Shown here: positions 1-64,000 of the stretch, one piece after another
Layout of the letters: every line of letters begins with the position of its first letter
Numbering within the stretch: the stretch's first letter is position 1
DNA from: Deltaproteobacteria bacterium
GTDB taxonomy: Bacteria; Desulfobacterota; Binatia; UBA12015
Length of the DNA stretch: 64,000 bases
Direction of reading: 5' to 3'
Assembly (NCBI GenBank): GCA_029262355.1
Contig: JAJCZO010000094.1
Location: 7,212-71,211 of the forward strand
Made by a program: the position numbers and the translations under genes
Notes under the pieces: model-generated
What the model saw: the letters and a program-made list of their open reading frames with translations, nothing else
The model's database searches: none
What the model was told of the DNA's origin: nothing

Positions 1-2
1 GG

Positions 3-1286
3 GTGCGGAGCTTCGCCGGAGTCGGCCGCGTCGTCGCCGACCTCGCGAGACGTGCCGCCGACGTATCGGGCGCTCTTCTGCTTCTGACCGTGCTCTCTCC
101 CGTATGGATCATACGGGGAGCCATCGGCCTCGCCCACCAGGAAGCACTGATCGAGCACGACCGCCGCATCGGGCGCTTTCGCGAACCGTTCCGCCTCCTG
201 CGGTTCTCGGGAACCGGCATCGGCAGAGGCCTGCCCGTCCTCGTGAACATCCTTCGAGGAGACATGTCGTTCGCCGGCCCGCGACCTATGACGCAGCAGG
301 AAGCCGACGCGATCCCGCCGGACGGGCTCGTGCGCTTCGCCGTTCGTCCAGGACTCGTCTCGCGACATACACTCCAGAAGCGGACGGGGATCGCTCACGA
401 CGCCGAAGTATCCGCCGACCGCGAACACTACTACGAGCAGACGCTCCGCGGAGACCTGGGCCTCGTCGCCCGGTCGATTCCGGCGACCATCCTCGGAAAT
501 CGCGACGAAATCGCGGCGCCTCCGTTCCTCGACTTCTTCGGTGTGACCATCGTCAACACGACGATGGACGAAGCGATCGATTGGATCCAGGCCCGCGCAG
601 CGGACCGCGACCGAACGCCTAGCCAAATCGCGTTCGTCAATCCGGACTGCCTCAACATCGCGCATGCGCATGAAGAGTATCGCGCCGTTCTACAAGGCTC
701 GGATCGCGTCCTCCCCGATGGCATCGGCATTCACGTCGGCTGCCGTCTGCTGGGCACGCCGCTCAAGGAAAACGTCAACGGGACGGACCTGTTTCCACGG
801 CTCTGCGAGAGGGCTGCGCAGACGGGCCAGTCGATCTACCTCCTTGGTGCTCGTCCGGGCCTCGCGATGGCGACGGCGGACGCCATGCAGGCCAAGTACC
901 CAGGTCTTGCGATCGCCGGCGCACGCCACGGCTACTTCACCCAAGAGCAAGAACAAGACGTCATCGATGACATCAACGCGTCGGGCGCGTCGATACTTCT
1001 CGTGGCATTCGGCGTGCCGAGGCAGGAGCTCTGGCTCGCAAAGACCCGAGACCGTCTTCACATCCCCGTACAGATGGGCGTGGGCGGCCTATTCGACTTC
1101 TACTCGGGTCGAATCGCACGAGCACCCCAGTGGCTGCGCGAGCTCGGCATGGAGTGGTCGTGGCGCCTCCTCCAAGAGCCCGGCCGCATGTGGCGTCGCT
1201 ATCTCGTCGGCAACTGGGTCTTCCTGTACCGCGTATGGAAGCAGTCGCGCCGGTCGCCGGCACCGCACGCCCAGGGGGCATCGTGA
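3..1286 (+). CDS. Fusion protein: degenerate bacterial sugar(-phosphate) transferase domain (N-term) + WecB/TagA/CpsF (GT26) glycosyltransferase domain (C-term). Probably 5'-partial at the window edge.
   Basis: The N-terminus has a hydrophobic segment (LLLLTVLSPVWII) followed by IGRFREPFRLLRF...GDMSFAGPRP, resembling the KFRTM...GPRP core of polyprenyl-P sugar-P transferases but lacking the middle segment. The C-terminal ~250 aa (FVNPDCLN...LPDGIGI...LLGARPG...GVPRQELW...GVGGLFDFYSGRIARAPQW...EWSWRLLQEPGRMWRRY) is a typical TagA/WecG/CpsF family domain. The ORF begins at nt 3 with GTG and no upstream stop is visible. Confidence 0.7.
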   Translation: MRSFAGVGRVVADLARRAADVSGALLLLTVLSPVWIIRGAIGLAHQEALIEHDRRIGRFREPFRLLRFSGTGIGRGLPVLVNILRGDMSFAGPRPMTQQEADAIPPDGLVRFAVRPGLVSRHTLQKRTGIAHDAEVSADREHYYEQTLRGDLGLVARSIPATILGNRDEIAAPPFLDFFGVTIVNTTMDEAIDWIQARAADRDRTPSQIAFVNPDCLNIAHAHEEYRAVLQGSDRVLPDGIGIHVGCRLLGTPLKENVNGTDLFPRLCERAAQTGQSIYLLGARPGLAMATADAMQAKYPGLAIAGARHGYFTQEQEQDVIDDINASGASILLVAFGVPRQELWLAKTRDRLHIPVQMGVGGLFDFYSGRIARAPQWLRELGMEWSWRLLQEPGRMWRRYLVGNWVFLYRVWKQSRRSPAPHAQGAS

Positions 1287-2029
1287 GTCAGACCCTGAGC
1301 CAGGATCAGCAGGCGAGCGAAACCCGCGAAGAGCTCCTCCGTCGGTACGCGGGTGGGGGCGCTCCATCGAAGGGGTGGCGACTCCGTTTCCAGCTGAAGC
1401 AATTCGCATGGGTCTCGGTCGTCACCGCGACTCGCGTCGCCAAGCGAATCCTGGACGTGTTCGGTTCGATCACACTCGCGATCGCCTTGGCGCCGCTCTT
1501 CCTCGTCGTGATCGCACTCATCCGATTCGAGTCGCGGGGGGCGATCCTCTTCGCGCAACAGCGCGTCGGGCGTCACGGCCGACTGTTCAAGATGTTCAAG
1601 TTCCGCTCGATGTACATCGATGCCGAACAGCGCAAAGCGGCGCTCATGCCGACCAACGAGATGGAAGGGGGCGTCATCTTCAAGATGAAGGACGACCCCC
1701 GCATCACGAAAGTTGGCAAGTACGTCCGTCGTGGTTCGATCGATGAGCTTCCGCAGCTCTGGAATGTCTTCAAGGGAGAAATGTCGCTCGTGGGCCCGCG
1801 CCCCCCGCTTCCCGCCGAGGTCGCCGAGTACTCCCTCGAGGACCGACGTCGGCTCGAGGTCGTTCCGGGCATCACCTGCATCTGGCAGGTGTCGGGCCGC
1901 TCGGAGATTCCGTTCGACCAGCAGGTGGCGCTGGATGTCGGATACATCGAGTCGCAATCGGTGTGGCTCGACCTGAAGCTTCTCCTCCGCACGGTTCCTG
2001 CGGTTTTGTTGGGGAAGGGGGCGTACTGA
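1283..2029 (+). CDS. Polyprenyl-phosphate sugar-phosphate transferase (WbaP/EpsL-like short-form initiating transferase)
   Basis: A single TM helix (ITLAIALAPLFLVVIALI) is followed by QQRVGRHGRLFKMFKFRSM...DELPQLWNVFKGEMSLVGPRP, the canonical bac_transf motifs. The GTG start at 1283 overlaps the upstream TGA stop (GTGA), indicating translational coupling. Confidence 0.8.
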   Translation: MSQTLSQDQQASETREELLRRYAGGGAPSKGWRLRFQLKQFAWVSVVTATRVAKRILDVFGSITLAIALAPLFLVVIALIRFESRGAILFAQQRVGRHGRLFKMFKFRSMYIDAEQRKAALMPTNEMEGGVIFKMKDDPRITKVGKYVRRGSIDELPQLWNVFKGEMSLVGPRPPLPAEVAEYSLEDRRRLEVVPGITCIWQVSGRSEIPFDQQVALDVGYIESQSVWLDLKLLLRTVPAVLLGKGAY

Positions 2030-2030
2030 A

Positions 2031-3509
2031 ATGCAGGTGGTTCTATTCACCGATCGTGCCGGGAAGGCACTCGCGCCGTTCACCGATCGGACCTGCACCG
2101 CATTGCTCCCTGTAGCGGGAAAGGCTCTCGCGATTCACGCCCTCGAATCCATCGCGCGGATCTCCCCGTCGAAGGTCTTCGTCGTCGTCTCCCCCCATGC
2201 GGATGCCGTCGAATCCGACCTCGAGGACGGCCGCCGATGGGGCCTCGATCTCGAGTACCTGCTGACTCGCGGCGACGAAACGCCGGACGCGATCATCGAT
2301 CGTCTTCGCCCAAAGCTCGAAGGTGACTTCCTGGTCGTGCGCGGCGACGTACTGCTCTCTCCGTGCTTGCCCGAGTTTCTCCAGCGAGCCACCAGCCTTC
2401 GCGGCGCGACGATTGCCGCCACCATCGGCGGCGCACCGACCGGCGTTCGCCTCGTGCGCGCCGAAGCGACGGGCCGACTCGATCTTCCGTACGAACCAGA
2501 ATCGCGAGAGACCTGGAAGGAAGACGCGCCCACTGTCGAGCTTCCCAATGCACGCTTCTCCCGCATCGAGTCTCTCGCCGCTTTTCACCGCGCCAACCTC
2601 GACGCCGCCGACGGAAAGTACACCGGCTTGATCATCCCAGGCCGCACCGTGAAGCCCGGAATCGTGGTCGGACGCCAGAGCCGGATTCCTCTCGAAGTAG
2701 TCAAGGCGGGACCCGTCTTCATCGGAAGCCGATGCGACGTGAAGAGCGGCGCCGAGATCCACGGAAGCGTCGTGCTTTCGGACGACGTCGTCGTCGACCG
2801 AAGTGCGACACTCCGATCGGCCGTGATTCTGCCTCACACGTACGTCGGTGAGATGGTCGACGTGTCGGACGCGATCGTCTGGAGCAACGATCTGGTGCAC
2901 CTCGATAGTGGTGCCGTCGCTCACGTCACCGACGAATTCCTCCTCGCCGACCTGGGTGCGGCGGGACTGGAAGAGGGCGCCGCCGAAATCGTGCATCGCG
3001 CGATCGGCGCCATGCTCCTCGCCTTGTCCCTGCCCCTGTGGCCCTTTCTGTTGGCTGCCTCGCTGCTCTCCGACTTGAAGTCGCCCCTGCGGACGATCCA
3101 GCTGATCGGAAACCGTACGACCTTGGGCCCCGACGGCCAGCGAATCCGCACGACGTTCGCGGCGACCGAGGCCGCTACCAGGGTCCCGCTATTGCGACAC
3201 CTTCCGCTCCTCGTGGCAGTCGTGCGTGGAGACATCCGACTCGTCGGCGTCTCGCCACTTACTCCCGAGGAAGCATCGAAACGAACCGAAGACTGGGAGC
3301 GGCTGCGCGACCGCGCGCCGGCCGGCCTCCTGGGTCCAGCCCAGCTGAGTCTTTCCGGCGACGCACCCGAAGAAGAGCGCTGGGTGCTGGAAGCCTACTA
3401 CGCCCAGACCCGTACGCCGGCGAGCGACTTCGTGTGGCTAGCCCGTGGCCTCGGCGCACTCTTCAGTCCACGCGCATGGGGACCCGGCCTCCGGCCGCGC
3501 ACTTCCTAA
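2031..3509 (+). CDS. Tripartite fusion: NDP-sugar pyrophosphorylase-like nucleotidyltransferase + left-handed beta-helix (LbH) + degenerate sugar-phosphate transferase C-terminal domain
   Basis: The N-terminus (LLPVAGKALAIHALESI...VVRGDVLL) has an NTP_transferase fold with a degenerate Gly-rich loop (AGKALAPFT instead of GxGTRLxPLT). Hexapeptide LbH repeats follow (GSRCDVKSGAEIHGSVVLSDDVVVDRSATL). The C-terminus has a TM segment (LLALSLPLWPFLLAASLL) and ...VVRGDIRLVGVSP, comparable to GEMSLVGPRP in the neighbouring transferase. The ATG lies 1 nt after the upstream stop. Confidence 0.65.
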   Translation: MQVVLFTDRAGKALAPFTDRTCTALLPVAGKALAIHALESIARISPSKVFVVVSPHADAVESDLEDGRRWGLDLEYLLTRGDETPDAIIDRLRPKLEGDFLVVRGDVLLSPCLPEFLQRATSLRGATIAATIGGAPTGVRLVRAEATGRLDLPYEPESRETWKEDAPTVELPNARFSRIESLAAFHRANLDAADGKYTGLIIPGRTVKPGIVVGRQSRIPLEVVKAGPVFIGSRCDVKSGAEIHGSVVLSDDVVVDRSATLRSAVILPHTYVGEMVDVSDAIVWSNDLVHLDSGAVAHVTDEFLLADLGAAGLEEGAAEIVHRAIGAMLLALSLPLWPFLLAASLLSDLKSPLRTIQLIGNRTTLGPDGQRIRTTFAATEAATRVPLLRHLPLLVAVVRGDIRLVGVSPLTPEEASKRTEDWERLRDRAPAGLLGPAQLSLSGDAPEEERWVLEAYYAQTRTPASDFVWLARGLGALFSPRAWGPGLRPRTS

Positions 3510-3524
3510 GAGAGAGGGAACACA

Positions 3525-4637
3525 ATGTCCGGCAAGCAAGAGATCACACCCGGCTTCTCCCGTGCAGACCTGCATGTCCACACGACATTCAGCGATGGAA
3601 CGGCCACCCCCGAGGATCTGCTGAACTACTACGCACTGCATTCGGAGGTGAACGCCTTCGCAGTGACGGACCACGACACGATCGACGGCGCGCTACACGC
3701 GAAGAGATTCGCCGAGGAGCACCCCGATCTGTTCGGGCATCTCGACGTCATCATCGGCGAGGAGGTTTCGACCCGTGACGGACACGTCATTGGGCTCTAC
3801 CTCACCAACTGGATCTCGCCGGGGATGAGCGCCGCAGAAACGATCGACATCATTCATGAGCAGGGCGGCCTCGCGATCGCGGCGCATCCGTACACGAGCT
3901 GGATGAAATTCGCGGGCCTCGTTGGCGTGGGAGACCTGATCAAGACGCTGCCGTTCGACGGCGTCGAGACGAAGAACGCCAACTTCACGGAGATGTTCGC
4001 GAACCGCAGAGCCGAACGTAAGGCGGGGACGCTCGCCCGCATCGGAAATTCCGACGGCCACTTCCTCGACGCGATCGGACGCTGCTTCACCGAGTTCCCG
4101 GGACAGGGCGCCGCGGATCTTCGAACGGCGATCGAGCAACGCACGACGACCGCCGGCGGGTCCTGTTACGGGGTGCCGACGCTGGCACGTTTTGCGATGG
4201 ATCGACTCATGAAGGGCGAGTGGGTCATCCCACGCCGCCACCGGGTGAGGCGCGAATCGCAGGCGGGCGAACTCGAGATCCGGATTCACGAGGATTCCTC
4301 GCTCTCCGCTGCGGTGCTGTCCCCCGTCGGTCGCATCGATGCCGCATCGATGCCCGAAATGAAAGAAACGCTGACGATGCTCACCGGAGCGAAGGTCAGC
4401 GTCATCCTCGACCTCTCCGAAGTGCACTTCCTCGGGTCGCCTGGCGTTACCGCGTTGGTTGCGGGGCTGAAGAGTGCGCGCCAATCGGGCGTCGGATTCT
4501 GCCTGGCGAAGCTCTCGACGCCCTGCATCCAGACCTTGTCGGCGGCGCGACTTCTGTCGGTGTTCCCACGGGCGCGCGACGTAGGCGAGGCCCGGAAGCT
4601 GGTCAGCACCGACGCCCTGCAGCTGGCTGAGGCTTAG
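3525..4637 (+). CDS. PHP-domain phosphoesterase (TrpH/YciV-like) fused to a C-terminal STAS (SpoIIAA-like anti-sigma-factor antagonist) domain
   Basis: PHP motifs are present: [22 protein letters not shown]. The C-terminal ~110 aa ([41 protein letters not shown]...) is a typical STAS fold. A strong SD (GAGAGAGGGA) lies 7 nt upstream of the ATG. Confidence 0.75.
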
Positions 4638-7600
4638 CTCAACCAGGCGCGGGCGTTTCGAAAGAGCTTCATCCAGGGTCCATCTTCGCCCCACGATGCA
4701 GGGTGCCAAGAGTGTTGGACCGTGCGGAACACCCGCTCGGGGTGAGGCATGAGGATCGTCGCACGCCCATCCGGGGTCGTCAGACCGGTGATCCCGTCGG
4801 CCGAGCCATTGGGGTTCGCCGGGTAGCGCTGCGCCACGATCCCGTCGTTGTCGACGAACCGAGCCGCAACGAGACTGCCGTCGAGCATGCGAGCTTGCGC
4901 CGCTTGCGACGGAAACTCCACGCGCCCCTCACCGTGCGCAACCGCGATCGGCAGGCGCGCACCCGCCATTCCGCGCAGCAGGATAGAAGGGCTTTCCTCG
5001 ACTCGCACGAGCGCGAGGCGAGCCTCGAACTGCTCGGATCGGTTCCGCACGAACCGCGGCCATCCCTCGGCTCCCGGAATCAGTTCTCGAAGCGCGGACA
5101 GAGCCTGACACCCGTTGCACACCCCGAGCGAGAACGTGTCGGCGCGCTCGAAGAAGGCCGCGAAACCCGCTCGTAGCTCTTCGTGGAACAGGATCGACTT
5201 GGCCCAGCCCTCGCCAGCGCCGAGAACGTCGCCGTACGAGAAACCGCCGCACGCCACGAGGCCACGGACGTCCGAGAGGGACACCCGCCGCGTGAGGAGG
5301 TCGCTCATGTGGACGTCGATCGCTGCGAAGCCGGCGCGATCGAACGCGGCCGCCATCTCCACGTGGCCGTTCACGCCCTGCTCGCGCACGTTCGCGATCT
5401 TGGGTCGTGCGCCCGTTGCAACGGACGGCGCGTCGTTCGGGTCGAAAGGCAACCGTACGTTCAGCCCTGGATCAGTCGCGTCCAGCCGCGCCGCGTGCTC
5501 CTCCTCTGCGCAGGCGGGATCGTCGCGCAGAGCCTGCATCCGGTGCGTCGTCTCGGACCACGCGTCGCGCAGATCGGAGCGCGCCTCGTCGAGGAGCACG
5601 TTCGTGCCGGCCCTCACGACGATCCGGTCGTCGCTCCGCGGCGATCCGATCCGCCAGCAGAGACCCGCGAGGCCACGCGCCTCGAGCGTCGCCAGGATCC
5701 GCCCGGAGTCGCCTCGCTTCACCTGAACGACCGCACCGAGCTCCTCGGTAAAGAGAGCGGCGACTGGGTCGGAACCCAACCCTGCGAGGTCGACATCGAC
5801 CCCAACCCGCCCGGCGAACGCCATCTCGACGAGGGTAGCGAGAAGTCCGCCGTCGGAGCGATCATGGTAGGCGACGAGATCTCCGACCGAGGTCAGGCCG
5901 ATCAGCGCATCCGCGAATGCCTTCAGCCGCAGGGGCTCATCGACGTCCGGAGGCTCGGACCCGACGGTGCCGAAGACCTGAGCCAGCGCCGATCCACCGA
6001 GGCGGTTTCGCATCGCGCCGAGATCGACGAGCAAGAGATCGGTCTCGCCGACGTCCGAACGCAATTCCGGCGTACAGGCGCGTCGCACATCGGAGATGCG
6101 CGCGAAGGCCGAGACGATGAGTGAAAGCGGCGCGGTGACGCTTCTCTCCTCGTCGCCTTCGCGCCATACGGTGCGCATGGACATCGAGTCCTTCCCCACC
6201 GGAATCGCGATACCGAGCTTCGGGCAAAGATCGACGCCAACCGTCCGCACGGCGTCGTACAGACCGGCGTCCTCGCCGGGATGACCCGCCGGCGCCATCC
6301 AGTTCGCAGACAGCATCACGTCGCCAAGGGTGTCGATCCCAGCCGAAACGAGGTTCGTGACCGCTTCGCCGACGGCCATTCGCGCGGACGCCGCGGGCTC
6401 CAGGAGCGCTACCGGAGTGCGCTCGCCTATCGCCATCGCCTCGCCCCGGTAGCCGTCGAAGTCCGCCGCGGTCACCGCAGCGTCGGCCACAGGAACCTGC
6501 CACGGCCCCACCATCTGATCACGCACGATCTGCCCGGTCACGGTCCGATCGCCGATGCTGACGAGGAAGGTTTTGTCGCCCACGGTCGGGAGTCGCAGAA
6601 CACGAAGCGCAGCCTCACGAACGTCCAAGCCTTCGGTGACGAAGCATGCGGGCTCGAAGGGGAGGTGCTCGGCTCGGCGCTGCATCTTCGGAGGCTTGCC
6701 CAGAATGACCGACAGTGGGAGATCGATCGGAGCGTTGTCGAACTGGCGATCGGCCACCAGGAGCAGGTCCTCCGAAACCGCCTCGCCAAGAACCGCGAAC
6801 GGCGCCCGCTCACGCCGACAGATCTCCGCAAACACCTCGAGCCGGTCTTGTGAGAGCGCAACGACGTACCGCTCCTGTGCCTCGTTGCACCAAATCTCGA
6901 GTGGCGACATGCCCGGCTCGTCGTTCGGGATCTCGCGGAGCTCGAACGTGCCTCCACGATCGCTGCCGTGCACGAGTTCCGGCAACGCGTTCGACAGCCC
7001 TCCCGCGCCCACATCGTGGATCGACAGGATCGGGTTCTCGTCGCTCAGCGCCCAACACCGGTCGATCACTTCCTGACAGCGCCGCTCCATCTCCGCGTTC
7101 TCGCGTTGCACCGACGCGAAATCGAGATCCTGGTGACTCGCACCCGAAGTCATGGACGACGCGGCGCCTCCGCCGAGTCCGATACGCAGAGCCGGACCAC
7201 CGAGCACGACCAACGGAGAGCCCACCGGAATGTCGAGCTTGTGCACATCGGGCTCGCGGATGTTGCCGACACCACCCGCCAGCATGATCGGCTTGTGGTA
7301 CCCGCGAACCTCGTCTCCGTTCGGTCCCGGCACGCGCTCTTCGAAGGTGCGGAAGTAGCCGCAGATGTTCGGTCTTCCGAACTCATTGTTGAATGCGGCG
7401 CCGCCGATCGGCCCCTCGAGCATGATGTCGAGTGCGGACGCGATGCGTTCAGGCCGCCCAAAGTCGCGCTCCCATGGCTGCTCCGCATCCGGAATGCGCA
7501 GGTTCGAAACCGAGAAGCCTGTGAGCCCGGCCTTCGGTTTCGAGCCGCGCCCGGTGGCACCCTCATCGCGAATCTCGCCGCCGGAACCGGTTGCAGCACC

Positions 7601-8521
7601 GGGAAACGGGGAGATCGCGGTCGGGTGGTTGTGGGTCTCCACCTTCATCAGGAAGTGCACCGGCTCTTCACGCGCCCCGTACTCCCGCGTCACGGGGTCC
7701 GGGAAGAACCTCCGCGCCGACCCACCCTCGGCGACCGATGAGTTGTCGACGTAGGCGGAGAGCACGCCGCCCGGAGACCGGTCGGTCGTGTTCCGGATCA
7801 TCGCGAAGAGGGAGCCCTCTTCGGTCTTTCCATCGACCACCCAGCTGGCATTGAAGATCTTGTGGCGACAATGCTCCGAGTTCGCTTGCGCGAACATCAT
7901 GAGCTCGACGTCATTCGGGTCTCGGCCCAGCGCTCGGAAGCTCGTCTCGAGATAGTCGATCTCATCCTCGGCGAGCGCGAGACCGAGCTGGGAGTTCGCC
8001 GCGACGAGTGCCGCGCGCCCCTCCTCTAGAAGCGGAACCCGATCGAAGGTGCGCGGTGCAGCGACGGCGAAGAGCTGCTCCGCCTCGGCGTGCGACGCGA
8101 GCACCGACTGCGTCATTCGGTCGTGCAGGGCCGGAGTGATCGCCGACACCAGCGCGTCTGGCGAGCCGGAGCCGACGACCCGGTACGAGATGCCTCGCTC
8201 CAACCGCCGGACCTTGGCAAGGCCACAGGAGCGCGCGATGTCTGTTGCCTTCGACGACCAGGGCGAAATCGTCCCGATGCGCGGCACCACCACCAGCAGC
8301 GTCCCGGGCGCCTCGGCGCGGTCCGGCGAGACCGACGGACCGTAGCGAAGGAGCTGCCCGAGAACGTCGGCCTCCCGATCGTCCAAGACGCCGTCGACGT
8401 CGGCGAAGTGGACGTGTTCGGCGTCGAGCCGCTGCAGATCAGGCACCTCGCGCCGCACCCGGGCGAGGGTCCGCTCGAGTCTCGACTCGGAAAGGGCGGG
8501 ACCGCCTCGCAGGACGAGCAT
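4634..8521 (-). CDS. purL: Phosphoribosylformylglycinamidine synthase, single-chain large form
   Basis: The 1295-aa ORF has the FGAM synthase N-domain, the AIRS-like repeats, and the C-terminal glutamine amidotransferase (GVCNGCQ...HGEGR). Its 3' end overlaps the convergent PHP-STAS gene by 4 nt. Confidence 0.95.
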
Positions 8522-8589
8522 GGGCTTTCTCTCCTACTAGATGAGACCCGCAGCCGCGAGGCCTGGGCCCGCCGGCCCGCCCGCCGCTC

Positions 8590-9768
8590 TCAAATGATCC
8601 CGTTGGCCGCGAGAGAGGCGCGCTCGTCGCGCGAGAGGCCGAGCCAGTCGCCGTAGATCGCGTCGTTGTCTTCACCCAGCGCACGGGCGAGGTGGCGAAT
8701 CTCACCTGGGGCCTCGATGCGACGGGGCAACGGCGCCGTGAGGACGAGGGGACCGATCTCAGGGTCCTCCACCCGGGTGAAGCTCGCACGGGCCCCGAAG
8801 TGGGGGTTCTCCGTTACCCCGAGCGGGCCGTCGACCGCGCAGAGGGAGACCCCAGCTTCGGCGAATTCATCGACGACCTGGGTGCACTCCCGACCGGCAA
8901 TCCATGCCCCGATGACTTCATCGAGCGCCTCGACGTTCTCCACGCGGGCCCCGTTCGTCGAGAACCGCGGATCGTCGATGAGCTCCGGGCGCCCGAGCAG
9001 CGTGAAGACGCGCCTCACCAGCCCGTCCGTGCCGGCCGTCAGAGCGACCCACTGCCCATCTGCCGTCGCGTAGGTATTGCGGGGCGCCATCGTCGAGAGC
9101 CGGTTTCCGTGGCGGCCGGGATCCGCGCCGTGGCGATTCGCCGCCGCGATCCGTCCGCTGAGCAACGCGAGGAGTGGCTCGTACATTGCAACATCGAAAG
9201 CCTCGCCCTCCTCCGATGTGCTCCGCGAGTAGAGACCGACCAGAGCCGCTATGATTCCCTGCATCACACCCAGAGTGTCGCCGAGCCCCACGGGCGAGAG
9301 GCCCGGCGGCGCATCCGAGGGACCGGTGAGCGCCGCCAATCCCGTCATCGCTTCGGCCAGAGTTCCCGACCCCGGTCGATCGGCCCACGGCCCCGTGGTC
9401 CCATAGGCGGTCAGATTCACGATCACGAGCTGGGCAAAGCGCTCACGCAACGACTCGACTTCGAGCCCGAAGCGCCGCAGGCGCTCTGCCGTGTGCCCAC
9501 AGACGAGCACATCGGCCCGAGCCAGCATCCGATCGAGGACCGCCCGCCCGGCCGGACGGGTCAGATCGAGACTTACGCATTCCTTGTTTCGGTTGACGAT
9601 CTTCCACTGCAGAGCCACACCGCTCGCGTCGACGAGGCGGCGCAACGGATCCCCCCGGGGCGGCTCCACCTTGATCACGCGCGCGCCAAAGTCACCGAAG
9701 AACGCCGCGATCTGAGGAGCGGCAGCGAGCGTCGCGATGTCGATGACCGTGAGTCCGGTGAACGCCAT
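8590..9768 (-). CDS. CoA-transferase family III (CaiB/BaiF family) protein
   Basis: MAFTGLTVIDIATLAAAPQIAAFFGDFGARVIKVEPPRGDPLR is the canonical family III N-terminus. The start was refined to the ATG at 9768, which is internal to the longer track ORF. Confidence 0.8.
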   Translation of the reverse strand: MAFTGLTVIDIATLAAAPQIAAFFGDFGARVIKVEPPRGDPLRRLVDASGVALQWKIVNRNKECVSLDLTRPAGRAVLDRMLARADVLVCGHTAERLRRFGLEVESLRERFAQLVIVNLTAYGTTGPWADRPGSGTLAEAMTGLAALTGPSDAPPGLSPVGLGDTLGVMQGIIAALVGLYSRSTSEEGEAFDVAMYEPLLALLSGRIAAANRHGADPGRHGNRLSTMAPRNTYATADGQWVALTAGTDGLVRRVFTLLGRPELIDDPRFSTNGARVENVEALDEVIGAWIAGRECTQVVDEFAEAGVSLCAVDGPLGVTENPHFGARASFTRVEDPEIGPLVLTAPLPRRIEAPGEIRHLARALGEDNDAIYGDWLGLSRDERASLAANGII

Positions 9769-9959
9769 GAGCCCTCGGCGGTGGTTGGCTACCGCGTCGG
9801 AGCGGCGGCTGGGTTCCATCGAGACTTGCCAGAAAGTCGCGCGGAGCGCGACAGGAACATCCACGGCGCAATGTAGTCCCTGGTCGCACCGACGGCGCCG
9901 CCACCGCTCCGGGCACGCTCACTTGACCTCATTCCAGCGAGGGCCGTAGCCTGGGGCGC

Positions 9960-11006
9960 GTGAGTGGCCCCGTACGGCTCGGATTTCTCGACGACACGCC
10001 CAGGGGCGCGGACCGAGCCCTCCTCGACCGGGCGCTCGCATTGGCGAGAGAACGTACCGCCCGGACGGGCCGCTTCGATGATCCCCTGGATCTCCAGATC
10101 GTCCGGGCCGAAGGACTGCCCCGCGGAAACGCGCACGCCGTCGAGGAGGCGTATGCAGAGCTTGCCCATGCGGGCGTAATGGCCGTCCTCGGCCCGGCGA
10201 TCGGCGACAACGCGCTGATCGCAACATCGCTCGCCGACCAGTTCGGGCTCCCAACCTTGAACTTCGCTGGAACCGAGCGCGCGCGGAGCCAGCAGATGTT
10301 CCACCTCCAGATCGGCTCGCACGAAGAGGAGCCGGTCCTGATCGCCCACCGGCTCGCGCGCGGCGGACACCAGCGCGTCGCGATGTTGTTCGAGGAAGCG
10401 ACCATCGGGGCGCGGTACGCGGCGTTCTTCGCCAAGGCGTGCGTCGCTGCCGGCCTAGACCTCGAGCAGCGCGTCGGCCTGCGGCCAGAGCAGGACCCGA
10501 ACGAAGCCGTACGGACCGCCGTCCGCGACGCACCGGACGCCTTGGTCTATCTCGGCCTCGGCCTCGAGCTGCCGCGGGTCACGCCCGCACTACGCACGAC
10601 GGACTTCGTGGGCTCGCTCGTCTGTAACTCATGCGGCATGTTCGGGTGGGCGGGTGCTCCATTCACCGAGGCCGTCGAAGGTTGGCGCTACATCGACGTT
10701 TTCAGCGAAGAGAACCCCGCGTTTCTCGCCGCGCGGGACGCACTCGGCCTCGGCGAGGACTCGGGGCCAACCGGGCTCGTGTACGCCGACCTCGCAACGC
10801 TCGTGGTCGAAGGGCTGGCCCACGCACCAGAGCGTACCCGCGACGGACTACGCGACGGACTCGAGCAGGTGAAGGCCATCCCGTCGGCACTCGGCCTCCC
10901 GGGAACCCAGCTCGGCTTCGGCACCTGGGACCGTGCCGCGTTGAAGGGGCCCTACCTCGTACCCCGCCGCTGGACCAACGGGCGCTCCGTCGCCTGGACC
11001 GACTGA
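9960..11006 (+). CDS. Leu/Ile/Val-binding-protein-like (Peripla_BP_6) ligand-binding protein with no recognisable signal peptide
   Basis: VRLGFLDD...LDLQIVRAEGLPRGNAHAVEEAYAELAHAGVMAVLGPAIGDNALIATSLADQFGLPTLNFAGT matches the LivK/amide-receptor fold. The N-terminus is not hydrophobic. Confidence 0.55.
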   Translation: MSGPVRLGFLDDTPRGADRALLDRALALARERTARTGRFDDPLDLQIVRAEGLPRGNAHAVEEAYAELAHAGVMAVLGPAIGDNALIATSLADQFGLPTLNFAGTERARSQQMFHLQIGSHEEEPVLIAHRLARGGHQRVAMLFEEATIGARYAAFFAKACVAAGLDLEQRVGLRPEQDPNEAVRTAVRDAPDALVYLGLGLELPRVTPALRTTDFVGSLVCNSCGMFGWAGAPFTEAVEGWRYIDVFSEENPAFLAARDALGLGEDSGPTGLVYADLATLVVEGLAHAPERTRDGLRDGLEQVKAIPSALGLPGTQLGFGTWDRAALKGPYLVPRRWTNGRSVAWTD

Positions 11007-11010
11007 CCAC

Positions 11011-11730
11011 TCAGGCCTGGACACCGGCGGCGATCTTTCGCGCCAGGTCGAGATCTTCGGGGAAGTCGATCTCGGTCCACAGCAGGTCATCCATCAACTC
11101 GAAACCGACGTCCACCTGCGCGAGAAGCTCCGGGTAGACCTCTTCGTGCTCGAGATCGATATCCCCTTGCGCGACACGCACGCCGATGAGATCGCGAAGC
11201 AGATTCGCCGCGATCTGGCCCAGCTTCAAGAACCCCACCGATTCGCCAAGCCGGTCGTACGCCCCGCGTGGAATCCGCGCGATGTCGAAAACGCGGTCTC
11301 CCTGAACCATCAGCATCTGCTCCTCTCCGCTCGCCTCGGAACGGGGGTCGAGCAAGAAGCAGCTCTCGTGGCGCGAATCGACCAAGCGCGCGATCATCTC
11401 GTCGGGCCCGAAGACGTCGGCGTCCATGACGAGCACCGATCGATCGAGCCATTCGCGCGCCGTGAAGAGCGACAGGATCGCCCCGCGTCGGAAATCGGGA
11501 TTCCGCAGGACCCGGATGTCAGGCGCACCGCCAAAAGCGGCCTCGACGTGCTCACCCCCGAACCCGACGACTACGACGATCTCCGGCACGCCCGCGGCTC
11601 GAAGCTGGCGAACGAGGCGCCCCAGAAGAGTCTCTCCCGCCACCTCGAGGAGCGCCTTCGGACGATCTTCGAGTGTGGAGCCAAAGCGCCGACCGACGCC
11701 GGCCGCGAGAATGATCGCCGATGGCTTCAT
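11011..11730 (-). CDS. LicC/PntC-like cytidylyltransferase (putative CTP:2-aminoethylphosphonate or phosphocholine cytidylyltransferase)
   Basis: MKPSAIILAAGVGRRFGSTLEDRPKALLEVAGETLLGRLVRQL resembles the LicC/PntC N-terminus. The ATG at 11730 overlaps the phnW stop (ATGA). This is the last gene of the phosphonate operon. Confidence 0.7.
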   Translation of the reverse strand: MKPSAIILAAGVGRRFGSTLEDRPKALLEVAGETLLGRLVRQLRAAGVPEIVVVVGFGGEHVEAAFGGAPDIRVLRNPDFRRGAILSLFTAREWLDRSVLVMDADVFGPDEMIARLVDSRHESCFLLDPRSEASGEEQMLMVQGDRVFDIARIPRGAYDRLGESVGFLKLGQIAANLLRDLIGVRVAQGDIDLEHEEVYPELLAQVDVGFELMDDLLWTEIDFPEDLDLARKIAAGVQA

Positions 11731-12797
11731 GCGAGAGCTCTCCCGAGCGATTCGAGGAAGCGGTCGAAGTCGTCGACCGAGAGAGCGCCCATGTTCGCGA
11801 CACGAAAAGCCGTGGCACCCAGCTGTCCCTGGCCTTCGTAGATCACGAAGCCGTCGGCTTTCAGATGGTCGTGCAGCGACTCGTACGTCGCCCCCTCCGG
11901 CAGCCCAATCGTCGTGATCGAGTTCGAGCGCCATTCGTCGGGCAAGAGGATCTCGAGACCGAGGCGCGCGAAGCCCGCGCGAAGTTGGCGGGCCGCGCGC
12001 GCGTAGCGCTCCACCCGGCCGGCCACGGTCTCCTCCAGAAGCTCGTCGAGCGCTTCGTCGAGCGCGTACAGGACTTGGACCGCGGCGGTGAACGGCACCG
12101 TACGCTTCTCGTGGGCCGCGAAGTGCCGGGGGAGGTGCAGGTAGACGCTCCGCTGCGGAATCTCGGCCATCCGCGCCATCTCCGACCGCCGGGCGAGCAC
12201 AAACCCGACTCCCGGCACGCCCTGGATACACTTGTTGGCCACCCCCACGCAGATGTCGACGCCCCAGCCTTCGACGTCGATCGGATCACCGGCGAGGCCG
12301 CTGATCGAATCGACCAACAGCAGTCGACCGGCGTCTCGCACCACGCGGCCGATGCCTTCTATGGGGTTGCGCAGACCTGTCGTCGTCTCGTGGTGCACGA
12401 CGGCGACGACCTCGATCGCAGGATCGGCGCCAAGCGCCGCGGCAATCCGTGCGGGATCGGCCCGCTCGGTCCACGCCCACTCGAGGACCACGACGTCGAC
12501 GCCATGCGTTTCCGCCATCTCGCGAATGCGCGCTCCGTACACGCCGTTCTCGACGACGAGCATCTTGCGGCCGGTGGAAACCGCCGAGCTCACGGCGGCC
12601 TCGAGAGCCAAGGTGCCCGAACCGGTGAGCGGTACCGCCGCCCAGTCACCGTCGGGAGCGAAGGCCCGAACCAGCTTCGTGCGAACAGCGTCGAGGAGGT
12701 CGCTGAACTCGGGCTCCCGATGGCAGAGGTCCCCCCGCAACATCGCCTCCGTGACCCGCGGACTCACGTTCACAGGCCCGGGGTTCAGCAGAATCAC
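11727..12797 (-). CDS. phnW: 2-aminoethylphosphonate--pyruvate transaminase-like class V aminotransferase
   Basis: ILLNPGPVNVSPRVTEAML...VVHHETTTG...GVANKCIQGVPGVGFV is typical of PhnW (AGT family). The GTG start at 12797 overlaps the ppd-beta stop (GTGA). The upstream portion of the long track ORF is discarded because it overlaps ppdB. Confidence 0.75.
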   Translation of the reverse strand: MILLNPGPVNVSPRVTEAMLRGDLCHREPEFSDLLDAVRTKLVRAFAPDGDWAAVPLTGSGTLALEAAVSSAVSTGRKMLVVENGVYGARIREMAETHGVDVVVLEWAWTERADPARIAAALGADPAIEVVAVVHHETTTGLRNPIEGIGRVVRDAGRLLLVDSISGLAGDPIDVEGWGVDICVGVANKCIQGVPGVGFVLARRSEMARMAEIPQRSVYLHLPRHFAAHEKRTVPFTAAVQVLYALDEALDELLEETVAGRVERYARAARQLRAGFARLGLEILLPDEWRSNSITTIGLPEGATYESLHDHLKADGFVIYEGQGQLGATAFRVANMGALSVDDFDRFLESLGRALA

Positions 12798-13369
12798 GCC
12801 GTGCCTCCGAGCGCGGCCCGCATGCGCGCGGTCATCTCCTGGGGCGTAAACGGAATTCGCGGCGCGGACGGACCGGACTCGGGCGCGGTCTCGACCAGAA
12901 GCAGGCTCGGACCCTCGGCACCGGCGAACTCGGCGACCCTGGCGTCGAGCGACGCCCGATCGCGCACGCGAGCCACGCGCGCATAGCCCGCCGCCGCGGC
13001 GATCTCGTCGAGCGGTACTTCGGGGGAGATCGTCGGCTGATTGCCAGTCGAGGCGTAGACGCCGTTGTCGATCACGAGGTGAAAGAAGCGCTTCGGCTTC
13101 GACACGGCGATCATGGGCAGCGTTCCGAGGTTCATCAGAACGTTGCCGTCGCCGTCGAGAACCGCGACCGGCTGGTCGGGCTGCGCAATCGCGATTCCGA
13201 GTCCGATCGAAGACGCCAGCCCCATCGAGCCAATCATGTAGAAGTGCGACGGCCGATCCCGCACCGAGCAGGCCCAACGGGAGATGAAGCCATTCGCGCA
13301 CACGACCGCGTATCCATCGAGCGCTGGCATGGCCGCTTCGACCGCATCTTTCGTCGTGAGCGCATTCAT
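12794..13369 (-). CDS. Phosphonopyruvate (or sulfopyruvate) decarboxylase beta subunit (TPP-binding C-terminal half)
   Basis: The GDG...N thiamine-diphosphate motif is present (LDGDGNVLMNLGTLPMIAVSKPKRFFHLVIDNG). The ATG overlaps the alpha-subunit stop (ATGA). Confidence 0.75.
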   Translation of the reverse strand: MNALTTKDAVEAAMPALDGYAVVCANGFISRWACSVRDRPSHFYMIGSMGLASSIGLGIAIAQPDQPVAVLDGDGNVLMNLGTLPMIAVSKPKRFFHLVIDNGVYASTGNQPTISPEVPLDEIAAAAGYARVARVRDRASLDARVAEFAGAEGPSLLLVETAPESGPSAPRIPFTPQEMTARMRAALGGTA

Positions 13370-13869
13370 CCCAAAACTCCTGGGGGCACGACCAACGCCA
13401 CGGGCTTCTGGTTCGCGTCAAAGCGATCGCGTGCCCATCGAGCGTCGTCCTCGAGCGGACGCTTGCCGAGAGCCCGCCACTCGATCTCGTAGGCGTCCAG
13501 CAGGTTCGGCATGACCCTGCCCATGACCAGATGCTCGGGGGCATCTTTTCCACCGAAGCCGCGCCAGGTGATCACCAGCAGACACGGGAGCTCGTAGATC
13601 TGCTGCAGCGAGCCAATCGCATTCAAGGAGACCCCCAAGCCCGAGTTCTGCATCAGCACGACAGGACGCCGGCCGGCCATGAAGGCCCCGGCCGCGAGAC
13701 CCATGGCCGCGTCCTCCCGCGTCTCGGCCACGTACCCCCGATCCGCCAGGGCGACCAGAACCGAACCGATCAACGAGCACGGCACGCCGGTGAAGAAATC
13801 GAAGCCTACGCCCTCGAGCGCAGAGGCGAAATCGGCCCCCTTGAACGTGGCATCACCCGAATCGCTCAT
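13366..13869 (-). CDS. Phosphonopyruvate (or sulfopyruvate) decarboxylase alpha subunit (TPP pyrimidine-binding N-terminal half)
   Basis: MSDSGDATFKGADFASALEGVGFDFFTGVPCSLIG...VLMQNSGLG is a Ppd/ComD-like N-domain. The start was refined to the internal ATG at 13869; the 63 codons upstream in the track ORF have no similarity to this family. Confidence 0.75.
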   Translation of the reverse strand: MSDSGDATFKGADFASALEGVGFDFFTGVPCSLIGSVLVALADRGYVAETREDAAMGLAAGAFMAGRRPVVLMQNSGLGVSLNAIGSLQQIYELPCLLVITWRGFGGKDAPEHLVMGRVMPNLLDAYEIEWRALGKRPLEDDARWARDRFDANQKPVALVVPPGVLG

Positions 13870-13982
13870 CGGGCCCCTTGTAAACGTCGGGGGCTCACGA
13901 TGACAACTCTGCGCCAAGAGACCCGAGTGAGATGCTCGGCCAGGTGCTCCGCATTCGCTGGGATGCTGCGGTAGCCGACCTA

Positions 13983-14347
13983 ACCATCCGGTCGAATCAG
14001 GTAGAGAGATGGGCCCGCGACGTCGAACCGCCGCGCCAGCAGCCCGGCTACGTCGCAACCCGCGCTCAGACCGCGCGGCCGAGCCGCCCCGTCATCAGGC
14101 GAAAGAACGACGTAGGCATCGAGCAACGGAGCCCGGTCCTCGACCATCGCGGGCGCCGTCGAGGGTCTCGCCCTTGGTCAGGATGCTGGCATCGGGTAGC
14201 GGCCGAAAGGCCAAAGCCGGACGCCCAGATGGGGTCGAGGCCCGCCTCCTCGACGAGTCGTGCGGAGAGGGCATCGTGAACGCCACAAACGACGACCTGG
14301 GTCCCAAGTGCGAGGCGTCGCCGCAGTGATTTCGAGGGCGGGAGCAT
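13983..14347 (-). pseudogene. pepM: Decayed phosphoenolpyruvate phosphomutase gene: a 5' fragment with at least two frameshifts and the 3' two-thirds missing
   Basis: Reading the minus strand gives three pieces. Frame 1 (from 14347): ...VVCGVHDALSARLVEEAGLDPIWASGFGLSAA, the PepM N-terminus. Frame 2 (+1): PLPDASILTKGETLDGA, comparable to GLPDAGLLTMTEVADHA. Frame 3: MVEDRAPLLDAYVV, comparable to AVDLPVIVDADTG, then ...AGCDVAGLL, with a stop near 13983. Only ~480 nt separate the upstream gene from ppdA, too little for an intact ~900-nt pepM. Confidence 0.55.
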
Positions 14348-14404
14348 CGGGGCGGGCTACGCGATCCCCATCGCGCCCGCGACTGGGAGAGGCCGCCCTA
14401 GTCT

Positions 14405-16852
14405 CTACGGCAGTGTGTAAACGTAAAGGCCCTCGTGCGCGGTCACATAGAGAGACTTGCCATCCGTGCCGCCGAAGGTGCAGTTCGTCGCCTGGCGAGG
14501 GATCGCGAGGGTATCCCAGCCAGCACCGGTCGGATCGTAGACCTCGACCGTGCTGCCCCAGGTCGCGACGTAGAGATTGCCTGCAGCGTCCAGGCACATC
14601 CCGTCTGGAACGTTCAGCCCTGAGACGAACGTCTGTTGGTTACTCAAGGAGCCGTCGGGCGCGACATCCCAGCGCAGCACGTCACCGCTGTCCGATTTCG
14701 ACATGTAGAGCTGCGTCTCATCCGAAGACAGCACGACGCCGTTGGGCCCCTCGGTCGTTCCGCCCATCCACTCGGCAGACAGGACCCCGGCCGGTGTCCG
14801 CCGGTAGAGCCCGTTGAAGGGGATCTCGCGGTCGCCTGGGTTCGCCAGCCCGTAGTGAGGGTCGGTGAAGTAGAGGGTGCCGTCCGAGCGCGTTGCGAGA
14901 TCGTTCGGGGAGTTGAAAGCGTCGCCGAGATAGTTGTCGACAACCGTCGTGACGACACCACCCGAGTCGGTCCGACTGATTCGTCGCCCTAGGTGTTCCG
15001 CAGCGAGCAAATCGCCGCTCGTATCGTTCTCGAGGCCGTTGGCTTCGTCGCTCGGCGTGCGAAAGGTCGTGATCGTGCTCGGGGGCGTGAGTCGGTAGAT
15101 CGTGTCGGCGTCGATGTCCGAGAACAGCAACGTACCGTCGGCCCGCCACACCGGCCCCTCGGTAAACTGGAACGTTTCGGAGATCGTGCCGATCGCGCCG
15201 ACCCCAAAGACCGGATTGCAGATCTCCTTCACCTCGATGTCGTCGACGAATGTGTGCATGGAAATCGGATTGGGAGATTGAATCTCGCTCCAAGAGTCGA
15301 CGAGGATTGCGCCCGTGATCCCCTGCAGAGCAGGCGTCGCGTCCGTCGTGTCGACGTGCCACGAAAGTGGCTCCGGATCCGACGCCGGCCAAATCCTCGC
15401 CTGAAGCCGAGTGTTGAACGCGTCGACCTGGTGGACCCGGTATCGAACGCGGTAGGGCACTCCGTTCGTCAGGCCCAACCCGTTGTCGATCAAGATCGAT
15501 TGCTCGACGCCGTTCACTTCCCGCCAGACGCCGATCCCGTGGAATCCACGGAAGCCCTCGACGAACACGCCGTATCCGCCTCCAGTGGGCGTATCCTGGT
15601 CGAGATAGCCGCCATTGTGGCGCATATAGAAGCCGATGCCCTGCGTATCGAGGTCCTCGAACTCCACGGTGAGCAGCGCCTCCGCGTCCATCGGCGCTTG
15701 TGGTCCGACGATTCGGGCCAGCGAGTAGCCGCTCGGTACAGGCTGTAGGCGGCCGCGCCCCGACTCGATGTCACCCACCGCCACCGACGAGGACGACGGC
15801 GGTCCTTCCGGACCCACCTCGACCCAGCCCGCAGGCCACGGGTCGCCATCGCTCGCCGTGAAGCTCTGGGTGTAAACGGTGCCGCCACAGCTCGGGGCCG
15901 CGGCGCCGTTGCACTCCACGGGGTACGAGGCGTTCGCTGGAACCGCAGCGCTGCCGACGCACGCCGTTTCGAAGTCGCTCACGCAATGCACGCACCGGGT
16001 GAGTTCGGTGAGTGTAGAGACGGTCGCGTCGCACGAGCTGCCGCCCGGAACCGTCACGTCACTACACTGGGCCGCGAACCCAATCTCGCCGACCAGCGTG
16101 TCGTCGCTGCCACCCGTGCCGACGACCGCGCCTACGGTGCCGTCACAGCCTCGATCGAGGCCCCCACACGAGCGGCAGATCGTCTTGATCAACTTCCCCT
16201 CGGCCTTGTCGAGGAGAGCCTGCGTCGAGGCCGTCGGACACGGACCGGCCTCGCCACCCGAGATCACTCTGTCCCAACACTTCTGCATGAGCTTCGACGT
16301 CGTTCGGACGAGCTTGGACCCCGCCTTGCCGACCAACCGCTGGCACTTCTCCAGCGGCGACTTCGCCGGGCTCCCGAGGTCGATGTCATCGAAGTAGACC
16401 CCTCCGAGGTCCGCAGTGGCTCCGTCGCCGAGACAGGCCAGGCAGTCCGAAACATCACCGCAGTGAGCGAGCGCGTTCGTACACCCCCTGTTCAGCAAGT
16501 CCGGGCACGCAGGAAGGTTCCAGCCGATCGAGACGAGCGTCTCATCGTCACCGCCTGTGCCGCAGACCTTGTCGGCGCCACCACAGGCCTTGTCGATGAC
16601 GGTGCGCAGCTTCCCAGCCGCCTTCGAGAGCTTGAGTGCGGTCTTCGGTTCGAGCTCGCAATCGGTGCCGGGGGGCAGCCTGCCCGACACGAGCTTGTCG
16701 CCGCAGCGTGCCAGCGCATTCATCCTCTGTTGGGCATGGGTCGCCGAAGCCTTCGCGATCGCGCGTCGACAGCTCTCCGGATCGGCCTGGGCTGGGGAGA
16801 CGGCGGCGAGAAGCCCCAGTACGAGAAGCGTTGAGATCGCGATTGTCTTCAC
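14405..16852 (-). CDS. Secreted multidomain protein: signal peptide, two Cys-rich ~110-aa repeats, a central beta-rich region, and a C-terminal SMP-30/gluconolactonase/LRE-like beta-propeller
   Basis: The GTG start at 16852 gives VKTIAISTLLVLGLLAAVSPAQA as a signal peptide. The Cys-rich repeats read CxxxI.K...C.DKLVSG..PPGTDCE...KACGGADKVCGTGGDDETLV. The C-terminus (TEGPVWRADGTLLFSDIDADTIYRL...NSPNDLATRSDGTLYFTDP...PNGVVLSSDETQLYMS...NVPDGMCLDAAGNLYVATWG) is SGL-like. Confidence 0.6.
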   Translation of the reverse strand: MKTIAISTLLVLGLLAAVSPAQADPESCRRAIAKASATHAQQRMNALARCGDKLVSGRLPPGTDCELEPKTALKLSKAAGKLRTVIDKACGGADKVCGTGGDDETLVSIGWNLPACPDLLNRGCTNALAHCGDVSDCLACLGDGATADLGGVYFDDIDLGSPAKSPLEKCQRLVGKAGSKLVRTTSKLMQKCWDRVISGGEAGPCPTASTQALLDKAEGKLIKTICRSCGGLDRGCDGTVGAVVGTGGSDDTLVGEIGFAAQCSDVTVPGGSSCDATVSTLTELTRCVHCVSDFETACVGSAAVPANASYPVECNGAAAPSCGGTVYTQSFTASDGDPWPAGWVEVGPEGPPSSSSVAVGDIESGRGRLQPVPSGYSLARIVGPQAPMDAEALLTVEFEDLDTQGIGFYMRHNGGYLDQDTPTGGGYGVFVEGFRGFHGIGVWREVNGVEQSILIDNGLGLTNGVPYRVRYRVHQVDAFNTRLQARIWPASDPEPLSWHVDTTDATPALQGITGAILVDSWSEIQSPNPISMHTFVDDIEVKEICNPVFGVGAIGTISETFQFTEGPVWRADGTLLFSDIDADTIYRLTPPSTITTFRTPSDEANGLENDTSGDLLAAEHLGRRISRTDSGGVVTTVVDNYLGDAFNSPNDLATRSDGTLYFTDPHYGLANPGDREIPFNGLYRRTPAGVLSAEWMGGTTEGPNGVVLSSDETQLYMSKSDSGDVLRWDVAPDGSLSNQQTFVSGLNVPDGMCLDAAGNLYVATWGSTVEVYDPTGAGWDTLAIPRQATNCTFGGTDGKSLYVTAHEGLYVYTLP

Positions 16853-17057
16853 GTCGCCCAGGATTCCGGGTCTCCGCGCCCGAGTCCACCCCCGTCTTCG
16901 GAGGCCGCAGGCTCGTGCCCGCACGCCATAGGGAGTCGCGTGGCGCAGATCCGCGGGTTCCGTCCGCGCCAGGAATCGCTCTACGGTCGGAAGGGCTCTC
17001 GTACGAAGATACCAGTGGGTTCCGTCGGTGCGGGCAATCGTTCTAGAGTCCAGGTCG

Positions 17058-19922
17058 ATGCTCCTTCTCCGCCTCTCCTGCGCCGCCGCGATCCTTTGGT
17101 GCGCGGGGGCGGCATTCGCGGCCGACGCGGGTGTCGAGGGCAAGAAGCTCGTGATCGTCGACGGGGGGCTCAGCGGGAACGACAAGATCGCCTTCGTCGC
17201 CAAGGGCGCGGACCTCACCAAGGGAGCCGGGACCGATCCCGCGACGATCTCGGCGACGATAGAGCTCTCGCGCGGAGAGATCGGCGGCGCGGTCTCGATT
17301 CCCGCCGGCCCCCTGGGGCCGGGCGTTCCTGGGTGGCGTCAGAATGACGGCTCGCCAGCGCGCTACCAGAACTCGAGTGCGGCGAGCGGCGTGCCGACGG
17401 GAGCTCGGAGCCTGGTCGTGAAGCCCGGCAAGCTTCTGAAGCTCACGACCCGCACTCTCGGGGATGTGCCGATCGATTTTGCGGCGTTCGGCGCATCGAC
17501 CTCGACCCTCCGGACCGTGGCCACGATCGAGAACGACGGCGAGATCTTCAGACATTGCACCGCGTTTCCCGCCGCCGGCATCAAGCGGACCGGGCCCAAC
17601 GGGTCCGGCCGCTCCAAGCTCGTGGCGAGGAACGGCATACCCACGGAGTGCCCCGGCCTCGTCCTCTTTCCGAACCCGCCTCTGCCTTTCGTTGCTCTGT
17701 CGGCGCGGCTCTACTTCGACGCAGCGAGCCCTTCGGCGCTCGCAGCCGCGATCGCCCGCGTATCCCATCCCGAAACCGCCGGCTACTTCTCTAGTTTTCG
17801 GGCGACGGTCGACGGGGCTCTGGGGTCGCTTCCCGCGGCGTCCGACGACACACGCGCGAAGGTCGCGAAGGCCGCCGGCCTGCTTCACGTTCTCGGGCAA
17901 ACCCCACCGGGAGGCAGCGGATTCTCGAGCTACCGCGACGTAGCGGTGACCGCGCTGCTCGGCATCGTCGATCGCACCGCGCTCGACTCCGTGGCCGAGT
18001 TCGTCACGCCGCCTGCGAACTTACTGCACGTGCTCCAGGATTCAGGGCGCCTTCAATCGATGACGGAGGCGTATGACTTCCTGCGTGGCACCGGGATCGC
18101 TCCGGGCGACGACGCGATCATCCGCGCGTTGATTGCCACATGGGCCGATGCGTACGTCCAGGACTGGAACCTGATCGGGGATCCGTTCGGGTTGTTCGCG
18201 GGACACCGTGACAACTGGGCGATCAAGGCCGGCAGCGCGCTCGTCACCACCGCTCTCGCGCTGCCCGGCCACGCTTCCGCCCCCACGTGGCTCGCGGCGG
18301 GCCTGACCTACCTGAACGAATCGCTCCGAAACGTCGTGATGGCGCCGGGTTGGTACGCGGAGAGCCCGCACTACGTGAACTACTCCCTCAACAACCTCGC
18401 CTCCACTGCCTGGCACGTGCGCAACGCGACCGGGGAAGACTGGTTCGATGATCTCGCGCCGTTGGTGGACGTTGCGCTGGCCCTGCGTCAGCCCGACGGC
18501 CAGTCGGCCGCCTTCGAAGAGGGCGTTCCCAACGTCTTCCCGCACGACGTTCTGGCGGCAGCGTACCCGACACGGGCAGCCCAGATGCTCTGGGCGTGGA
18601 ACCAGAGCAGCCAGAATCCCGTGAATTACGACAACCAACAGATTCATTCCGTAACGCGATTCCTGGTCGCGGATCTCGTCACCTTGCCATCGGCGCCCAC
18701 CGGCGCCGCGACGACCTTTCTCGACGGCGACACCCACGTCGCAGCACTGCGTTCGGGCTGGGGCCCGGGAGCCACGCAGCTCACGTCTTTCACCGCGCTC
18801 GACCACGCCAGCACGGAGAGCGTCTCGTCCCGCCACAACATGGAGAATCCACTCGACGTGACGCTGTTCGCCGCGGGGGCGATGCTGCTCCCCACCGCGA
18901 GCGGCGGTCCCCAGGTGACCAGCTCAGCGAATCGCGCCGTCTATCTCGAACCCGGCTCGAAGAACATTCCGCTGGTGGATGGCGATGCGCCCTACCTCGT
19001 CGACCCACTGGCGGCCCAATTCGGCGAGCGACTGGACGGAGAAGTCGTCGACACCGCGAGCACACTCGTTGCCACCTTTGCAGCCGGGGTATCCGTCGAG
19101 CGCACGGTCGCACTGGTCGGCGACGAGTACGGCGTCGTCGTGGACCAGTTCCACGCAGACGCGCCGCGCGAGTACGGCGCGACCTGGCGTGGCCGCGGCG
19201 ATGCGAGCGTGCGAAGCCTCTCCCCCACCCAGCTTGGTGTCGACTACGACTGGCCAACCTCCTCGACCCCCACCGCTCACCTTGCGGTGGACGTCGCTGC
19301 GAGCAGCCCCCTCACCGGGATCGTGGATGCCAGCCTCTATGCCCCCGCATGGGGTGTGGAGGAAACGATCGCGCCACTGCGCGTTTCCGCCACCGGTTCG
19401 GTGCTTCATTTCCTGACCGTGCTGCGACCCCGTGCCAACGGAGCTCCGCCGTCGGCGATCACGTCCGTGGGAGGTGGCACGACCGCGGCCTTCCGCGTGA
19501 CCCTCGCCACGACCGAGCACTTGATCGCCACCGGCGGCGGCGCTCCCCTTGTGGCCGACGGAGTCACGAGCGATGGGACTCTCGCAATCGTCCGGCGCGA
19601 ATCGGGTGTCACGACGAGTCTCACCATGGTGCGCGGGACCTCCATCGACGCGGGCCCCAGCGCCGGCGTCCTCGAATCGGATGAACCCGCCACGGTCTCC
19701 GTGGCCATTGCCGCAGGCAGCGCGCGCGTCGACGTGAGTCCTGACGTTGCCGACTCCTTACGCGTCACACTGCGCGATCTCCCCTCGCTGAGCGGCACCG
19801 CCGCGCACGCGGCAACGTTCGACGGCGAACCACTCACCGGCGGATCGTTCTCACAATCCGGCACCGAGTTTCACATCCGCGTGCCCCACGGTGGCACCGT
19901 CGCGATCACACCAGTGCCCTGA
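17058..19922 (+). CDS. Large secreted protein, tentatively heparinase II/III-like or alginate-lyase-like polysaccharide lyase fold (alpha/alpha toroid + beta-sandwich)
   Basis: The signal peptide is MLLLRLSCAAAILWCAGAAFAADA, with the start refined to 17058. The protein is about 955 aa and Ala/Gly-rich. The family assignment is tentative and rests on architecture and weak motifs (WYAESPHYVNYSLNNLA). Confidence 0.4.
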   Translation: MLLLRLSCAAAILWCAGAAFAADAGVEGKKLVIVDGGLSGNDKIAFVAKGADLTKGAGTDPATISATIELSRGEIGGAVSIPAGPLGPGVPGWRQNDGSPARYQNSSAASGVPTGARSLVVKPGKLLKLTTRTLGDVPIDFAAFGASTSTLRTVATIENDGEIFRHCTAFPAAGIKRTGPNGSGRSKLVARNGIPTECPGLVLFPNPPLPFVALSARLYFDAASPSALAAAIARVSHPETAGYFSSFRATVDGALGSLPAASDDTRAKVAKAAGLLHVLGQTPPGGSGFSSYRDVAVTALLGIVDRTALDSVAEFVTPPANLLHVLQDSGRLQSMTEAYDFLRGTGIAPGDDAIIRALIATWADAYVQDWNLIGDPFGLFAGHRDNWAIKAGSALVTTALALPGHASAPTWLAAGLTYLNESLRNVVMAPGWYAESPHYVNYSLNNLASTAWHVRNATGEDWFDDLAPLVDVALALRQPDGQSAAFEEGVPNVFPHDVLAAAYPTRAAQMLWAWNQSSQNPVNYDNQQIHSVTRFLVADLVTLPSAPTGAATTFLDGDTHVAALRSGWGPGATQLTSFTALDHASTESVSSRHNMENPLDVTLFAAGAMLLPTASGGPQVTSSANRAVYLEPGSKNIPLVDGDAPYLVDPLAAQFGERLDGEVVDTASTLVATFAAGVSVERTVALVGDEYGVVVDQFHADAPREYGATWRGRGDASVRSLSPTQLGVDYDWPTSSTPTAHLAVDVAASSPLTGIVDASLYAPAWGVEETIAPLRVSATGSVLHFLTVLRPRANGAPPSAITSVGGGTTAAFRVTLATTEHLIATGGGAPLVADGVTSDGTLAIVRRESGVTTSLTMVRGTSIDAGPSAGVLESDEPATVSVAIAAGSARVDVSPDVADSLRVTLRDLPSLSGTAAHAATFDGEPLTGGSFSQSGTEFHIRVPHGGTVAITPVP

Positions 19923-20794
19923 TGTTCAACGCCTCGGACCTCGCCCTGCGACGAGCCGCCGCGCTGCTTCCGAGCCGAGCCGGCTACGCGCTGACGCGGC
20001 GGCTCACCCCGCGGCTGGGGGGCGATCAGCGGCGCTGGCTGGGGGGCGTCGTGCGCGAGAAGGCTCTGGCGCTGCTCGGTGACGAAGAATTGGCTACCGC
20101 CACGGGGGAGCGGTTCACTACCGAGGTCGCGTGCGACGACCTCGACGCCGTGACGTCGGTGGCTTGGCGCGAATCGCGGCGACTCGCCGCAACCTCCGTC
20201 GTCGGACCCGAGCACCTGCCCCAGGTGGGCCCGGCCATCGTGACCAGCTTCCACTTCTCAGGCGGTTTCCGGGTGTTCGACGTGCTTCGGACCCGGGGAC
20301 TGCGACCGACCTTCCTACACGCACCGCCGCGCGAGGTGCCTCGGGGCTATGGCGCGACGATGCACGAACTACGGATGCATCATCTCCGCCAGTACCTCAC
20401 GCCACCGCTCATCGAGCCGGGCCCGGGCGCAAGAGAGGCCCTCGATCGCCATCTCGGTGAAGGTGGGGTCATCGTCGGCCTGCTCGACGTCGCACCGGCG
20501 ATGCTCGATCTGCGGGATCACGCCGGGTGCACCCTCCTCGGCCGACGACTTCGGCTTCCCGTTGGGCTGCTTCGGCTCGCCATCAAGCACGCGGCACCGG
20601 TGATCCCCTACGACGGACGGATCGACCGCAACGAGCGGGTGCTCGAATTCCACCCTCCGGCCCACGGCGACGATCCCGAGGCGCTGCTCGCCGACGTCCT
20701 CCTGACCTGCGAACACGTCATCCGTGAGCGACCCTGGACGTGGCAGGCCTGGCTGGATGCGGACGGCTTCTTTGCGACGGCGGCGGCCGGTTGA
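19922..20794 (+). CDS. LpxL/HtrB-family (lipid A / lysophospholipid acyltransferase superfamily) protein with an atypical catalytic motif
   Basis: PAIVTSFHFSGGF aligns with the xIVTGHFGNWEL motif; the His is retained but the acidic residue is replaced. The ATG overlaps the upstream stop by 1 nt (TGATG). Confidence 0.4.
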   Translation: MFNASDLALRRAAALLPSRAGYALTRRLTPRLGGDQRRWLGGVVREKALALLGDEELATATGERFTTEVACDDLDAVTSVAWRESRRLAATSVVGPEHLPQVGPAIVTSFHFSGGFRVFDVLRTRGLRPTFLHAPPREVPRGYGATMHELRMHHLRQYLTPPLIEPGPGAREALDRHLGEGGVIVGLLDVAPAMLDLRDHAGCTLLGRRLRLPVGLLRLAIKHAAPVIPYDGRIDRNERVLEFHPPAHGDDPEALLADVLLTCEHVIRERPWTWQAWLDADGFFATAAAG

Positions 20795-20810
20795 GCGAAG
20801 TTCTCCTTGT

Positions 20811-20841
20811 GGCCGACCCGCCGATGGTCTTACAATTCGTC
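20811..20841 (+). promoter_or_regulatory. Candidate sigma-70-like promoter (TTGTGG, 18-nt spacer, TACAAT) upstream of the TetR gene, with a weak inverted repeat (TTAC-N10-GTAA) overlapping the -10 element as a possible operator
   Basis: Found by inspecting the 65-nt intergenic region 20795-20859. Confidence 0.3.
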
Positions 20842-20859
20842 AAGTAATCGGGTGCCCTC

Positions 20860-21489
20860 ATGGCCGATGAACCCACCGCAGCCACCCCGCCATCCAACCC
20901 TCAGGGGGAACGTCGACGGCGTCAGTTTCTCGAGATCGCGAAGCACCTGATCGTCGAGGAGGGCGTCGAGGCGGTGCGGGTCCCGCGGGTCGCCGAGATC
21001 GCAGGCTGTGGAAGGACGCTGTTCTACCGCTACTTCCCTCGCCGGGAAGATCTGCTCATGGCTGTCCTGACGGACTACTACGAGCTACTCGGGGCTCTCT
21101 CGGCCGAGACGATCGACGCGGGCATGCGAGCCTTCATCGATAGTGAGGAGATCCCCGAAGAGTCGCGAGTCTTGATGGCTCTCGTTTGGGACGGGCTCGA
21201 CGCCACCGGCCCCGCCGGCCTCATCCTACGTTCGACGCCAAACCTCAACCGAGAGCTCAAGGATCACGCGAAGACGTTTCGCGAACGATACGACGAGCGT
21301 TGGCACCGGCCGCTGCGCGCGATCGGCATGACCCCCCTCGAAGCAGACGTGGCCGTCGAGGCAGGTCTCTATCTACTCAACACGCTCTACGCGCGCGTCC
21401 GCGCCGGGGAAGTCGACCGCGCCGAAGCGATCGACGTCTGGCTGCGCGCCCTTTCGACCGTGACGCGCGGCCTGCGCTCGGGCGCATGA
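20860..21489 (+). CDS. TetR/AcrR family transcriptional regulator
   Basis: The N-terminal HTH reads RRRRQFLEIAKHLIVEEGVEAVRVPRVAEIAGCGRTLFYRYFPRREDLL. Confidence 0.85.
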   Translation: MADEPTAATPPSNPQGERRRRQFLEIAKHLIVEEGVEAVRVPRVAEIAGCGRTLFYRYFPRREDLLMAVLTDYYELLGALSAETIDAGMRAFIDSEEIPEESRVLMALVWDGLDATGPAGLILRSTPNLNRELKDHAKTFRERYDERWHRPLRAIGMTPLEADVAVEAGLYLLNTLYARVRAGEVDRAEAIDVWLRALSTVTRGLRSGA

Positions 21490-21493
21490 AAAA

Positions 21494-21549
21494 GGGGGAC
21501 GCACCAAAATGCGTCCCCCTCTTTTCAACTCAGGGACGTAGAACGTCCC
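21494..21549. terminator. Bidirectional rho-independent terminator between the convergent TetR and DsbA genes, two hairpins
   Basis: AAAA GGGGGACGC accaaaat GCGTCCCCC TCTTTTC is a perfect 9-bp GC-rich stem flanked by an A-tract and a T-tract, so it reads as a terminator on both strands. A second hairpin, GGGACG tagaa CGTCCC, follows at 21533-21549. Confidence 0.7.
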
Positions 21550-21565
21550 TTGGCGCGTCGCTCGC

Positions 21566-22498
21566 TCAGGATGCGCCGGCTTTGGCCTTTTCGATCAACG
21601 GAACAAACGCGGTGATCGGCTGCGCGCCGTTCAGGAACTCTCCGTTCACGAAGAACCCTGGCGTCCCGGAGACGCCCATCGCCTGGCCGAACGCCATGTC
21701 GGCGTCGACCTTCGCTGCTTCGGCGACGTACTCCGGCGAGCTCGTGTCGCCCGCACACTTCTCCCAGGCAGCCATGTCGATGCCGGAGTCCTTCAGGTAC
21801 TTCTTGCTCTCGGCCACGACGTTGTCCGGCTTCAGCTGCTTCTGATTCTTGAAGAACGAATCGTGCAGAGTCCAGAACGCGTCGTGGTTCTGGTTGGCGG
21901 CACAGTTCGCGGCGATGGCGGCCGGCTTGGCCCACGGGTGGAAGTTCAACGGGAAGTGCTGGAAGACGAACTTCACGTCGTTCGGGTACTTGACCAGGAT
22001 CTCCTCGACGGTGTTGGCCCCCCGTGTGCAATACGGGCACTGGAAGTCGGAGAATTCGACGATCGTGACCTTGGCATCCGCGTTTCCGCGGAACGGGCGG
22101 CCCTCGAGCGAAGCGGCGAGCTTCGTGGTGCGCTCTGCGGCTTCCTTCTTCTTCTCCTCCTCGACCCGCGCCATCTCGACCTTGATCTCGGCCTCGCTGC
22201 GGCTCACGTCCATGGCCTCGCCCTGGAGCAGCCAGAGCTGCTTGTCGTCGGTCGTCACCAGGAAGTTGTAGGGCCGGCCGCGCACGTTGAACGTGCCCTT
22301 TTCGAGCCCCTCGATGCCACTGGGGCCGATCGTGCCCATGACGGGCTCCATCTCGCCGAGCTGCGGCATGTTGAGTTTGAGATTTCCGAGGATCTTCGCG
22401 TTGCGATCCCCCTGGGCTTCTGCGGGCACGGCCGTCAGGGCGACAGCCGTCAGGGCGGCGCACGCGGCGATCGCCATCGAACGAGACGTAAGCTTCAT
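21566..22498 (-). CDS. Secreted DsbA-family thiol:disulfide oxidoreductase
   Basis: The signal peptide is MKLTSRSMAIAACAALTAVALTAVPAEAQ. The CPYC active site is in FSDFQCPYCTRG, within a thioredoxin fold with a helical insertion. The start was refined to the internal ATG. Confidence 0.8.
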   Translation of the reverse strand: MKLTSRSMAIAACAALTAVALTAVPAEAQGDRNAKILGNLKLNMPQLGEMEPVMGTIGPSGIEGLEKGTFNVRGRPYNFLVTTDDKQLWLLQGEAMDVSRSEAEIKVEMARVEEEKKKEAAERTTKLAASLEGRPFRGNADAKVTIVEFSDFQCPYCTRGANTVEEILVKYPNDVKFVFQHFPLNFHPWAKPAAIAANCAANQNHDAFWTLHDSFFKNQKQLKPDNVVAESKKYLKDSGIDMAAWEKCAGDTSSPEYVAEAAKVDADMAFGQAMGVSGTPGFFVNGEFLNGAQPITAFVPLIEKAKAGAS

Positions 22499-22755
22499 GG
22501 TCCTTTTTCCTCTCAACAGGGCCCCAGGCACGGGAGAATCCCGGTGCGGGGCGAAAGTCGGCCCGCCGAGCGACGGACCACCGATCCAGCCAACTTATCC
22601 GTGCGGTCAGATTCGAGCAACTGCGGTGGGGGGACGTCGGCAAATCTCGGCGAAATCTTGAATCGGCCGACCCGTGACGCCCTGGGGCGGGTGCGGAGCG
22701 TCCGCATCGTGGCAATGGGAGAGTTCCCCGAAATTTGCCAGCGCCCCCGTGTGTC

Positions 22756-25179
22756 TCAGAACCGGTAGCTCAGCTCCCCGCCGAAGGTCCTTGGGGGGGA
22801 GTAGAAGTTCGTCAGGGTGCCCGCAACGTTCACGATGGAGAGAGTCGAGCTGAAATAGTCCTCGTCGATCAGGTTCTTCGCCCAAAGAGCGACCTGGGCC
22901 CGGTCGTCCAGGAAATCGTAGCTCAGGCGGGCGTGGAGTAGGTTGTAGCCGCGCTGGGTTGCCTGCTCGAGCTCCACGAAGTCCCAGTGGACGGCGCTCT
23001 GGTAGTACCACTCGACCCGGGGCGTGACCCAACCTGTGAGCCAATCCGAGTCGGCCAGCTCCACGGGGAGCGAGTACTGCACCGCGAGATGGGTCTGCCA
23101 CTTGGGGACGCCGTTGAAGGTTTGCCCCGCTCGGTCGACCGGCTCGTCGCCGAAGGAACTCGGCCCCGTAAAATCGTCGTACGTGGCATCCGTCAGGCCG
23201 ACCGAACCCCGCAACTGGAGGCCCGCTACCGGGAGAGCCATCGCCTCGAGCTCGAAGCCCTTCGTGGTGGCCTTCGCCGCATTCAGCGTCAGCCGCTCGA
23301 AGACTGGATTGTTGGGATCCCCCCCGCTCTCGACCCGAATCGTCGTCACCTGGATGTCGTCGTACTTGCCGAGAAACGCGGCCAAGTTGAACGTCAGCCG
23401 CTGGTCGAACGAGATCGTCTTCAGACCGACCTCGAACGAGTCGAGGGTCTCCGGGTCGAACGGATCCAGGCGGTCCGTCGGCGCGCCGACCGCCAGATTG
23501 AAACCACCGCCTTTGAAGCCCCGCGAGTAGCTGCCGTACGCCATCACGTGATCGAAAACCTGCATCGCGTCGAGTAACCCGTCGGGCGCGCGCAGCGCCA
23601 CGCTGCCCATCGGAGTCCACGCGGTGAAGATCGCCGAGTTCTGCGCAAACGTGGTGGGCATCGTCGGATCGCCGAGCTCGACCGTCGTCGCCGACGCGCC
23701 TTTCTTCTCTTCGGTGTATCGAATGCCACCGGTCAGGCTGAGCCAATCGGTCAACTCGGCGGTGGCCTGAGTGTAGAGAGCCCAGTTCCAGTTGTTGAAC
23801 TCCTGACGTTGCTCCGTCACCTGGCCGAGCACCTCCGGCACCACCGAGAGAACGGTCGTCGCGTCCTGCTTCTCCCAGAGTCCGAACGCGCCCGCGACGA
23901 AGACGAGCCGATTGTCCCACGCCTCCCCGTTCACCTGCAGCTCGGCCTGCTCGCTGTCGAGCACGAACGGCTCTCCCTGCTCCCGCCCCCCGCCGTTGGC
24001 CGCGAGGCTCGCCACGGCGAACTGCGTGCCGTCCAGATCGAAGCGATTGGACGCCACGTTCCGGCGCCAGGAGCCGATCGCCTTCGCAGCGAGCGCGTCG
24101 AGAGGCCCGACCTCCCCAAAATCCCAGTTCAACACACCCCACACCCCGGGGTTCGTCGACGACTGCAGCCCCTGCGCATCCCCCTGGAACTCGAAGGGCT
24201 CCGAGTCGGCGCAGGCCTCGAAGTAGCCGGGCACGAGATTCCCCAGGCCCTGCTCCGCCGCAACCCGACAGCGAGGGGCCGGGCCGTGCCCGTGGTTCGT
24301 CGCGTACACGCCGGTCACGTCGAACGTCACGTCGTCCATCGGCAGGAAGCGCAACGTGCCGAGAAACGAGAGCACGTCGGCATCGTTGTACGGAAGCCCG
24401 ATCAGCGTGTTGCGCGTGTAGCCGTTCGTCGTCCTCGACCCGAACGCCATACGACTCAACAGCCAATCGGTGATCGGGACGTTCAGCATGGCGCGCGTCT
24501 CGACCGTGCCGAAGTTGCTCGGCCGAATCATCGCGAAGCCTTCGAGCTGATCGTGCGGCTTCACGGTCGAAACGTTGATCGCGCCGCCGATGGTATTCTT
24601 CCCAAACAGCGTTCCCTGGGGCCCGCGAAGAACTTCCACCTGTTCGATGTCCACGATGTCGAACATCTGGAAACCGGTGCGCGACAGAAAGACACCGTCG
24701 AAGTAGATCCCGACGCCAGGATCGAAGATGCCGTCGATCGCCGAAGTCCCGACGCCGCGGATCTTGATCTCGGAGTCGACCCCGGTGAACGACTGGGTGA
24801 ACATCAGATTCGGAACCAGCTGCTGCACCCCGTCAATGCTCGTGATGCCAGCCTCACGCAGCTGCCCCTCGCTCACCGCCGTGACCGACACCGGCGTATC
24901 CTCGAGCATCTCGGCGCGCTTGCGGGCAAGGACCACGATCTCCTCGACCGTGGCCCTCTCGTGTCGAGAAACGCCGGGAACCGCGCCGCCGGCCTCGGCG
25001 CGCTCCGCCTGCGCCTCGGCCGCATCGGCCTCTCGCGCGATTCCCGCACCGGCCGGCCGATCTTCGATCGACTCGACGTAACCCGCGGGCGCCTCGACAC
25101 CTTGGGCCTGGGCGACGGCGGCGCCGAGGGCGGGCGGTCCGAGAAGCACGGCGAAGGCTATGACCCAGCGCAAGTTCAT
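22756..25179 (-). CDS. TonB-dependent outer-membrane receptor
   Basis: There is a signal peptide and a plug domain (DTPVSVTAVSEGQLREAGITSIDGVQQLVPNL; VEVLRGPQGTLFGKNTIGGAINV). A long beta-barrel follows and the C-terminus ends in ...GELSYRF. Confidence 0.9.
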   Translation of the reverse strand: MNLRWVIAFAVLLGPPALGAAVAQAQGVEAPAGYVESIEDRPAGAGIAREADAAEAQAERAEAGGAVPGVSRHERATVEEIVVLARKRAEMLEDTPVSVTAVSEGQLREAGITSIDGVQQLVPNLMFTQSFTGVDSEIKIRGVGTSAIDGIFDPGVGIYFDGVFLSRTGFQMFDIVDIEQVEVLRGPQGTLFGKNTIGGAINVSTVKPHDQLEGFAMIRPSNFGTVETRAMLNVPITDWLLSRMAFGSRTTNGYTRNTLIGLPYNDADVLSFLGTLRFLPMDDVTFDVTGVYATNHGHGPAPRCRVAAEQGLGNLVPGYFEACADSEPFEFQGDAQGLQSSTNPGVWGVLNWDFGEVGPLDALAAKAIGSWRRNVASNRFDLDGTQFAVASLAANGGGREQGEPFVLDSEQAELQVNGEAWDNRLVFVAGAFGLWEKQDATTVLSVVPEVLGQVTEQRQEFNNWNWALYTQATAELTDWLSLTGGIRYTEEKKGASATTVELGDPTMPTTFAQNSAIFTAWTPMGSVALRAPDGLLDAMQVFDHVMAYGSYSRGFKGGGFNLAVGAPTDRLDPFDPETLDSFEVGLKTISFDQRLTFNLAAFLGKYDDIQVTTIRVESGGDPNNPVFERLTLNAAKATTKGFELEAMALPVAGLQLRGSVGLTDATYDDFTGPSSFGDEPVDRAGQTFNGVPKWQTHLAVQYSLPVELADSDWLTGWVTPRVEWYYQSAVHWDFVELEQATQRGYNLLHARLSYDFLDDRAQVALWAKNLIDEDYFSSTLSIVNVAGTLTNFYSPPRTFGGELSYRF

Positions 25180-25295
25180 GCAGGGTTCCTGACGCAGCCG
25201 AGGACACGGGTCAACCGCGCCCCAACCGGTCCAAGCGACCCTCAGGACAACGAACGAATGTCGGGTAGTGGGCGACCGACACGACGAGCGGAGAA

Positions 25296-25922
25296 CTACG
25301 CCTTGGGCTCGTCGTCGGGTGACTTGTCGGTCGCGGGCTTCTCACCTTCTTCGAGCTCTTGGGGCTCCCCGTCCTCTTCGATGAGCTCCGGCTCCGGCTC
25401 CGGAGCCTTTACGACGATGACACCCATCTCGTACTCGGTCTTCGGACACTTCAAGTTGGGAGCTCCGCCGTTCGGCTGGTTGAGACGAAGGCGACATGTC
25501 TCCCACGTGCCGTGACGCTTGCCAGCCTCGAAGCAGCCACTTTCCTCTACGAGTCGCTCCCGAAACGAGAGCACCCAATCACACCCGTGCGGCACACCCT
25601 CTGCGTTGAAGGGCCCCCAACCGAAGTCGATCCACTTTCCCGTGTGCTCTTGCTTGTAGGCCACCACGCCGTCGACCGTGTTGCCCTCGGTGATCGGCAC
25701 CGTGCACCGCTCGCCCGCCGCGTCGACGGCGCAGGGGAACGAGCGCACGGCGGGGGTCGGCTCGGGAGCAGACTCGTCGGCACCCTCCTCGCCTTGCTGA
25801 ACCTCGACGGCGGCTTCCGCGATGGGCTCTGGGGCCTTCTTGTCCTGCGCCAACGCGAGGGGCGCGACGAAAACCGCGAGGGCGACGAGCAGTGCGTGAG
25901 ACATCATTTTCATGGAAATCAT
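25296..25922 (-). CDS. Secreted hypothetical protein with MORN-variant-like repeats and an acidic Pro/Glu-rich tail
   Basis: The signal peptide is MKMMSHALLVALAVFVAPLALAQ. GKWIDFGWGPFNAEGVPHGCDWVL...GKRHGTWETC resembles YwqK/MORN-variant repeats. It lies upstream of and co-oriented with the TonB receptor. Confidence 0.5.
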   Translation of the reverse strand: MISMKMMSHALLVALAVFVAPLALAQDKKAPEPIAEAAVEVQQGEEGADESAPEPTPAVRSFPCAVDAAGERCTVPITEGNTVDGVVAYKQEHTGKWIDFGWGPFNAEGVPHGCDWVLSFRERLVEESGCFEAGKRHGTWETCRLRLNQPNGGAPNLKCPKTEYEMGVIVVKAPEPEPELIEEDGEPQELEEGEKPATDKSPDDEPKA

Positions 25923-26036
25923 CCGATCGGGCTGCCCCCTTGGCAGGGGTCGTTTTGACGAATTCGTTAGCTACTACGTGCGCACATGTCGCGTCGAGCC
26001 CCTGGCGCCCGACGCTCGGAGGAGCGAAGATTCAGC

Positions 26037-26495
26037 ATGGAACTGACCGAAGAAATCATCGGCAAGCTCAAACACTCGCTTGCGACCGGGATCCCCGCGG
26101 TCGCGCGGACCGGCATCGAGGTCCTCGAGCTCGATCGCGGGTACGTGAAGATGAGGATGCCCTTCGAGCCCAACATCAATCATGTCCAGATCATGTACGC
26201 GGGCTCGCTGTTCACCCTCGCCGAGCTCCCGGGCGGGGCGATCTTCGCCACCTCGTTCGACAGCACCCGGTTCTATCCGATCGTGAGGGACATGAGCATT
26301 CGCTTCCGCCGCCCCGCCAAGACGGACGTGACGGTCGAGGTTCGGTTGGACGAGAAGGAAGCCGCCGAGATCGCAGCCCGAGCGGAGCGCGACGGCAAGG
26401 CCGACTACGAGTGGGAGTGCCAGCTCAAGGACACGACGGGTGAAGTCGTGGCGATCACGAAGAACATTTACCAACTCCGCCGGATCGGCTCGTAG
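26037..26495 (+). CDS. Hotdog-fold thioesterase-like protein (PaaI/YiiD-C-terminal/DUF4442-like)
   Basis: The ~150-aa sequence reads TGIEVLELDRGYVKMRMPFEPNINHVQIMYAGSLFTLAELPGGAIF. The start was refined to the ATG at 26037. Confidence 0.55.
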   Translation: MELTEEIIGKLKHSLATGIPAVARTGIEVLELDRGYVKMRMPFEPNINHVQIMYAGSLFTLAELPGGAIFATSFDSTRFYPIVRDMSIRFRRPAKTDVTVEVRLDEKEAAEIAARAERDGKADYEWECQLKDTTGEVVAITKNIYQLRRIGS

Positions 26496-26538
26496 ACACG
26501 AAGAACATCTACCAACTCCGCCGGATCGGCTCGTAGAC
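26457..26538. repeat. 41-bp tandem direct duplication (2 copies, 1 mismatch) spanning the stop codon of the thioesterase gene
   Basis: Copy 1 is ACGAAGAACATTTACCAACTCCGCCGGATCGGCTCGTAGAC at 26457-26497. Copy 2 at 26498-26538 is identical except T>C at position 12. Confidence 0.85.
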
Positions 26539-26546
26539 GCGGTCCG

Positions 26547-27257
26547 CTACCAGCTCTCCCCAAACGGGCGGACGTCGAGTTCGAACGTCCACGCCGACTT
26601 CTCCTGGTGCGCCAGGTAGAAGAAGGTGTCGGCAATCGACGCGGGGGCGAGGAACTTCTCGTCCGGCCGGTCCGGCATGAATTGGCGAGCGACCGGCATG
26701 TCGATGATTCCGTCGACCACCACGTACGCGACATGGACGCCCTTGGCACCCAGGTGGCGCGCCATCGACTGAGCGAGCGCGCGCTGCGCCGCCTTGGCCG
26801 GAGCAAAGGCAGCGAAGCTTTCGCCACCTCGAAGCGACGCGGTAGCCCCGGTCACCAGGATCGCGCCGCCACCACCCTCGACCATGTCCCGCGCGGCCTC
26901 TTGCCCACAGACGAGAAGCGCGAGCGCATTGATCCGCCAGGCGTCCTCGAACTGCTCCTCGCTGATGGTCGAGAAATCTCCGAAACTCGCGTTCCCCGCG
27001 TTGTGCAGCAAGACCTTCACCGGTCCCATCTCGGACCGGATCTTCGCGAAGGTCGTGCGAATCGCATCCGGCTGCGTGACGTCGGTCGGGTAGGCCCGAC
27101 TTCCGTCGATCCCAGTCTCGAGCTCGCGCAGCCGATCTTCGGACCGCGCGAGCATCGCGACCCGATACCCTCCCTCGGCGAAGCGGCGGCACAAAGCAGC
27201 GCCCGTGCCCGCTCCGACCCCAGTTACGACACACACTCCCGCGTCGGTCTGCGACAT
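26547..27257 (-). CDS. SDR-family oxidoreductase
   Basis: The sequence has the VCVVTGVGAGTGAALCRRF Rossmann motif, NAG, and a YxxxK-type region. Confidence 0.85.
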   Translation of the reverse strand: MSQTDAGVCVVTGVGAGTGAALCRRFAEGGYRVAMLARSEDRLRELETGIDGSRAYPTDVTQPDAIRTTFAKIRSEMGPVKVLLHNAGNASFGDFSTISEEQFEDAWRINALALLVCGQEAARDMVEGGGGAILVTGATASLRGGESFAAFAPAKAAQRALAQSMARHLGAKGVHVAYVVVDGIIDMPVARQFMPDRPDEKFLAPASIADTFFYLAHQEKSAWTFELDVRPFGESW

Positions 27258-27468
27258 CTGTTCAGCTCAAATCCGCGAAGAGGACCGGACGAACCGTTTC
27301 CGTCCAGATGGCGTAGCCCTTCGCATTCCTGCGGAGACCATCGCCCACGAGCAGATCCTCCATCAAGCCCCTGCTCTCACGGAACATCAGCGAGGCCAGG
27401 CCGCGCAGCGTGACGTCCGAATTCCCCTCGGCGGGCGCAGCGACCCGCTGGCCGCAACCCACGGCGTC

Positions 27469-28776
27469 TCACGCGTAGAGAAACTCCTCGATCTCGGCTG
27501 CGTACTGATCCATCGACTTGACGCCGCTCCCGGATTCGGCGGCACCCCGCGATAGCTTCGGCAAGAGATCCGGCTCATCGACGAGCCTTGCCAGAGCATC
27601 CGCCATCGCCTGCGGATCCTCCCCGGGGACGAGCAGGCCGTCGACGCCCTCCCGGACCGACTCGAGCAAGGCTCCCCGATCGGTCGAGACCACGGGGCGC
27701 CCGGCCGCGAAGGCCTCGCGCGTTGCGAGCCCGTACGTCTCGATGCAGGTGGACGGAACGGCAAGCACATCCAGTCCGCGCAGCAGCTCCGGCAGCGCGC
27801 CGTCCGCGAACCGACCCTGGTGGGTCGCCCGAGGCTCCTGCGACAGAAGTGTCGCCAAACGCTCATCATAGGGGTCGCCGACGTGGCGCTTCCCCCAGAG
27901 CTCGACTTGGATCGGCCGGCCAGGCAGGAGGCGGAGCGCCTCGAGCAGGATGTGTGGTCCCTTGTGGAACAAGGCATGTCCGACGAATCCGAGTCGTAGC
28001 GGTCGATCGGGGCGAACGGGCAGATCAAGAGGCGCCGTGGGCGCGGAGAATCCGTCTCGGTCGATCGACAAGGCGATCACTCGAGTGCGGTCCGCAGGAA
28101 ACGGCATCCCCTGTCGCGCGAACTCATCGACCACGAAGCGCGCACACGTGTCGATCCGCTCAAACGCAGACAACGCGCCGCGCAGCGCCTCGAAACGGTG
28201 TCGATTCTCCCTCGGCCCAGACGCGACCGCTGGAGCCGCGAGCGATCGGAGGCCAGCCCCCAGGCCTTCGCGCAAACCGACAGGCGGCGCTCCGTCGGCG
28301 AGCACGCAAGCGATGCAGCTGCGCGCCGCCGGCCCGGCGCACGAGCTGCCGTCGCGATGTTGGAACATCACGCGCTGACACACGTACCAGTAGTCCAGAA
28401 CGCTCGCGACGACTCGCACGCCGTACTCACGCGCGATCGTGGGCAAATCGGCGGACAAGCCGATCAGATGTTGAAAGTGAATCACGTCGGGCGAGACCTC
28501 GCGGAGGTACTCGCGAAACTGCTGCGCGACGCGTTCATTCAAATAGTGGTCGCGAAACCCGCCCGCTTTGAAGTCGTTCACGACGCTGCGGACGGACACT
28601 CCGTCCACCATCTCGTCGATCGCGTCGCCGTCGGGCTCGGTCAGATCGCTTCGCCGTGTAAACACGGCCAGCTCGTGGCCACGTGCTCGAAGCGCGGCAC
28701 ACAAACGATACGTGTGCAGCTCGACACCACCGTAGGCGCGGTGAGGGTACCCGTTCGAAACCTGGAGGATACGCAT
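27469..28776 (-). CDS. Glycosyltransferase family 4 (GT-B, Glycos_transf_1)
   Basis: The N-terminus reads MRILQVSNGYPHRAYGGVELHTYRL. The C-terminal retaining GT-B motifs include ...LAVPSTCIETYGLATREAFAAGRPVVSTDRGALLESV. Confidence 0.8.
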   Translation of the reverse strand: MRILQVSNGYPHRAYGGVELHTYRLCAALRARGHELAVFTRRSDLTEPDGDAIDEMVDGVSVRSVVNDFKAGGFRDHYLNERVAQQFREYLREVSPDVIHFQHLIGLSADLPTIAREYGVRVVASVLDYWYVCQRVMFQHRDGSSCAGPAARSCIACVLADGAPPVGLREGLGAGLRSLAAPAVASGPRENRHRFEALRGALSAFERIDTCARFVVDEFARQGMPFPADRTRVIALSIDRDGFSAPTAPLDLPVRPDRPLRLGFVGHALFHKGPHILLEALRLLPGRPIQVELWGKRHVGDPYDERLATLLSQEPRATHQGRFADGALPELLRGLDVLAVPSTCIETYGLATREAFAAGRPVVSTDRGALLESVREGVDGLLVPGEDPQAMADALARLVDEPDLLPKLSRGAAESGSGVKSMDQYAAEIEEFLYA

Positions 28777-28791
28777 CGCCGGCTTCGCCGA

Positions 28792-29664
28792 TCAAAATCC
28801 CAGCAAGCGAATCTTGCGGCCGATGAAGCCCGAACTCTCCCAGGCCTCGAGCTCTCGGTGCAAATCCCGATGCATCTCCGCCAAGGGATTCTCGCGAACG
28901 AACTTCTGGACGCGCTCGTGATAGGTCGGGTACATGCGGCCGATCACATCGTTGTGCGCCTCTTGCCGCTCCCCCGTTTCGGCGCCGAAGGAGGCGCTCC
29001 CCACGTGCGCGACGAACAAGTCGTCACATAGGCGAATTCGAAAGCCAGCCGCGCGGGCGCGCTCGCTGTAGTCGTTCTCCTCGCCGTAACCGCGGGGAAA
29101 ATTCTCCTCGTCGAGAAAGCCAATCCGTTCGATGACGTCGTGGCGTACGAACATGCAAAACCCCACGGCGGTGACCAGATCCGGTCGCCGACGTCGGCTC
29201 GCACGCGCGACGAGAACGGCGAACTCATCGACGCTGAGCGACGATGGAATCTCGTTGGCCTCCATGAACCGGGGCACACTGCAAACCGTGCCGTTGTTCG
29301 TGAGGGGGGAAACGACCCCGGTGACGTCGTCGTCGTACGCGCAGGCTGCGAGCTTCGACAGGAAACCTTTGGTCACGACGGTGTCGCTATTGAGCAGGAC
29401 CGCGTCGCGTCCGTCCGCATGACGCAGCCCGCGATTCGCGCTTCCCACGAAGCCGCAGTTCACCTCGTTTCGCAGCAGGACGACCCGATCGTTCGTCGCG
29501 GCCAGTCGGTCGAGCCCGTCCACGAGCTCGGGGGTACGGCTGGCATCGTCGACGATCACGAGCCGCCAATCGCCCCGAGCGTGCCGAAGAACGCTCGCCA
29601 GGCACGCTTCGACGTGCTCACGCGCCTCGAATACGGGACCGATCACGTCCAAGCCGGGCCTCAC
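28792..29664 (-). CDS. Glycosyltransferase family 2
   Basis: The sequence has VIVDDAS...LRNEVNCGFVGSANRGL...LNSDT and a DxD-type GT-A fold. Confidence 0.8.
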   Translation of the reverse strand: MRPGLDVIGPVFEAREHVEACLASVLRHARGDWRLVIVDDASRTPELVDGLDRLAATNDRVVLLRNEVNCGFVGSANRGLRHADGRDAVLLNSDTVVTKGFLSKLAACAYDDDVTGVVSPLTNNGTVCSVPRFMEANEIPSSLSVDEFAVLVARASRRRRPDLVTAVGFCMFVRHDVIERIGFLDEENFPRGYGEENDYSERARAAGFRIRLCDDLFVAHVGSASFGAETGERQEAHNDVIGRMYPTYHERVQKFVRENPLAEMHRDLHRELEAWESSGFIGRKIRLLGF

Positions 29665-29722
29665 GGGTTCGAGTCTACGGCCCAGCCGAGCCGCGTGCCA
29701 CCACCGCCGCCCCGAGGTGCAC

Positions 29723-30139
29723 CTACTCCTGCTGGATCGAGCGAACGTACAGCGTGATGAGCAAGATCTTGCCCCGGATCTCGGCCTGCCGCGTCGGCGA
29801 GACGGCGGTCTCGTGTTTGAAGACCTCGCCCCAGACCGGCATGTCCGGGTCCCCGTGGGCTCGAACGTCCTGGGTCCCGTCGATGAACTGCATCGTCCTG
29901 TGAAAAGGGAACTCGCCGCCGTTCTTCTTGGCCAACTGCGTGAGATCGGCCGGCTTCTTCTTCAAGAAGCCGGACATCACGCCGTTCCCGACCCCTTGCG
30001 GGCCATGACACGTCCCGCAGTAGCGAAGGAACATCTCCTGGCTCTCCGAATTCGTCTCACTCTCGCCCTGGGCAACACAGACGGCCGGTACGGCCAACCC
30101 CAGCACCAGTACGATCGGCGCCACTCGCAAGAGCATCAT
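29723..30139 (-). CDS. Secreted monoheme class I cytochrome c
   Basis: There is a signal peptide and a single CGTCHG heme-binding motif. It is divergent from the NapC/NirT gene. Confidence 0.8.
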   Translation of the reverse strand: MMLLRVAPIVLVLGLAVPAVCVAQGESETNSESQEMFLRYCGTCHGPQGVGNGVMSGFLKKKPADLTQLAKKNGGEFPFHRTMQFIDGTQDVRAHGDPDMPVWGEVFKHETAVSPTRQAEIRGKILLITLYVRSIQQE

Positions 30140-30222
30140 GCCCCGCGCCTACCACGCATCGGCCATGGCAACCAAGCGCCCGTTCAGCCACGCGCCCGGC
30201 CCGTGGTAGGGAGAGAGCACCG

Positions 30223-30927
30223 ATGGATCTGTCCATAGAAGTTCCGCTGCATACGGGAAGCAGCTTCGCGGATCTCGGCAGCTACGTCGCCTCGATTCTC
30301 GCGGTAGCGGTCCTCGTACTCGTGCTGTCGGGATGGCTGCTCGAACGAACCCGCCGAGTGTCGGCTACCGCCAGTATCATGCTCTTCCTCGGGCTCACCA
30401 TTCTGCCGATCTTCATGATGCTGTTCGGTGCCTTCGCCAGCGTGGAGCAGGCCAAGTCCGTCGAGTTCTGCCACTCCTGCCACACCGCGATGAATCCCTA
30501 CGTGGCCGACATGCTCGACCGGGACAGCACCACTCTCGCAGCCGTTCACTCCTCCGAGCGCTACATCCCGCGCGACCCCTGCTACAAGTGCCACGCGAAC
30601 TACGGAGTCTGGGGCGAGGCCGAGGCGAAATTCCGCGGGTTCGCCCACCTCTATCATTGGCTGCTGGCGTCGCCGACCGCACTCGGGATCGAGCAGATCG
30701 AGACGTACGAGCCGTACGCCAATGGCCCCTGTCTCGAGTGCCACTCGGGTGCGAAGAGCTTCCTCGAGTCCGGCCAGGGCGTTCACCGAATGATCGCCGA
30801 CAACCTCCTCGAACTGGACGACGACACCGGCGCGCCCGTCACCTCGTGTCTGGTCTGCCACGGCCCCGCGCACCCGAAGCTGGCAGACATCGAGGTCGAG
30901 ATCGTGCCGGAGAGGGCGGAAGGGTGA
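30223..30927 (+). CDS. NapC/NirT/NrfH-family membrane-anchored tetraheme cytochrome c (quinol dehydrogenase-like)
   Basis: There are two N-terminal hydrophobic segments, followed by four CXXCH motifs (CHSCH, CYKCH, CLECH, CLVCH) spaced as in NapC/NirT. Confidence 0.75.
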   Translation: MDLSIEVPLHTGSSFADLGSYVASILAVAVLVLVLSGWLLERTRRVSATASIMLFLGLTILPIFMMLFGAFASVEQAKSVEFCHSCHTAMNPYVADMLDRDSTTLAAVHSSERYIPRDPCYKCHANYGVWGEAEAKFRGFAHLYHWLLASPTALGIEQIETYEPYANGPCLECHSGAKSFLESGQGVHRMIADNLLELDDDTGAPVTSCLVCHGPAHPKLADIEVEIVPERAEG

Positions 30928-31859
30928 ACAAGCCCGATCTCATCCGCTTGCCCGGCCCGCGCCTGCGCGGACGAGTGCTGCTCCTCTCGAAGCTCCTGAT
31001 CTTGCTGGCCGCAGTGCTCACCCTCGTCTCGGTGAACCTGTGCACCGCGCTTACGCTCTCCCTCTTCTTGATCGTCGGCCAGGCGGCCGTCATCGCTGGC
31101 GCAGGACTCGCCCTGTTCGTCGCGGCCACCGACTTTCTGCGAACGCGCGGCACGTCGGAGGTCCACTTTAACGCTGGGGAGACCGTGTTTCGTCAGGGCG
31201 ACGTCGGCGATCTCGTGTACGTGATCGTTAGCGGCGAAGTCGAAGCGATCCGGGAGGATCCGGACGGCGAGGACAAGGTACTGGCGACGATGGGCGAGGG
31301 TGAGTACTTCGGAGAGATGGCTCTCTTGAGCGACGCCCCTCGCACCGCCACCGTCCGCGCCCGCACCGACCTCGATGCGATCGCGATGGCGCGAGCGGAC
31401 TTCACGACGCTCTACGCCTACCTACCCAACCTACGAGTAAACGTGGAGAGTGTGATGACAGAACGAAAAGCCCAGAACCGCGAACGCTTGGGCTCGAAGA
31501 GCTCGTTTGGGATGCTCCTGGCCGGCGCAACGGCCGCCGCCCTCATGGCATCGGCCGCCCACGCAGCCGGCGACGCGGCGGCCGGCGAGTCCCTGTACAA
31601 AAAGCACGGCTGTGCGCAGTGCCATGGGATGGAGGGCAAAGGCGACGGTTACCTGCTGCCGATGCTCAAGGAGACGCCCACGATGCGCGACTGGTCCGAC
31701 CCCGAAGCGCTGGACGGGCTCACCGACGAGTTCATGATCGAGATCACGGAGAAGGGTGGCGAAGGCGTCGGCAAGTCGGAGATCATGCTCAAGTACGGCA
31801 AGAAGCTGTCGCGGGATGAGATCGTCGACATCGTTGCGTACATTCGCTCCCTGCAATGA
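30924..31859 (+). CDS. Membrane protein: 2 TM helices + cytoplasmic cyclic-nucleotide-binding (CAP/cNMP) domain + third TM helix + periplasmic class I cytochrome c domain
   Basis: The GTG start overlaps the NapC stop (GTGA). The TM helices are LLLSKLLILLAAVLTLVSV and LSLFLIVGQAAVIAGAGLALFVAA. The cNMP-binding region is FNAGETVFRQGDVGDLVYVIVSGEVEA...GEGEYFGEMALLSDAPRTATVRA. The third hydrophobic segment is FGMLLAGATAAALMASAA. The cytochrome c domain has ...KKHGCAQCHG...SRDEIVDIVAYIRSLQ. Confidence 0.6.
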   Translation: MNKPDLIRLPGPRLRGRVLLLSKLLILLAAVLTLVSVNLCTALTLSLFLIVGQAAVIAGAGLALFVAATDFLRTRGTSEVHFNAGETVFRQGDVGDLVYVIVSGEVEAIREDPDGEDKVLATMGEGEYFGEMALLSDAPRTATVRARTDLDAIAMARADFTTLYAYLPNLRVNVESVMTERKAQNRERLGSKSSFGMLLAGATAAALMASAAHAAGDAAAGESLYKKHGCAQCHGMEGKGDGYLLPMLKETPTMRDWSDPEALDGLTDEFMIEITEKGGEGVGKSEIMLKYGKKLSRDEIVDIVAYIRSLQ

Positions 31860-33244
31860 AGCGCCAACGATTCCCGACCCTCCTCGCATTCTTCGTCATC
31901 ACCGTGGCACTCCCGACCGGAGGCGGAACCGCCGCGGATCGCGATGCCCCGGTCGCCGCTGCGGCGAAGGTCGGGGCCCCCCCCGAGACGGCACCCGAGC
32001 CGCTCGTCGCAGCCTCGGGCCCTCGTAAGGCGAAGGTCCTGCTCCTCGGCCTCGACGGCCTCGACCCCGCGCTGGTGCGCAGATGGACCGCGGACGGTGC
32101 GATGCCGAACCTCGCAAAATTGATCGATCGCGGCACGATGGCCGAGATCGACTGCGTCGTGGGCACGTCCTCGCCAGTCGTATGGACCACGGTGGCGACC
32201 GGTGTGCCGCCCACCGTGCACGGCATCACCGGATTCCGGATTGGGGAAGACCCGGTGAACTCGAGCCACCGCAAGCAACCCACATTCTGGAACATCCTGC
32301 CCGCAAGGGGCGTCGATCTCGCCACCATGGGATGGATGGTGACCTGGCCGGCCGAGGCCGACGTCGGGACGATGGTCTCCGACCGCGCCTGGTGGGGTCG
32401 GTTTCACGAGGACGTCACGCCCAAAGGTATCGTCGAACCCCTGCACCACGTGCCGCACATGAAGCGCAAAGAGATCCTCGAGATGTTCACGACGTACGAC
32501 TTCGACGGCGAGTGGAAGTCATGGTCGGTGGAAGACCCGCGCTATTCCGTGCACTACCTGCTCCAGAAACGTCTTCTGAACATCTTCCGACGAGACACGG
32601 TCTACGCGGGCGCCACCCAAGAGATCGCACGCGAGCGCGATCTCGACGTGCTCGCCGTCTACCTCCAGGGCACCGATTACGTTGGTCACGGATTCTGGCA
32701 GTGGTTCGATCCAGAGCCGTTTCAGGAAAGCGGCTGGGACATTCCGAAGGAACAGATCAAAGCGCTCGAGAATGTCGTTCCCGCCTACTACCGCTACGTC
32801 GACTCGCTCGTGGGTGAGATTCTTCCCCTGGTCGACGAGAACGCCCTGGTGATCCTCCTCTCCGACCACGGCTTCGAAGCGGCGCCGAAGTGGCGAAACA
32901 GCAAGGATCACTCGACCGAGGCACGCTTCCTATCGGGCAATCACCGCAAGAAGGCGACGCTGATCCTGTCGGGCCCACAAGTCGAACGCAACGCAGAGGC
33001 GGACGGGCGGATCACCCACTTCGACATCCTGCCAACGCTGCTCTACGCACTCGACCTTCCGCAGGCCCGCGACCACCGCGGCCGCCCGCTCACCGAGCTG
33101 TTCACCAAAGACTACGCCGGCGATCGCAAGAGCGAGACGATCGAAACGTACGTGACGGCCGCGGACCGCGAAAAGCCCACGGTCCGAAGCAGGCTCGACC
33201 CGGAGATCGTCGAAGAGCTGCGGTCTCTGGGCTACGTGCAGTAG
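31856..33244 (+). CDS. Secreted type I phosphodiesterase / nucleotide pyrophosphatase (NPP, alkaline-phosphatase superfamily) family protein
   Basis: There is a signal peptide, then LLLGLDGLDPALV...PNLAKL...TSSPVVWTTVATGVPPTVHGITGF...LLSDHGFE. The ATG overlaps the upstream stop (ATGA). Confidence 0.7.
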   Translation: MKRQRFPTLLAFFVITVALPTGGGTAADRDAPVAAAAKVGAPPETAPEPLVAASGPRKAKVLLLGLDGLDPALVRRWTADGAMPNLAKLIDRGTMAEIDCVVGTSSPVVWTTVATGVPPTVHGITGFRIGEDPVNSSHRKQPTFWNILPARGVDLATMGWMVTWPAEADVGTMVSDRAWWGRFHEDVTPKGIVEPLHHVPHMKRKEILEMFTTYDFDGEWKSWSVEDPRYSVHYLLQKRLLNIFRRDTVYAGATQEIARERDLDVLAVYLQGTDYVGHGFWQWFDPEPFQESGWDIPKEQIKALENVVPAYYRYVDSLVGEILPLVDENALVILLSDHGFEAAPKWRNSKDHSTEARFLSGNHRKKATLILSGPQVERNAEADGRITHFDILPTLLYALDLPQARDHRGRPLTELFTKDYAGDRKSETIETYVTAADREKPTVRSRLDPEIVEELRSLGYVQ

Positions 33245-33257
33245 ATCCCCGCTCGAC

Positions 33258-34097
33258 TCAGCCGGTCGCCGTCTCCTGGAAGAGATGCACGTCCGTCTGC
33301 GGGAACGGAATCGAGCAGCCCGCGGCTTCGAGCTCCTCCTTCAGGGAGCGGAGCAGGTCGAAGCGAAGCATCCAGTAGTCCTCGGCCTTGCACCACGGCC
33401 GCACGACGATGTTCACCGACGAATCCCCGAGCTCGCTCACCGCGATCACCGGCTGTGGATCCTTCAACACGCGCGCGTCGCTCTCCACGACCTTCTTGAT
33501 GGTCGTCAGCGCGAGGCCGATGTCGTCGGTGTAGGCGATCCCCATGACGATGTCGTTTCGACGCGTTGGGTTCGCCGAGTAGTTCTTGATGATCGTGCCG
33601 AAGATCGACGAGTTGGGCACCGTGATCTGGACGTTGTCGGGCGTGGCGAGGACCGTCGAGAACATCCCGATCTCCTTTACCGAACCCGCCGTCCCCGCAA
33701 CCTCGACGTAATGACCGGGCCGGAACGGTCGGAAGATCAACAGCATCATGCCCGCCGCGAAGTTCGACAGCGTTCCCTGCCACGCCAAGCTGATGCCGAC
33801 ACTCGCGCCACCCAAGACGGCGATGAGTGACGTCGTCTCGATGCCGAAGAGCCCCAGCACCGCGACCACGGTGACCAAGATGATCAGGTAGTAGACCACG
33901 CCCGACAGGAAGGGCCGCAGTGCCTCGTCGATCTGAGCACGCTCGAGGGCGCGCTCGGTCGTCTTGCGCATCCGACCAGCAATCCAGCGTCCGATGATCA
34001 GGACCGCGATCGCGCCGACCACCTGAATCCCCCAGTTCGTGACGAGCGTCACGAGCGTGTTCATTCCGTCGTCGAGATACTTGGAGTATTCGTCCAT
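33258..34097 (-). CDS. Small-conductance mechanosensitive channel (MscS family)
   Basis: The N-terminal TM helices are followed by the conserved ...GTLSNFAAGMMLLIFRPFRPGHYVEVAGTAGSVKEIGMFSTVLATPDNVQITVPNS core. The start was refined to the internal ATG (MDEYSKY). Confidence 0.85.
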   Translation of the reverse strand: MDEYSKYLDDGMNTLVTLVTNWGIQVVGAIAVLIIGRWIAGRMRKTTERALERAQIDEALRPFLSGVVYYLIILVTVVAVLGLFGIETTSLIAVLGGASVGISLAWQGTLSNFAAGMMLLIFRPFRPGHYVEVAGTAGSVKEIGMFSTVLATPDNVQITVPNSSIFGTIIKNYSANPTRRNDIVMGIAYTDDIGLALTTIKKVVESDARVLKDPQPVIAVSELGDSSVNIVVRPWCKAEDYWMLRFDLLRSLKEELEAAGCSIPFPQTDVHLFQETATG

Positions 34098-34226
34098 TGC
34101 TTCCCCTTCGCGGCCCCGTGAGTCTGCCGGAGCGGTTACGTTGCAGATTTCGTGCACTGGATCGAGGGCTCGGGGCTCACCGACGCTCGATTGAATGCGC
34201 CCGGGCCCGCCGGTAACCTCGGCCAA

Positions 34227-35045
34227 ATGGCCACCTTCATCACCGACGAGTGCATCAACTGCGGCGCCTGCGAACCGGAGTGCCCGAATACCGCCATCTA
34301 CCAGGGAGGTGTCGAATTCGACGCGCTCGATGGGAGCAAGCTGGCCGCGATTTCGGACGATTTTTTCTACATTGTCCCCGATAAATGCACGGAATGCGTG
34401 GGCTTCTTCGACGCGGAGGCCTGCGCCGCGGTCTGCCCGGTCGACTGCTGCATCCCCGACCCGAACATCCCCGAGACCGAGGCGGTCCTCTTCGAGCGGG
34501 CGAAGCAGATCCACCCGGAGGAGGCGTTCCCCGAGGACTTCCCGTCGCGCTTCAAGGCAGGCGCAGGCGGCGACAGCGGTGACGAGGCCGCGGCCGCCCC
34601 GGCGGCTGCGGCTACACCCACGGCCGGAGCCGCTCCCGCGGGCGGCGGCGCCACCCTGACGATGAGCCCCGAAGACGCGCTCGCTGGGTCGATCCCCGCA
34701 CTCGCCGACTGGGAGGTGCCTCTGTCGTGCTTCCGGTGTAGCGGCCAGTTCGAAGTACCGTTCCAGTTCATCCGGCCGGGCACCGTGCTCCACTGCCCGC
34801 ACTGCGGAGGCTCGTTCGTTCCCAACACGACCATGTACCAGAACGTCGCCGGACGAGTGACGCGGTTCTACGACGCGTGGACCTCGGAGCTCACTCAGAT
34901 CCGCAAGCGGCGCCAAACCGAGCTCGACAAGTTCGAAGAGAAGCTCCACGCCGGGCTCGACGACCTCAAGAACGACCTGCGTAGCCACGGAGGCGGCGCC
35001 GACCTCGCGGGCGCCCCCCAGCGCGACCGCGGCTTCTTCGGCTGA
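34227..35045 (+). CDS. 2x[4Fe-4S] ferredoxin domain fused to a C-terminal Ala-rich linker and a zinc-ribbon-like domain
   Basis: MATFITDECINCGACEPECP and CTECVGFFDAEACAAVCPVDCC give two ferredoxin clusters. The C-terminus has CFRCSGQF...CPHCGG. Confidence 0.7.
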   Translation: MATFITDECINCGACEPECPNTAIYQGGVEFDALDGSKLAAISDDFFYIVPDKCTECVGFFDAEACAAVCPVDCCIPDPNIPETEAVLFERAKQIHPEEAFPEDFPSRFKAGAGGDSGDEAAAAPAAAATPTAGAAPAGGGATLTMSPEDALAGSIPALADWEVPLSCFRCSGQFEVPFQFIRPGTVLHCPHCGGSFVPNTTMYQNVAGRVTRFYDAWTSELTQIRKRRQTELDKFEEKLHAGLDDLKNDLRSHGGGADLAGAPQRDRGFFG

Positions 35046-35090
35046 CCCCTGAAACGGACTCTCGTCGTAGCGGCGGGCGGCGCCGCGATC

Positions 35091-36740
35091 GTGGTGCTCG
35101 CCGGCCTAACGAACTTCCTCGGGATTTCCGACCTGCCCTTCTACACGAAGGGCGAGCCGCGCGAGGCGGTGGTCGTTTGGGAGATGGCCAGCGACGGGGG
35201 CCTCGTGCTCCCGATGCGCAATGGCGATGAAGTGCCGTCGAAGCCGCCCCTGTTTCACTGGCTCGGTTTGGTCAGCTCCACTGCACTCGGGCAGGTCGAT
35301 GAACTCTCGACTCGAACGCCGTCGGCCGTTCTCGCAATCCTCATGACCCTAGCGGTATACGCGTTCGCCGCGACCGCGAGCCGTATCCGCTGCGCGTGGC
35401 TCTCCGCCATTGCGCTTTCCTTCAGCTTCGAATGGCTACGTGCCGCGCGGACCGCGCGTGTGGACATGACGTTCGCCGCGTTCTGCGCGGGCGCGTTGCT
35501 GCTTTACGCCGTGATGGATCGCTACGGTGTCACACGAGCCCGATGCATCGCCTTCTACGTGGCGCTGGCCGCCGCAACACTGACGAAGGGCCCCGTTGGT
35601 CTTCTGCTTCCGCTCCTCGTCGTGCTCGTCTACGCCGCAACGTCGCCGGCGCCCGCCCCAGAGAACCGCACGGTGTCGAGCCGGGCCACGAGGATTCTCC
35701 AAGCATTTCGCGAGATCCGCATCGTACCCGGCGTGGCTGCGGTTCTCGCAGTGACGAGCGTCTGGTACATCGCCGCATTCGCAACCGGTGGCGACGCGTT
35801 CCTAGAGACGCATGCGCTCCGGGAGAACGTGTTTCGCGTCCTCGACGCCGACCGGTTCGCTTCGGGCCATTCCCACGGGCTCTTCTATCTGTTCGGCCAG
35901 TTCTTCCTCGGTGCGTTCCCCTGGAGCGCGTGCGTGCCCGCAATCGCCCTGTGGCTCTGGCGGGGCCGGCCGCTCGACGACACGCAGCGATTTCTCGTCG
36001 TCTGGTTCCTCGTGGTGTTCGCCTTCTTCTTGATCCCAGATTCGAAGCGCGGGGTGTATCTGCTGCCAGCCTACCCGGCCGCCGCCCTGTTGTTCGGCCT
36101 GGTGCTGGGTCCCGGCCCCGAAGGCGCCACCGAGCGCCGCCTCGCGGCATGGGGCTGGCTCCTGGGGTGTCTCGTTCTCGGAGTCGTCGGGCTCACAGGG
36201 GTCGTCGTCGCGAGCGGGCTGCCGCTGGAGAGTCTGATTCTGCCCCGGCTCCGGCCGCACGAGGCCGTCGAGGTCGCGGCATCGATTGAGGCGCTGCGCG
36301 CGCACGCGCTGTGGACGGCATGTGCCGGGGCCCTCGTAGTGCTGGCGGCCGGTGGCGCCGCGGCGAACGCACTGGGCGCCCACTGGTTGCGCGCGAGCGT
36401 GCCACTCGTCATCTCGCTCGCCGTGACGTTCGGCGGCCTCGTAGCCCCGGTCGAGCGTTCGATCGCGGAAACGCGCACACTGGCGCCGTTCCTTCCTCGC
36501 GTGAACGCGGAGATCGCCGACCGCACGCTCGCGTTTGCCGATGGGAGCTTCGATTACGGCGCCGTCTTCTACGCCGGGCGCCGAATCCCCCGTGACGAGA
36601 GCACACGCGCGGACGCCGAATATTTGCTCGCGTTCGAGCGAACCGACGGCGTGCTCCCCGAGGGGGCCGAGATCGTGCTGAAGAGTCGAGGCACCGGCTC
36701 TCGTGGCCGCTCGCGGCTTCTGCTCGTACGACGTCCCTGA
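35091..36740 (+). CDS. ArnT/PMT-like polyprenyl-phosphate-sugar dependent glycosyltransferase (GT39/GT83 family)
   Basis: The first-loop signature YTKGEPREAVVVWEM...SKPPLFHWL is present, along with more than 10 predicted TM helices. The first in-frame start codon leaves a short N-terminus; the true start may be non-canonical (a CTG at 35049 is in frame). Confidence 0.7.
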   Translation: MVLAGLTNFLGISDLPFYTKGEPREAVVVWEMASDGGLVLPMRNGDEVPSKPPLFHWLGLVSSTALGQVDELSTRTPSAVLAILMTLAVYAFAATASRIRCAWLSAIALSFSFEWLRAARTARVDMTFAAFCAGALLLYAVMDRYGVTRARCIAFYVALAAATLTKGPVGLLLPLLVVLVYAATSPAPAPENRTVSSRATRILQAFREIRIVPGVAAVLAVTSVWYIAAFATGGDAFLETHALRENVFRVLDADRFASGHSHGLFYLFGQFFLGAFPWSACVPAIALWLWRGRPLDDTQRFLVVWFLVVFAFFLIPDSKRGVYLLPAYPAAALLFGLVLGPGPEGATERRLAAWGWLLGCLVLGVVGLTGVVVASGLPLESLILPRLRPHEAVEVAASIEALRAHALWTACAGALVVLAAGGAAANALGAHWLRASVPLVISLAVTFGGLVAPVERSIAETRTLAPFLPRVNAEIADRTLAFADGSFDYGAVFYAGRRIPRDESTRADAEYLLAFERTDGVLPEGAEIVLKSRGTGSRGRSRLLLVRRP

Positions 36741-36746
36741 CCTGAG

Positions 36747-37334
36747 TCAGCGCACGGGCGTGCGGAAGCCCCATCGCATCGCGATGGGCGCCACATTGAC
36801 GACGGCGACGAGCACACTGGCCCCGTGGAGCGAGATCGGAACCTCGAAGGCCACGAAGCCCGCCCCGACGAAGACCGCTCCGTAGTTCAGGATCCCCGCG
36901 ACGTGCCCCAGGGAATCGGGCCATCCACGCGGGCCCCCATCGCCGGCGGAGGGTCGCCGATGCCAGACGCGCGCAAGAGCAAGGAGCGAGACCGCGGCGG
37001 CCACGGGCAGCGAAGCCGCCAGGACACGAGCCCATGCCAGCGCCCCGAGCCCACACAGGACGAAGACACCGTCGCCGACGACATCGAGAGCGGCACCCCG
37101 CGACGAGCCGCCGCCCAGACGTCGCGCCAGCCGGCCGTCGACGAAGTCGGTCGCGGCCGCGACCCCAGCGAGCACGAAGGCGAGCCCCGGCGCGCTGGGC
37201 AACGAGAGCGCGAACAACGGGCCGAGCACGAACCGCGATCCGGTCAGCACGTCCGGCAGAAACGAGGGCGAGCGCGACCCGGGATCGCCCCCCGGGGCCT
37301 CACCGGGCACCGGTGAACTCCCGCCGACCGACAT
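36747..37334 (-). CDS. CDP-alcohol phosphatidyltransferase family protein
   Basis: The signature D(x)2DG(x)2AR(x)8G(x)3D(x)3D is present as DFVDGRLARRLGGGSSRGAALDVVGD. Several TM helices are predicted. Confidence 0.75.
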   Translation of the reverse strand: MSVGGSSPVPGEAPGGDPGSRSPSFLPDVLTGSRFVLGPLFALSLPSAPGLAFVLAGVAAATDFVDGRLARRLGGGSSRGAALDVVGDGVFVLCGLGALAWARVLAASLPVAAAVSLLALARVWHRRPSAGDGGPRGWPDSLGHVAGILNYGAVFVGAGFVAFEVPISLHGASVLVAVVNVAPIAMRWGFRTPVR

Positions 37335-37388
37335 ACAGAACCCCTACGCCTTCTCGATTGAACCGACAAACCTGCTACTTTTGCCAGG

Positions 37389-38624
37389 ATGCCCTTCAAG
37401 TTCTGTCCTGAATGCGGAACCGCGATCGAACAAGGCGCTGGCTTCTGCGGTTCGTGCGGCCATCGAGTCGGAGGCGCCAAGGCCACCGTCAACCCCCTCC
37501 CACTCGCGGGCATCATCAGCCTCGTTGCGCTGCTCGTTCTCGGAGGCGGGTTCTGGCTCTATTTTCGGCTCGCCCCGGAACAGCCGCGGCCCCTGAAGCC
37601 GGGTGAGCGCGCCCCTGGGGTCATGGCCAATGCCCCAGCCCCCGGCGTCGGCGCCCCGGGGCAGGGAGGCCCGCCGTTCCAGCTGCCCGACGACATCAAA
37701 ACGTACATGGCGGACCTGCAGAAGCAGGCCGACGCCAGCCCGGACGACAAGGAAAAATGGAAGACTCTCGCGGGGGTCTACTACCGAGCCTCGCGACTCG
37801 ACCCGAGCTACGGGCAAAAGGCGACGACGGCCTTCGAGCACCTGGTCGGGCTCGACGAGAACGATCTCGACGGGCTTCGCGGCCTCGGGAACCTCGCGTA
37901 CGACCGCCAGGACCGGCCGGCCGCGATCGCCTACTACGAGCGTTACCTCGCCGCGTCTCCGGCCGACGCGGAAGTCCGGACCGATCTCGGCACGATGTAC
38001 TACGAGAGCAAGCAACCGGAGCGCGCAATCGCCGAGTACGAGCGCGTCCTCGCGACGAGCCCATCGTTCTACCAGGCCCACTTCAACCTCGCGGTCGTCT
38101 ACGACTCGAGCGGCGACCGCACCGCCTCGCACGCCGCGCTGGAAGAGGCGCGTGACCTATCCACCGACGAGAACGTCAAGCAGCGCATCGGAGCACTCCT
38201 CGAGATCGCCCGCGAGCAGGATCTGGGGCTCACCGAGGCTGCCGCTGCTCTTGGCCAAAACGCTCCCCCGCCCGGCGCTCCCCCAGGCGGCCCCGCCGCA
38301 CCGGCCGCCCAGGCCGCCGCACCTGCCGACTCATTCACGGGCGCCGTCGAGCAGCTCTTTCGCGGCCACCGAATCGCCGGCCCCAAGGTCGTGGCGATCG
38401 AATGGCCCGAGCCCACGCACGCGCGCGTGATGATGGCGGGCTTTCCGATGGACCAGATGCCGGAAGTGATGAAGATCGGCTACCTCGGCAAGATGTCTAC
38501 CGGCGTAAAGGCCGCCCAGGACCGCTTCGAAGTCGACGGCCCCGTCAAGGTGGATCTCGTCGATCAACCCACCGGCAACATCATGGCCACTGTCGATCCT
38601 GCCCAGAGCCAAGACCAACCGTAG
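37389..38624 (+). CDS. Membrane-anchored TPR-repeat protein with an N-terminal zinc-ribbon
   Basis: The N-terminal ribbon is FCPECG...CGSCG. One TM helix follows (IISLVALLVLGGGFWLYF), then TPR-like repeats (AYDRQDRPAAIAYYERYLAASP..., MYYESKQPERAIAEYERVL...). Confidence 0.6.
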   Translation: MPFKFCPECGTAIEQGAGFCGSCGHRVGGAKATVNPLPLAGIISLVALLVLGGGFWLYFRLAPEQPRPLKPGERAPGVMANAPAPGVGAPGQGGPPFQLPDDIKTYMADLQKQADASPDDKEKWKTLAGVYYRASRLDPSYGQKATTAFEHLVGLDENDLDGLRGLGNLAYDRQDRPAAIAYYERYLAASPADAEVRTDLGTMYYESKQPERAIAEYERVLATSPSFYQAHFNLAVVYDSSGDRTASHAALEEARDLSTDENVKQRIGALLEIAREQDLGLTEAAAALGQNAPPPGAPPGGPAAPAAQAAAPADSFTGAVEQLFRGHRIAGPKVVAIEWPEPTHARVMMAGFPMDQMPEVMKIGYLGKMSTGVKAAQDRFEVDGPVKVDLVDQPTGNIMATVDPAQSQDQP

Positions 38625-38643
38625 TTCTCGAACAGAGGTCCGC

Positions 38644-39999
38644 ATGTCAGACGCAGGTACTCCGAAGAGCAACCGCCCCATCTCTGTCGTCGCCGACCCG
38701 ATCCTGCGATTCGCGCAGCTCGAGAGCGCCGGCGCGATCCTGCTGTTGCTGATGACCGTCGTAGCGCTGGTTTGGGCGAACTCTCCGTGGGGCGAGTCGT
38801 ACCATCACCTCTGGCACACTCCTGTCTCGTTCGGTTGGGGCGATCGCGTGCTCTCGCTGCCGTTGGAAGCCTGGGTGAACGATGGCCTGATGGCCATCTT
38901 CTTCTTCACGGTCGGCCTCGAGATCAAGCGCGAGATGGTTCTGGGCGAGCTGTCGAAGCTCTCCCGGGCGATGCTGCCGGTCATGGGTGCGCTCGGCGGC
39001 ATGGTCGTGCCCGCCGGCATCTATGCCTCCATCCACTTAGGCGGCCCGGCGGCGAGCGGCTGGGGCGTGCCCATGGCCACCGACATCGCCTTCGCGGTCG
39101 CGGCACTCGCGGTGCTCGGCAAACGGGTCCCGCCACCGCTGAAGGTCTTTCTGCTCGCACTCGCGATCGCAGACGATCTCGGCGCGGTGACCGTTATCGC
39201 GGTGTTCTACACCGAGACGATTCACATGAACGCACTCTTCCTCTCGTTCGCACTGCTCGGCGTGGTCTTTGGGATGAATCTGCTCGGTGTTCGGGCCTTC
39301 CCGGCCTACTGGTTGGTGGGCGCCTTCGTGTGGTTCTTCATGCATGAGTCCGGTGTACACGCCACGATCGCGGGCGTGCTGCTGGGGATGCTGACGCCAG
39401 CGACTGCGCGCGTGGAACCCGGTCTCGGCTTCTCCGACCGCATCGATTCGCTGGTCGACAAGTTCAAAGGCCTCGTGAATCTAAACGAGGAGGACGACTA
39501 TGGCGGCCACAAGAAGGCCCACGCAGTCGACGATGTCATCACCGTCTACGCAAGCTCTCAGTCACCGCTCGACTATCTTCTCCACCAACTCGAGCGCTTC
39601 GTGGCGATCGCGATCATGCCGATCTTCGCCCTGGCAAACGCCGGCGTCGTGTTCGATGCCGACGTCTTCGGTAGTGCGGTGAGCATGCAAGTCGCCGGTG
39701 CGGTGGGCGCCGGACTCTTCTTCGGAAAGCCGATCGGCATCACGTTATTCGCGTGGCTGTCCGTGCGGCTTGGCTTCGCGGTACTCCCTACGGGAGTGAA
39801 CTGGGCGGCGATTGCCGGGACGGGCCTGCTGGCGGGCATCGGCTTCACGATGGCTCTCTTCGTGACGAACCTCGCGTTCGCAGACCCGCTCCTGATCTCC
39901 GGTTCGAAGATCGGAATCTTTGCGGGCTCGTTGCTCTCCGCCGTTCTCGGCGTTTTTCTCCTCGGAAAGGCTCTCCCGATGGACCCCGCGGAGAGCTAG
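38644..39999 (+). CDS. nhaA: Na+/H+ antiporter NhaA
   Basis: LLLLMTVVALVWANSPW...WVNDGLMAIFFFTVGLEIKRE and the conserved TM IV/XI regions are present. Confidence 0.9.
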   Translation: MSDAGTPKSNRPISVVADPILRFAQLESAGAILLLLMTVVALVWANSPWGESYHHLWHTPVSFGWGDRVLSLPLEAWVNDGLMAIFFFTVGLEIKREMVLGELSKLSRAMLPVMGALGGMVVPAGIYASIHLGGPAASGWGVPMATDIAFAVAALAVLGKRVPPPLKVFLLALAIADDLGAVTVIAVFYTETIHMNALFLSFALLGVVFGMNLLGVRAFPAYWLVGAFVWFFMHESGVHATIAGVLLGMLTPATARVEPGLGFSDRIDSLVDKFKGLVNLNEEDDYGGHKKAHAVDDVITVYASSQSPLDYLLHQLERFVAIAIMPIFALANAGVVFDADVFGSAVSMQVAGAVGAGLFFGKPIGITLFAWLSVRLGFAVLPTGVNWAAIAGTGLLAGIGFTMALFVTNLAFADPLLISGSKIGIFAGSLLSAVLGVFLLGKALPMDPAES

Positions 40000-40010
40000 C
40001 GCGGTCGGAG

Positions 40011-40760
40011 TTACCAGCCCAAGCGAGAACGAAGCTCGCGAGCTTGCACGCGCGAGAGCTCGACCTGGCTCGACTGCTCGTCCTTCATCACGAGCCGGTA
40101 ACGACCGCCGAACCAGCGAGCGATCTCCTTCACTTGCTCGAGGTTCACGAGCCGTGACTTGTGAGCCCGAAAGAAAATCTCTGGGTCGAGCCGCTCCTCG
40201 AGCTCACGAAGGGTGAAGTTGGTCATGTACGCGCGCCCGTCGACATGCGCGTAGACCAGGCGCGACTCGACGGCGAACCACAGGATCTCATCCACCGGAA
40301 GGACGAGGATCTTCCGTGCCGTGTGGACAGGAATCTGCTTCGCGTACGCTTTGCTCGGCTCCGCGACCCGCGAGAGAGCTGCCGCGTCGGCACCCGCGAC
40401 TCCCTCATCCATCCGCTGGCGGACCCTCTCGATCGCATCCACCAACCTGCCCCGAGAGAACGGCTTCAGCAGGTAGTCGATGGCCTCGACCTCGAAAGCC
40501 TTGATCGCGTACTCGTCATACGCGGTCGCGAAGATCACGTGGGGCGGATCCTTCAGAGCGCGCAGGACGCTGAACCCGTCGCTGCCGGGCATCTGCACAT
40601 CGAGCACGACCAGGTCGGGGCTCTCCTTCTCGATGAGTTCGATCGCGGCCGACCCGTCCTCGGCCTCGCCTACGAGCTCGACATCGGGGATCTTCGAAAG
40701 AAATCCCTTTACGCGATCGCGCGCGAGCTTCTCGTCATCGACGACGACCAACCGAACCAT
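40011..40760 (-). CDS. LytTR-family response regulator (LytR/AlgR type)
   Basis: A REC domain (VVDDE...DLVVLDVQMPGSDGF) is followed by a C-terminal LytTR DNA-binding domain. Confidence 0.85.
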   Translation of the reverse strand: MVRLVVVDDEKLARDRVKGFLSKIPDVELVGEAEDGSAAIELIEKESPDLVVLDVQMPGSDGFSVLRALKDPPHVIFATAYDEYAIKAFEVEAIDYLLKPFSRGRLVDAIERVRQRMDEGVAGADAAALSRVAEPSKAYAKQIPVHTARKILVLPVDEILWFAVESRLVYAHVDGRAYMTNFTLRELEERLDPEIFFRAHKSRLVNLEQVKEIARWFGGRYRLVMKDEQSSQVELSRVQARELRSRLGW

Positions 40761-40763
40761 GGG

Positions 40764-41912
40764 TCAATGTACCACAGCAGAAGTCTGAATCTCTGACGAC
40801 ACGAGCGGAACACGGAGCGTCACCGCGGTTCCCGTCCCGATATGGCTGTCGATCCGCGGCGCATACTCGGCACCAAACAGCTGCACCAAGCGGTTGTGCA
40901 CATTGCGCAGCCCAACCCCGCTCGTCGAGTCATGCGTGACGTCGCTGGCCATCCCCACACCTGTATCGCGGATGACCACCTGCAGATCGTCGCCTTCGAG
41001 CGCGGCCTCGATGCTGACCCGACCGCCCCCGACCTTCTGAGAGACACCGTGCCGCACCGCATTCTCAATCAGTGGCTGGAGGATCAACGTCGGCACGAAG
41101 CGGTGTCGAACAACGTCGTCTACCATGATGTCGAAGGACAGCTTCTCGCCAAAACGCGCTCGTTCGATGTCGAGGTAGGCGTCGACGATGTCCAGTTCAT
41201 CGGCGAGAGTGACGAACGAGCGGTTCTCGCTCCGCAGGAGGTAGCGGAAGATCTCTGCCAGACGCTCGACGCACTCCTCCGCGCGATCCGGATCTGAGGA
41301 GATGAGCTGGACGATCGAGTTCAAGCTGTTGAACAAGAAGTGCGGATTGATCTGAGCACGAAGCGCCTCGAGCTGCGCCGTCGCCGCGAGCTCCCGCGCC
41401 TGATGCTCGCGCTTCTCGAGCAAGAACATCTGCCACCAGCTCTGATTGAACCCCACGACCACGAGGAGCGCCGAGGGGATGATCGGAAACGCGAAGTAGA
41501 TGTAGGGACCCCACGCAATGCTGGCCGACGGGATCACGACGCTCAGGTCCCCCCCGGTATAGGGCGAGAACATGGACTTGCCGGCGGACAGGAACAGCGC
41601 GCCGTTCACCACGAGGAACGACGTGGCCGTCATCACGATCAATGCGATCGCCGCCTGCACCGCGAACCGCCCGAGCCGCGAACGGAGCCGGATTCGCGGA
41701 AACACCGTCTGCCAGAGAACGAGCGACACGGCGCCGAACACGAGGCTCGTCACGACCGAGATCCAGACGGCCGACGGTCTCCCCAGCAAGTACGATTGCA
41801 GGAGGCCGAGCTGCAGCCCCATGGCCAGTGCCGTGCCGAAGACGAGCTTGGCCTGACTGCGGAGCCGGTTGCTCGGTTGGTCTGGGGAGATTGTCGTTGG
41901 AGCCACCATCAC
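40764..41912 (-). CDS. LytS/YehU-type sensor histidine kinase (5TM receptor + His_kinase domain)
   Basis: Multiple N-terminal TM helices are followed by ...LRAQINPHFLFNSLNSIVQLI... and an HATPase_c region. It lies 4 nt upstream of the response regulator gene. Confidence 0.85.
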   Translation of the reverse strand: MMVAPTTISPDQPSNRLRSQAKLVFGTALAMGLQLGLLQSYLLGRPSAVWISVVTSLVFGAVSLVLWQTVFPRIRLRSRLGRFAVQAAIALIVMTATSFLVVNGALFLSAGKSMFSPYTGGDLSVVIPSASIAWGPYIYFAFPIIPSALLVVVGFNQSWWQMFLLEKREHQARELAATAQLEALRAQINPHFLFNSLNSIVQLISSDPDRAEECVERLAEIFRYLLRSENRSFVTLADELDIVDAYLDIERARFGEKLSFDIMVDDVVRHRFVPTLILQPLIENAVRHGVSQKVGGGRVSIEAALEGDDLQVVIRDTGVGMASDVTHDSTSGVGLRNVHNRLVQLFGAEYAPRIDSHIGTGTAVTLRVPLVSSEIQTSAVVH

Positions 41913-42100
41913 TCTGATCGAGGAACGAGTGCCTTATCTACCACCGCTGGCCAGGCGAGAGCACCCGCCGGCACCCGAACCTGGGCCGAACCGGCCCAGA
42001 TCGCTCGCGACCGGATCGACGGCGACCCGACGGGCTCCGGAGAGGTCGCCGAGCGGTCGCCCCGGCTACTGTACGGTCGTCACCCTATGGGCTAGGTGAG

Positions 42101-43498
42101 GTGCCGCCGATGGATCTCTCAGCCGCACAAATCACCGAAGCATGCGCTGGACGCCTGCTCTCGGGCGATCCCGAGCATCGGTTCCACGAGATCGCGATCG
42201 ACTCACGGCGCGTTCCACGCGGCTCTCTTTTCGCAGCAATCCCTGGTGCCCGAGTAGACGGCCACGACTTCGTAGCGGGAGCTCTCGAGATCGGTGCGGG
42301 CGGCGCACTCGTCATGCACGGCGATCCGACTCCGAACGGCGCCGTCCTGATTCAGGTTGAGGACACGCCCCTGGCACTCCAGGCGCTCGCGGCAGTCTGG
42401 CGCGACCGGCTCACGGCCACCGTCATCGGGATCGCCGGCAGCAACGGCAAGACGACGACCAAGGAGACCCTCGCCGCCGTTTTCGCTCGCGCCGGCCGCA
42501 CGTGGGCGACACCCGGGAACGCCAACAGCCAAGTCGGCGCCCCACTCGCCGTGTTGGCCACGCCGCTCGACGCCGAATTCGCGATCCTCGAACTCGGAAC
42601 GAGCGCCCCCGGCGAGCTCGACCGCCTGGCACGAATGGCGCGCCCCCACCACGCGGTCGTGACCGCCGCGTTCGCCGAACACCTGGAGTGGCTCGGAAGC
42701 GTCGCAGGCGTAATCGAAGCCGAGACGGAGATCCTCGACTCGCTCGAGCCGCACGGCCTCGCGCTCATCGGATCGGCCGAGCCCGACCTCGTATCGGCCG
42801 CCCGCCGCCGGGAGCATCTTCGAATCGAAACGCTGGGACGACGCGACGACGACCACTGGCAGCTGCGCGATGTCACGACATCGAGTAGCGGCACCGAGTT
42901 CCACCTCAGAGGTCAGGGGCGCCGCCAAGGCAGATGGCACCTGCCCCTGCTGGGAGAACCGGCCGCGTGGGCAGGCGGATTCGCAGTCGCTCTGGCGACG
43001 GAGCTCGGCGTGCCCGCGGAGGCCATCCGGGCGGGACTCCGCGACGTTCGACCAGCCGAGCACCGACTCGTTGCCCTACGCCACGAGACAAAACCGCTTC
43101 TCGTGCTCGACGACTGCTACAACTCCAACCCCGCGTCCTGCATCGCCGCCGTCGACACGGCGGCGGCCCTGGCCAAAGAGACTGCCCAACTGGTGCTCGT
43201 CGTGGGCGACATGCTGGAGCTCGGCGAAGCGACCCACGCGGCGCACGAGGAGGTCGGCCTCGCGATCGGCCGGCGCAGCGCCGAGGTCGACGTTCTGATC
43301 GCGGTGGGGCCCGAGTCGAAACGGATCGCCGATGTTGCGACTCGCCACGGAGTGAGGGCCGCGCACGTCCCCGACACCGACGCGGCGACCTCGCTCGTGG
43401 AGGAGATCCTCGCCGACGGGCGTCCGACCACCGTGCTCGCGAAGGCGTCTCGCGGCATCGGCCTCGACCGCCTCGTCGACGCACTCATTGCGGGGTGA
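42101..43498 (+). CDS. murF: UDP-N-acetylmuramoyl-tripeptide--D-alanyl-D-alanine ligase (MurF), located outside a dcw cluster
   Basis: The sequence has the MurF N-domain (IDSRRVPRGSLFAAIPGARVDGHDFVAGALEIGAGGALV), the P-loop GIAGSNGKTTTKE, and a Mur ligase C-domain. Confidence 0.85.
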   Translation: MPPMDLSAAQITEACAGRLLSGDPEHRFHEIAIDSRRVPRGSLFAAIPGARVDGHDFVAGALEIGAGGALVMHGDPTPNGAVLIQVEDTPLALQALAAVWRDRLTATVIGIAGSNGKTTTKETLAAVFARAGRTWATPGNANSQVGAPLAVLATPLDAEFAILELGTSAPGELDRLARMARPHHAVVTAAFAEHLEWLGSVAGVIEAETEILDSLEPHGLALIGSAEPDLVSAARRREHLRIETLGRRDDDHWQLRDVTTSSSGTEFHLRGQGRRQGRWHLPLLGEPAAWAGGFAVALATELGVPAEAIRAGLRDVRPAEHRLVALRHETKPLLVLDDCYNSNPASCIAAVDTAAALAKETAQLVLVVGDMLELGEATHAAHEEVGLAIGRRSAEVDVLIAVGPESKRIADVATRHGVRAAHVPDTDAATSLVEEILADGRPTTVLAKASRGIGLDRLVDALIAG

Positions 43499-44303
43499 CG
43501 GTCGCGCCGGTGAGCGCGAAGAAGGCGAGCAGAACGACGCCGAACACGATGCGATACCAACCAAACGGTCGCAGCGAGTTCGTCTGAACGAATCTCAGGA
43601 AGGCGCGGATCACGATGACCGAGCTGATGTAGGCTGTGAGGAGCCCGACCAGCATGCCGATTCCGAGTTCATCGGTGAGCCGGTCGCGCGCTTTGAAGAT
43701 CGTGTAGAAGCAAGCCGCGTACATCGTCGGCAGCGCCAGGAAGAACGAGAATTCGGTCGACGCAGCCCGAGAGAGGCCCGCCACGAGGCCCGTCACGATC
43801 GTCGCCCCGGAGCGCGACACGCCCGGCATCAGCGCGAGACACTGGCCAAGCCCGATGGCGATCGCTTGAGCAAAGCTCATCTTCTCGAGATCCTCGAGTC
43901 CTTTGCGCTCCCCGGGCCGGTCGATGACGATGATCAAAATGCCGCCGAGGACCAACATCGAGGCCACGAATGAGGGGCGGAACAGGTACTGTTCAATGAC
44001 GTCGTGGGCCACAAACCCGATGGCCGCGGCAGGCACGAACGCTGCCCCGACCTTGAGGAGGAAGGGACGTCCCTCCGGTCGGAGCCCCATATTGCCAGAC
44101 AAAGCCAGAATCCGGTCGCTCGTACACCACGTCAGGGCCAACATGGCGCCAAGCTGGATGATGATCTCGAACTCCGAGGAGCCGTAATGCAGAAAGTGTC
44201 CCGCGATGATCAGGTGGCCCGTCGAAGATACGGGGACGAACTCCGTCAGACCTTCAAGGATGCCCAGAAGGGCGGGTTTCCAGAGCTCGATCAGATGATT
44301 CAT
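43485..44303 (-). CDS. uppP: Undecaprenyl-diphosphate phosphatase (UppP/BacA)
   Basis: GILEGLTEFVPVSSTGHLI...PGVSRSGATI are typical BacA motifs. The start was refined to the ATG at 44303. The 3' end overlaps murF by about 14 nt. Confidence 0.85.
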   Translation of the reverse strand: MNHLIELWKPALLGILEGLTEFVPVSSTGHLIIAGHFLHYGSSEFEIIIQLGAMLALTWCTSDRILALSGNMGLRPEGRPFLLKVGAAFVPAAAIGFVAHDVIEQYLFRPSFVASMLVLGGILIIVIDRPGERKGLEDLEKMSFAQAIAIGLGQCLALMPGVSRSGATIVTGLVAGLSRAASTEFSFFLALPTMYAACFYTIFKARDRLTDELGIGMLVGLLTAYISSVIVIRAFLRFVQTNSLRPFGWYRIVFGVVLLAFFALTGATVTPQ

Positions 44304-44362
44304 GGCGCCTCGGGTCTCGATTGCGTCCCCATATGGCATCGGGTAGCTTCCAGGGAAAGCGT

Positions 44363-44869
44363 ATGAACCGAAAGCAGAAGTTCGCACTCGGCTCGTTCGT
44401 GATCGTGGCGGCTGTCGCCACCCTCATCTACACCGCAGCGCGCGAAACCTCCGCGTACTTCCTCACCATGGACGAGTACGCAGCCCAGGCACGGGCCCAC
44501 GAGGGGAAGCCGCTTCGTCTCGCAGGACGCGTGACCGATGGCAGCGTGGAATGGAATCCGCGCACCCTGGACCTCGCGTTCCAGATCCAGTCGATACCGC
44601 CTCGACCGGGAACCGAAGAAGCCGAGGCGATCGAGGTGGTCGTGGCCGAGCCGGCCGAGCCCACTGCCACTCTGACGGTCACCTACAATGGCATCCTGCC
44701 GGACATGTTCGCCGAGGGACGCGACGTCATCGTCGAGGGCCACGTTACCGACGAGGTGTTCGTCGCCAATACCCTTCTCACGACCTGCCCGTCGAAGTAC
44801 GAGGCGGAAGTCACCCCGGACGGATACGGCGCTGAGGCCGACGCCTCGGGCCAGCTGACGAGCGGCTGA
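44363..44869 (+). CDS. ccmE: Cytochrome c-type biogenesis heme chaperone CcmE, CxxxY variant (Cys replaces the heme-binding His)
   Basis: The N-terminal membrane anchor is KFALGSFVIVAAVATLIY, followed by an OB fold. ...VANTLLTTCPSKYEAEV aligns to the canonical ...LAKHDENYxPxEV, with C in place of H and the Tyr conserved. Confidence 0.75.
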   Translation: MNRKQKFALGSFVIVAAVATLIYTAARETSAYFLTMDEYAAQARAHEGKPLRLAGRVTDGSVEWNPRTLDLAFQIQSIPPRPGTEEAEAIEVVVAEPAEPTATLTVTYNGILPDMFAEGRDVIVEGHVTDEVFVANTLLTTCPSKYEAEVTPDGYGAEADASGQLTSG

Positions 44870-44893
44870 GGCCGCTCTGGGGATGAGTCGCAG

Positions 44894-46885
44894 ATGAGTG
44901 AGATCGGGCGCCTGGCCATCGTGCTGGGCTTCATCGTGGCCATTTGGGGTAGCGCCGCGAGCATCCTCGGCGGGCTGCGGCGCGACAAGGCTTTGGTCGC
45001 GAGCGGCACTCACGCCGCGTACGCCTTCTCTGCTCTCACCGGCATCGCCGTCCTCGCTCTCCTCCAACTCCTCCTCACACGCGACTTCAACGTCGAGTAC
45101 GTGGCCTCCTACAGCTCGAGCACGCTGCCACTGTGGTACACGATAGCTGCCCTCTGGGGCGGGATGAAGGGGTCGCTGCTGTGGTGGACCTTCATTTTGG
45201 CGGTCTGCAACGCAGTCGTTCAGGTCCAGAACCGACACAAGAACCGCGACCAGATGCCGTACGTCACGGCGACCATGCTGATCACCGGGGGGTTCTTCCT
45301 CTCGCTGCTGGTCTTCGTGACGGACCCCTTCGAGCGGCTGCCGTTCACGCCGTCGGAAGGCTCCGACCTGAACCCCCTGCTGCAGAACTACTGGATGACG
45401 ATTCACCCGCCCTCGCTGTACATCGGGTTCGTCTCCACAACGGTTCCCTTCGCCTTCGCGCTCGCCGCACTGGCCACTGGCAAGCTCAGCGACGCCTGGA
45501 TTCGGACGACACGGCGCTGGGCGCTGTTTTCCTGGTTCTTCCTGAGCCTCGGGAACCTCTTTGGTGCCGCCTGGGCGTACGTCGTCCTGGGTTGGGGCGG
45601 ATATTGGGCCTGGGACCCCGTCGAGAACGCGGCCTTCATGCCTTGGCTCACCTCGAGCGCCTACCTGCACTCGGTGATGATTCAGGAAAAGAAGGACATG
45701 CTGAAGGTCTGGAACATGGTGCTGGTGATCCTCACCTTCGCGCTGACCATCTTCGGTACCTTCCTCACCCGCTCGGGAGTCATCTCGTCGGTCCACTCGT
45801 TTACACAGTCGGGTCTTGGCCCGTTCTTCTTGATCTTCCTCGGCATCATCTTGGCGGTGTCCCTCGGTCTGCTCGTGTGGCGGCTGCCGATGTTGAAGAG
45901 CAAGAACGAGCTCGAGTCGGTCTTCTCCCGCGAAGCGACGTTCCTGCTGAACAACCTGATGTTCGTCGGCATCGCCTTCACCGTCTTCTGGGGCACCGTC
46001 TTCCCCGTACTCTCCGAGTGGGTCCGAGGCGTGAAGATCACCGTCGGACCGCCGTTCTTCAATCAGGTAAATGCACCACTCGGCCTCGCGCTCATCTTCC
46101 TCATGGGCGTCGGTCCCGTCATCGCCTGGCGGCGGGCGAGTTGGTCGAGCCTCAAGCGAGCGTTTGCGATTCCAGTCTTCGCTGGGGTCGCCACCGGCGT
46201 GATCGCGCTCGTGATGGGCGCGGGCAACTTCTACGCGATCGTCGCGTTCTCGATCTCGTCCTTCGCACTCGCAACCATGTTCACCGAGTTCTGGAAGGGC
46301 ATGCGCGTTCGCCAGGCCATGATGGGCGAGGCGCCGTGGACCGCGCTCTCACGTCTGATCGGCAAGAACCGGCGGCGCTACGGCGGCTATATCGTGCACG
46401 TCGCGATGGTGATGGTCTTCGTCGGAATCGTCGCGTCGTCGGTCTTCAAGATCGAGAAGCAGACCGGCATCGAGATCGGGCAGTCCGTCGAGATCGGCGG
46501 CTACGACGTGCGCTTCGACGGCATCGAAGACGAGAGCACCGAGCACGTCGAGATTCGCAAAGCGAAGCTCGCAGTCTTCGATGACGGCGAGCTGCTCGGC
46601 TTCGTCTACCCCGAGAAGCGCTTCTACAAGAAGCCCGAGCAACCAACGACCGAGGTCGCCATCTGGTCGACGATCGGGAGCGATCTGTACACCGTGCTCG
46701 GCACGTACGATGAGGCGTCCAAGATAGGAGTCTTCCAACTCTTCCTGAACCCGATGATCTCGTGGATGTGGATCGGCGGCTTCGTGCTCTTCCTCGGAAC
46801 CGTCGTCTGCATGTGGCCCACGTACGCAGAACGTACCGCCGAGGCGACCTCGCGGATTCCCGCGGGCTCGAAGACGACATCTTGA
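44894..46885 (+). CDS. ccmF: Cytochrome c-type biogenesis protein CcmF (heme lyase subunit)
   Basis: The 663-aa polytopic protein contains WGGYWAWDPVENAAFMPWL (WWD domain) and conserved His residues. Confidence 0.9.
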   Translation: MSEIGRLAIVLGFIVAIWGSAASILGGLRRDKALVASGTHAAYAFSALTGIAVLALLQLLLTRDFNVEYVASYSSSTLPLWYTIAALWGGMKGSLLWWTFILAVCNAVVQVQNRHKNRDQMPYVTATMLITGGFFLSLLVFVTDPFERLPFTPSEGSDLNPLLQNYWMTIHPPSLYIGFVSTTVPFAFALAALATGKLSDAWIRTTRRWALFSWFFLSLGNLFGAAWAYVVLGWGGYWAWDPVENAAFMPWLTSSAYLHSVMIQEKKDMLKVWNMVLVILTFALTIFGTFLTRSGVISSVHSFTQSGLGPFFLIFLGIILAVSLGLLVWRLPMLKSKNELESVFSREATFLLNNLMFVGIAFTVFWGTVFPVLSEWVRGVKITVGPPFFNQVNAPLGLALIFLMGVGPVIAWRRASWSSLKRAFAIPVFAGVATGVIALVMGAGNFYAIVAFSISSFALATMFTEFWKGMRVRQAMMGEAPWTALSRLIGKNRRRYGGYIVHVAMVMVFVGIVASSVFKIEKQTGIEIGQSVEIGGYDVRFDGIEDESTEHVEIRKAKLAVFDDGELLGFVYPEKRFYKKPEQPTTEVAIWSTIGSDLYTVLGTYDEASKIGVFQLFLNPMISWMWIGGFVLFLGTVVCMWPTYAERTAEATSRIPAGSKTTS

Positions 46886-47385
46886 AGCGACAAGCAGCGA
46901 CTCTGGGCCTGGTAATGCTCCTGACGAGCATCGCCGGGGTCTTCGGCATTGCGCCCGCACGCGCCGAAGTGCCGACGCAGAACGAGGTCGAAACCGCGCT
47001 CACGTGCCAGTGTGGGTGCGGCCTCACCGTCCACTCGTGCAATCACGTGAACTGCGGCTCCGGCATTCCCCTGAAGAGGGAGATTGGTGAGCAGATCGGC
47101 GAAGGCCGCTCGCTACCCGAAATCCTGAGCCACTTCGAAAACAAGTACGGCGAGATCATTCTCTCCGCGCCGACCACCCGCGGCTTCAACCTGATCGCGT
47201 GGGCCATGCCCTTCGTGGTCCTCGCCATCGGCGGCCTAACCGTCGGTGTCGTGCTGTGGCGATGGCGCGGCGCCACCGACGCCGACAAGTCGCCGGTGGC
47301 TCCCGTACCCCCGACGTCGGCAAGCCCCGCCGAGAACGAGCTGCGCGAACGGATGGAACGCGAGCTGCGCGAACGGGATACCTAG
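46882..47385 (+). CDS. ccmH: CcmH/CycL/NrfF-like cytochrome c biogenesis protein with an atypical Cys-rich motif
   Basis: A TTG start overlaps the ccmF stop (TTGA) and gives the signal peptide MKRQAATLGLVMLLTSIAGVFGIAPARA. The motif LTCQCGCGLTVHSC sits where LRCxxCQ is expected. The C-terminal TM helix is IAWAMPFVVLAIGGLTVGVVLW. Confidence 0.55.
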   Translation: MKRQAATLGLVMLLTSIAGVFGIAPARAEVPTQNEVETALTCQCGCGLTVHSCNHVNCGSGIPLKREIGEQIGEGRSLPEILSHFENKYGEIILSAPTTRGFNLIAWAMPFVVLAIGGLTVGVVLWRWRGATDADKSPVAPVPPTSASPAENELRERMERELRERDT

Positions 47386-47844
47386 ATGGCCGTCACTCTC
47401 ATAGGGCTCGTGATCGTCACGGCGGCAGCGATCTTCATCGCGTGGCCTCTACTCTCCGGCGGCGGTGACTCGGATGCTCCCGTAGTCCCGGAGATGAGCG
47501 CACTCGAGAAGGACAAGAATGCCGCGCTCGAGGCGATCCGCGAGCTCGACTTTGACCAGCGCCTCGGAAAGATCTCCGACGAAGACCATGCCGGGCTGCG
47601 CGCCGATCTCGAAAAACGCGCGATGAAGGCGCTGAGTGCCGCCGACGCAGGCAGTGCGGGAGAGCCCGGGCTGCAATCCGTCACCAGCCACGGAGCAAGT
47701 CCGAGCACCAGCAATGCTGAGGCAGGCGGCTTCTGTTCGTCGTGCGGAAACCAATTCAAACGCGATGCACGGTTCTGCGTCACCTGTGGCAAGAAGCTTC
47801 TGAAGTCCGGGAGCGGCCGCGGACGTCGCCGCACTGGCTCCTGA
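47386..47844 (+). CDS. Small membrane protein with a C-terminal zinc-ribbon (unknown function; last gene of the ccm cluster)
   Basis: The N-terminal TM helix is LIGLVIVTAAAIFIAWPLL. The C-terminus has FCSSCGNQF...CVTCG. The ATG immediately follows the ccmH stop (TAGATG). Confidence 0.5.
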   Translation: MAVTLIGLVIVTAAAIFIAWPLLSGGGDSDAPVVPEMSALEKDKNAALEAIRELDFDQRLGKISDEDHAGLRADLEKRAMKALSAADAGSAGEPGLQSVTSHGASPSTSNAEAGGFCSSCGNQFKRDARFCVTCGKKLLKSGSGRGRRRTGS

Positions 47845-47856
47845 CCCGAGGCACCC

Positions 47857-48243
47857 ATGAGCGACTCCGACGAGCAGACCAAGACCCAACCCGAGGCGGA
47901 AGCCAAGCCCGAGAGCGAAAAGATCACGATCGACGACTTCGGGAAGGTGGATCTCCGGATCGGCACGATTCGAACCGCAGAGCCCCATCCAAATGCGGAT
48001 CGGCTACTCGTGCTGAAGGTCGACATAGGAGAACAAGAGCTCCGCCAACTCGTGGCCGGGATTCGGGACACATACGACGTGCGGACTCTCGTGGGCCAAC
48101 AGATCGTGGTGGTCGCCAACCTGAAGCCCGCGAAACTGCGCGGGGTGGAGAGCCACGGAATGTTGCTCGCCGGGCGGGACGAGACGGGGCTCTCGGTGCT
48201 GGCGCCCGGGAAGAGGTTGTTGCCCGGGACCCGGGTGAGCTGA
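47857..48243 (+). CDS. tRNA-binding protein (CsaA/Trbp111, EMAP-like OB fold)
   Basis: KVDLRIGTIRTAEPHPNADRLLVLKVDIG...VVVANLKPAKLRGVESHGMLLA is the typical Myf domain. Confidence 0.75.
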   Translation: MSDSDEQTKTQPEAEAKPESEKITIDDFGKVDLRIGTIRTAEPHPNADRLLVLKVDIGEQELRQLVAGIRDTYDVRTLVGQQIVVVANLKPAKLRGVESHGMLLAGRDETGLSVLAPGKRLLPGTRVS

Positions 48244-48245
48244 GG

Positions 48246-49124
48246 TCAGGCCTCCTCCGAAGCTCCCTTCCTGGTCCACCGCCGCCGCAACAGCGCCGCG
48301 CCTACCGCCAGCGGATAACCGGTGGTCATGTACACCGCACTGAAGTAGGTCAGGTCGAGGCGACCGAGGCCCGATAGAGCGACGATCGCCGAGACCGCGA
48401 TGTTCCGGGCGGAGAACTCGATCAGGAAGGTGAACCGATCGGCCGCGTTCAGTCCGAGCGCGCGTGCGGTCGTCCAGCCGATCGCCATTGCGCACAGGGT
48501 CCAAACCGTCGCGGCGAGAAGCGCCGTGGCGTCAGCCGAGGCCTGCAGCTGCTCTTCATCCGTGAAGGCAACGCCGATGGCGACGCCGACGACGATGACC
48601 ACCAACGTAGCCCGTTGCAGCTTCGGTCCGAGCGAACTCGCGAGATCGGGCCGACGGGCGCGGAGCCACATCCCCAGTGTGATCGGGACGAGTAGGATGA
48701 AGACGAGCTGCACGACCAGTGCGAGAACCGGGACCTCGACGTCGGTCGTCGTATCGAGAAAGACCCGCATCCCGAGCGACGCGATGAACGGCAAGGTGAC
48801 GGCGGCAAGGATCGACGCTACCGCCGTGAGCGTAACCGAGAGCGCTGGGTTTGCGCGCGCGATCGACGTCAAGATGTTCGACATGCCGGCACCGGGAGCA
48901 ACCGCGACCAGAATCGCACCAGCCCCGAAGACGGGATCCAAATCGAACAGCCGCACGACCACCCACGTGAGCAGCGGCAGCAGGATCCACTGAGCAAGTG
49001 TACCGCCGATGATCGCGCGTGGGTTCTGCCCAACCCGTCGAAAGTCGGCGACGGTGAGGTCCATGCCCACGATGCTCATGAGCAGGAAGAGGAAGAGTGG
49101 GCCGAGAATCTGACTGGGTTCCAT
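48246..49124 (-). CDS. Bile acid:sodium symporter (BASS/SBF) family transporter
   Basis: The protein has ~9 TM helices and reads ...ILVAVAPGAGMSNILTSIARANPALSV.... Confidence 0.65.
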   Translation of the reverse strand: MEPSQILGPLFLFLLMSIVGMDLTVADFRRVGQNPRAIIGGTLAQWILLPLLTWVVVRLFDLDPVFGAGAILVAVAPGAGMSNILTSIARANPALSVTLTAVASILAAVTLPFIASLGMRVFLDTTTDVEVPVLALVVQLVFILLVPITLGMWLRARRPDLASSLGPKLQRATLVVIVVGVAIGVAFTDEEQLQASADATALLAATVWTLCAMAIGWTTARALGLNAADRFTFLIEFSARNIAVSAIVALSGLGRLDLTYFSAVYMTTGYPLAVGAALLRRRWTRKGASEEA

Positions 49125-49133
49125 CGCGCTTCT

Positions 49134-50516
49134 TCAGAACTGGAAGTAGATGAAGGGTTCGTACTCGTTCGCCGCCCAGGGCAGAACGACGGCGACGGCC
49201 ACACCGTAGGCGGCCGCGAATATCCAGCCCGGCGCACGAGCGACCGGCGAATCGAGCGGCCACCGCGAGAGCGCCGCATGCGCAAAGCCGAAGCCAGCCA
49301 CCATCCCCCACCAGCCCGGCCAGATCGTCAACGTTCCGGTCGATGCACCCGGCAGAAGCCCCGACAAGAAGATGCCGGCGGCCGGCAGACTCGTCGAGCG
49401 GAAGATCACGAAGCCACAGCTCACAACGAGCAGCACATACACGTGTCCGAGCGCGCGAGGAAGTCGATCCGCCCGGGCAAAGCGCTCGATGGTCAAAAAG
49501 AGCCCGTGGTAGATCCCCCAAACGACGAATGTCCAGGCCGCTCCGTGCCAGAGTCCGCACAGAAGAAAGACCGTGCAAAGGTTGATCGCGAGACGGGCGG
49601 GTCCGAGTCGGTTTCCACCCATTGGGATGTAGAGATAATCGCGGAACCACGTGGTCAGCGTGATGTGCCAACGCCGCCAGTACTCTTGGACGGTGGTTGC
49701 GAGATACGGGAAGCCGAAGTTTTCGGGCAGATGGTACCCGAGCAATGCAGCCGTTGCGATCGCCATGTCCGAGTACCCCGAAAAGTCGCAGTAGATCTGG
49801 AGGCTGTAGAGAAGCGACGCGAGCCACAAGGTCATGCCGTCGAAGGCGGCCGGGTCGGCGAACACTGGGTCGATCGCCGCCGCAATGTGATCGGCGATGC
49901 AGGCCTTCTTGATGTAACCCAGTAGGAATCGAACGAGCGGCACGCGAAGGCCGATGTCCGACAGGCGACCGGGATTGGCGAGCTGCGGAAGAAAATCGAT
50001 CGCCCGGACGATGGGTCCGGCGACGAGCTGCGGAAAAAAGGCTACGAAGAGCGCGAAATCTGGCAGAGATTTCGTAGGCACGAGCCGGCCTCGGTAGACG
50101 TCGATCGAGTAACTCAGGGTCTGGAAGGTGTAGAAGCTGATCCCGAGCGGCAGCACGATCTCGAGCGCCTGCAGCGGCAGACCGAGGCCGAGCCAAGACG
50201 TGAACTCCGCCGCCGAGACCGCGAAGAAGTTGTAGTACTTGAAGAAGCCGAGGATGCCGAGGTTCCCCAGTAGGCTCACGACGAGAAGTGCTCGCCGGCG
50301 CGAAGTCTCCGAAGTCCGCTCCAGGCCTCGACCAACCAGGTAGTCGATGATCGTCGACGCAACGATGAGAGACAAGAAGCGCCAGTTCCACGCCCCGTAG
50401 AAGGCGTAGCTCGCGGCCAGCAGCCAGAGCTTGCGGGCGCGGTTCCACGGCAAGAGCCAGTGGACCAAGAAGATCGTCGCGAAGAACCCGACGAAGCGAA
50501 ATTCGGTGAACAGCAT
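49134..50516 (-). CDS. MBOAT-family membrane-bound O-acyltransferase (AlgI/DltB-like)
   Basis: GISFYTFQTLSYSIDVYRG...YCDFSGYSDMAIATAALLGYHLPENFGFPY...WRRWHITLTTWFRDYLYIPMGGNR has the MBOAT signature with a conserved His. Confidence 0.85.
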   Translation of the reverse strand: MLFTEFRFVGFFATIFLVHWLLPWNRARKLWLLAASYAFYGAWNWRFLSLIVASTIIDYLVGRGLERTSETSRRRALLVVSLLGNLGILGFFKYYNFFAVSAAEFTSWLGLGLPLQALEIVLPLGISFYTFQTLSYSIDVYRGRLVPTKSLPDFALFVAFFPQLVAGPIVRAIDFLPQLANPGRLSDIGLRVPLVRFLLGYIKKACIADHIAAAIDPVFADPAAFDGMTLWLASLLYSLQIYCDFSGYSDMAIATAALLGYHLPENFGFPYLATTVQEYWRRWHITLTTWFRDYLYIPMGGNRLGPARLAINLCTVFLLCGLWHGAAWTFVVWGIYHGLFLTIERFARADRLPRALGHVYVLLVVSCGFVIFRSTSLPAAGIFLSGLLPGASTGTLTIWPGWWGMVAGFGFAHAALSRWPLDSPVARAPGWIFAAAYGVAVAVVLPWAANEYEPFIYFQF

Positions 50517-51658
50517 CAGTCGCGATCCTCGGAGGTCGAGCCGCGCGAGCTCGAAGTGCTCTCGGCAGCCACACCGGCGACGATCGGTGCAAGTTCGGCA
50601 GCGATACGCTCGCTCATGAGCCGCGCCCCCTCCTCATTCATGTGTTCGCGATCGAATCGGTTCTCGGGCGCGAAGAGGTCAGGGTGCTCCGACGGGTCAC
50701 GCAGATCGATCAGATGTTCGATCACTCCGTCGCGCTGGAGTGCCGAGAAGTCCGGCCCACGCGCGAGCCCAGGCGCCGCGAAGTACACCGGTGTGGCCCC
50801 TGCCTCGCGAACCCGTTCGACTTGCTCTTCGATCGACGCTAGGTCGTAGGTCTGAAAGGCCCCTGGAATCGCGAGCTGCCCCTTCTCGGCGAACGCGCGG
50901 ATGTCCGCAACCGACTTCTCGAACCAGTCGAGATTCTCCAGAAATCTCCTTCGCCGGCGCCCTACCCGGGGCGTGTCCTCGTCCAGCGGCTGGTATCCTC
51001 GAAGCCGCCCCCGGCCGGCGACCAGTCGATCCCAGGCCGGATCGGCACGAGCCATGAGCCGATCTTTCGTCGCGTAATTCACGCTGCGCATGGCGAAGAA
51101 CCGAAGGTTCCTCCACGAAAGCTCTAGCTTGGTGTACCAGGGCCCGTTGAACTTCCAGATCGCGCGCAGTACGAGCCACGTCGCCCTCGCGTCGTGCCAA
51201 TCGACGTAGCGCTCGGTGAAGTCGTGCTGCGGAACATGCTCCGGCTTCCAGTCCGGTGCCTCGATCACGACAAAGCGCAGTCGCGCGGGCTCTGCATCGA
51301 GAATGCGACGTACCAGCCAATCGGCCTCGAAGCTCCGCATCCCCGCGATCCCGAGATTGAACGACCGAAACTCACGCTCCGGGGTGGACAACTTCTCATC
51401 GACCACCCGCGGCGAAACCCCGCGCTGAACCCGGCTCGAGCCGATGAACACGGCGTCGACGTCGTCCTTCTCTGCCAGGAACGCCTCGACCTGCGCCCGG
51501 ATCGTCGCCGCCTTCAGCGGCCCTTGGACACTGCGGAGCAGGGCCGCCGCCGCCAAGAACACCACGATGCCGAGCCCCGCCAGCGCCAGTCGACGACGCG
51601 CGGTTCGCCGCACACCGCACGCAGCCGAGACCGGGCTCATTCCCCCTCCTTCTCCCAC
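50516..51658 (-). CDS. AlgJ/AlgX/DltD-like SGNH-fold O-acyltransferase partner protein, N-terminal membrane anchor
   Basis: The TM anchor is LALAGLGIVVFLAAAALL, followed by DAVFIGSSRVQRGV (SGNH block I-like). Its stop overlaps the MBOAT start by 1 nt. Confidence 0.55.
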   Translation of the reverse strand: MGEGGGMSPVSAACGVRRTARRRLALAGLGIVVFLAAAALLRSVQGPLKAATIRAQVEAFLAEKDDVDAVFIGSSRVQRGVSPRVVDEKLSTPEREFRSFNLGIAGMRSFEADWLVRRILDAEPARLRFVVIEAPDWKPEHVPQHDFTERYVDWHDARATWLVLRAIWKFNGPWYTKLELSWRNLRFFAMRSVNYATKDRLMARADPAWDRLVAGRGRLRGYQPLDEDTPRVGRRRRRFLENLDWFEKSVADIRAFAEKGQLAIPGAFQTYDLASIEEQVERVREAGATPVYFAAPGLARGPDFSALQRDGVIEHLIDLRDPSEHPDLFAPENRFDREHMNEEGARLMSERIAAELAPIVAGVAAESTSSSRGSTSEDRD

Positions 51659-51677
51659 CGCGCCATCCAGGAGAGGA

Positions 51678-53642
51678 CTAGCGGGCGGACGCTGGCGCTG
51701 GCGCGGACGCAGCCTTCAGATGCTCGAGGTTCCGTTCGAACAGTGGATTCCCCGGCTCCAGAGCAAGCGCCTTCTCGACCGCCGCCATCGCTGCCTGCTT
51801 GTCCCCCATCAAGAACGCGACGTTCGATCGATACTGGTAGACGAGGCTGTAGTCGGGAGCGACACGCTCCGCGCGATCGAGAAGCTCCATCGCTTCATCG
51901 TAGCGGCCCTTGCGCGCCGCAACGCTCGCATCCCGAGCCAGCTTCCCTGCGAGCTTCTGCTCATCGGTCAGCGCATCATCGATCGCGGCGGACCCGGTGA
52001 GCCGCTTCAGTGACTGGCGCGACGGCTCGTATCCCGAACCAAATCGTATCGCCTTCTTGTACTCCTCGATGGCCGCCTCGCGATCCCCCTGACGCTCATG
52101 GATCACCGCTTTGTTGTGATAGGCACCCGCGTGCAGGGGGTTCAGGCGAATCGCTTCGTCCAGGTGGACGAGAGCCTCGTCATATCGTTCGACCGCTCCG
52201 AGAGCGCCGGCAAGGCTCGAGTGCGCTCCCGCGTCCTTTGGATTCCTCTCGATCTGCGCCCGGTAGGCTTCAATCGACTTCTCGAAGTCCCCCTCTTCGA
52301 ATGACATCGCGGCGAGATTCTTCGTGCTCCGCGGGGACTCGGCTTCGAGGTACCCCAGCGCCTCGAGTCGGGCGAGGATCGCAGGGTCGACCGACGCATC
52401 CTGAGTCTCGGCCGCCTCGGCTCCGCCCGCGGTTTCGAACGTCGCAACGGTCCGCTCAGGATCTGCGATCGTGAGCGCCTCGTGGACGACTCGCCCCGGC
52501 ATGTCCTTGGCCGGCGCGACGCCTTCGAGCGCGAGAATGGTCGGCGCAATATCGAGCAGGCCCGCACCCTGGATCGTCACCCCGGGCTTCACCTGATTGC
52601 CATAGAGATACAGCACGCCGTCAATGCGATGATTGCGCGCACTCACCCGCCTCATGTCGCGCGTCTTGCTGGGATCGGAATGTAGCGCACCCAGCTCGAA
52701 GCCGTGGTCGGACAAGACGACGAGCGTGTCATTCTCGCCCAGCACCTCGAGGTACTGGCCGAGTAGATTGTCGGCGTACAGGTACATCTGCTCGACCGTT
52801 TGCCCGAAGCGCTTTTGCTGCTCCGCAAGCTCCCCGCCGAGGCCTTCCGCGCGAAACAGATGACCGAAGAGATGCGAGCTCGAGTCGACGCCTTCGATGT
52901 ACACCATGAGCAGGTCCGGATGATCCTTCTTCCAGACTTCGAGCCCGATCTGGCGGTAGCTCTCCGCGGTGGCCCAGGCCCACTTGAAGTGACTCAGGTC
53001 GTCATGAAACTCGAACGGCCGGTCGAAATCGGCCTCGTCCACCGAGACGAAGGAGGTGATGTCCGAGTGCTTCACGTCGGTCGGGCGACGAACCAACGCG
53101 GCGATCTCTTCGGTACGTTCGGGCGGGTGAACGATCCCGATCGCGTCGTCGGTCTTGCCACCGGTGAGGCCGTCCTCGAATAGAAAATGGTAGCAAGTGT
53201 GATCGCTCACGAGGACGCCGTTTACCGATTCGGCCGGCCAGGTGGCCCACCATCCAACCACGCCGACCGACTTCCCCGCGCCGGTCAGTATGTTCCAAAG
53301 CGCGTTCACCTGGCGCATCTGACTGGTCACCGGCAGCCGCTCTCCGGTCTTCTCGTTGATCGCGGTGAAGTCGCCGATGCCGTGCTCCGTGGGCCGCTTT
53401 CCGGTCGCGATGGTCGTCCAGATGATCGGGCTCAGAATCGGCTCGCTGCTTCGCAAGCGCCCGAAGGCGCCCTCCTTCCGGAGCTTCGCGAAGTTTGGCA
53501 TCTTCCCTTCCGAAGCGAGCAACTCGACTACATCAGGATCGAGGCTGTCGATGCCAAGGACGACCACCCGACCCTCCTCGGCACCGGCCCGTACTGAGGC
53601 AGGGAGGGTGAGCAGCATCAGGGCAAGGAGAACGTGGCGCAT
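51678..53642 (-). CDS. Secreted NPP-family phosphodiesterase/nucleotide pyrophosphatase with C-terminal TPR repeats (paralog of the gene at 31856-33244)
   Basis: The signal peptide is MRHVLLALMLLTLPASVRA. VVVLGIDSLDP...PNFAKL...SEPILSPIIWTTIATGKRPTEHGI...LSDHGFE parallels the other NPP protein. At least three C-terminal TPR repeats are present. Confidence 0.7.
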   Translation of the reverse strand: MRHVLLALMLLTLPASVRAGAEEGRVVVLGIDSLDPDVVELLASEGKMPNFAKLRKEGAFGRLRSSEPILSPIIWTTIATGKRPTEHGIGDFTAINEKTGERLPVTSQMRQVNALWNILTGAGKSVGVVGWWATWPAESVNGVLVSDHTCYHFLFEDGLTGGKTDDAIGIVHPPERTEEIAALVRRPTDVKHSDITSFVSVDEADFDRPFEFHDDLSHFKWAWATAESYRQIGLEVWKKDHPDLLMVYIEGVDSSSHLFGHLFRAEGLGGELAEQQKRFGQTVEQMYLYADNLLGQYLEVLGENDTLVVLSDHGFELGALHSDPSKTRDMRRVSARNHRIDGVLYLYGNQVKPGVTIQGAGLLDIAPTILALEGVAPAKDMPGRVVHEALTIADPERTVATFETAGGAEAAETQDASVDPAILARLEALGYLEAESPRSTKNLAAMSFEEGDFEKSIEAYRAQIERNPKDAGAHSSLAGALGAVERYDEALVHLDEAIRLNPLHAGAYHNKAVIHERQGDREAAIEEYKKAIRFGSGYEPSRQSLKRLTGSAAIDDALTDEQKLAGKLARDASVAARKGRYDEAMELLDRAERVAPDYSLVYQYRSNVAFLMGDKQAAMAAVEKALALEPGNPLFERNLEHLKAASAPAPASAR

Positions 53643-53697
53643 CCAGGTGCGGTATCAGAGCGGCCTAGTCGCACACCAGCCCTGGAGGCACGGGCGC

Positions 53698-54945
53698 CTA
53701 GAAAGCCACCCGCGCGCGAACTTCGAAGATCCCGACGAGATCGCGGGTCGGGTCGACCGCAGGGTGGATCAGCACCTGGTAACCGGGAGTGAGCTGCACG
53801 AAGGGAGTGAGCTGGATTCGGCAAAAGACCTCCCCCGATATCTGGCTTCGCGACAGCGAGTCTGTGGGCTTCCCCCACGCAACCGCGATCGCCGCCACGT
53901 CATCCTCGCGAAGGGGCAACCCGTCGAACCCAACACCGAGACTCGCGAGGTGCCGTATGCCGGTCGCCTCACCCACACCGTAAGCGTACCGGGCGAACGG
54001 CACGATGTTCGCGCCGACATCCTGCTCGACCGTACTTGCGATCCCCCAACCGCCGGGCTGCCCTTCGTAGGACGGGCTATTCCACACCGTCGCATGGGCG
54101 TCGCCCTCGCCCCAGCCCGCGACGTCGCCTTTCCACCCGAGCTCACCCGCGCTGAAGATCTTGCCGTCACGGAACAAGGTCGAGAACCCCGAGGTGTTGT
54201 CCTGCGCCTGGGCGTCGCTCGCCCCGCCGAGGAGGTACGCGCCGCCGCCAAGATCGAAGGCGCCAAGTAGCCCCAAGCCTCTGCCGGGGAGCGCGATGGC
54301 CGGGTTGGAAGAGAACGCCTGATTGACGAAGTAGAAGTCCACTCCTTTGAACCGATAGTCGTCGAACGCGTCGTCCTGATCGATCTTGCCGATGCGGTAG
54401 GCGAACCAACCGCCCGGGAGCTGTTGCTCCCAGTACAGCTGGGTGACGGAGAGCTTCAGCTCCGAGAAGTCGTTCGCAACCGCCCACAGGGATCCGATCC
54501 TTCCACCGAGATCCGCGGGCGACACCGGCGTGTACGCCTGCCACGCCGCCAGCTGGAACCCGAGGAACCCGAGCGAATGATCTCCACCATCGAGGAGAAC
54601 CCAGACCCCGAACAGGTCGAACTTCCCGCCACCCACAGGCCGGGGGTCGCGCGTCGCCCCCTGATACAGCGCTGTGTACGCCGCACCGAGGTTCAAACCG
54701 AGGTTCGTGCGCAGAAACGCGTCGGCCTCGTCGAACGCTTCGGCCCCGAGCGAGAACGGGCCCCAACCAATGAGGGCGTCGGTCTCCTCCCGCTTGGCAC
54801 GGAGCTCCGCGACGATGTCCTCCGCACTCGCGGCGAGCACCGAGAGCGCCTCGGTGTGCGCTTCGCCGGCGGCAGCCTCGGCCTCCAGCTCCGCCCTCTC
54901 ACGGTGCACGGTCGCCGAGGCAGGGCCAGCGACCATCAACGGCAC
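53698..54945 (-). CDS. OprB-family carbohydrate-selective porin-like outer-membrane protein
   Basis: This is a beta-rich protein with aromatic girdle residues; it has a ...LTPGYQVLIHPAVDP motif and a C-terminal ...VAF. The first start codon truncates an apparent signal peptide encoded in frame upstream (...GRSLGCVLLLVVP|LMVAGPASA). Confidence 0.5.
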   Translation of the reverse strand: MPLMVAGPASATVHRERAELEAEAAAGEAHTEALSVLAASAEDIVAELRAKREETDALIGWGPFSLGAEAFDEADAFLRTNLGLNLGAAYTALYQGATRDPRPVGGGKFDLFGVWVLLDGGDHSLGFLGFQLAAWQAYTPVSPADLGGRIGSLWAVANDFSELKLSVTQLYWEQQLPGGWFAYRIGKIDQDDAFDDYRFKGVDFYFVNQAFSSNPAIALPGRGLGLLGAFDLGGGAYLLGGASDAQAQDNTSGFSTLFRDGKIFSAGELGWKGDVAGWGEGDAHATVWNSPSYEGQPGGWGIASTVEQDVGANIVPFARYAYGVGEATGIRHLASLGVGFDGLPLREDDVAAIAVAWGKPTDSLSRSQISGEVFCRIQLTPFVQLTPGYQVLIHPAVDPTRDLVGIFEVRARVAF

Positions 54946-55046
54946 GACGAGTAGCAGGACACACCCGAGGGACCGGCCGGAAACGACAGCGGTCTGGATC
55001 GGGACGCGGGTCGCCCATGCGAAATGGCGGACCGCGGAAAACCAGT

Positions 55047-56120
55047 TCAGAACTGAATGACGGACCGGATCACCTCACCGGCCTGCATGGCTCGGAAGGC
55101 ATCGTTCACATCGTCGACCTTGATGCGGCGGCTGATCATGCCCTCCAGGTCGAGCTTGCCCTGACGCCACAGGCGCAAGAGGCGATCAAAATCGGTGCGC
55201 ACGTTCGCGCTGCCGTACATCGAGCCCTTGAGATTCTTCTCGTTGAAGAAGAGCTCGAACGCGCTGAACTGCACCATGTCGGTCATCTTGCCGACGCCGA
55301 CGATCACGGCCGTTCCACCGCGCCGAACCGAGTCGAAACTACCCCGAATGGTGGCCGAAAGCCCGATGCACTCCAGCGCATAGTCGAAGCCTTCTCCACG
55401 GGTGACTTCCTGCTTCACTCCTTCGAGATCTTCGGGCTTCACCGCGTGCGTGGCACCGAACTTCTTCGCCATCTCGAGCTTGGAGTCGACCATGTCGACG
55501 GCGACGATCTCGGCAGCACCCGCGATCCGCGCGCCCTGGATTGCCGAGATGCCGACGCCGCCCGCACCGTACACGACCACCGACGTGCCCGGCCGAATGC
55601 CAGCGGTGTTGATCGCTGCGCCGACGCCCGTCATGACACCGCACCCGACGAGAGAAACCACGTCGAGGGGAATGTCGTCATCGACCTTCACGGCCGCGGC
55701 CTCGGGAATGATCATCTCTTCGGCAAACGTGCCGCAGCCGGTGAAGCCGACTACGGGCTGTCCATCGATGATGAAGTGCGGCGTGCTGGCCATCGTGCCC
55801 ATCGTCTCGCAGAGGTTTGCCTCACCGCGCAGGCACATCCGGCACTTCCGACACGCCGGGGTGAAGGAGACGATGATGTGATCGCCGGCCTTCAGGTCGG
55901 CGACACCAGAGCCGACCTCTTGAACGATGCCGGCACCTTCGTGTCCCAGTACGCATGGCGTGCCCGATGGGATCGTTCCGTTCTGCGCCGAGAGGTCGGA
56001 ATGGCAAACACCACTCGATACCAACTTGACGTGGACGTCGTCGTTTCCGAGATCACCGAGTGTCACATCGTCGCGGATCTCGAGATCCTTGTTCAATTCC
56101 GTCAGAACTGCTGCTTTCAT
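55047..56120 (-). CDS. Zn-dependent alcohol dehydrogenase (MDR superfamily, class III-like)
   Basis: The sequence has GVCHSDL, the GHEGAG catalytic zinc site, a structural-zinc Cys cluster (CRKCRMCLRGEANLC), and GAGGVG for NAD binding. The start was refined to MKAAVL. Confidence 0.85.
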   Translation of the reverse strand: MKAAVLTELNKDLEIRDDVTLGDLGNDDVHVKLVSSGVCHSDLSAQNGTIPSGTPCVLGHEGAGIVQEVGSGVADLKAGDHIIVSFTPACRKCRMCLRGEANLCETMGTMASTPHFIIDGQPVVGFTGCGTFAEEMIIPEAAAVKVDDDIPLDVVSLVGCGVMTGVGAAINTAGIRPGTSVVVYGAGGVGISAIQGARIAGAAEIVAVDMVDSKLEMAKKFGATHAVKPEDLEGVKQEVTRGEGFDYALECIGLSATIRGSFDSVRRGGTAVIVGVGKMTDMVQFSAFELFFNEKNLKGSMYGSANVRTDFDRLLRLWRQGKLDLEGMISRRIKVDDVNDAFRAMQAGEVIRSVIQF

Positions 56121-56241
56121 CGTGGCTCCTCGTGAAAGTTTCAGGGGGTAACGGCCGGAGCAAAGCATAGGAAAACGGTCGCGCAAAGGCCGACTGGCTG
56201 GGACGCCGGTGCGTGCTAGGACCCTCCAGGGAGGGCACGGA

Positions 56242-56763
56242 ATGAGCCGCCACTTTGGGCAGATTCGACAGAACGGGTACGTAGTCCGCGACATCGACGC
56301 GGCAATGCGCCACTGGACCGAAGTACTCGGTGTCGGCCCGTTCTTCTATATCGAGCGCGTGCCGGTCGATGAATTCCGATACCGCGGCGAGCCGTCGGCC
56401 ATCGACGTGAGCATCGCGCTATCGAACTCGGGCCCACTCCAGATCGAGCTGATCCAGCTGCGCAACGACGCGCCTTCGCTCTGGGGTGATTTCCTGGCCG
56501 GCGGAAACGAAGGACTGCAGCACGTCGCGTACTGGACCGAAACGATGGACGAGGAGCTCGCGCGCATCGAAGAACGCGGCCTCGAGATCGGCCAGTCCGG
56601 CTGCATCGGGGAGAACGGTCGCTTCGTATATCTGCTCACCGAGAGCCATCCCGGTACCGTGGTCGAAGTCTCCGAGGTGAGTGGCGCCAAGGGCCGCTTC
56701 TTCCAGCACATCGCAAAGGCCGCCGAGAGCTGGGACGGCAACGAGCCCATTCGACGAATCTGA
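56242..56763 (+). CDS. VOC-family (glyoxalase/bleomycin-resistance/dioxygenase fold) protein
   Basis: This is a paired beta-alpha-beta-beta-beta module protein of about 170 aa. The start was refined to the ATG at 56242. Confidence 0.55.
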   Translation: MSRHFGQIRQNGYVVRDIDAAMRHWTEVLGVGPFFYIERVPVDEFRYRGEPSAIDVSIALSNSGPLQIELIQLRNDAPSLWGDFLAGGNEGLQHVAYWTETMDEELARIEERGLEIGQSGCIGENGRFVYLLTESHPGTVVEVSEVSGAKGRFFQHIAKAAESWDGNEPIRRI

Positions 56764-56790
56764 ATCGCCCCGAAGAGGAGGAGATCAACC

Positions 56791-57351
56791 ATGCCCCGCA
56801 TCCGCTATCCCGACGTCGACGCCCTCCACCCCAAGGTCCGCAGCGCCCTGGACGCGCTACCGGCACCGCTGAACATCTTCCGCATCTCCACGCTCGCCGA
56901 GCGCAATTTCGAGCCGATGATGCGCCTCGGCGGAACGATCTTGAGCCGCCAACAGCTGCCGGGGAATCTCCGCGAGTTGGCCATCCTGCGCGTCGCGCGA
57001 CTCTCTGGCGCCGAGTACGAGTGGGTGCAGCACGTACCGATCGCGGAGATGGTCGGGTGCACCAAGGAACAGATCGAAGCACTCCACCGCGGGCACGCGG
57101 CGGCTGCGTGCTTCGACGAGAAGGAGCGTGCGGTCCTCGACTTCACCGACGAGGTGCTCCGAGACGTTCGGCCATCGGACGAATCGCTGGCCAAGCTCAA
57201 GCAGCATTGCCCGGACCGCGAAGTCATGGAGCTCACGATCGCGATCGGCTTCTACATGCTGATGGCACGCATCATGGAAGTATCGGGAATCGAGCTCGAA
57301 GCACCGCTCGGCGACAAGATCGTGCGAGCCGCGTCCGAGGCGAAGGACTAA
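56791..57351 (+). CDS. Carboxymuconolactone decarboxylase (CMD/AhpD-like) family protein
   Basis: ILRVARLSGAEYEWVQHVPIA has the CMD fold signature. Confidence 0.7.
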   Translation: MPRIRYPDVDALHPKVRSALDALPAPLNIFRISTLAERNFEPMMRLGGTILSRQQLPGNLRELAILRVARLSGAEYEWVQHVPIAEMVGCTKEQIEALHRGHAAAACFDEKERAVLDFTDEVLRDVRPSDESLAKLKQHCPDREVMELTIAIGFYMLMARIMEVSGIELEAPLGDKIVRAASEAKD

Positions 57352-57442
57352 GCCGCGTCCTGCCGATCGCCGCCCACGGAGTCCCAATCGAATCCTCGGC
57401 CCCGGTACTGGCGGTAAGCGATGGTGCTGAGCCCACGAAGAA

Positions 57443-57502
57443 GGGGGCGCCCACAATGTGAGCGCCCCCCGTTTCGAGCCTGAACGAAGCTCTCCGTTCA
57501 GG
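57443..57502. terminator. Two GC-rich hairpins between convergent genes (putative bidirectional terminators)
   Basis: GGGGGCGCc CACA a TGTG aGCGCCCCC spans 57443-57470. CCTGAACG aagctctc CGTTCAGG spans 57479-57502 and overlaps the minus-strand gene's stop codon. Confidence 0.5.
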
Positions 57503-58103
57503 AGACCTTCTGAAGCGTATTCTCGTCCGTGTGATGCATCTCCGCCCCCCCGTGCGACGCCATCGCGAGGACCAGGTCTTCCTTGTAGGCGTAGGTGCCG
57601 CCCGAGAGGTCGACCTCGAGCTCGTAGCCGGTGCTCTTGGCGGCGCCGTCGTAGAGGTACGAGTTCGATAGAATCCCGTTGGTCGGCGAACCCTGCTTTG
57701 CCGAGAGCTTGAAGCCCGTGTCGCCGGCGGCCGCCTTGCCCTCGGCGACGATCGTCGTCGAGCGAGGCACCATGAAGCAGCGATGGAGCGTTCCGGTTGC
57801 CGGCTCCCACAGCCAGTAGCCGACCTCCATGTGGAAGAAGTCGTCGGCGCCGATGCGCCAGGCCTTCATGCGGTAGTCGAGTCCGAAGAGCGACTGCTTC
57901 CCATTGTCGACCGGACCGAAGGGATCAAAGGTGATCTCTTCGCGGTACAGGTTCTCGGTGTCCTTCTTCTCGCCGTACGAGAACGAGAAGTCCCGCCCCT
58001 TGTCGCCGGCCCATTGTCCGGCCAGCTTGGCCAGCGGGCCCCAGCGCTCGTCTACGTCGGTAAAAGCGGCCATGTGGGCCGGAGGGCCGAACGTCGTTGC
58101 CAT
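57498..58103 (-). CDS. Conserved hypothetical protein (possible beta-barrel/lipocalin-like fold)
   Basis: The 201-aa ORF has good coding-frame persistence, but I recognise no diagnostic motif. Confidence 0.45.
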   Translation of the reverse strand: MATTFGPPAHMAAFTDVDERWGPLAKLAGQWAGDKGRDFSFSYGEKKDTENLYREEITFDPFGPVDNGKQSLFGLDYRMKAWRIGADDFFHMEVGYWLWEPATGTLHRCFMVPRSTTIVAEGKAAAGDTGFKLSAKQGSPTNGILSNSYLYDGAAKSTGYELEVDLSGGTYAYKEDLVLAMASHGGAEMHHTDENTLQKVS

Positions 58104-58215
58104 GGTGATTCCTCCCTATTGGTCGATTCGGGTCGTTGGTGGGGTATTCGAAGTGGAACGCCTTGTACCTAGCGAGAACGCCGGATCGGTCAAGCCCGGG
58201 CATTGAGCCGAAGGC

Positions 58216-58716
58216 CTACCAGGCCTCTCCAGCCTTAGGGCCGGCCTTGCCCATGAGGGTGCCCACCGAGGCCGCCGCGCGCCGCAGGGCCTGAGCTACC
58301 TCCAGCAACGCACTCGCGCCGCCCTCCCCGTATCCCCGCAGAACCTCGGCCTGATGAATCGCTGCTTCGATGTGCGCCTCGGCCAGGTACGCCCGAGCTT
58401 CCGGGAAATCGGGTCGCAGCTTGAGGGCGTTGCCGTACGCCTGGAACGCTCCGTCTAGATCACCGGTCTTCCGCAGGCAGTAGCCACGGACGTTGAACGC
58501 TGCGGCGTCGGTCGGGTCCAGGGACAAGACATGGCCGACGAGCCGGAGCGCCTCTTTGCATCGCCCCTCGCGCGCCGCCGCCTCCGCTTCCGCGTACGCC
58601 GGCGTCATCTCCTTCGCCGGAGGCCGATCGCTCCCGCCCTCCCCCCTCGACATCGCCCCGTGAGAAACTCCCGACAAGAGCCCCACCATGATCCCGGCCG
58701 CCACCATGCGTCGCAT
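58216..58716 (-). CDS. Secreted TPR-repeat protein
   Basis: The signal peptide is MRRMVAAGIMVGLLSGVSHG. TPR-like helices follow (AFNVRGYCLRKTGDLDGAFQAYGNALKLRPDFPEARAYLAEA). Confidence 0.55.
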   Translation of the reverse strand: MRRMVAAGIMVGLLSGVSHGAMSRGEGGSDRPPAKEMTPAYAEAEAAAREGRCKEALRLVGHVLSLDPTDAAAFNVRGYCLRKTGDLDGAFQAYGNALKLRPDFPEARAYLAEAHIEAAIHQAEVLRGYGEGGASALLEVAQALRRAAASVGTLMGKAGPKAGEAW

Positions 58717-58797
58717 GAGGCGGTTCCTCGCACGTCCTGCGTTCGGTGCAAACTCGACCCCACTTGCTCGAGATCGACGAGTAGGCGAAGGAAGCCC

Positions 58798-59235
58798 ATG
58801 GCTGAGCTTCCCGGACCGGATTCCAAGCACCCCGCCCGTCTCGCCGCCTGGCGATCGATCGACGCGGTCGCGCGTGGCGACAAGCAGGCGTGGGTTGAAA
58901 ACTTCGCCGACGACGGGATCGTGCAGGACCCAATCGGAAAGTCGGTGATCGATCCGACCGGCGAGGGACACAAGGGCAAGGTCGCGATCGAGAAGTTCTG
59001 GGACACGAACATCGCGATCGGACGGCCGCTGTTCAATCTTCAGAGCTCGATCTGCTCCGGAAACGAGTGCGCCAACGTCGGCACTCTAACGATCCAGTTC
59101 CCCGACGGGCTCGTGACGCAGCTCTACGGCGTCTTCACGTACCGGGTCAACGACGAGGGCAAGGTCACCGCGCTTCGCACGTACTGGGAAGCGGAAGACA
59201 TGAAGGTGCACGCGCCACGCGAGGACTGGAAGTAG
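58798..59235 (+). CDS. SnoaL-like/NTF2-like (ketosteroid-isomerase-like) domain protein
   Basis: There is a strong SD (GGCGAAGGAAG) upstream of the ATG. AVARGDKQAWVENFADDGIVQDP...GKVTALRTYWE is typical of an NTF2-like fold. Confidence 0.6.
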   Translation: MAELPGPDSKHPARLAAWRSIDAVARGDKQAWVENFADDGIVQDPIGKSVIDPTGEGHKGKVAIEKFWDTNIAIGRPLFNLQSSICSGNECANVGTLTIQFPDGLVTQLYGVFTYRVNDEGKVTALRTYWEAEDMKVHAPREDWK

Positions 59236-59299
59236 CGGCGCTCGGCGTCGAGATGTCGTCATTGTCGAAGCAAGCGCCAGGCCGAGCGTGAGCTCTCCC

Positions 59300-60154
59300 T
59301 CATGCCCGAGAGAACCCGGAACCCGGATCGTCCACGCCGAAGCCCCTCCCCTCATCGATCCAGCCGAATTCCTTGAGGATCGCCTGGCTGTAGGTCACGC
59401 ATCCCGAAACCGTCTCGAGTGGTTCGGTGGCGAGCAGCAGTGCCGCACGTGCCATGACGATCGGGGCCTCGGCGCGCGGGTCATCGGCGTCTTTCAGAAG
59501 CTTGTGGTGAACCGTCCCGGGCGTCGGCACGATCTGGGACGGGCCCACGCATGTCACCGAAACCCCTTGATCGTACACTTCGGCGGCAAGCCCTTGGGTG
59601 AAGCGCTCGAGAGCTGCCTTCTCGGTTCCATACAGCGTACCGCCGCGAAACTTTCGAGCCATCTCCGAGTAGGGCGCGCGTCCAGGCCCAATCGCGGCCC
59701 CACTCGAGATGTTGACGATCGCGCCACTTCTCCGGGGAATCATATCGTGTAACGCGAGCTGCGACAGATAGAAGGGCGCGTGAAGGTTCACGGCAAACGA
59801 GCGGTGCCACTTTCCGACGGGGTAGTCCGCGACCGGGATGAAGTACGTCAGCGCCGCGTTGTTCACGAGCACATCGAGGGGCCCGAGCTCGTCGCGCACG
59901 CGCGAGACGGCACGCGCACAGTTCTCGTACTCGGAAACGTCGCACGGCACGGCGATCGCCTCGCCACCCGCAGCACGGATGGTCTCGGCCGTGCGGGCGA
60001 CGGAGCCCTCGAAGAGCTTGTGTCCGCCTTCGTCAGCGGTTCGCGCGACGCACGCGACGCGAGCGCCCTCCGACGCGAATAGCTCCGCAATCGATTGGCC
60101 GATTCCTCGGCTCGCGCCCGTCACGAACGCGACCTTGCCCTCGAGCTTTCCCAT
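59300..60154 (-). CDS. SDR-family oxidoreductase
   Basis: The sequence has KVAFVTGASRGIGQSIA, NNAA, and SSGAAIGPGRAPYSEMARKF. Confidence 0.85.
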   Translation of the reverse strand: MGKLEGKVAFVTGASRGIGQSIAELFASEGARVACVARTADEGGHKLFEGSVARTAETIRAAGGEAIAVPCDVSEYENCARAVSRVRDELGPLDVLVNNAALTYFIPVADYPVGKWHRSFAVNLHAPFYLSQLALHDMIPRRSGAIVNISSGAAIGPGRAPYSEMARKFRGGTLYGTEKAALERFTQGLAAEVYDQGVSVTCVGPSQIVPTPGTVHHKLLKDADDPRAEAPIVMARAALLLATEPLETVSGCVTYSQAILKEFGWIDEGRGFGVDDPGSGFSRA

Positions 60155-60207
60155 CCGGAGTTCTTACCGAACCACAAGCACATCCAACAGGGACGAAGAG
60201 AGCTCAG

Positions 60208-60933
60208 TCAGTCCGTCGCAGTGGGAAAGAGGCGCGCCCGAAGCCACCCACCGAAGGTGTTTCCACACAAGGTGTAGAAGCTGAGGAACGCGTTCTTTCG
60301 GTCGGCCTCCGACACAGAATGCGTGAACAGCGCGGCGCGCGTGACGAGGCACTCCTCCTCGCCCAGCGGGCGTACGACCCGCGCCGGATTTCCGGCGGCA
60401 ATCGAGTTTGCCGGCAGGTCCGAGACGACGACCGAGCCAGCACCAACCACGGTGTTCTTGCCGATCCGCACGCCTTTACAGACGATCGCGCCGTCACCAA
60501 TCCAAACGTTGCGCCCGAGCACGATGGGCGCCGATCGACCCGGTGCCCGCGTACGGTCGTGGACGTCGTGCCAATCGGCGTCCGTCAAATAGACGCCCGA
60601 CGCCAGCATGCAATCGTCACCGACTTCCACGCGCGTCGCCGCAGAGATGCGCACCCCCGGCGACAAGAGGCAGTGATCCCCGAGGATCATCTTCCCCGTG
60701 CCGGACTCGGTCGAAAAGGTACACAGCTCGACCGGCCGCCCCCACGAAGCCGAGAGATGCACGAACCGGCCGAACTCGATGCCCGGCCCGTCGATCCGGA
60801 TGTACCAGGGCTTCCTGAACTCGCAGCCTCCGCCCATCGCATCGACCTGCGGGCGCAGGAAGTGTCTGGCGTAGAAACGCTGCAGGGCGAGTGTCGCCCG
60901 CATCATCCAGTACGGTCGATGATCACGTCTCAC
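60208..60933 (-). CDS. Hexapeptide-repeat (LbH) acetyltransferase, maltose/galactoside O-acetyltransferase-like
   Basis: LbH repeats span ...MILGDHCLLSPGVRISAATRVEVGDDCMLASGVYLTDADWH...VWIGDGAIVCKGVRIGKNTVVGAGSVV. Confidence 0.75.
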   Translation of the reverse strand: MRRDHRPYWMMRATLALQRFYARHFLRPQVDAMGGGCEFRKPWYIRIDGPGIEFGRFVHLSASWGRPVELCTFSTESGTGKMILGDHCLLSPGVRISAATRVEVGDDCMLASGVYLTDADWHDVHDRTRAPGRSAPIVLGRNVWIGDGAIVCKGVRIGKNTVVGAGSVVVSDLPANSIAAGNPARVVRPLGEEECLVTRAALFTHSVSEADRKNAFLSFYTLCGNTFGGWLRARLFPTATD

Positions 60934-61063
60934 GGGTCGTTCCAGGTCGGGGGGCTAGGCCTCGTGGCCCGTGCGAAACTTGGCAATCCGAGGCGCTCGG
61001 AACAAGTCCGAGCTTGGCGATCTTCGAGAAGCCCGATACTTGCTGCGGAGGAGGTTCCACCCG

Positions 61064-62317
61064 ATGGAGAACGACCAAGCCGACAAGCCAACGACCGGGC
61101 CGCACGGGCAAGGGCCGCTGGCAGGAGTCCGAATCCTCGCGATCGAGCAGATGCAGGCCCTCCCGTTCGCAACGCAGCTCCTGGGGCACATGGGGGCCGA
61201 GGTGGTAAAAGTCGAGCACCCGACCACCGGGGATTCAGGTCGCGGCGCCCTCCCAGCCCTCCGGGACATCGACGGCCGCGATGTCGGCGCGACCTATCTT
61301 CGCAACGCGCTGAACAAGAGGAGCCTCGCGATCGACCTGAAGAACCCAGCCGGGGTCGATCTCATCAGGCGCCTCGTCCCCACGTACGACGTGGTCGGTG
61401 AGAACTTCAAGCCGGGCGTGATGAAACGCCTCGGACTCTCCTACGACGACCTGGCGCCACTGCATCCCGGTCTGGTCTACGTCTCGGTCTCGGGCTTCGG
61501 CAACCTACTCGATTCGCCCTACAGGTCGTGGGCGGCCTACGCACCGATCGCTGAGGCAATGGGCGGAATCTACGAGTACAGCCGCCCCCAGGGTGAGCCC
61601 CCGCGGATCGGGCCGGCCGGGGCGTTGGGCGACATCGGGACATCACTCTTCGCGACCATCGGGCTTCTCGCCGCGCTGCGCGAGAAAGACCGGACCGGCC
61701 AGGGCCAGTACGTGGACGTGGCCATGTTCGACGCCATGGTGGCCATGGCCGACATCCCACCGTGCTTCTGGTCGATGGGCATGCGGGGCCGCCGAAAGGT
61801 CCCCGGCGTCTTCGACAGCTTTGCCGCAAGCGACGGCTACTTCGTGGTTCAGGCCGTGCGCGACCATCACCTCGCACTGTTCGCAAAAGCGATCGGGCAT
61901 CCCGAATGGGTCGACGACCCGCGCTTCCAAACGAGACAGGGCTGGCGCGATCAGCTCGACGAGATCGTCCGGCCCGCCGTCGAAACATGGGCGTCGACTC
62001 GTACGAAGCTCGAAGCTTCGAGTGAGCTTGCGGGCGAGGGGATCGCCGCCGGACCGTGCTTCGACACCGAAGACCTGATGGACGATCCACACGTGGCGAG
62101 CCACAACATGCTCCTGCGCGTGCGTCGCCCCGATGCACCCGACCCGTTGCTGCTCGTCGGAAATCCAATCAAGCTGTCGGGCCACCCCGACCAAACACCG
62201 CGCCGCTGGCCGACCCTCGGCCAGCACACCGACGAGATCCTCCAGACCGAACTTGGCCTCTCGAACGACGAGCTCGCGGACCTCCGCGCGAGCGGGGCAA
62301 TCGGTGGCGATCCCTAG
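61064..62317 (+). CDS. CoA-transferase family III (CaiB/BaiF) protein, second paralog
   Basis: PLAGVRILAIEQMQALPFATQLLGHMGAEVVKVEHP is the family III N-terminus. The SD GGAGGAGG precedes the ATG at 61064. Confidence 0.8.
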   Translation: MENDQADKPTTGPHGQGPLAGVRILAIEQMQALPFATQLLGHMGAEVVKVEHPTTGDSGRGALPALRDIDGRDVGATYLRNALNKRSLAIDLKNPAGVDLIRRLVPTYDVVGENFKPGVMKRLGLSYDDLAPLHPGLVYVSVSGFGNLLDSPYRSWAAYAPIAEAMGGIYEYSRPQGEPPRIGPAGALGDIGTSLFATIGLLAALREKDRTGQGQYVDVAMFDAMVAMADIPPCFWSMGMRGRRKVPGVFDSFAASDGYFVVQAVRDHHLALFAKAIGHPEWVDDPRFQTRQGWRDQLDEIVRPAVETWASTRTKLEASSELAGEGIAAGPCFDTEDLMDDPHVASHNMLLRVRRPDAPDPLLLVGNPIKLSGHPDQTPRRWPTLGQHTDEILQTELGLSNDELADLRASGAIGGDP

Positions 62318-64000
62318 GACGCGAGGCCGGAATGCCGCAAGAGCGCGTCCGTAGTCGGCGCACGACCGCGAAACGCTTGGAAGACCTCCATCGGCGGACG
62401 ACTTCCGCCGAGGGCCAGGACCGTGTCGCGATACCGCTTCCCCGTCGCGCGCACCGCCTGTTCGTCGTCGAGTCCCACCTCTTCGAACGCCGCGAACGCG
62501 TCGGCCGACAACACCTCCGCCCACTTGTAGCTGTAGTAACCCGCGGCGTAGCCGCCGGCGAAGATGTGGCCGAAGGCGCAGAGGAATCGGTCTTCGGGGA
62601 TCGGTGCCAGAACGGTGGCGCGCTCAGCAATCTTTCGCTGCACGTCGAAGGGCGATTCGCTGCCCTCGGGGTCGTACCCGTGGTGCAGCGCCATATCGAC
62701 GAAGCTGAAGTAGAGTTGGCGGAGCGTATCCGAGCCCGAACGAAACGTGCGCGAGGCGACAATCTTGTCAAACAGATCGTCTGGCAGACGCGCACCAGTA
62801 TCGACGTGCTCCGTCAGACCGAGCAACGTCTCGCGATGGTAGCACCAGTTCTCCATGAACTGACTCGGCAGCTCTACGGCGTCCCACTCGACGTTGCGAA
62901 TTCCCGACGCCATCGGCTGATCGATCTTCGTCAACATGTGTTGCAGACCGTGGCCGAATTCGTGGAACAAGGTCTCGACCTCCCGGAACGTCATCTGCGA
63001 CGGTTCTCCCGCTACGGGCGGGGCCTGGTTGCAGACGAGATACGCGACCGGGGTGCGACCCGGGGCGCGGCCGATGCACTCATCCATCCATGCGCCGCCA
63101 CGCTTCTCAGCCGGTCGGCTGAACGGATCAAGGTAGAAGGCCGCAATCGGCGCCCCCTCTTCGCTCACCCGAAAAAAGCGTACGTCCTCATGCCACACCG
63201 GAGCCTCGCCATCGGCAGCTTCGATCTTCACCTCAAACAACCGCTCCGCCAGGGAGAAGAGTCCGTCGAGAACCTTGGGAAGGGGAAAGTACGGACGCAG
63301 CTCCTCGTCCGTATAGGAGTAACGCCTCTCCCGGAGACGCTCCGCCCAGAACGGGACGTCCCACGGGGCGAACTCATCTGCCTCAGCCGCGCCTTCTTCG
63401 CGCGCCAGGTTCGCCAACTCGACCAGGTCGTGTTCGGCCGCGGAGTGCGACGCAGAGCGAAGCTCTTCGAGCATCTTCTCTACGGCCGCAACGTCCGGCG
63501 CCATCTTGCTATCCAAGCTCAGCGCAGCAAAGTCTTCGAAGTCGAGCAGAACCGCCTCGTCATGTCGCAGCTCCAGAATCCTCGAAATGAGCGGCGCGTT
63601 GTCGGTCTCGGCGCTGCTCGCACGCGTGACGTTCGCCCGGTAGACCTGCTCTCGCAGATCGCGCCGCCTGCTGTGCTGCAGGAACGGACCGAAGCTCGGG
63701 AAGTCCAAGGTGATGCGCCACGGGCCATTCTCCGGCGTTGCGCCCTCTTCAGCCGCGTTTCCCGCAGCCTGCGCGGCGAGCTGGAGGAGGCTCGGCGGAA
63801 GCCCCACGACCTCTTCGGCCGCCCGCAGCGTCAGCGAGAACGCCTTGGTCGCGTCCAGTACGTTGTTCGAAAACTGCGTCGTCGCCTCCGCGAGTTCCCG
63901 CTGGATGACGTTGAACACCTCGCGCTCGTCGTCCTCTAGACCCACACCCGAGTGCTGAGCGTCGCGCAGCATCGACTCGACGATGCGCTTCTGGGTCGCG
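62314..64000 (-). CDS. M3-family metallopeptidase (oligopeptidase A-like), N-terminus beyond the window end
   Basis: The HEFGHGLQH zinc motif is present, along with ...KRIVESMLRDAQHSGVGL... typical of OpdA. The reading frame is open through nt 64000, so the gene is partial. Confidence 0.8.
   Translation of the reverse strand, partial: ATQKRIVESMLRDAQHSGVGLEDDEREVFNVIQRELAEATTQFSNNVLDATKAFSLTLRAAEEVVGLPPSLLQLAAQAAGNAAEEGATPENGPWRITLDFPSFGPFLQHSRRRDLREQVYRANVTRASSAETDNAPLISRILELRHDEAVLLDFEDFAALSLDSKMAPDVAAVEKMLEELRSASHSAAEHDLVELANLAREEGAAEADEFAPWDVPFWAERLRERRYSYTDEELRPYFPLPKVLDGLFSLAERLFEVKIEAADGEAPVWHEDVRFFRVSEEGAPIAAFYLDPFSRPAEKRGGAWMDECIGRAPGRTPVAYLVCNQAPPVAGEPSQMTFREVETLFHEFGHGLQHMLTKIDQPMASGIRNVEWDAVELPSQFMENWCYHRETLLGLTEHVDTGARLPDDLFDKIVASRTFRSGSDTLRQLYFSFVDMALHHGYDPEGSESPFDVQRKIAERATVLAPIPEDRFLCAFGHIFAGGYAAGYYSYKWAEVLSADAFAAFEEVGLDDEQAVRATGKRYRDTVLALGGSRPPMEVFQAFRGRAPTTDALLRHSGLAS

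Follow-up and report, generated by a model that had tools for sequence, protein, structure and literature searches.

Small monotopic phosphoglycosyl transferases (PGTs), such as Campylobacter PglC and the catalytic domain of WbaP, are among the closest described systems to the locus presented here. In PglC, Arg88 is needed for UndP binding, and Arg145 is implicated in it (PMC10519829). Small monotopic PGTs are reported to act as monomers (PMC12802240), and the WbaP dimer is formed via an accessory domain, not the catalytic domain (PMC10942596). The Anabaena protein All4160, a STAS-Bac_transf fusion, is under the control of a receiver-SpoIIE phosphatase and a kinase, and such fusions were reported to be rare outside cyanobacteria (PMC13555669).

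At the locus level, we analyzed a stretch of 64,000 nt (the window), where three coupled genes form the 3′ end of a conserved exopolysaccharide operon. An ORF check of the window confirmed all three on the plus strand. Gene 1 (3–1286; ORF, Pfam, NCBIfam) is a fusion of a pseudo-PGT and a GT26 (TagA/WecG/CpsF) domain; gene 2 (1283–2029; Pfam, WbaP match, invariant motifs) is a canonical small monotopic PGT; and gene 3 (2031–3509; Pfam, NCBIfam, AlphaFold) combines a pseudo-nucleotidyltransferase, a left-handed beta-helix, and a pseudo-PGT. The tight coupling described in the original prediction can be read directly from the sequence: the GTG start of gene 2 (1283) overlaps the gene 1 TGA (1284–1286) as GTGA, and a single base separates the gene 2 TGA (2027–2029) from the gene 3 ATG at 2031. 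The true start of gene 1 lies before position 3: its identical full-length counterpart from the source contig, P0121, has 452 aa, and the window edge cuts off the first 25 residues. For gene 2, the source record uses an upstream ATG at 1235 (264 aa, P0241); we favored the GTG at 1283 because orthologues span 244–250 aa. The last operon gene, gene 4 (3525–4637, plus strand), starts 15 nt past gene 3, encodes a PHP phosphoesterase-STAS fusion (Pfam STAS E 9.7e-13, PHP, and PHP_C), and is convergent with purL (4634–8521, minus strand).

Gene 2 covers positions 1–178 of the 179-position Bac_transf profile (PF02397, Pfam E 7.4e-65) and matches WbaP with E 1.2e-51. Its catalytic dyad, Asp154-Glu155 (GAT GAG, 1742–1747, plus strand), is aligned to 'sldelpql' of WbaP. 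The motifs K-R-x-x-D, K-F-R-S-M, D-P-R, D-E, and P-R-P are invariant across the orthologues from our loci (69/69), and both D-E and P-R-P are intact in all 119 database relatives (119/119). A segment of 40 residues (aa 110–149, D-P-R...G...R; 1610–1729, plus strand) is found only in gene 2, facing an alignment gap in genes 1 and 3, and its counterpart is missing in 64/64 gene 1 and 79/79 gene 3 orthologues. It matches residues 337–369 of WbaP, a mobile region of the substrate pocket (PMC10942596), and corresponds to the mobile loop / helix-turn-helix of that pocket; R149, aligned to PglC Arg88, lies inside it. Judged by its sequence, gene 2 is a small monotopic PGT with every conserved catalytic feature.

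The first flanking protein, gene 1, matches Glyco_tran_WecG over the whole profile (Pfam E 2.3e-65) and Bac_transf with E 1.3e-16 and 61 bits (cut-off 27), the best stretch being profile positions 91–176 only. Its GT26 domain (531–1250, plus strand; Pfam, TagA alignment, structural superposition) aligns to TagA 7mpk with E 5e-49 over residues 4–226, including the C-terminal appendage region, and retains the P-D-G motif with the equivalent of TagA Asp65. The model of an orthologous GT26 fits the TagA structure with a TM of 0.95 and an rmsd of 1.3 Å. From alignment and model, the GT26 domain is apparently intact.

The PGT-like part of gene 1 (3–518, plus strand) was delimited by phmmer alignment to the PDB structures of WbaP and PglC, column statistics of 64 orthologues, and hhalign. 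Profile-profile comparison found it homologous to the gene 2 domain over its whole length (99.6% probability, E 1.6e-23). As predicted, it is shortened: the counterpart of gene 2 residues 110–149 is missing. It retains R-x-x-D, the S-P kink in the re-entrant membrane helix (about nt 48–131), and G-P-R-P (nt 279–287). At the PglC/WbaP dyad position it carries Arg-Gly (AGA GGC, 225–230, plus strand), as 'igRGlpvlvn' against 'slDElpqlfn'. None of the 112 database relatives has the Asp-Glu dyad (0/112), and P-R-P or P-R-A is kept in 109/112.

In gene 3, the third domain is likewise PGT-like (2964–3506, plus strand; Pfam Bac_transf, PglC alignment, model). It matches Bac_transf at profile positions 88–177 (E 5.9e-08, 32.9 bits, cut-off 27) and is homologous to the gene 2 domain over its whole length (profile-profile, 97.3% probability, E 2e-11). 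The AlphaFold model of gene 3, whose family members have ~490 aa, presents a pLDDT of 90.1 and a clear helix-break-helix: a re-entrant helix pair at aa 312–332 and 334–347, broken at S333-L-P335 (nt 2964–3071). The dyad position is Arg389-His390 (nt 3195–3200; 'llRHlp' vs. 'slDElp' in PglC), and V-S-P stands where PGTs have P-R-P. D-E was found in 0/119 relatives.

Thus, the claim that only the middle protein is canonical and the flanking ones are fusions agrees with both the Pfam domains and the catalytic mapping, since the PGT catalytic residues are intact in gene 2 only. The three are not simple paralogues with equal active sites, and the flanking domains are true homologues of the transferase: their Bac_transf matches are not due to chance because they exceed curated Pfam thresholds. 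Since the catalytic residues are lost in every relative examined, the pseudo-PGT copies of genes 1 and 3 are probably membrane anchors or regulatory parts.

A different view is that these domains gained another catalytic or carrier role, such as binding, hydrolysing, or passing Und-PP-linked intermediates via the conserved Arg and, in gene 1, also via P-R-P and basic residues. The replacements at the Asp position are conserved rather than random: Arg in 113 of the 119 gene 3 relatives, and a basic residue in 84 of the 112 gene 1 relatives (R in 72, K in 12). Beyond its R-x-x-D and P-R-P, gene 1 is basic in 48/64 orthologues at the position of PglC Arg145 –the residue implicated in UndP binding– and has family-specific near-invariant Arg residues. 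The loss of canonical residues would be compatible with a different chemistry that relies on the newly conserved Arg. However, this set of residues has no counterpart in known enzyme chemistry, the segment belonging to the nucleotide-sugar pocket is missing, gene 3 lacks both P-R-P and the Arg145 equivalent (Pro in 64/79 orthologues), and a purely structural function explains the same conservation. We regard such a gained role as unlikely.

The other two domains of gene 3 fit the description of a pyrophosphorylase-like part followed by a beta-helix. Pfam assigned NTP_transferase (E 9.6e-07) plus LbH/hexapeptide families. The nucleotidyltransferase-like domain spans 2031–2615 (plus strand; alignment to GMPPB and tlr0611, Foldseek), and the left-handed beta-helix, of GMPPB_C / eIF2B-epsilon type, spans 2616–2951 (plus strand; PF25084, PF24894, PF25087, and a strand ladder at residues 205–307 of the model). 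In the first domain, 'TDRAGKAL' (nt 2049–2072) stands for 'AGGxGTRL', and 'CTA' (nt 2094–2102) for 'PKP'. At the family level, A-D-R-x-G-x-E-L and C-x-A replace the nucleotidyltransferase G-x-G-T-R-L and P-K, with conserved D8, R9, and E13 occupying the lost signature. Among the 116 relatives, the G-T-R Arg became E, A, G, or D, and the P-K Lys became V, A, or L. Foldseek matches were sugar-nucleotide pyrophosphorylases and non-catalytic paralogues, and the fold group contains the non-catalytic regulators GMPPA, the VTC1-KJC2 complex, and eIF2B.

These results bear on the channelled mini-pathway of the original prediction, in which gene 3 would make the NDP-sugar at the membrane, gene 2 would transfer it to undecaprenyl phosphate, and gene 1 would add the second sugar, the PGT-like domains only tethering three active sites together. 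It is consistent with the pyrophosphorylase fold of gene 3 (top Foldseek match to UTP-glucose-1-phosphate uridylyltransferase, E 8e-21), the retained G-D motif and Glu83, the tight coupling and kept gene order, and the class of PGTs fused to sugar-modifying domains, known from a monoPGT network analysis. Nevertheless, the sugar-activation step is unsupported because the family-defining catalytic Arg and Lys are both absent from all 116 relatives (116/116). The best sequence match of the gene 3 N-terminus is the non-catalytic eIF2B epsilon, and the other five domains are all better conserved than the nucleotidyltransferase-like one (37% median identity). The complete channelled pathway seems improbable to us, whereas its later part –the PGT step and then the second-sugar step by GT26– stands as plausible, considering the natural gene 1-gene 2 fusions.

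The trio has a broad distribution. Its gene order is kept in 63 of the 73 loci with enough flank, in Gammaproteobacteria, Binataceae, Holophagales, one Phycisphaerales MAG, and deltaproteobacterial MAGs, and some genomes present pseudo-PGT, GT26, and PGT as a single-ORF natural fusion. Median identities to orthologues of other phyla were 37–48% for the degenerate domains vs. 62–64% for the two catalytic domains. This lower conservation, together with the missing catalytic residues, is what one would expect if the flanking PGT-like regions were functionless relics of duplicated transferase genes. That explanation is hardly credible and already contradicted by the conservation data: several phyla and >100 clusters at 50% identity have the architecture, the precise limits of the deletion, and many invariant residues in common, the frames are intact and translationally coupled, and the PGT-like domains are modelled at high confidence. 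The degenerate domains hold invariant family-specific residues and, by this comparison, are not decaying. An adjacent gene 2 is not strictly required by genes 1 and 3, since the trio of Methylococcus capsulatus and of one related MAG has no active PGT gene and carries a 423-aa polytopic membrane protein in that position. Some gene 3 paralogues sit outside any polysaccharide cluster (L014).

Altogether, we propose with moderate confidence that the trio is an initiation module in which the PGT is active, the second-step GT26 is tethered to the membrane, and gene 3 is a non-catalytic and probably regulatory subunit. Gene 2 alone would move sugar-1-phosphate from an NDP-sugar onto undecaprenyl phosphate. 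The dead PGT domain of gene 1 would be a monotopic membrane anchor and may hold the polyprenyl-diphosphate-sugar, placing GT26 at the membrane for second-sugar addition. By analogy with GMPPA, KONJAC, and eIF2B gamma/epsilon, gene 3 would be a non-catalytic membrane-anchored subunit that modulates initiation. Of the two readings in the original prediction, we favor the one in which the degenerate domains have no catalytic role of their own and work together with the active transferase: dyad and pocket segment are lost, yet the domains are conserved across phyla.

We further infer a three-protein complex and regulation of initiation. Heteromers through PGT folds would be without precedent, since small monoPGTs are reported to be monomeric and WbaP dimerises via its accessory domain. 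When a natural gene 1-gene 2 fusion was modelled with AlphaFold, pTM was 0.52, the linker was disordered, and the two PGT-like domains were not docked with confidence. Regarding regulation, 36/69 loci carry STAS or RsbW-like genes no more than 1.5 kb downstream of gene 3, and 43/69 carry them anywhere in the fetched locus; in about 40% of loci there is no partner-switching gene within 10 kb. A PHP-STAS gene like gene 4 also follows gene 3 in close relatives (L003, L004, L006, and L007), and a receiver-SpoIIE phosphatase gene abuts the gene 3 stop in Methylococcus capsulatus. Gene 4 is a probable regulatory partner, and it is probably at gene 3 that the partner-switching proteins encoded nearby (STAS, RsbW-like, and phosphatase; here PHP-STAS) act.

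When compared to PglC and WbaP, gene 2 matches the whole domain and all conserved motifs. Of the PGT fold, genes 1 and 3 retain the Pro-kinked re-entrant helix, the beta-hairpin, the G-D-hydrophobic-x-x-x-G core, and the helices at the C-terminus. What they lack is the Asp-Glu dyad, K-F-R-S/T-M, and the 40-residue D-P-R segment; gene 3 additionally lacks P-R-P and the N-terminal K-R-x-x-D. Bi-PGTs, such as Neisseria PglB, likewise join a PGT fold covalently to a pathway domain –sugar-modifying, glycosyltransferase, or regulatory– in one monotopic protein. In Bi-PGTs as described, the fused PGT is the active initiator, whereas here the fused domain is dead, the active PGT being encoded apart from it or, in natural triple fusions, as the third domain.

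The C-terminal domain of gene 1 can be aligned with TagA over its entire length, retains the Asp of P-D-G, and, like TagA/TarA/WecG enzymes, would be expected to use the Und-PP-monosaccharide from the initiating transferase. TagA contacts the membrane via its C-terminal appendage only, while gene 1 adds a PGT-derived N-terminal monotopic anchor. Gene 3 has the two-domain fold of GMPPA (which regulates GMPPB), KONJAC (with VTC1), eIF2B gamma/epsilon, and GlgD; as in them, the catalytic signature is lost and the domain conserved, with an eIF2B epsilon-like N-terminal motif. Unlike GMPPA-type paralogues, gene 3 would be anchored to the membrane by a pseudo-PGT, and its presumed partner is a PGT rather than a pyrophosphorylase.

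Finally, the cyanobacterial STAS-Bac_transf proteins All4160 / XssP, with the receiver-SpoIIE protein HenR and the kinase Alr3423, resemble this locus in having STAS, RsbW-like kinase, and phosphatase genes associated with monoPGT polysaccharide initiation, and receiver-SpoIIE genes adjoin gene 3 in Methylococcaceae. Unlike in All4160 / XssP, STAS is here separate from the active PGT, and is found as PHP-STAS in the window or as a GT26-STAS-NUDIX fusion in the Contendobacter locus (L023).

At the genomic level, three consecutive ORFs on the + strand occupy positions 3-3509 of the window. Gene 1 (3-1286) contains a full WecG/TagA/CpsF glycosyltransferase domain of family GT26 (Pfam and NCBIfam; E 2.3e-65, profile 2-168). 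Ahead of it lies a partial match to Bac_transf (PF02397), the Pfam domain of monotopic phosphoglycosyl transferases (monoPGTs), with E 1.3e-16 and its best stretch at profile positions 91-176. Gene 2 (GTG 1283 to 2029) matched Bac_transf at positions 1-178 of 179 (Pfam, E 7.4e-65). Gene 3 (2031-3509) displayed an NTP_transferase match that was weak but above the threshold and, at its C-terminus, a match to Bac_transf (Pfam, E 5.9e-08, profile 88-177); between the two lies a left-handed beta-helix resembling GMPPB_C / eIF2B-epsilon.

The predicted tight coupling was found: genes 1 and 2 overlap by GTGA (1283-1286), and a single base separates the TGA of gene 2 (2027-2029) from the ATG of gene 3 (2031). 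Gene 4 (3525-4637, + strand), a fusion of a PHP phosphoesterase and a STAS domain, starts 15 nt beyond gene 3 and closes the operon, with purL (4634-8521, - strand) converging on it. Position 3, previously read as the beginning of gene 1, is only where the window edge cuts the ORF: the identical protein from the source contig (P0121) has 452 aa, and the window opens at its Val26. In the source record, gene 2 starts at ATG 1235, giving 264 aa and a 52-nt overlap with gene 1 (1235-1286). We favour GTG 1283 as its start, since the orthologues have 244-250 aa.

To compare the three PGT-like domains, we retrieved 79 related loci from a species-level genome collection, scanned with a 9-sequence alignment, and mapped their ORFs with phmmer. 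The domains of 69 gene 2-type, 64 gene 1-type, and 79 gene 3-type proteins were aligned with MAFFT, and hhalign was used for profile-profile comparison. A second, independent motif scan covered 360 cluster representatives from a protein database.

Gene 2 was predicted to be the canonical transferase of the three, and both datasets agree. It presents the full-length domain, the catalytic Asp-Glu dyad (Asp93-Glu94 in PglC), and the Pro-kinked re-entrant helix of monoPGTs, and it matched the catalytic domain of Salmonella WbaP with E 1.2e-51. The motifs K-R-x-x-D, K-F-R-S-M, D-P-R, D-E, and P-R-P were all kept in 69/69 orthologues. Among database relatives, D-E and P-R-P were each found in 119/119, with Asp always at the Asp position. 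Gene 2 is thus an ordinary member of the small monoPGT family and the one competent PGT among the three genes, its transfer activity itself being predicted from sequence. At two loci, Methylobacter sp. S3L5C (L001) and a near-identical metagenome contig (L002), the gene 2 orthologue was called as two ORFs of 75 and 119 aa (9365-9998); a frameshift would be one possible cause, and the active PGT being a pseudogene in this strain another.

Mapping the catalytic residues of the three domains, as the original prediction proposed, left the dyad intact only in the gene 2 family. Pairwise alignments to the solved PGTs PglC and WbaP placed Arg-Gly at the dyad position in gene 1 and Arg-His in gene 3. 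In the motif scan, D-E was found in 0/112 members of the gene 1 family, where the Asp position held Arg in 72 and Lys in 12, and P-R-P or P-R-A was kept in 109/112. The gene 3 family displayed D-E in 0/119, Arg (113) or Lys (4) at the Asp position, and V-S-P, V-E-P, or V-T-P in place of P-R-P. Gene 1 orthologues retained R-x-x-D and G-P-R-P as well as the Pro that kinks the re-entrant helix, and none had the dyad. In gene 3 orthologues, the Pro kink lies within an invariant L-S-L-P-L-W-P, and the dyad, P-R-P, and K-R-x-x-D are absent.

Both flanking domains also lack the mid-domain segment, in line with the degeneracy first noticed. The 40 residues forming part of the substrate pocket in gene 2 (D-P-R...G...R, aa 110-149) were absent from 64/64 gene 1 and 79/79 gene 3 orthologues. 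The missing stretch corresponds to WbaP 337-369, the counterpart of the PglC mobile loop that shapes the substrate pocket (PMC10942596), and it includes the counterpart of PglC Arg88, a residue required for binding undecaprenyl phosphate (PMC10519829). At the position of PglC Arg145, the second residue of this kind, 48/64 gene 1 orthologues have Arg or Lys and 64/79 gene 3 orthologues have Pro.

The descent of both domains from the PGT fold is nevertheless clear. They are homologous to the gene 2 domain over their own full length, with hhalign probabilities of 99.6% (gene 1) and 97.3% (gene 3), and the gap recurs at the same place. The Pro71-equivalent, part of a Ser/Ala-Pro kink, was kept by 63/64 orthologues of gene 1 and 77/79 of gene 3, and a helix-break-helix was predicted at aa 25-66 of a gene 1-type model and aa 312-347 of the gene 3 model. 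Genes 1 and 3 thus share the re-entrant helix and the domain homology of monoPGTs and lack the dyad and the pocket segment. They hold two conserved PGT-derived domains that are unable to perform the known PGT chemistry, and it is very likely that neither is a PGT enzyme at all. The Arg conserved at the former nucleophile position could also be read as a new function rather than a loss of function.

The GT26 domain of gene 1 is intact and an ordinary member of its family. It aligned to Thermoanaerobacter TagA (residues 4-226, E 5e-49) and retained the P-D-G motif ('lPDGiGi') with TagA Asp65, which we take to be the catalytic base. The model of an orthologue superposed on TagA with a TM of 0.95 and an rmsd of 1.3 A. 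Gene 1 scored 165 bits against the cut-off of 69 for TIGR00696 (NCBIfam) and fell below the NCBIfam equivalog cut-offs for TarA and WecG, so we leave its specific GT26 reaction unassigned. Conservation is highest in this domain and in gene 2, with median identities to distant orthologues of 64 and 62%, respectively.

For gene 3, the original prediction proposed sugar-1-phosphate activation, which the signature residues do not support. The model is of good quality (mean pLDDT 90.1, with high confidence for the N-terminal domain), and this domain has the family fold: it scored 29.1 bits against 21.2 for NTP_transferase (PF00483), and Foldseek matched it to UDP-Glc, GDP-Man, and ADP-Glc pyrophosphorylases with E 8e-21 to 1e-11. 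The nearest solved folds were a cyanobacterial UTP-glucose-1-phosphate uridylyltransferase (8x7s) and GDP-mannose and ADP-glucose pyrophosphorylases, together with non-catalytic members of the fold group: GMPPA in the GMPPA/GMPPB complex, the VTC1-KJC2 complex, and eIF2B epsilon/gamma. The best PDB match by sequence was the non-catalytic eIF2B epsilon.

When aligned to GMPPB and 8x7s, G-K-A of gene 3 faces G-T-R and C-T-A faces P-K-P. The catalytic Arg of G-x-G-T-R-(L/M) was absent from 116/116 relatives (E in 77, A in 20, G in 8, D in 6), as was the catalytic Lys of the P/S-K motif, whose position included V (55), A (28), and L (14). The Gly-Gly that precedes the catalytic positions is replaced by a conserved Asp/Asn-Arg. 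All NCBIfam matches of this domain were far below their cut-offs, and no equivalog cut-off of a named enzyme was reached. Since the nucleotidyltransferase signature is lost and the PGT-like domain lacks the dyad, gene 3 looks like a double pseudoenzyme. Its three domains, with median identities of 37, 45, and 47.5% across phyla and many invariant residues, are under clear constraint, though not as well conserved as the true enzymes.

The gene 3 family consists of proteins of ~490 aa annotated as "NDP-sugar synthase" or "sugar phosphate nucleotidyltransferase". An HMM search of 1.84 billion representatives retrieved 1256 proteins at E <= 1e-30; at 50% identity, the full-length clusters numbered well above one hundred. 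The closest carriers were deltaproteobacterial MAGs (70-80% identity). Others were Competibacteraceae, Thiocapsa and other Chromatiaceae, Thiomargarita, Marithrix, Methylococcaceae (including Methylococcus capsulatus, Methylovulum, and Methylobacter), Binataceae, one Holophagales MAG, one Phycisphaerales MAG, and, more distantly, Shewanella. Methylococcus capsulatus, Methylovulum miyakonense, Thiocapsa roseopersicina, and Shewanella waksmanii are among the carriers that can be cultured.

The three-gene arrangement, predicted to be worth searching for in other genomes, recurs widely. At 73 loci, the sequence extended at least 2.3 kb upstream from gene 3; among these, a gene 2 orthologue was directly upstream in 66, a GT26 gene in 65, and both in 63. 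The usual order was GT4, GT4, GT2, GT2, hexapeptide acetyltransferase, gene 1, gene 2, and gene 3. For the upstream operon context we relied on close relatives (71-80% identity to gene 3), where Poly_export, STAS, and RsbW-like kinase genes were located further upstream.

Genes 1 and 2 also occur fused in a single ORF (pseudo-PGT, GT26, PGT) at five loci and in at least 11 database proteins of 647-689 aa, with the dyad missing from the N-terminal domain and present in the C-terminal one. Such natural triple fusions of ~650-730 aa were found in Methylococcaceae and Shewanella (L042 7929-9998, L051 1486-3558, and L083 7727-9928; P0163, P0166, P0167, P0175, and others). One natural fusion of genes 1 and 2, as modelled by AlphaFold, had a pTM of 0.52 and a disordered linker. 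In Methylococcus capsulatus Texas (L061, 8739-10010) and a related MAG (L056), a multi-pass membrane protein of 423 aa, for which Pfam gave no match, replaces gene 2 between the gene 1 and gene 3 orthologues.

Some gene 3 paralogues were found without gene 1 or gene 2 neighbours, in Competibacter and related MAGs (L014 10001-11470, L043, and L063); the one at L014 adjoins a phosphopantetheinyl transferase and a thiopurine methyltransferase, outside a polysaccharide cluster. In the window, the - strand downstream of purL (8590-14058) encodes a family III CoA-transferase, a MobA/IspD-like nucleotidyltransferase, and a TPP enzyme split into N and C halves. The matching block of a relative (L004) runs on into an aminotransferase and a PEP-mutase fusion, and this continuation, with the PEP mutase known from L004, suggests a phosphonate pathway of the aminoethylphosphonate type.

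At the regulatory level, we searched 69 loci with enough flank using partner-switching profiles built from first-pass matches. A STAS or RsbW-like (HATPase_c_2) gene was located <=1.5 kb downstream of gene 3 in 36/69 loci and anywhere in the fetched locus in 43/69; the single-sequence first pass of the same search had given 30 and 37. In M. capsulatus, a receiver-SpoIIE phosphatase gene begins right where gene 3 ends, and an RsbW-like kinase gene comes next. In the window and its close relatives L003, L004, L006, and L007, the next gene after gene 3 is the PHP-STAS fusion (3525-4637 in the window). Its STAS domain has the motif F-L-G-S-P-G and with it the Ser that is usually open to phosphorylation, and the PHP part might stand in for the SpoIIE/PP2C phosphatase of a partner-switching module. 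In a Candidatus Contendobacter MAG (L023), a single ORF (1554-3653) joins GT26 (WecG), STAS, and NUDIX domains 5.5 kb upstream of the gene 2 and gene 3 orthologues, beside which there is no gene 1-type protein. Pfam detected no STAS domain within genes 1-3, which are thus not fusions of the All4160/XssP type. The gene neighbourhood at 36/69 loci supports a putative phosphorylation-dependent control of initiation by STAS, kinase, and phosphatase.

Altogether, the anatomy of the locus is well supported, and the predicted mechanism is plausible. Gene 2 would produce the Und-PP-monosaccharide (Und, undecaprenyl). The dead PGT domain would hold gene 1 in the cytoplasmic leaflet, and the GT26 part would then add the second sugar. 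The dead PGT domain retains several residues associated with insertion into the membrane and with recognition of polyprenyl phosphate, and we consider it probable that it acts as an anchor. Gene 3 may serve regulation or scaffolding, as a subunit through which the state of the STAS proteins, or of a nucleotide-sugar pool, is coupled to initiation; we put this role forward tentatively, at somewhat less than an even chance. The combined mechanism of a competent gene 2, an anchored gene 1, and a regulatory or scaffolding gene 3 seems to us rather likely. A bolder version, which we judge unlikely, would make gene 3 a new class of membrane-anchored double pseudoenzyme (dead nucleotidyltransferase plus dead PGT) and an output device of partner switching: its soluble half would bind a nucleotide-sugar or a STAS protein, its PGT-like half would switch the neighbouring initiating transferase on or off, and gene 1 would reuse the dead PGT fold as a lipid-carrier-holding anchor for the second-step enzyme.

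For the mechanism preferred here, we infer a putative contact among the three proteins. Small monoPGTs are reported to be functional as monomers, which counts against a heteromer (PMC12802240). WbaP-like dimerisation was rejected as a model for it, as the interface lies in the accessory domain (PMC10942596). We found no description of catalytically dead PGT domains in the literature searched, which excluded the main survey of monoPGT architectures (PMC7848588), where the fusion architectures are possibly already listed.

Control at this step matters beyond the present locus, and its understanding at the post-translational level in bacteria is just beginning. Through the initiating PGT, undecaprenyl phosphate and nucleotide sugars, both scarce, become committed to a pathway, and CapM phosphorylation is a known case of gating there. 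EpsW-EpsZ of Myxococcus is another case of post-translational PGT control (PMC12802240). A direct precedent for a link to partner switching comes from Anabaena, whose heterocyst polysaccharide layer requires the STAS-Bac_transf protein All4160; the receiver-SpoIIE phosphatase HenR and the kinase Alr3423 control this protein, and according to the authors, STAS-PGT fusions are rare outside cyanobacteria (PMC13555669). Our locus suggests a third design, with two conserved dead PGT domains beside the active enzyme, one tethering the next glycosyltransferase and the other bearing a pseudo-pyrophosphorylase and adjoining partner-switching genes. This suggested design occurs widely, not only in methanotrophs, purple sulfur bacteria, and Competibacteraceae but also in several other phyla. 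If true, the monoPGT superfamily gains pseudoenzymes, and caution is needed before labelling every Bac_transf match an initiating enzyme or every such "NDP-sugar synthase" active. It would also offer a concrete candidate target for STAS proteins of polysaccharide systems that lack assigned targets, such as SypA of Vibrio fischeri.

Finally, the locus can be compared with known systems. It has STAS, Poly_export, acetyltransferase, GT4/GT2, and PGT genes in common with the Vibrio syp cluster, which is not known to hold a GT26 or gene 3-like protein; we do not claim homology between them. Genes 1 and 3 share their fused architecture with bifunctional monoPGTs, but the active PGT domain that defines those enzymes is missing from both (no dyad, no pocket segment). 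In All4160/XssP, STAS is fused to Bac_transf, whereas here it is encoded by the next or neighbouring genes. Gene 3 resembles GMPPA, KONJAC, and the eIF2B subunits as a non-catalytic member of the fold group, but it differs from them in being membrane-anchored and placed beside a PGT.

Follow-up and report, generated by a model that had tools for sequence, protein, structure and literature searches.

Genes of the locus

The window analysed here is a stretch of 64 kb, part of a 103.7-kb contig of a metagenome-assembled genome (MAG) from an uncultured bacterium, probably one of the Binatia. On its minus strand, the scar of a PEP mutase gene (pepM) is followed by ppdA, ppdB, a 2-aminoethylphosphonate (AEP) aminotransferase gene and a gene for a PntC-like nucleotidyltransferase, all four of which are intact, of full length and with their catalytic motifs retained. 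In the direction of transcription, the features are:

14405..16795, minus strand: SMP-30/gluconolactonase-like (SGL) gene (PF08450, E 1.2e-44), directly upstream of the scar
14105..14347, minus strand: pepM pseudogene remnant, about codons 1-82 of an ancestral PepM-NTP_transf_3 fusion of ~555 aa; the 3' limit is approximate
13905..14117, minus strand: remnant of an ORF with a Rng_hyd_C domain (aromatic-ring-hydroxylase C-terminal, thioredoxin-like), with an in-frame TAG at 13982-13980
13870..13907, minus strand: conserved ppdA leader of ~38 nt with an AAGGGG ribosome-binding site, where homology with all relatives resumes
13366..13869, minus strand: ppdA, intact, 167 aa (PF02776 TPP_enzyme_N), alpha subunit of a split enzyme that resembles phosphonopyruvate decarboxylase
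12794..13369, minus strand: ppdB, beta subunit, 191 aa (PF02775 TPP_enzyme_C), ATGA overlap with ppdA, intact
11727..12797, minus strand: AEP aminotransferase of the PhnW/AepZ type, intact, 356 aa; its GTG start overlaps the stop codon of ppdB
11011..11730, minus strand: PntC/LicC-like nucleotidyltransferase, 239 aa (PF12804 NTP_transf_3, E 2.5e-20), ATGA overlap with the aminotransferase gene, intact

As a first, sequence-only reading of this DNA had proposed, the four coding sequences translate cleanly and are joined by 4-nt start/stop overlaps on the minus strand (13369-13366, 12797-12794 and 11730-11727), and profile matches bear out the identities it had given them, with TPP_enzyme_N for ppdA, TPP_enzyme_C for ppdB, TIGR03301 for the aminotransferase and NTP_transf_3 for the last gene. 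ppdA, which is 81-89% identical to its orthologues, matches positions 1-154 of the Ppd profile TIGR03297 with 120.4 bits, and ppdB matches positions 171-358 with 165 bits, so that 120 + 165 bits stand against the 312.5-bit cut-off of this single-chain model. The models for the two-subunit sulfopyruvate decarboxylase ComDE score nearly equal and likewise remain under their cut-offs, with 108.4 bits for ppdA on the alpha-subunit model TIGR03845 (cut-off 147.95) and 160.8 bits for ppdB on TIGR03846 (cut-off 221.5). A long ORF would extend ppdA N-terminally up to 14058; this extension was rejected, as all orthologues begin MS(H/D)SG.

The aminotransferase exceeds the cut-off of the PhnW-AepZ model TIGR03301 by a narrow margin (363.5 versus 360.8 bits), contains the PLP-lysine motif ANKCIQG and conserves the lysine that is mutated in 9KKA; its top five PDB matches are the AEP-pyruvate transaminases 9KK8, 9KKA, 1M32 and 7E7G and the aminotransferase domain of 6PD1, a PntC fusion. 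The best PDB match of the nucleotidyltransferase is the PntC domain of T. denticola (6PD1/6PD2; E 5e-13 over residues 4-232), with LicC (1JYK) in second place, making it, by homology, a putative PntC-type cytidylyltransferase. Among the flanking genes examined, none was recognized as a LicD-type or other CMP-AEP-consuming transferase.

The scar of pepM

The N-terminus of pepM had been described as spread over three frames, and this holds. The frames run from 14347 to 14201, from 14199 to 14149 and from 14147 to ~14105, and they are offset by two deletions, one of 8 nt (14199/14198) and one of 2 nt (~14157/14156), both read from a DNA alignment (A1) against three intact orthologues. On the profile alignment that the sequence-only reading had called for, the stitched translation matches PF13714 (E 1.2e-7, 32.1 bits), and its best PDB match is the PEP phosphomutase 5UNC (E 3.5e-9). 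In tblastn, the PepM of the related locus L012 is 80% identical to the window over residues 1-49, covered by the first frame, and 65% identical over residues 39-69. The extent of the fragment has to be revised, however: it had been put at ~365 nt, or residues ~1-125, with the 3' two-thirds of the gene absent, but homology stops near 14105, after ~82 codons, and ~85% of the gene is missing, since the ancestral form was a PepM-NTP_transf_3 fusion of 534-555 aa. The fusion gene is destroyed in this genome, and with it the window has no intact PEP mutase, the catalytic loop and the equivalents of Arg159 and His190 being deleted. Syntenic intact orthologues, the frameshifts and the extent of the loss together mark the remnant as a pseudogene.

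About 1.4 kb of pepM has been replaced by a truncated foreign ORF remnant of ~210 nt. This segment, 14117-13905, had been counted as part of pepM but is an unrelated Rng_hyd_C remnant. It matches PF21274 with E 1.1e-4 (22.8 bits, under the gathering score), and a word-index search of 5.8 billion proteins, in which the stop codon was read as Tyr, found three small homologues (P0249-P0251) at 57-58% identity (E 6e-7 to 3e-4), two of which carry PF21274. The TAG sits at a Tyr that is conserved in homologues (LYLIRPDG*VGYRS). An exhaustive HMMER search with the part before the stop returned only low-complexity matches to giant proteins; neither the PepM fusions nor the locus of any relative has sequence homologous to the segment, and no donor copy lies within the window or any fetched locus.

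On both sides of the scar, the window is syntenic with its relatives. Downstream, blastn aligns 13907/13909-13865 with the ppdA upstream region of L003, L006, L009 and L011 at 77-80% identity. Upstream, the SGL protein of L012 is 75% identical over window positions 16795-14408, and the window gene is orthologous to the one preceding the intact pepM in L012. As the SGL gene lies directly upstream on the same strand, its transcription may run on into the scar and ppdA. Scans of the scar yielded no Rfam family and no promoter-like site; a terminator scan gave weak terminator-like hairpins only. The scar is a multi-step product and no sequencing slip.

Probable maintenance of the downstream module

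What kind of operon lost its entry gene here? In L006, L012, L015 and L017, a PepM-NTP_transf_3 fusion is found exactly at the position of the scar, followed by ppdA, ppdB, the aminotransferase, the nucleotidyltransferase, CoA_transf_3 and purL in the same order as in the window. This synteny supports the core of the sequence-only reading, a putative AEP-type phosphonate operon with a dead local entry gene; its label 'phosphonate' reflects gene context and no validated PEP mutase, because the intact orthologues lack the hallmark of that enzyme (see below). The ancestral operon would have had the order (SGL)-[PepM::NTP_transf_3 fusion]-ppdA-ppdB-AEP aminotransferase-PntC-like nucleotidyltransferase and, judged by gene context, would have made AEP and activated it as a CMP conjugate.

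The entry enzyme is dead in the window, as had been claimed, but this is less unusual than it had seemed, since the local pepM is absent or displaced elsewhere. L011 and L003/4/5, from related lineages, have an intact module and lack a pepM within 7-8 kb; a three-gene cassette displaces pepM by 4.3 kb from ppdA in L009 and L016; and in a distant clade (L034-L043) the four-gene module has no pepM within 8 kb and is followed by a CDP-alcohol phosphatidyltransferase-family gene. Among close relatives the local gene was lost three times, and the module is undecayed. A pepM in cis would appear to be dispensable in these other lineages.

Selection was assessed on the module and on the remnant. Pairwise dN/dS is 0.04-0.13 for ppdA, 0.08-0.13 for ppdB, 0.06-0.10 for the aminotransferase and 0.11-0.16 for the nucleotidyltransferase, an overall span of 0.04-0.16 that is in the same range as for the flanking purL (0.10-0.12); branch-specific dN/dS is crude, as synonymous sites are saturated among the available relatives (dS about 1). 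The terminal-branch dN of the window genes (0.036-0.081) is no higher than in pepM-bearing relatives. At otherwise invariant positions, the four genes carry private replacements at 5 of 529 sites, tied for the lowest count among nine taxa, compared with 4 of 48 in the pepM remnant (Fisher p = 0.004, or p = 0.10 once two indel-adjacent replacements are discounted). Small disabling lesions are confined to the 478-nt scar (three of three), while the 2859 nt next to it are free of them (p = 0.003, or 0.02 if one lesion is counted as the primary hit). Constraint on the four genes thus does not appear to be relaxed, and this selection analysis disfavours the 'mid-decay' option that the sequence-only reading had offered. 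For the remnant itself, the 2-4 replacements, at p 0.004-0.10, are no more than suggestive of long neutral evolution.

On balance, we lean towards a genuine pseudogene beside a module that is maintained, with phosphonopyruvate putatively supplied in trans. In such a scenario, the four genes would have remained under purifying selection since the death of pepM, as the comparative rates indicate, and the module would still be working on phosphonopyruvate from outside the locus, for which the likeliest source would be a putative additional PEP-mutase gene at another site of the genome. The gene loss is an ordinary one, and what it mainly suggests is a first step supplied from elsewhere. No second PepM-like sequence is present in the window, and in the sister genome GCA_029243485.1, with whose protein accession ranges the PepM matches were compared, none was found in a word-index-biased search that also missed known orthologues.

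A recent loss, after which the pathway would be dead here and the four genes would have had too little time to gather lesions, strikes us as somewhat unlikely. It would fit the high identity that the remnant retains over residues 1-49 and the lack of a second pepM within 64 kb, and the small number of private replacements in the remnant places the inactivation late on the long terminal branch. Speaking against it are the minimum of four or five independent events recorded in the scar (arrival of the foreign ORF, truncation, nonsense, and the 8-nt and 2-nt deletions), the lesion-free 2.86 kb next to it, the minimal count of private changes in the four genes, and the intact modules kept by two related lineages with independent local losses of pepM.

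The lost gene and its known counterparts

Intact counterparts of the lost gene encode EDNxFPKRCS in place of the canonical Ppm motif EDKX5NS, which serves as the Ppm-specific criterion in previous work (PMC6697681, PMC8942020, PMC8931226). The variant, as EDN[IV]FPKRCS, occurs in all intact orthologues and in all PepM-like genes found beside the split-Ppd family; in the window the motif region is deleted. On TIGR02320 the orthologues reach 265-290 bits, under the cut-off of 319.55. As they do not have the canonical motif, the ancestral first reaction is assigned from context. In these proteins, a lyase-like KRC loop appears to replace the Asn of Ppm, and motif-based phosphonate surveys would discard them; nothing on the EDN...CS variant was found in the literature. 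The arseno-organic 'PPM' (PMC4943196) was set aside as a precedent: its annotation is 2,3-bisphosphoglycerate-independent mutase, and the arsenic-metabolite cluster to which it belongs is found in actinomycetes only.

It could be, although we consider it doubtful, that ppdA, ppdB, the aminotransferase and PntC constitute a self-standing module without dependence on an adjoining mutase, and that its 'PepM' represents an uncharacterised subfamily. If this protein were a non-canonical mutase or catalysed another entry reaction, and the module were fed otherwise, the three local losses without decay would be explained.

Quite doubtful, too, is a PEP-mutase-independent substrate for the downstream enzymes, be it phosphonopyruvate obtained by transamination of scavenged phosphonoalanine, environmental AEP for salvage and activation, or a sulfopyruvate-like 3-substituted pyruvate. 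The near-equal scores of the split decarboxylase on the Ppd and sulfopyruvate-decarboxylase models, the recurrence of the module without a pepM in cis, and a Peripla_BP_6 ligand-binding gene inserted beside the module in two of the three lineages that lack an intact pepM at the locus (the window and L011) could be read in this way. However, the Peripla_BP_6 protein lacks a signal peptide, no transporter partners are encoded close by, the aminotransferase matches the AEP-aminotransferase equivalog and has AEP transaminases as its best structural relatives throughout, and salvage of AEP would not account for how strongly ppdA and ppdB are constrained. A sulfonate is further opposed by the nucleotidyltransferase, which requires a phosph(on)ate nucleophile according to the enzymology of the LicC/PntC family (PMC6697681).

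An assembly or sequencing artefact hiding a full-length pepM is very improbable: while the sequence is a MAG and the lesion is without independent confirmation, as the exact junction of the 8-nt deletion has no match in JGI metagenome contigs, this deletion and the replacement of 1.4 kb by a foreign fragment with its own nonsense codon are unlike homopolymer errors or chimeric joins, the flanks are perfectly syntenic on both sides, and composition is unremarkable across the region.

Taken alone, one pseudogene in one MAG is of modest importance. However, pepM is the sole genomic marker in use for phosphonate production, and the window and its related lineages present a conserved, apparently selected Ppd-AEPT-PntC module without an adjoining pepM. 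As such modules exist, marker-based calls of 'producer' or 'non-producer' may err either way in fragmented MAGs. The intact orthologues, in turn, belong to a PepM-like clade that is widespread, sits amid classic phosphonate genes in several phyla and does not pass the EDKX5NS survey filter; if EDNxFPKRCS enzymes are active mutases, the environmental potential for phosphonate biosynthesis is underestimated.

In gene set and logic, the locus resembles the Ppm-Ppd-AEPT clusters with PntC (Rice et al., 2019, PMC6697681; Li & Horsman, 2022, PMC8942020), with which it shares a mutase-PF12804 fusion (in the ancestral state), a TPP decarboxylase, a class-V AEP aminotransferase and a LicC/PntC-like nucleotidyltransferase; fusions of PEP mutase with a PF12804 nucleotidyltransferase account for 33% of RefSeq Ppm proteins (PMC6697681, PMC8942020). 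It differs in that the mutase gene is a pseudogene whose intact orthologues have EDNxFPKRCS, that Ppd is split into two subunits, and that the window's relatives carry a free nucleotidyltransferase domain in addition to the fused one. The split itself, with PF02776 and PF02775 on separate, translationally coupled polypeptides, is known from rhizocticin-type phosphonopyruvate decarboxylases (PMC8942020), but there an aldolase (RhiG) comes next and ppm is kept, whereas the window has an AEP aminotransferase and PntC and no working ppm. ComD/ComE, too, is a TPP decarboxylase of two subunits and equal size, with profile scores near those for Ppd; the window proteins remain under both sets of cut-offs, and their neighbours are AEP-pathway genes, with no coenzyme-M or sulfolactate genes. 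The scar, finally, is like those of ordinary bacterial deletion/insertion pseudogenes in its truncation, its frameshifting deletions, its foreign fragment with a nonsense codon and, tentatively, an evolution that may be faster than that of the neighbouring genes; the mechanism is identical, and what sets this case apart is only that a committed step was lost while the rest of the operon is constrained.

The intact module and the composite scar

What is left of the phosphonate operon in the window? Behind the 478-nt scar between the SMP-30/gluconolactonase-like (SGL) gene and ppdA, where relatives carry pepM, four clean coding sequences follow, each start codon overlapping the stop of the preceding gene by 4 nt.

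13905-14117, minus strand: small Rng_hyd_C-domain (thioredoxin-like) ORF remnant between the pepM stump and ppdA, PF21274 match
13869-13366, minus strand: ppdA, clean CDS, TPP_enzyme_N (Pfam)
13369-12794, minus strand: ppdB, clean CDS, TPP_enzyme_C (Pfam)
12797-11727, minus strand: class-V aminotransferase (AT), clean CDS, TIGR03301 PhnW-AepZ
11730-11011, minus strand: NTP_transf_3 protein (NTP) of 239 aa, clean CDS, PF12804

The module from ppdA to the NTP gene is intact and translationally coupled, as the sequence-only reading had described it, and the gene names given there are supported by Pfam and NCBIfam. On TIGR03297, the model of the single-chain phosphonopyruvate decarboxylase, ppdA occupies positions 1-154 (120 bits) and ppdB positions 171-358 (165 bits). 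On TIGR03301 the aminotransferase reaches 363.5 bits, narrowly above the cut-off of 360.8; it retains the PLP-lysine motif ANKCIQG, and every one of its closest solved structures is an AEP-pyruvate transaminase. For the 239-aa transferase the best structural match, ahead of LicC, is the PntC domain of T. denticola Tde1415 (6PD1; E 5e-13), with an alignment that spans the full length.

Of pepM itself, a first frame (14347-14201) translates to MLPPSKSLRRRLALGTQVVVCGVHDALSARLVEEAGLDPIWASGFGLSA, a second (14199-14149) to LPDASILTKGETLDGAR, and a third begins at 14147 with MVED. Stitched together, they match PF13714 in a profile alignment (E 1.2e-7) and, as top PDB match, the PEP phosphomutase 5UNC (E 3.5e-9), across only about 55-70 residues. 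DNA alignment with three intact orthologues traces the frame changes to an 8-nt deletion (14199/14198) and a 2-nt deletion (about 14157/14156), and PepM homology is lost by about 14105. The three frames recognized in the sequence-only reading are thus real, but the extent it gave the fragment is not: 14117-13905, which it counted as pepM, resembles neither the PepM fusions nor anything at the relatives' loci. In frame 3 this filler reads ...SLYLIRPDG*VGYRSIPANAEHLAEHL..., with an in-frame TAG at 13982-13980. With the TAG taken as Tyr, the peptide matches PF21274 (Rng_hyd_C) at E 1.1e-4, below the gathering score. A search of 5.8 billion sequences further aligned it with three small proteins at 57-58% identity (E 6e-7 to 3e-4); all three conserve the ESLYLIRPDGYVGYRS motif, and PF21274 is present in two of them. 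Given these matches and the lack of PepM similarity, the scar is a composite, in which a 5' part of pepM runs into a 3' part of an unrelated ORF that is dead as well. No donor copy of the filler was found in the window or any related locus. Homology to relatives restarts at 13907, about 38 nt ahead of the ppdA start, and this stretch contains an AAGGGG ribosome-binding site. Within the scar, no promoter-like site was seen, no Rfam element matched, and terminator-like hairpins are weak only.

The ancestral arrangement in related loci

Many relatives of the aminotransferase share 76-89% identity with it, several under the name Candidatus Binatia, and the ancestral state was read from their contigs (handles L001-L043 denote loci fetched for comparison).

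L006, L012, L015, L017: 534-555-aa PepM::NTP_transf_3 fusion as first or second gene upstream of ppdA
L012: SGL gene precedes the fusion; the same SGL gene precedes the window scar
L009, L016: fusion kept, 4.3 kb upstream of ppdA, behind an inserted three-gene cassette (unknown, AAA_5, HTH)
L003/L004/L005: cassette present, no pepM within 7 kb
L011 (GCA_029243485.1): no pepM and no pepM remnant

All four loci of the first line show the order ppdA-ppdB-AT-NTP after the fusion, L017 with an unannotated 333-aa gene between fusion and ppdA; CoA_transf_3-purL then follows in L006, L012 and L015. As the fusion occupies the syntenic place, the window has lost about 85% of a gene for a PepM-nucleotidyltransferase fusion; the loss had been rightly noticed from sequence alone, while its extent, put at the 3' two-thirds, was underestimated. 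Tblastn with an intact orthologue as query found no further PepM-like sequence in the 64-kb window. The pepM fusion of the window is a real pseudogene that arose in several steps. As the two share an inserted Peripla_BP_6 gene, and the window's purL and CoA-transferase have their highest identity to those of L011, L011 is probably the closest sampled relative of the window. Since the remnant retains 80% identity to intact orthologues and synonymous sites between window and L011 are saturated, pepM must have been lost independently in the two.

Several further features of these loci were observed. The cassette between pepM and ppdA is found in three related lineages (L009:1586-5830, L016:2537-6813, L003:2710-6837) and encodes a protein of about 530 aa without Pfam match, an AAA_5 ATPase and an HTH_3 protein of 456-500 aa. 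It has the look of a mobile or defence-type insertion; L003 no longer has the pepM on its far side. A Peripla_BP_6 ligand-binding gene without signal peptide lies between the nucleotidyltransferase and the CoA-transferase only in the window (9960-11006, plus strand) and L011 (9792-10829), at 71% identity. Three lineages have no intact local pepM, and the Peripla_BP_6 gene is present in two of them but not in the third (L003/4/5); chance or an insertion in a common ancestor may account for the co-occurrence. Relative to L012, the window carries an inserted 964-aa ORF without Pfam match (17028-19922, plus strand) between the SGL gene and a conserved divergent gene of about 290 aa (start 19922), its 5' end overlapping an over-long upstream extension of the SGL ORF. 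Finally, the ppdB-AT-NTP block (73% aminotransferase identity) also occurs in L001 (JAFMJW010000290.1), a contig of 4 kb that is binned as 'Alphaproteobacteria bacterium'. An ORF follows at the place held by a PF04794 YdjC gene in L017, and the contig may reflect either mis-binning of Binatia-like DNA or a transfer.

Probable selection on the module, and its possible supply

Pairwise dN/dS ranges over 0.04-0.16 in the four genes and matches that of the flanking purL (0.10-0.12), with a dS of about 1 that implies long, roughly star-like branches. In three-taxon estimates, dN on the window's terminal branch is 0.038 for ppdA, 0.052 for ppdB, 0.036 for the aminotransferase and 0.081 for the NTP gene, within or below the range of relatives retaining pepM. 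Private replacements at sites invariant in all other taxa number 5/529 in these genes, joint lowest of nine taxa, and 4/48 in the pepM remnant, versus 0-2 of about 45 in intact in-group orthologues; remnant and neighbours differ at p = 0.004 (Fisher), or p = 0.10 without the two changes adjoining the 8-nt deletion. Fewer assumptions are made by the distribution of small disabling lesions: all three (the two deletions and the TAG) fall within the 478 nt of the scar, and the adjoining 2859 nt are free of them, p = 0.003 if both regions are assumed equally unconstrained, and p = 0.02 with one lesion set aside as the primary hit. Though numbers are small, these sequence comparisons favour continued purifying selection on ppdA through pntC since the death of pepM. 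In L011 (8001-9787), terminal-branch dN of the aminotransferase (0.080) and nucleotidyltransferase (0.093) is the highest of all taxa and that of purL the lowest; unlike the window, L011, where the local pepM is wholly lost, may thus show mild relaxation. Its high operon dN makes the window's operon genes appear closer to L009 and L003, while the flanking genes are closest to L011.

We lean, by somewhat more than even chances, towards a module that is maintained and supplied in trans. Judging from rates and lesion distribution, ppdA through pntC would still be maintained. Phosphonopyruvate would come from a putative second mutase elsewhere in the genome, and transcription would probably proceed from the upstream SGL/pepM promoter through the scar. 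Rather doubtful is a pathway that died recently, with downstream genes yet to decay. A module fed by another substrate or repurposed we judge improbable. An assembly artefact is very improbable indeed, as an 8-nt deletion and a foreign-fragment replacement between perfectly syntenic flanks are atypical of assembly or homopolymer errors, though the scar junction had no match in an independent metagenome collection.

Supply in trans has possible counterparts. A metagenome scan revealed a distant clade (L034, L036-L043) with the ppdA-ppdB-AT-NTP block at about 53% ppdA identity; in L035, close to it and at the same identity level, ppdA is preceded by a pepM fragment at a distance of about 1.4 kb. 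In clade loci with full flanks, no PepM homologue lies within 8 kb on either side, so that a cis pepM is not obligatory. Behind the block, L036 (7983-16065) encodes a CDP-alcohol phosphatidyltransferase-family protein, an LPG_synthase_TM protein and GT2 and GT4 glycosyltransferases; this context, as in L034 and L037-L043, would suit the synthesis of phosphonolipids or phosphonoglycans and makes these loci candidates for such a pathway with pepM in trans. The rarity first ascribed to a module with a dead entry gene was over-rated, as L011, L003 and the distant clade also do without a neighbouring pepM.

A variant mutase motif

The intact orthologues of the lost pepM lack EDKX5NS, the Ppm signature by which valid pepM genes are called (PMC6697681, PMC8942020, PMC8931226). 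Aligned to the Mytilus and Streptomyces PEP mutases, they conserve the Mg2+ ligands, Arg159 and His190, and their loop reads EDNVFPKRCS, with Lys116 replaced by Asn and Asn122 by Cys. The KRC triplet is similar to the KRCGH loop found in the superfamily's lyase branch (methylisocitrate lyase and isocitrate lyase families). Their scores fall below the cut-offs of TIGR02320 (265-290 versus 319.55) and of TIGR02321, phosphonopyruvate hydrolase (256-273 versus 374.4). EDN..RCS occurs in 106 of the 120 homologues listed, from several bacterial phyla and Aspergillus, in a word-indexed search that favours matches of this type. Every PepM-like gene found beside this split-Ppd/AEP-aminotransferase/NTP-transferase module carries EDN[IV]FPKRCS (variant loci: L012:5245-6114, L006, L015-L017, L013, L014, L020, L030), and their products all remain under the TIGR02320 cut-off; stand-alone versions occur in L014, within a PepM-ppdA-ppdB-AT-NTP block, and in L013, in a 2-hydroxyacid-dehydrogenase/aminotransferase context. 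We found no description of it in the literature. By context these proteins are phosphonate-pathway entry enzymes, while the accepted membership test says they are not Ppm; surveys filtering on EDKX5NS (PMC6697681, PMC8942020, PMC8931226) would discard them. As the motif region is deleted in the window, the variant touches the interpretation and not the window's own sequence.

The event is an ordinary loss of one gene from a known operon type, in a MAG. What is modestly gained is evidence that the module persists under selection without a neighbouring mutase, repeatedly, in this clade, and, as a side observation, that the clade's mutase-like enzymes lie outside the canonical Ppm definition.

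Follow-up and report, generated by a model that had tools for sequence, protein, structure and literature searches.

Cyclic nucleotides (cNMPs) in bacteria are known mainly as transcriptional signals that act through CRP-type regulators, and we know of essentially no documented case in which they control respiratory electron-transfer enzymes by direct allostery. The cassette considered here, found in a 64-kb stretch of DNA that we call the window, is the form that a conserved and undescribed membrane module for electron transfer takes in the Binatia lineage; we found no description of it in the literature searched. Its first protein resembles NapC, NirT, NrfH, CymA, and TorC in having a transmembrane (TM) helix directly before heme 1, four collinear CXXCH motifs, and a PF03264 match above threshold. 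It differs from them in having two TM helices, arranged as an N-out hairpin, rather than one, and in lacking an adjacent cognate reductase. The neighboring gene instead encodes a TM protein with a cyclic-nucleotide-binding (CNB) domain, and we know of no member of the NapC/NirT/NrfH/CymA/TorC group for which such a TM-CNB neighbor has been described.

Canonical CNB domains carried on TM helices occur in the MloK1/SthK K+ channels, in the MscS-CNB “bCNG” proteins, and in CNB-ABC ATPases, and the TM-CNB protein shares this general plan. However, it has only two TM helices, with neither a pore nor a P-loop, and the N-terminal bundle of its CNB domain is replaced by the second TM helix, TM2. Its likely regulated partner, moreover, is a separate redox protein and not a channel in the same chain. 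In the window, the TM-CNB protein is fused to a cytochrome c. A comparable case is FbcH of Bradyrhizobium japonicum, a single open reading frame (ORF) for cytochromes b and c1 whose product is reportedly cut by signal peptidase into two mature proteins. Both ORFs join a membrane protein to a c-type cytochrome through an internal signal peptide, but here a CNB sensor takes the upstream position instead of cytochrome b, and cleavage is predicted from the conserved signal-peptide layout.

The ptdABCDEFG cluster of marine Alphaproteobacteria has a tetraheme cytochrome beside a CNB-domain protein and an FAD/NAD(P) oxidoreductase, together with a pentaheme cytochrome, a porin-like protein, a decaheme cytochrome, and a ferric-reductase-like protein (bioRxiv 10.1101/2023.11.21.568154). 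Compared by its published composition and not by sequence, this set of parts is similar to that of the cassette, particularly at the remote loci L022, L046, L058, and L023 described below, whereas the decaheme cytochrome and the ferric-reductase-like protein are ptd features.

We propose, with a probability of about one in two, that the cassette is a cNMP-gated quinol:cytochrome c electron-transfer module, in which a fusion that arose by a single merger probably yields two mature proteins. The features on which the argument is built are collected in Table 1.

Table 1. Features of the cassette and of the divergent neighboring gene, in window coordinates.
Feature	Position (nt)	Strand	Details
Divergent monoheme c-type cytochrome	29723-30139	-	138 aa; motifs read from sequence
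NapC/NirT-superfamily tetraheme cytochrome	30223-30927	+	234 aa; Pfam PF03264, hhalign
NapC-like TM1	30286-30342	+	hydrophobic helix
NapC-like TM2	30376-30438	+	hydrophobic helix
NapC-like heme motifs	30469-30483, 30580-30594, 30730-30744, 30847-30861	+	CXXCH
TM-CNB/cytochrome c fusion gene	30924-31859	+	311 aa; no internal stop
TM helical hairpin of the fusion's CNB part	30957-31145	+	residues 12-74; AlphaFold
CNB domain, cytoplasmic	31152-31496	+	residues 77-191; Pfam, Foldseek
Junction segment (“TM3” of the first-pass annotation)	31479-31565	+	residues 186-214; matches stand-alone cytochrome c signal peptide
Class I cytochrome c domain, periplasmic	31566-31856	+	residues 215-311; Pfam Cytochrom_C
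PF01663 (NPP-type) alkaline-phosphatase-superfamily enzyme, predicted exported	31856-33244	+	462 aa; Pfam

The Conserved Pair

A first-pass annotation, made from the letters of the window, had drawn four ORFs here, namely a tetraheme cytochrome, the fusion, a phosphodiesterase-family enzyme, and a divergent cytochrome, and all four are present where it placed them. The tetraheme protein carries its CXXCH motifs at C83, C120, C170, and C209 and matches Pfam Cytochrom_NNT (PF03264) with 30.9 bits against a cut-off of 24.1, residues 49-149 covering profile positions 5-97. When the family alignment (A3) is compared with E. coli NapC by hhalign, the probability is 97.1% (E 7.6e-11, 145 columns), and all four heme motifs are collinear. 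An additional TM helix lies at the N-terminus, before TM2; some 12 residues separate the end of TM2 from heme 1, and TM2 is as conserved as the heme domain itself. None of the curated NCBIfam cut-offs for NapC, NirT, NrfH, or TorC is reached (NrfH, 27 against 134.2; NapC/NirT TIGR02161, 20.6 against 310.6; TorC, 21.2 against 455; NapC PRK10617, 17.7 against 349). The neighborhoods examined hold no gene for a cognate reductase (NapAB, NirS, NrfA, TorA), and neither sequence nor profile searches turned up a solved structure related to the protein. The NapC/NirT-type annotation holds for the superfamily but not for any named subfamily. Since no curated cut-off is reached and no related solved structure was found, the quinol oxidation that we propose for this protein is extrapolated from the superfamily.

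The NapC-like gene is followed directly by a TM-CNB gene in 38 of 38 judgeable distinct loci, down to 39-48% identity, with intergenic gaps of -19 to +24 nt. The link between a cNMP protein and a NapC-type cytochrome, originally drawn from one operon, is therefore far stronger than could have been known from the window. A monoheme cytochrome c usually comes next. It has its own gene in 15 loci and is part of a fusion in 8, and the fused forms make up one clade nested among the split forms. The invariant unit is the pair of a two-TM NapC-like tetraheme cytochrome and a TM-CNB protein, and not the fusion, which is a local variant rather than the essence of the system. Three separate genes, for the NapC-like protein, the TM-CNB protein, and the cytochrome c, are the ancestral and commoner state, and the CNB gene merged once with the next cytochrome c gene, in the clade of the window.

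The Fusion Gene and Its Junction

Along the fusion ORF, two TM helices are followed by a canonical CNB domain, then by a hydrophobic segment, and finally by a monoheme cytochrome c. The GTG start codon of this ORF shares a 4-nt overlap, GTGA, with the stop of the NapC-like gene, and its own stop overlaps the ATG start of the PF01663 gene as ATGA; both overlaps, read from the sequence, are as originally reported. The same fused architecture occurs in about 17 protein clusters of 61-100% identity from NCBI, JGI, ENA, and Logan assemblies. Because several assembly sources share it, an assembly artefact can be excluded as the source of the fused ORF, and the cNMP and cytochrome c parts do belong to one gene, as had been claimed. 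The domain architecture and the logic of its topology, with the heme domain outside and the cNMP domain inside, are likewise correct; the AlphaFold model of the protein has a mean pLDDT of 77. Pfam recognizes both domains, cNMP_binding (PF00027) at residues 80-164 (91.8 bits against a cut-off of 27.5, E 2.7e-26) and Cytochrom_C (PF00034) at residues 218-310 (46.2 bits against 21.3, E 1.2e-11). The cytochrome c domain has a single heme motif, CAQCH, at residue 230 (nt 31611-31625), and a conserved MLKYG motif (nt 31785-31799) that may supply the Met axial ligand of the heme. In a custom HMM comparison with the split cytochrome c genes, the fused cytochrome c scores 224 bits.

Between the two domains, a third TM helix had been proposed. 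A hydrophobic segment is indeed present, but its counterpart in the split loci is the Sec signal peptide with which the stand-alone cytochrome c begins; it has a basic n-region, RERLGSK, a short h-region, a c-region AHA, and a predicted signal peptidase I site between A214 and A215. In 17 of 17 fused clusters this n/h/c layout is kept, along with a small-x-small motif that precedes a conserved GD, and all of them show, directly before the cytochrome domain, an internal Sec-type signal peptide of the kind expected in an FbcH-type polyprotein. The conserved small-x-small motif sits in Ala-rich sequence, where it could persist without cleavage. The uncharged stretch of the junction measures 12-24 residues, with just 12-16 in five of the clusters, and is not longer than that of true signal peptides. 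In the window, the segment is weakly hydrophobic and Ala-rich, staying below 1.6 on the Kyte-Doolittle scale over 19 residues, and AlphaFold models it as a 15-residue helix with a pLDDT of about 60. Judged by its sequence, then, “TM3” is the former Sec signal peptide of the cytochrome c. Since the junction keeps the signal-peptide layout and the small-x-small motif, the fusion product may be processed to give two proteins, and the covalent link between CNB domain and heme may not survive maturation.

The alternative that fares best is that the fusion is a stable, uncleaved protein with three TM helices that couples cNMP and heme in either direction, the exported NPP enzyme being its functional, nucleotide-hydrolysing partner. 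The ORF is single and its topology self-consistent, its maintenance across the fused clusters implies that the form is tolerated or selected, and a tether would keep the cytochrome c beside the NapC-like hemes. Nevertheless, the split genes are the ancestral form and outnumber the fused ones, and the junction has retained the short uncharged stretch and the small-x-small motif of a signal peptide throughout, so that we consider an uncleaved coupler with an NPP partner unlikely. The part of this explanation that concerns the NPP enzyme can be judged from the distribution of its gene.

The product of that gene matches Phosphodiest (PF01663) with 111.8 bits against a cut-off of 23 (E 7e-32). It shares with the NPP and phosphonoacetate hydrolase families the metal-ligand and nucleophile motifs (GLDGLD, GTSSP, DYVGH, SDHG, and GNH) as well as a signal-peptide-like N-terminal segment, and it is predicted to be periplasmic, on the side of the membrane opposite the cytoplasmic CNB domain. 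Its PDB matches reach an E of about 1e-4 over 70 residues. Identity with the phosphonoacetate hydrolase PhnA (TIGR02335) was rejected, as the protein scores 47.5 bits, far under the cut-off of 407.55, and only residues 59-126 are matched. As none of the curated cut-offs for NPP or PhnA families is reached, the label “nucleotide-hydrolysing” that had been attached to it is unproven. An NPP-family gene is present in four of the seven judgeable fused loci (the window, L001, L008, and L020), and in these four it overlaps the fusion stop codon, as might be expected of a partner. However, it is missing from the other three (L002, L018, and L019) and from every split locus; L018, at 79% identity, is an otherwise syntenic close relative. 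The enzyme is thus accessory: its gene, which lies outside the conserved core, joined the operon later as a lineage-specific insertion. This is a caution against reading function from the operon of one genome, since the phosphodiesterase link vanishes when relatives are compared.

The CNB Domain

The phosphate-binding cassette of the CNB domain, FGEMALLSDAPRTATVRA, lies at nt 31308-31361. Its pattern FGEMAL..RTATVR is nearly invariant among 77 clusters, with FGE and R-[TSAN]-A, and its Gly-Glu and Arg-(Thr/Ser)-Ala elements align with the cassettes of PKG and PKA, whose CNB domains are also the nearest solved structures by sequence. Foldseek matches the fold to cAMP-bound CRP and GlxR with a probability of 1.00. 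In the AlphaFold model, strands at residues 77-156 form an eight-stranded β-barrel, followed by helices αB and αC at residues 157-166 and 168-191. The two preceding helices, H12-39 and H42-74, are modeled with a pLDDT of about 95. The second of them, TM2, is continuous with barrel strand β1, which begins at residue 77, and substitutes for the helical bundle (N3A motif) otherwise expected N-terminal to the barrel, which the model lacks. TM2 is conserved on one face, at L45, F48, L49, Q53, V56, G59, L62, and V66. One-face conservation of this kind could reflect homodimerization of the CNB protein instead of contact with the cytochrome.

Two familiar identities were set aside. A CRP/FNR transcription factor is ruled out, as the C-terminal helix-turn-helix is missing: Pfam finds no HTH family in the fusion protein, and the split CNB proteins end after αC, where the fused ones go on into the cytochrome c. 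A cyclic-nucleotide-gated channel of the MloK1/SthK type was rejected, since no more than two TM helices precede the CNB domain and Pfam gives no match to an ion channel. On these sequence features, the CNB domain is a putative binder of cAMP or cGMP. It is quite improbable that the TM-CNB protein serves instead in structure or assembly, or binds some other ligand, and that cNMP gating does not occur: the CRP/FNR superfamily does include members with ligands other than cyclic nucleotides (FNR, CooA, and NtcA-type domains) and no nucleotide cyclase was detected within the 64-kb window, but the Gly-Glu...Arg-Thr-Ala residues that contact ribose and phosphate are nearly invariant in the 77 clusters, the top sequence matches, PKG and PKA, are true cNMP binders, and remote loci place a cyclase and further CNB fusions beside the cassette.

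Proposed Mechanism

In the module that we propose, the NapC-like protein, held in the membrane by its two-helix hairpin and carrying its hemes on the periplasmic side, would form a complex with the TM-CNB protein, whose second TM helix runs into the cytoplasmic CNB domain. The NapC-like protein would oxidize membrane quinol and pass the electrons to soluble cytochromes c. Its partners would be periplasmic c-type cytochromes, in the window one divergent monoheme protein and one encoded downstream. In keeping with the proposal, the window contains a gene for the cytochrome c maturation protein CcmF; against it, no terminal reductase or oxidase gene adjoins the cassette. Binding of cAMP or cGMP to the CNB domain would shift TM2 of the CNB protein against the conserved TM2 of the NapC-like protein and the region of the quinol site, and this shift would turn the quinol:cytochrome c branch on or off. 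Upon fusion, the signal peptide of the cytochrome would have become an internal export signal. Because this signal still looks cleavable, and by analogy with Bradyrhizobium FbcH, the mature products are probably the same two proteins as in the split genomes.

The signal might also travel inward, the redox state of the tetraheme cytochrome or of the quinone pool acting through the TM helices on the cNMP affinity of the CNB domain, which would then serve as a redox-dependent cNMP buffer or sensor. In keeping with this, the CNB protein has no other output domain, its pairing with a redox protein is tightly conserved, and a cyclase adjoins the cassette in L017. We nevertheless find it hard to credit: the co-occurring NDH-2-CNB fusions are explained more simply as enzymes regulated by cNMPs, buffering would be implausible given the stoichiometry of a membrane protein of low abundance, and we know of no precedent for a CNB domain as an output, those characterized being ligand-driven inputs.

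Remote Loci and Significance

In four distinct remote loci, including L023, an NDH-2-CNB fusion is encoded directly upstream of the pair, and in L017 this position is taken by CHASE2 plus a class III cyclase. A pentaheme cytochrome lies downstream in L022, L046, and L058, accompanied by a secreted protein. MscS-CNB and ABC-CNB proteins are found among the TM-CNB homologues and neighbors.

The conserved pairing suggests second-messenger control of electron flow. As the obligate genomic partner of a NapC-like cytochrome, the CNB protein is a concrete, testable candidate for control by cNMPs, and the case is strengthened by the CNB-fused NDH-2 and the nucleotide cyclase that share its cluster in remote loci. 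It is tempting, if rather speculative, to suppose that the NapC-like/TM-CNB pair and the NDH-2-CNB fusions may represent an unrecognized class of second-messenger-gated respiratory enzymes. If this were true, cAMP or cGMP would act directly and post-translationally both where electrons enter the quinone pool, at NDH-2, and where they leave it, at the NapC-type quinol:cytochrome c reductase, and a whole electron-transport branch could be opened or closed without a change in transcription. The cassette is also a clean natural gene fusion by signal-peptide capture, with the split and fused states both extant, and it offers a small, defined operon for heterologous expression from the uncultured phylum Binatota.

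On the other side of the pair, the divergent gene encodes a monoheme cytochrome c, as annotated, with a signal-peptide-like N-terminus, CGTCH at residue 41, and MPVW at residue 100. Pfam offers a single match, to Cytochrome_CBB3, whose 21.0 bits fall under the 27-bit cut-off. Most loci above 58% identity have a homologue of this cytochrome beside their NapC-like gene, and in six remote loci it occurs as a tandem pair on the same strand.

Conservation of the NapC-like/TM-CNB pair

The object of interest in this cassette is an invariant pair of genes, encoding a NapC-like tetraheme cytochrome and a two-TM protein with a cyclic-nucleotide-binding domain (TM-CNB), rather than the fusion of TM-CNB to a cytochrome c or the NPP (phosphodiesterase-family) gene. 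Loci bearing the cassette in relatives (L001 and so on) were drawn from a species-representative genome scan (7 loci), a metagenome scan (42 loci) and targeted look-ups, annotated with custom HMMs and, with near-identical ones collapsed, reduced to 43 distinct loci. Pairing was judged on the 38 loci with at least 250 nt past the NapC-like gene. In all 38, TM-CNB lies directly downstream of NapC-like on the same strand, with a gap of -19 to +24 nt; L064, counted among them, is frameshifted and keeps the gene order. The pairing is found from either partner as query, down to 39-48% identity. The third component was judged on the 27 loci with at least 450 nt past the TM-CNB gene: a monoheme cytochrome c follows in 23 (15 as a separate gene, 8 fused), a pentaheme cytochrome (~640 aa) plus a secreted protein (~460 aa) in three, and neither cytochrome in one. 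Therefore, the NapC-like/TM-CNB pair is the core unit, to which periplasmic c-type cytochromes usually add a third component. It occurs mainly in Binatia-type MAGs and more distant metagenomic lineages.

The ORFs of the window sit where the first-pass annotation had placed them, and the architecture and gene overlaps that it described for the fusion gene were confirmed (Table). The order in the fusion protein is two N-terminal TM helices, the CNB domain (Pfam cNMP_binding, residues 80-164, E 2.7e-26), an Ala-rich hydrophobic segment and the cytochrome c domain (Pfam Cytochrom_C, residues 218-310, E 1.2e-11; CAQCH at residue 230). This domain layout stands; the choice of the fusion and the NPP gene as the central object does not. 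Source databases label the TM-CNB-type protein only as a "cyclic nucleotide-binding domain-containing protein". A promoter and terminator scan gave nothing above chance.

Table. Coordinates of the cassette, its surroundings and selected features of remote loci
Locus	Feature	Coordinates	Strand	Remarks
Window	964-aa ORF	17028-19922	+	coding-like GC3
Window	290-aa ORF	19922-20794	+	coding-like GC3
Window	Divergent monoheme cytochrome c	29723-30139	-	ORF
Window	NapC-like	30223-30927	+	234 aa, two hydrophobic helices, four CXXCH
Window	Fusion gene	30924-31859	+	311 aa, uninterrupted; GTG start over preceding stop (GTGA)
Window	NPP gene	31856-33244	+	PF01663, E 7e-32; ATG over fusion-gene stop (ATGA)
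Window	MscS-family mechanosensitive channel	33258-34103	-	converges on operon, 13 nt past NPP stop
Window	297-aa protein	34152-35045	+	N-terminal 2x[4Fe-4S] ferredoxin domain, long C-terminal extension with CxxC pairs
Window	CcmF	44894-46885	+	System I cytochrome c maturation; ~13 kb downstream of cassette
Window	Two small ORFs after CcmF	47386-48243
L005	Divergent monoheme cytochrome c	4734-5308	-	split by frameshift
L007	NapC-like	2228-2992		three tandem repeat units
L017	CHASE2 + class III adenylate/guanylate cyclase	2125-3954
L023	NDH-2-CNB	2331-3986
L064	Most divergent cassette copy	5935-7660		39% identity

Origin and predicted processing of the fusion

The fused architecture is common to about 17 protein clusters of 61-100% identity from four independent data sources, which rules out a frameshift or assembly artefact behind it. 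The nearest named relatives are from Candidatus Binatia MAGs. L001, a Binatia MAG with a fusion protein 83% identical to that of the window, shows full synteny, NPP gene included; a fused relative of 66% identity keeps the divergent cytochrome c, NapC-like and fusion genes and has no NPP gene. The larger group consists of ~200-aa TM+CNB relatives, for which the order is NapC-like, TM-CNB and a separate 127-aa cytochrome c, in overlapping genes. In a neighbour-joining tree of the TM+CNB region, all fused proteins form one clade nested among these split forms, which points to one fusion event and to the split arrangement as the ancestral one.

At the N-terminus of the cytochrome c of split loci is a classic Sec signal peptide, such as MRSPRSFGHAALAALLAATPAHA followed by GD. 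What had been read as a third TM helix of the fusion sits in the matching place, just ahead of the cytochrome c domain (...RERLGSKSSFGMLLAGATAAALMASAAHA followed by AGD). In 17/17 fused clusters the n-region is still basic, the h-region is still short and a small-x-small motif stands just ahead of the conserved GD, while the sequence of the h-region varies freely among them. The uncharged stretch has a mean of 18.6 residues (range 12-24) at fused junctions and of 21.8 residues (range 16-24) in the true signal peptides that split cytochromes c carry; in five fused clusters it covers just 12-16 residues, not enough to span the membrane stably. In the AlphaFold model, the junction forms a 15-residue helix with a pLDDT of ~60. 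Taken together, the layout, the short uncharged stretch and the modelled helix argue that the junction stayed a signal peptide. We infer, at slightly better than even odds, that the fusion is a polyprotein with a predicted cleavage between A214 and A215, which would yield the two proteins of split genomes, TM-CNB and a soluble cytochrome c. Bradyrhizobium FbcH, a cytochrome b/c1 polyprotein, is reportedly a precedent for a cleaved fusion.

The PF01663 protein has an N-terminus resembling a signal peptide and the metal-ligand and nucleophile motifs of the alkaline-phosphatase superfamily; its sole similarities, which are weak, are to phosphonoacetate hydrolase. Flanked by the fusion and MscS genes, its gene is present in four loci (the window, L001, L008 and L020) and is missing from L018 (79% identity, otherwise syntenic), L019, L002 and every split locus. 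Given this patchy presence, it is an accessory gene, and a role as core partner of the cassette is ruled out. A rival model, after the first-pass annotation, is an intact, uncleaved three-TM tether with the NPP enzyme as its functional partner. The confirmed domain order and the ATGA overlap agree with such a model, and the signal-peptide layout of the junction and the loci devoid of NPP speak against it; we consider it unlikely.

Properties of the two core proteins

The NapC-like protein passes the Pfam NapC/NirT model (30.9 bits vs a cut-off of 24.1) and reaches none of the curated NapC, NirT, NrfH and TorC cut-offs; PDB sequence searches with the single protein and with the family profile gave no match at E <= 1. 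With hhalign, the 43-sequence family alignment matches E. coli NapC at a probability of 97.1% (E 7.6e-11, 145 columns), and all four heme motifs and the C-terminal CxxCHxxxAH align. This alignment places the protein in the NapC/NirT superfamily as a genuine, though divergent, member. It has two TM helices, whereas NapC-type proteins have one, and in remote relatives a signal peptide stands ahead of the two; these features fit a predicted N-out hairpin with the hemes periplasmic. Conservation of its TM2 equals that of the heme domain, with L58, P62 and G69 invariant.

Across 77 clusters, the CNB domain hardly varies in its phosphate-binding cassette, FGEMAL..(P/A)RTATVR. Among solved structures, the CNB domains of PKG and PKA match it best in sequence, and the model superposes on cAMP-bound CRP and GlxR with a probability of 1.00. 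The domain is canonical and apparently ligand-competent; the Arg-Thr-Ala of the cassette is diagnostic of neither of the candidate ligands, cAMP and cGMP. A CRP-type transcription factor is ruled out by the lack of an HTH domain, and a cyclic-nucleotide-gated channel by the lack of a pore domain. In the AlphaFold model, TM2 (H42-74, pLDDT ~95) continues straight into beta-1 at residue 77 and stands in place of the usual N-terminal helical bundle of CNB domains. Its conserved residues lie on one face (L45, F48, L49, Q53, V56, G59, L62 and V66), the pattern expected of a specific interface between helices.

A candidate cNMP-gated quinol:cytochrome c module

The pair thus combines four NapC-type periplasmic hemes on one protein with a cytoplasmic CNB domain rigidly joined to a TM helix on the other. 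Both proteins have conserved TM surfaces, and periplasmic cytochromes c are regular partners. It is tempting to propose that the two hairpins pack into one complex, that the NapC-like cytochrome would oxidise quinol, as NapC, NrfH and CymA do, and that cNMP binding would shift TM2 and so gate electron flow from quinol to cytochrome c. The conclusions on anatomy and evolution have good support and merit high confidence. This gating mechanism is plausible at a probability of roughly 0.4-0.5, and the pair is a candidate cNMP-gated quinol:cytochrome c module. Outward-in redox sensing by the same pair seems improbable. TM-CNB could also be a structural subunit or bind a non-cNMP ligand; next to the nearly invariant phosphate-binding cassette, we give this equally little credence.

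Gene context in remote loci bears on the proposed module. In four distinct loci (L023, L040, L059 and L060), an NDH-2-CNB gene, encoding a type II NADH dehydrogenase (Pyr_redox_2 + NDH2_C) with a C-terminal CNB domain, lies immediately upstream of the pair on the same strand, which suggests a compact chain with two CNB domains, in which electrons would pass from NADH to quinone, from quinone to the NapC-like protein and from there to cytochrome c. NDH-2-CNB proteins are also the next-best matches to the window's CNB domain. L052 has NDH-2-CNB upstream of its NapC-like gene too. In L017, the pair is directly preceded by a CHASE2/class III cyclase gene, with an MscS-CNB gene farther upstream, and followed at the end of the contig by a Pyr_redox_2 gene; MscS-CNB fusions flank both L017 and L022. 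No cyclase, oxidase or reductase was found near the window cassette, and the L017 cyclase, as a single tblastn query against the window and all loci, matched just itself.

Each domain family in the cassette is well known, and CNB-regulated membrane proteins include channels, MscS-CNB and ABC-CNB. Literature searches for the cassette, for a CNB partner of a NapC-type cytochrome and for NDH-2-CNB fusions found no description. Closest among published systems is the ptd multiheme cluster, which has a tetraheme cytochrome beside a CNB/4Fe-4S protein and, in addition, an FAD oxidoreductase, a pentaheme cytochrome and a porin (bioRxiv 10.1101/2023.11.21.568154). The likeness is one of gene composition, compared from the published description. 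In three distinct loci (L022/L044, L046 and L058), the pentaheme cytochrome takes the place of the monoheme one, and it and the ensuing secreted protein, to which no family was assigned, are reminiscent of PtdA and PtdB.

Surroundings and minor observations

The cassette neighbourhood holds glycosyltransferases, an SDR, the MscS channel, a ferredoxin-like protein, a PMT_2 glycosyltransferase and a CDP-alcohol phosphatidyltransferase. The CcmF gene, which is followed by two small ORFs, shows the genome to possess System I cytochrome c maturation. An MscS gene is a repeated neighbour of the cassette, without a CNB domain in L001, L008, L019 and L020 and CNB-fused in L017 and L022. In L002, L018 and L020, too, the 297-aa ferredoxin-domain protein adjoins the PMT_2 glycosyltransferase gene. 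The adjacent, apparently coupled 964-aa and 290-aa ORFs have no Pfam match at E <= 1e-4.

The divergent cytochrome c gene is split by a frameshift in L005 and, at the same place, in L006, L007, L013, L029 and L034, which are independent assemblies from one population; this is either true pseudogenisation or an assembly error that recurs. In L064, each of the three parts (NapC-like, TM-CNB and cytochrome c) is spread over more than one reading frame; this copy is either decaying or poorly assembled. Finally, the NapC-like proteins of L007, L013 and L034 have three tandem QIRTYRRYRK units (10 aa; a 30-nt repeat) between hemes 2 and 3, and the near-identical L005 copy has one, a difference that may be a population-level repeat expansion inside the cytochrome gene.
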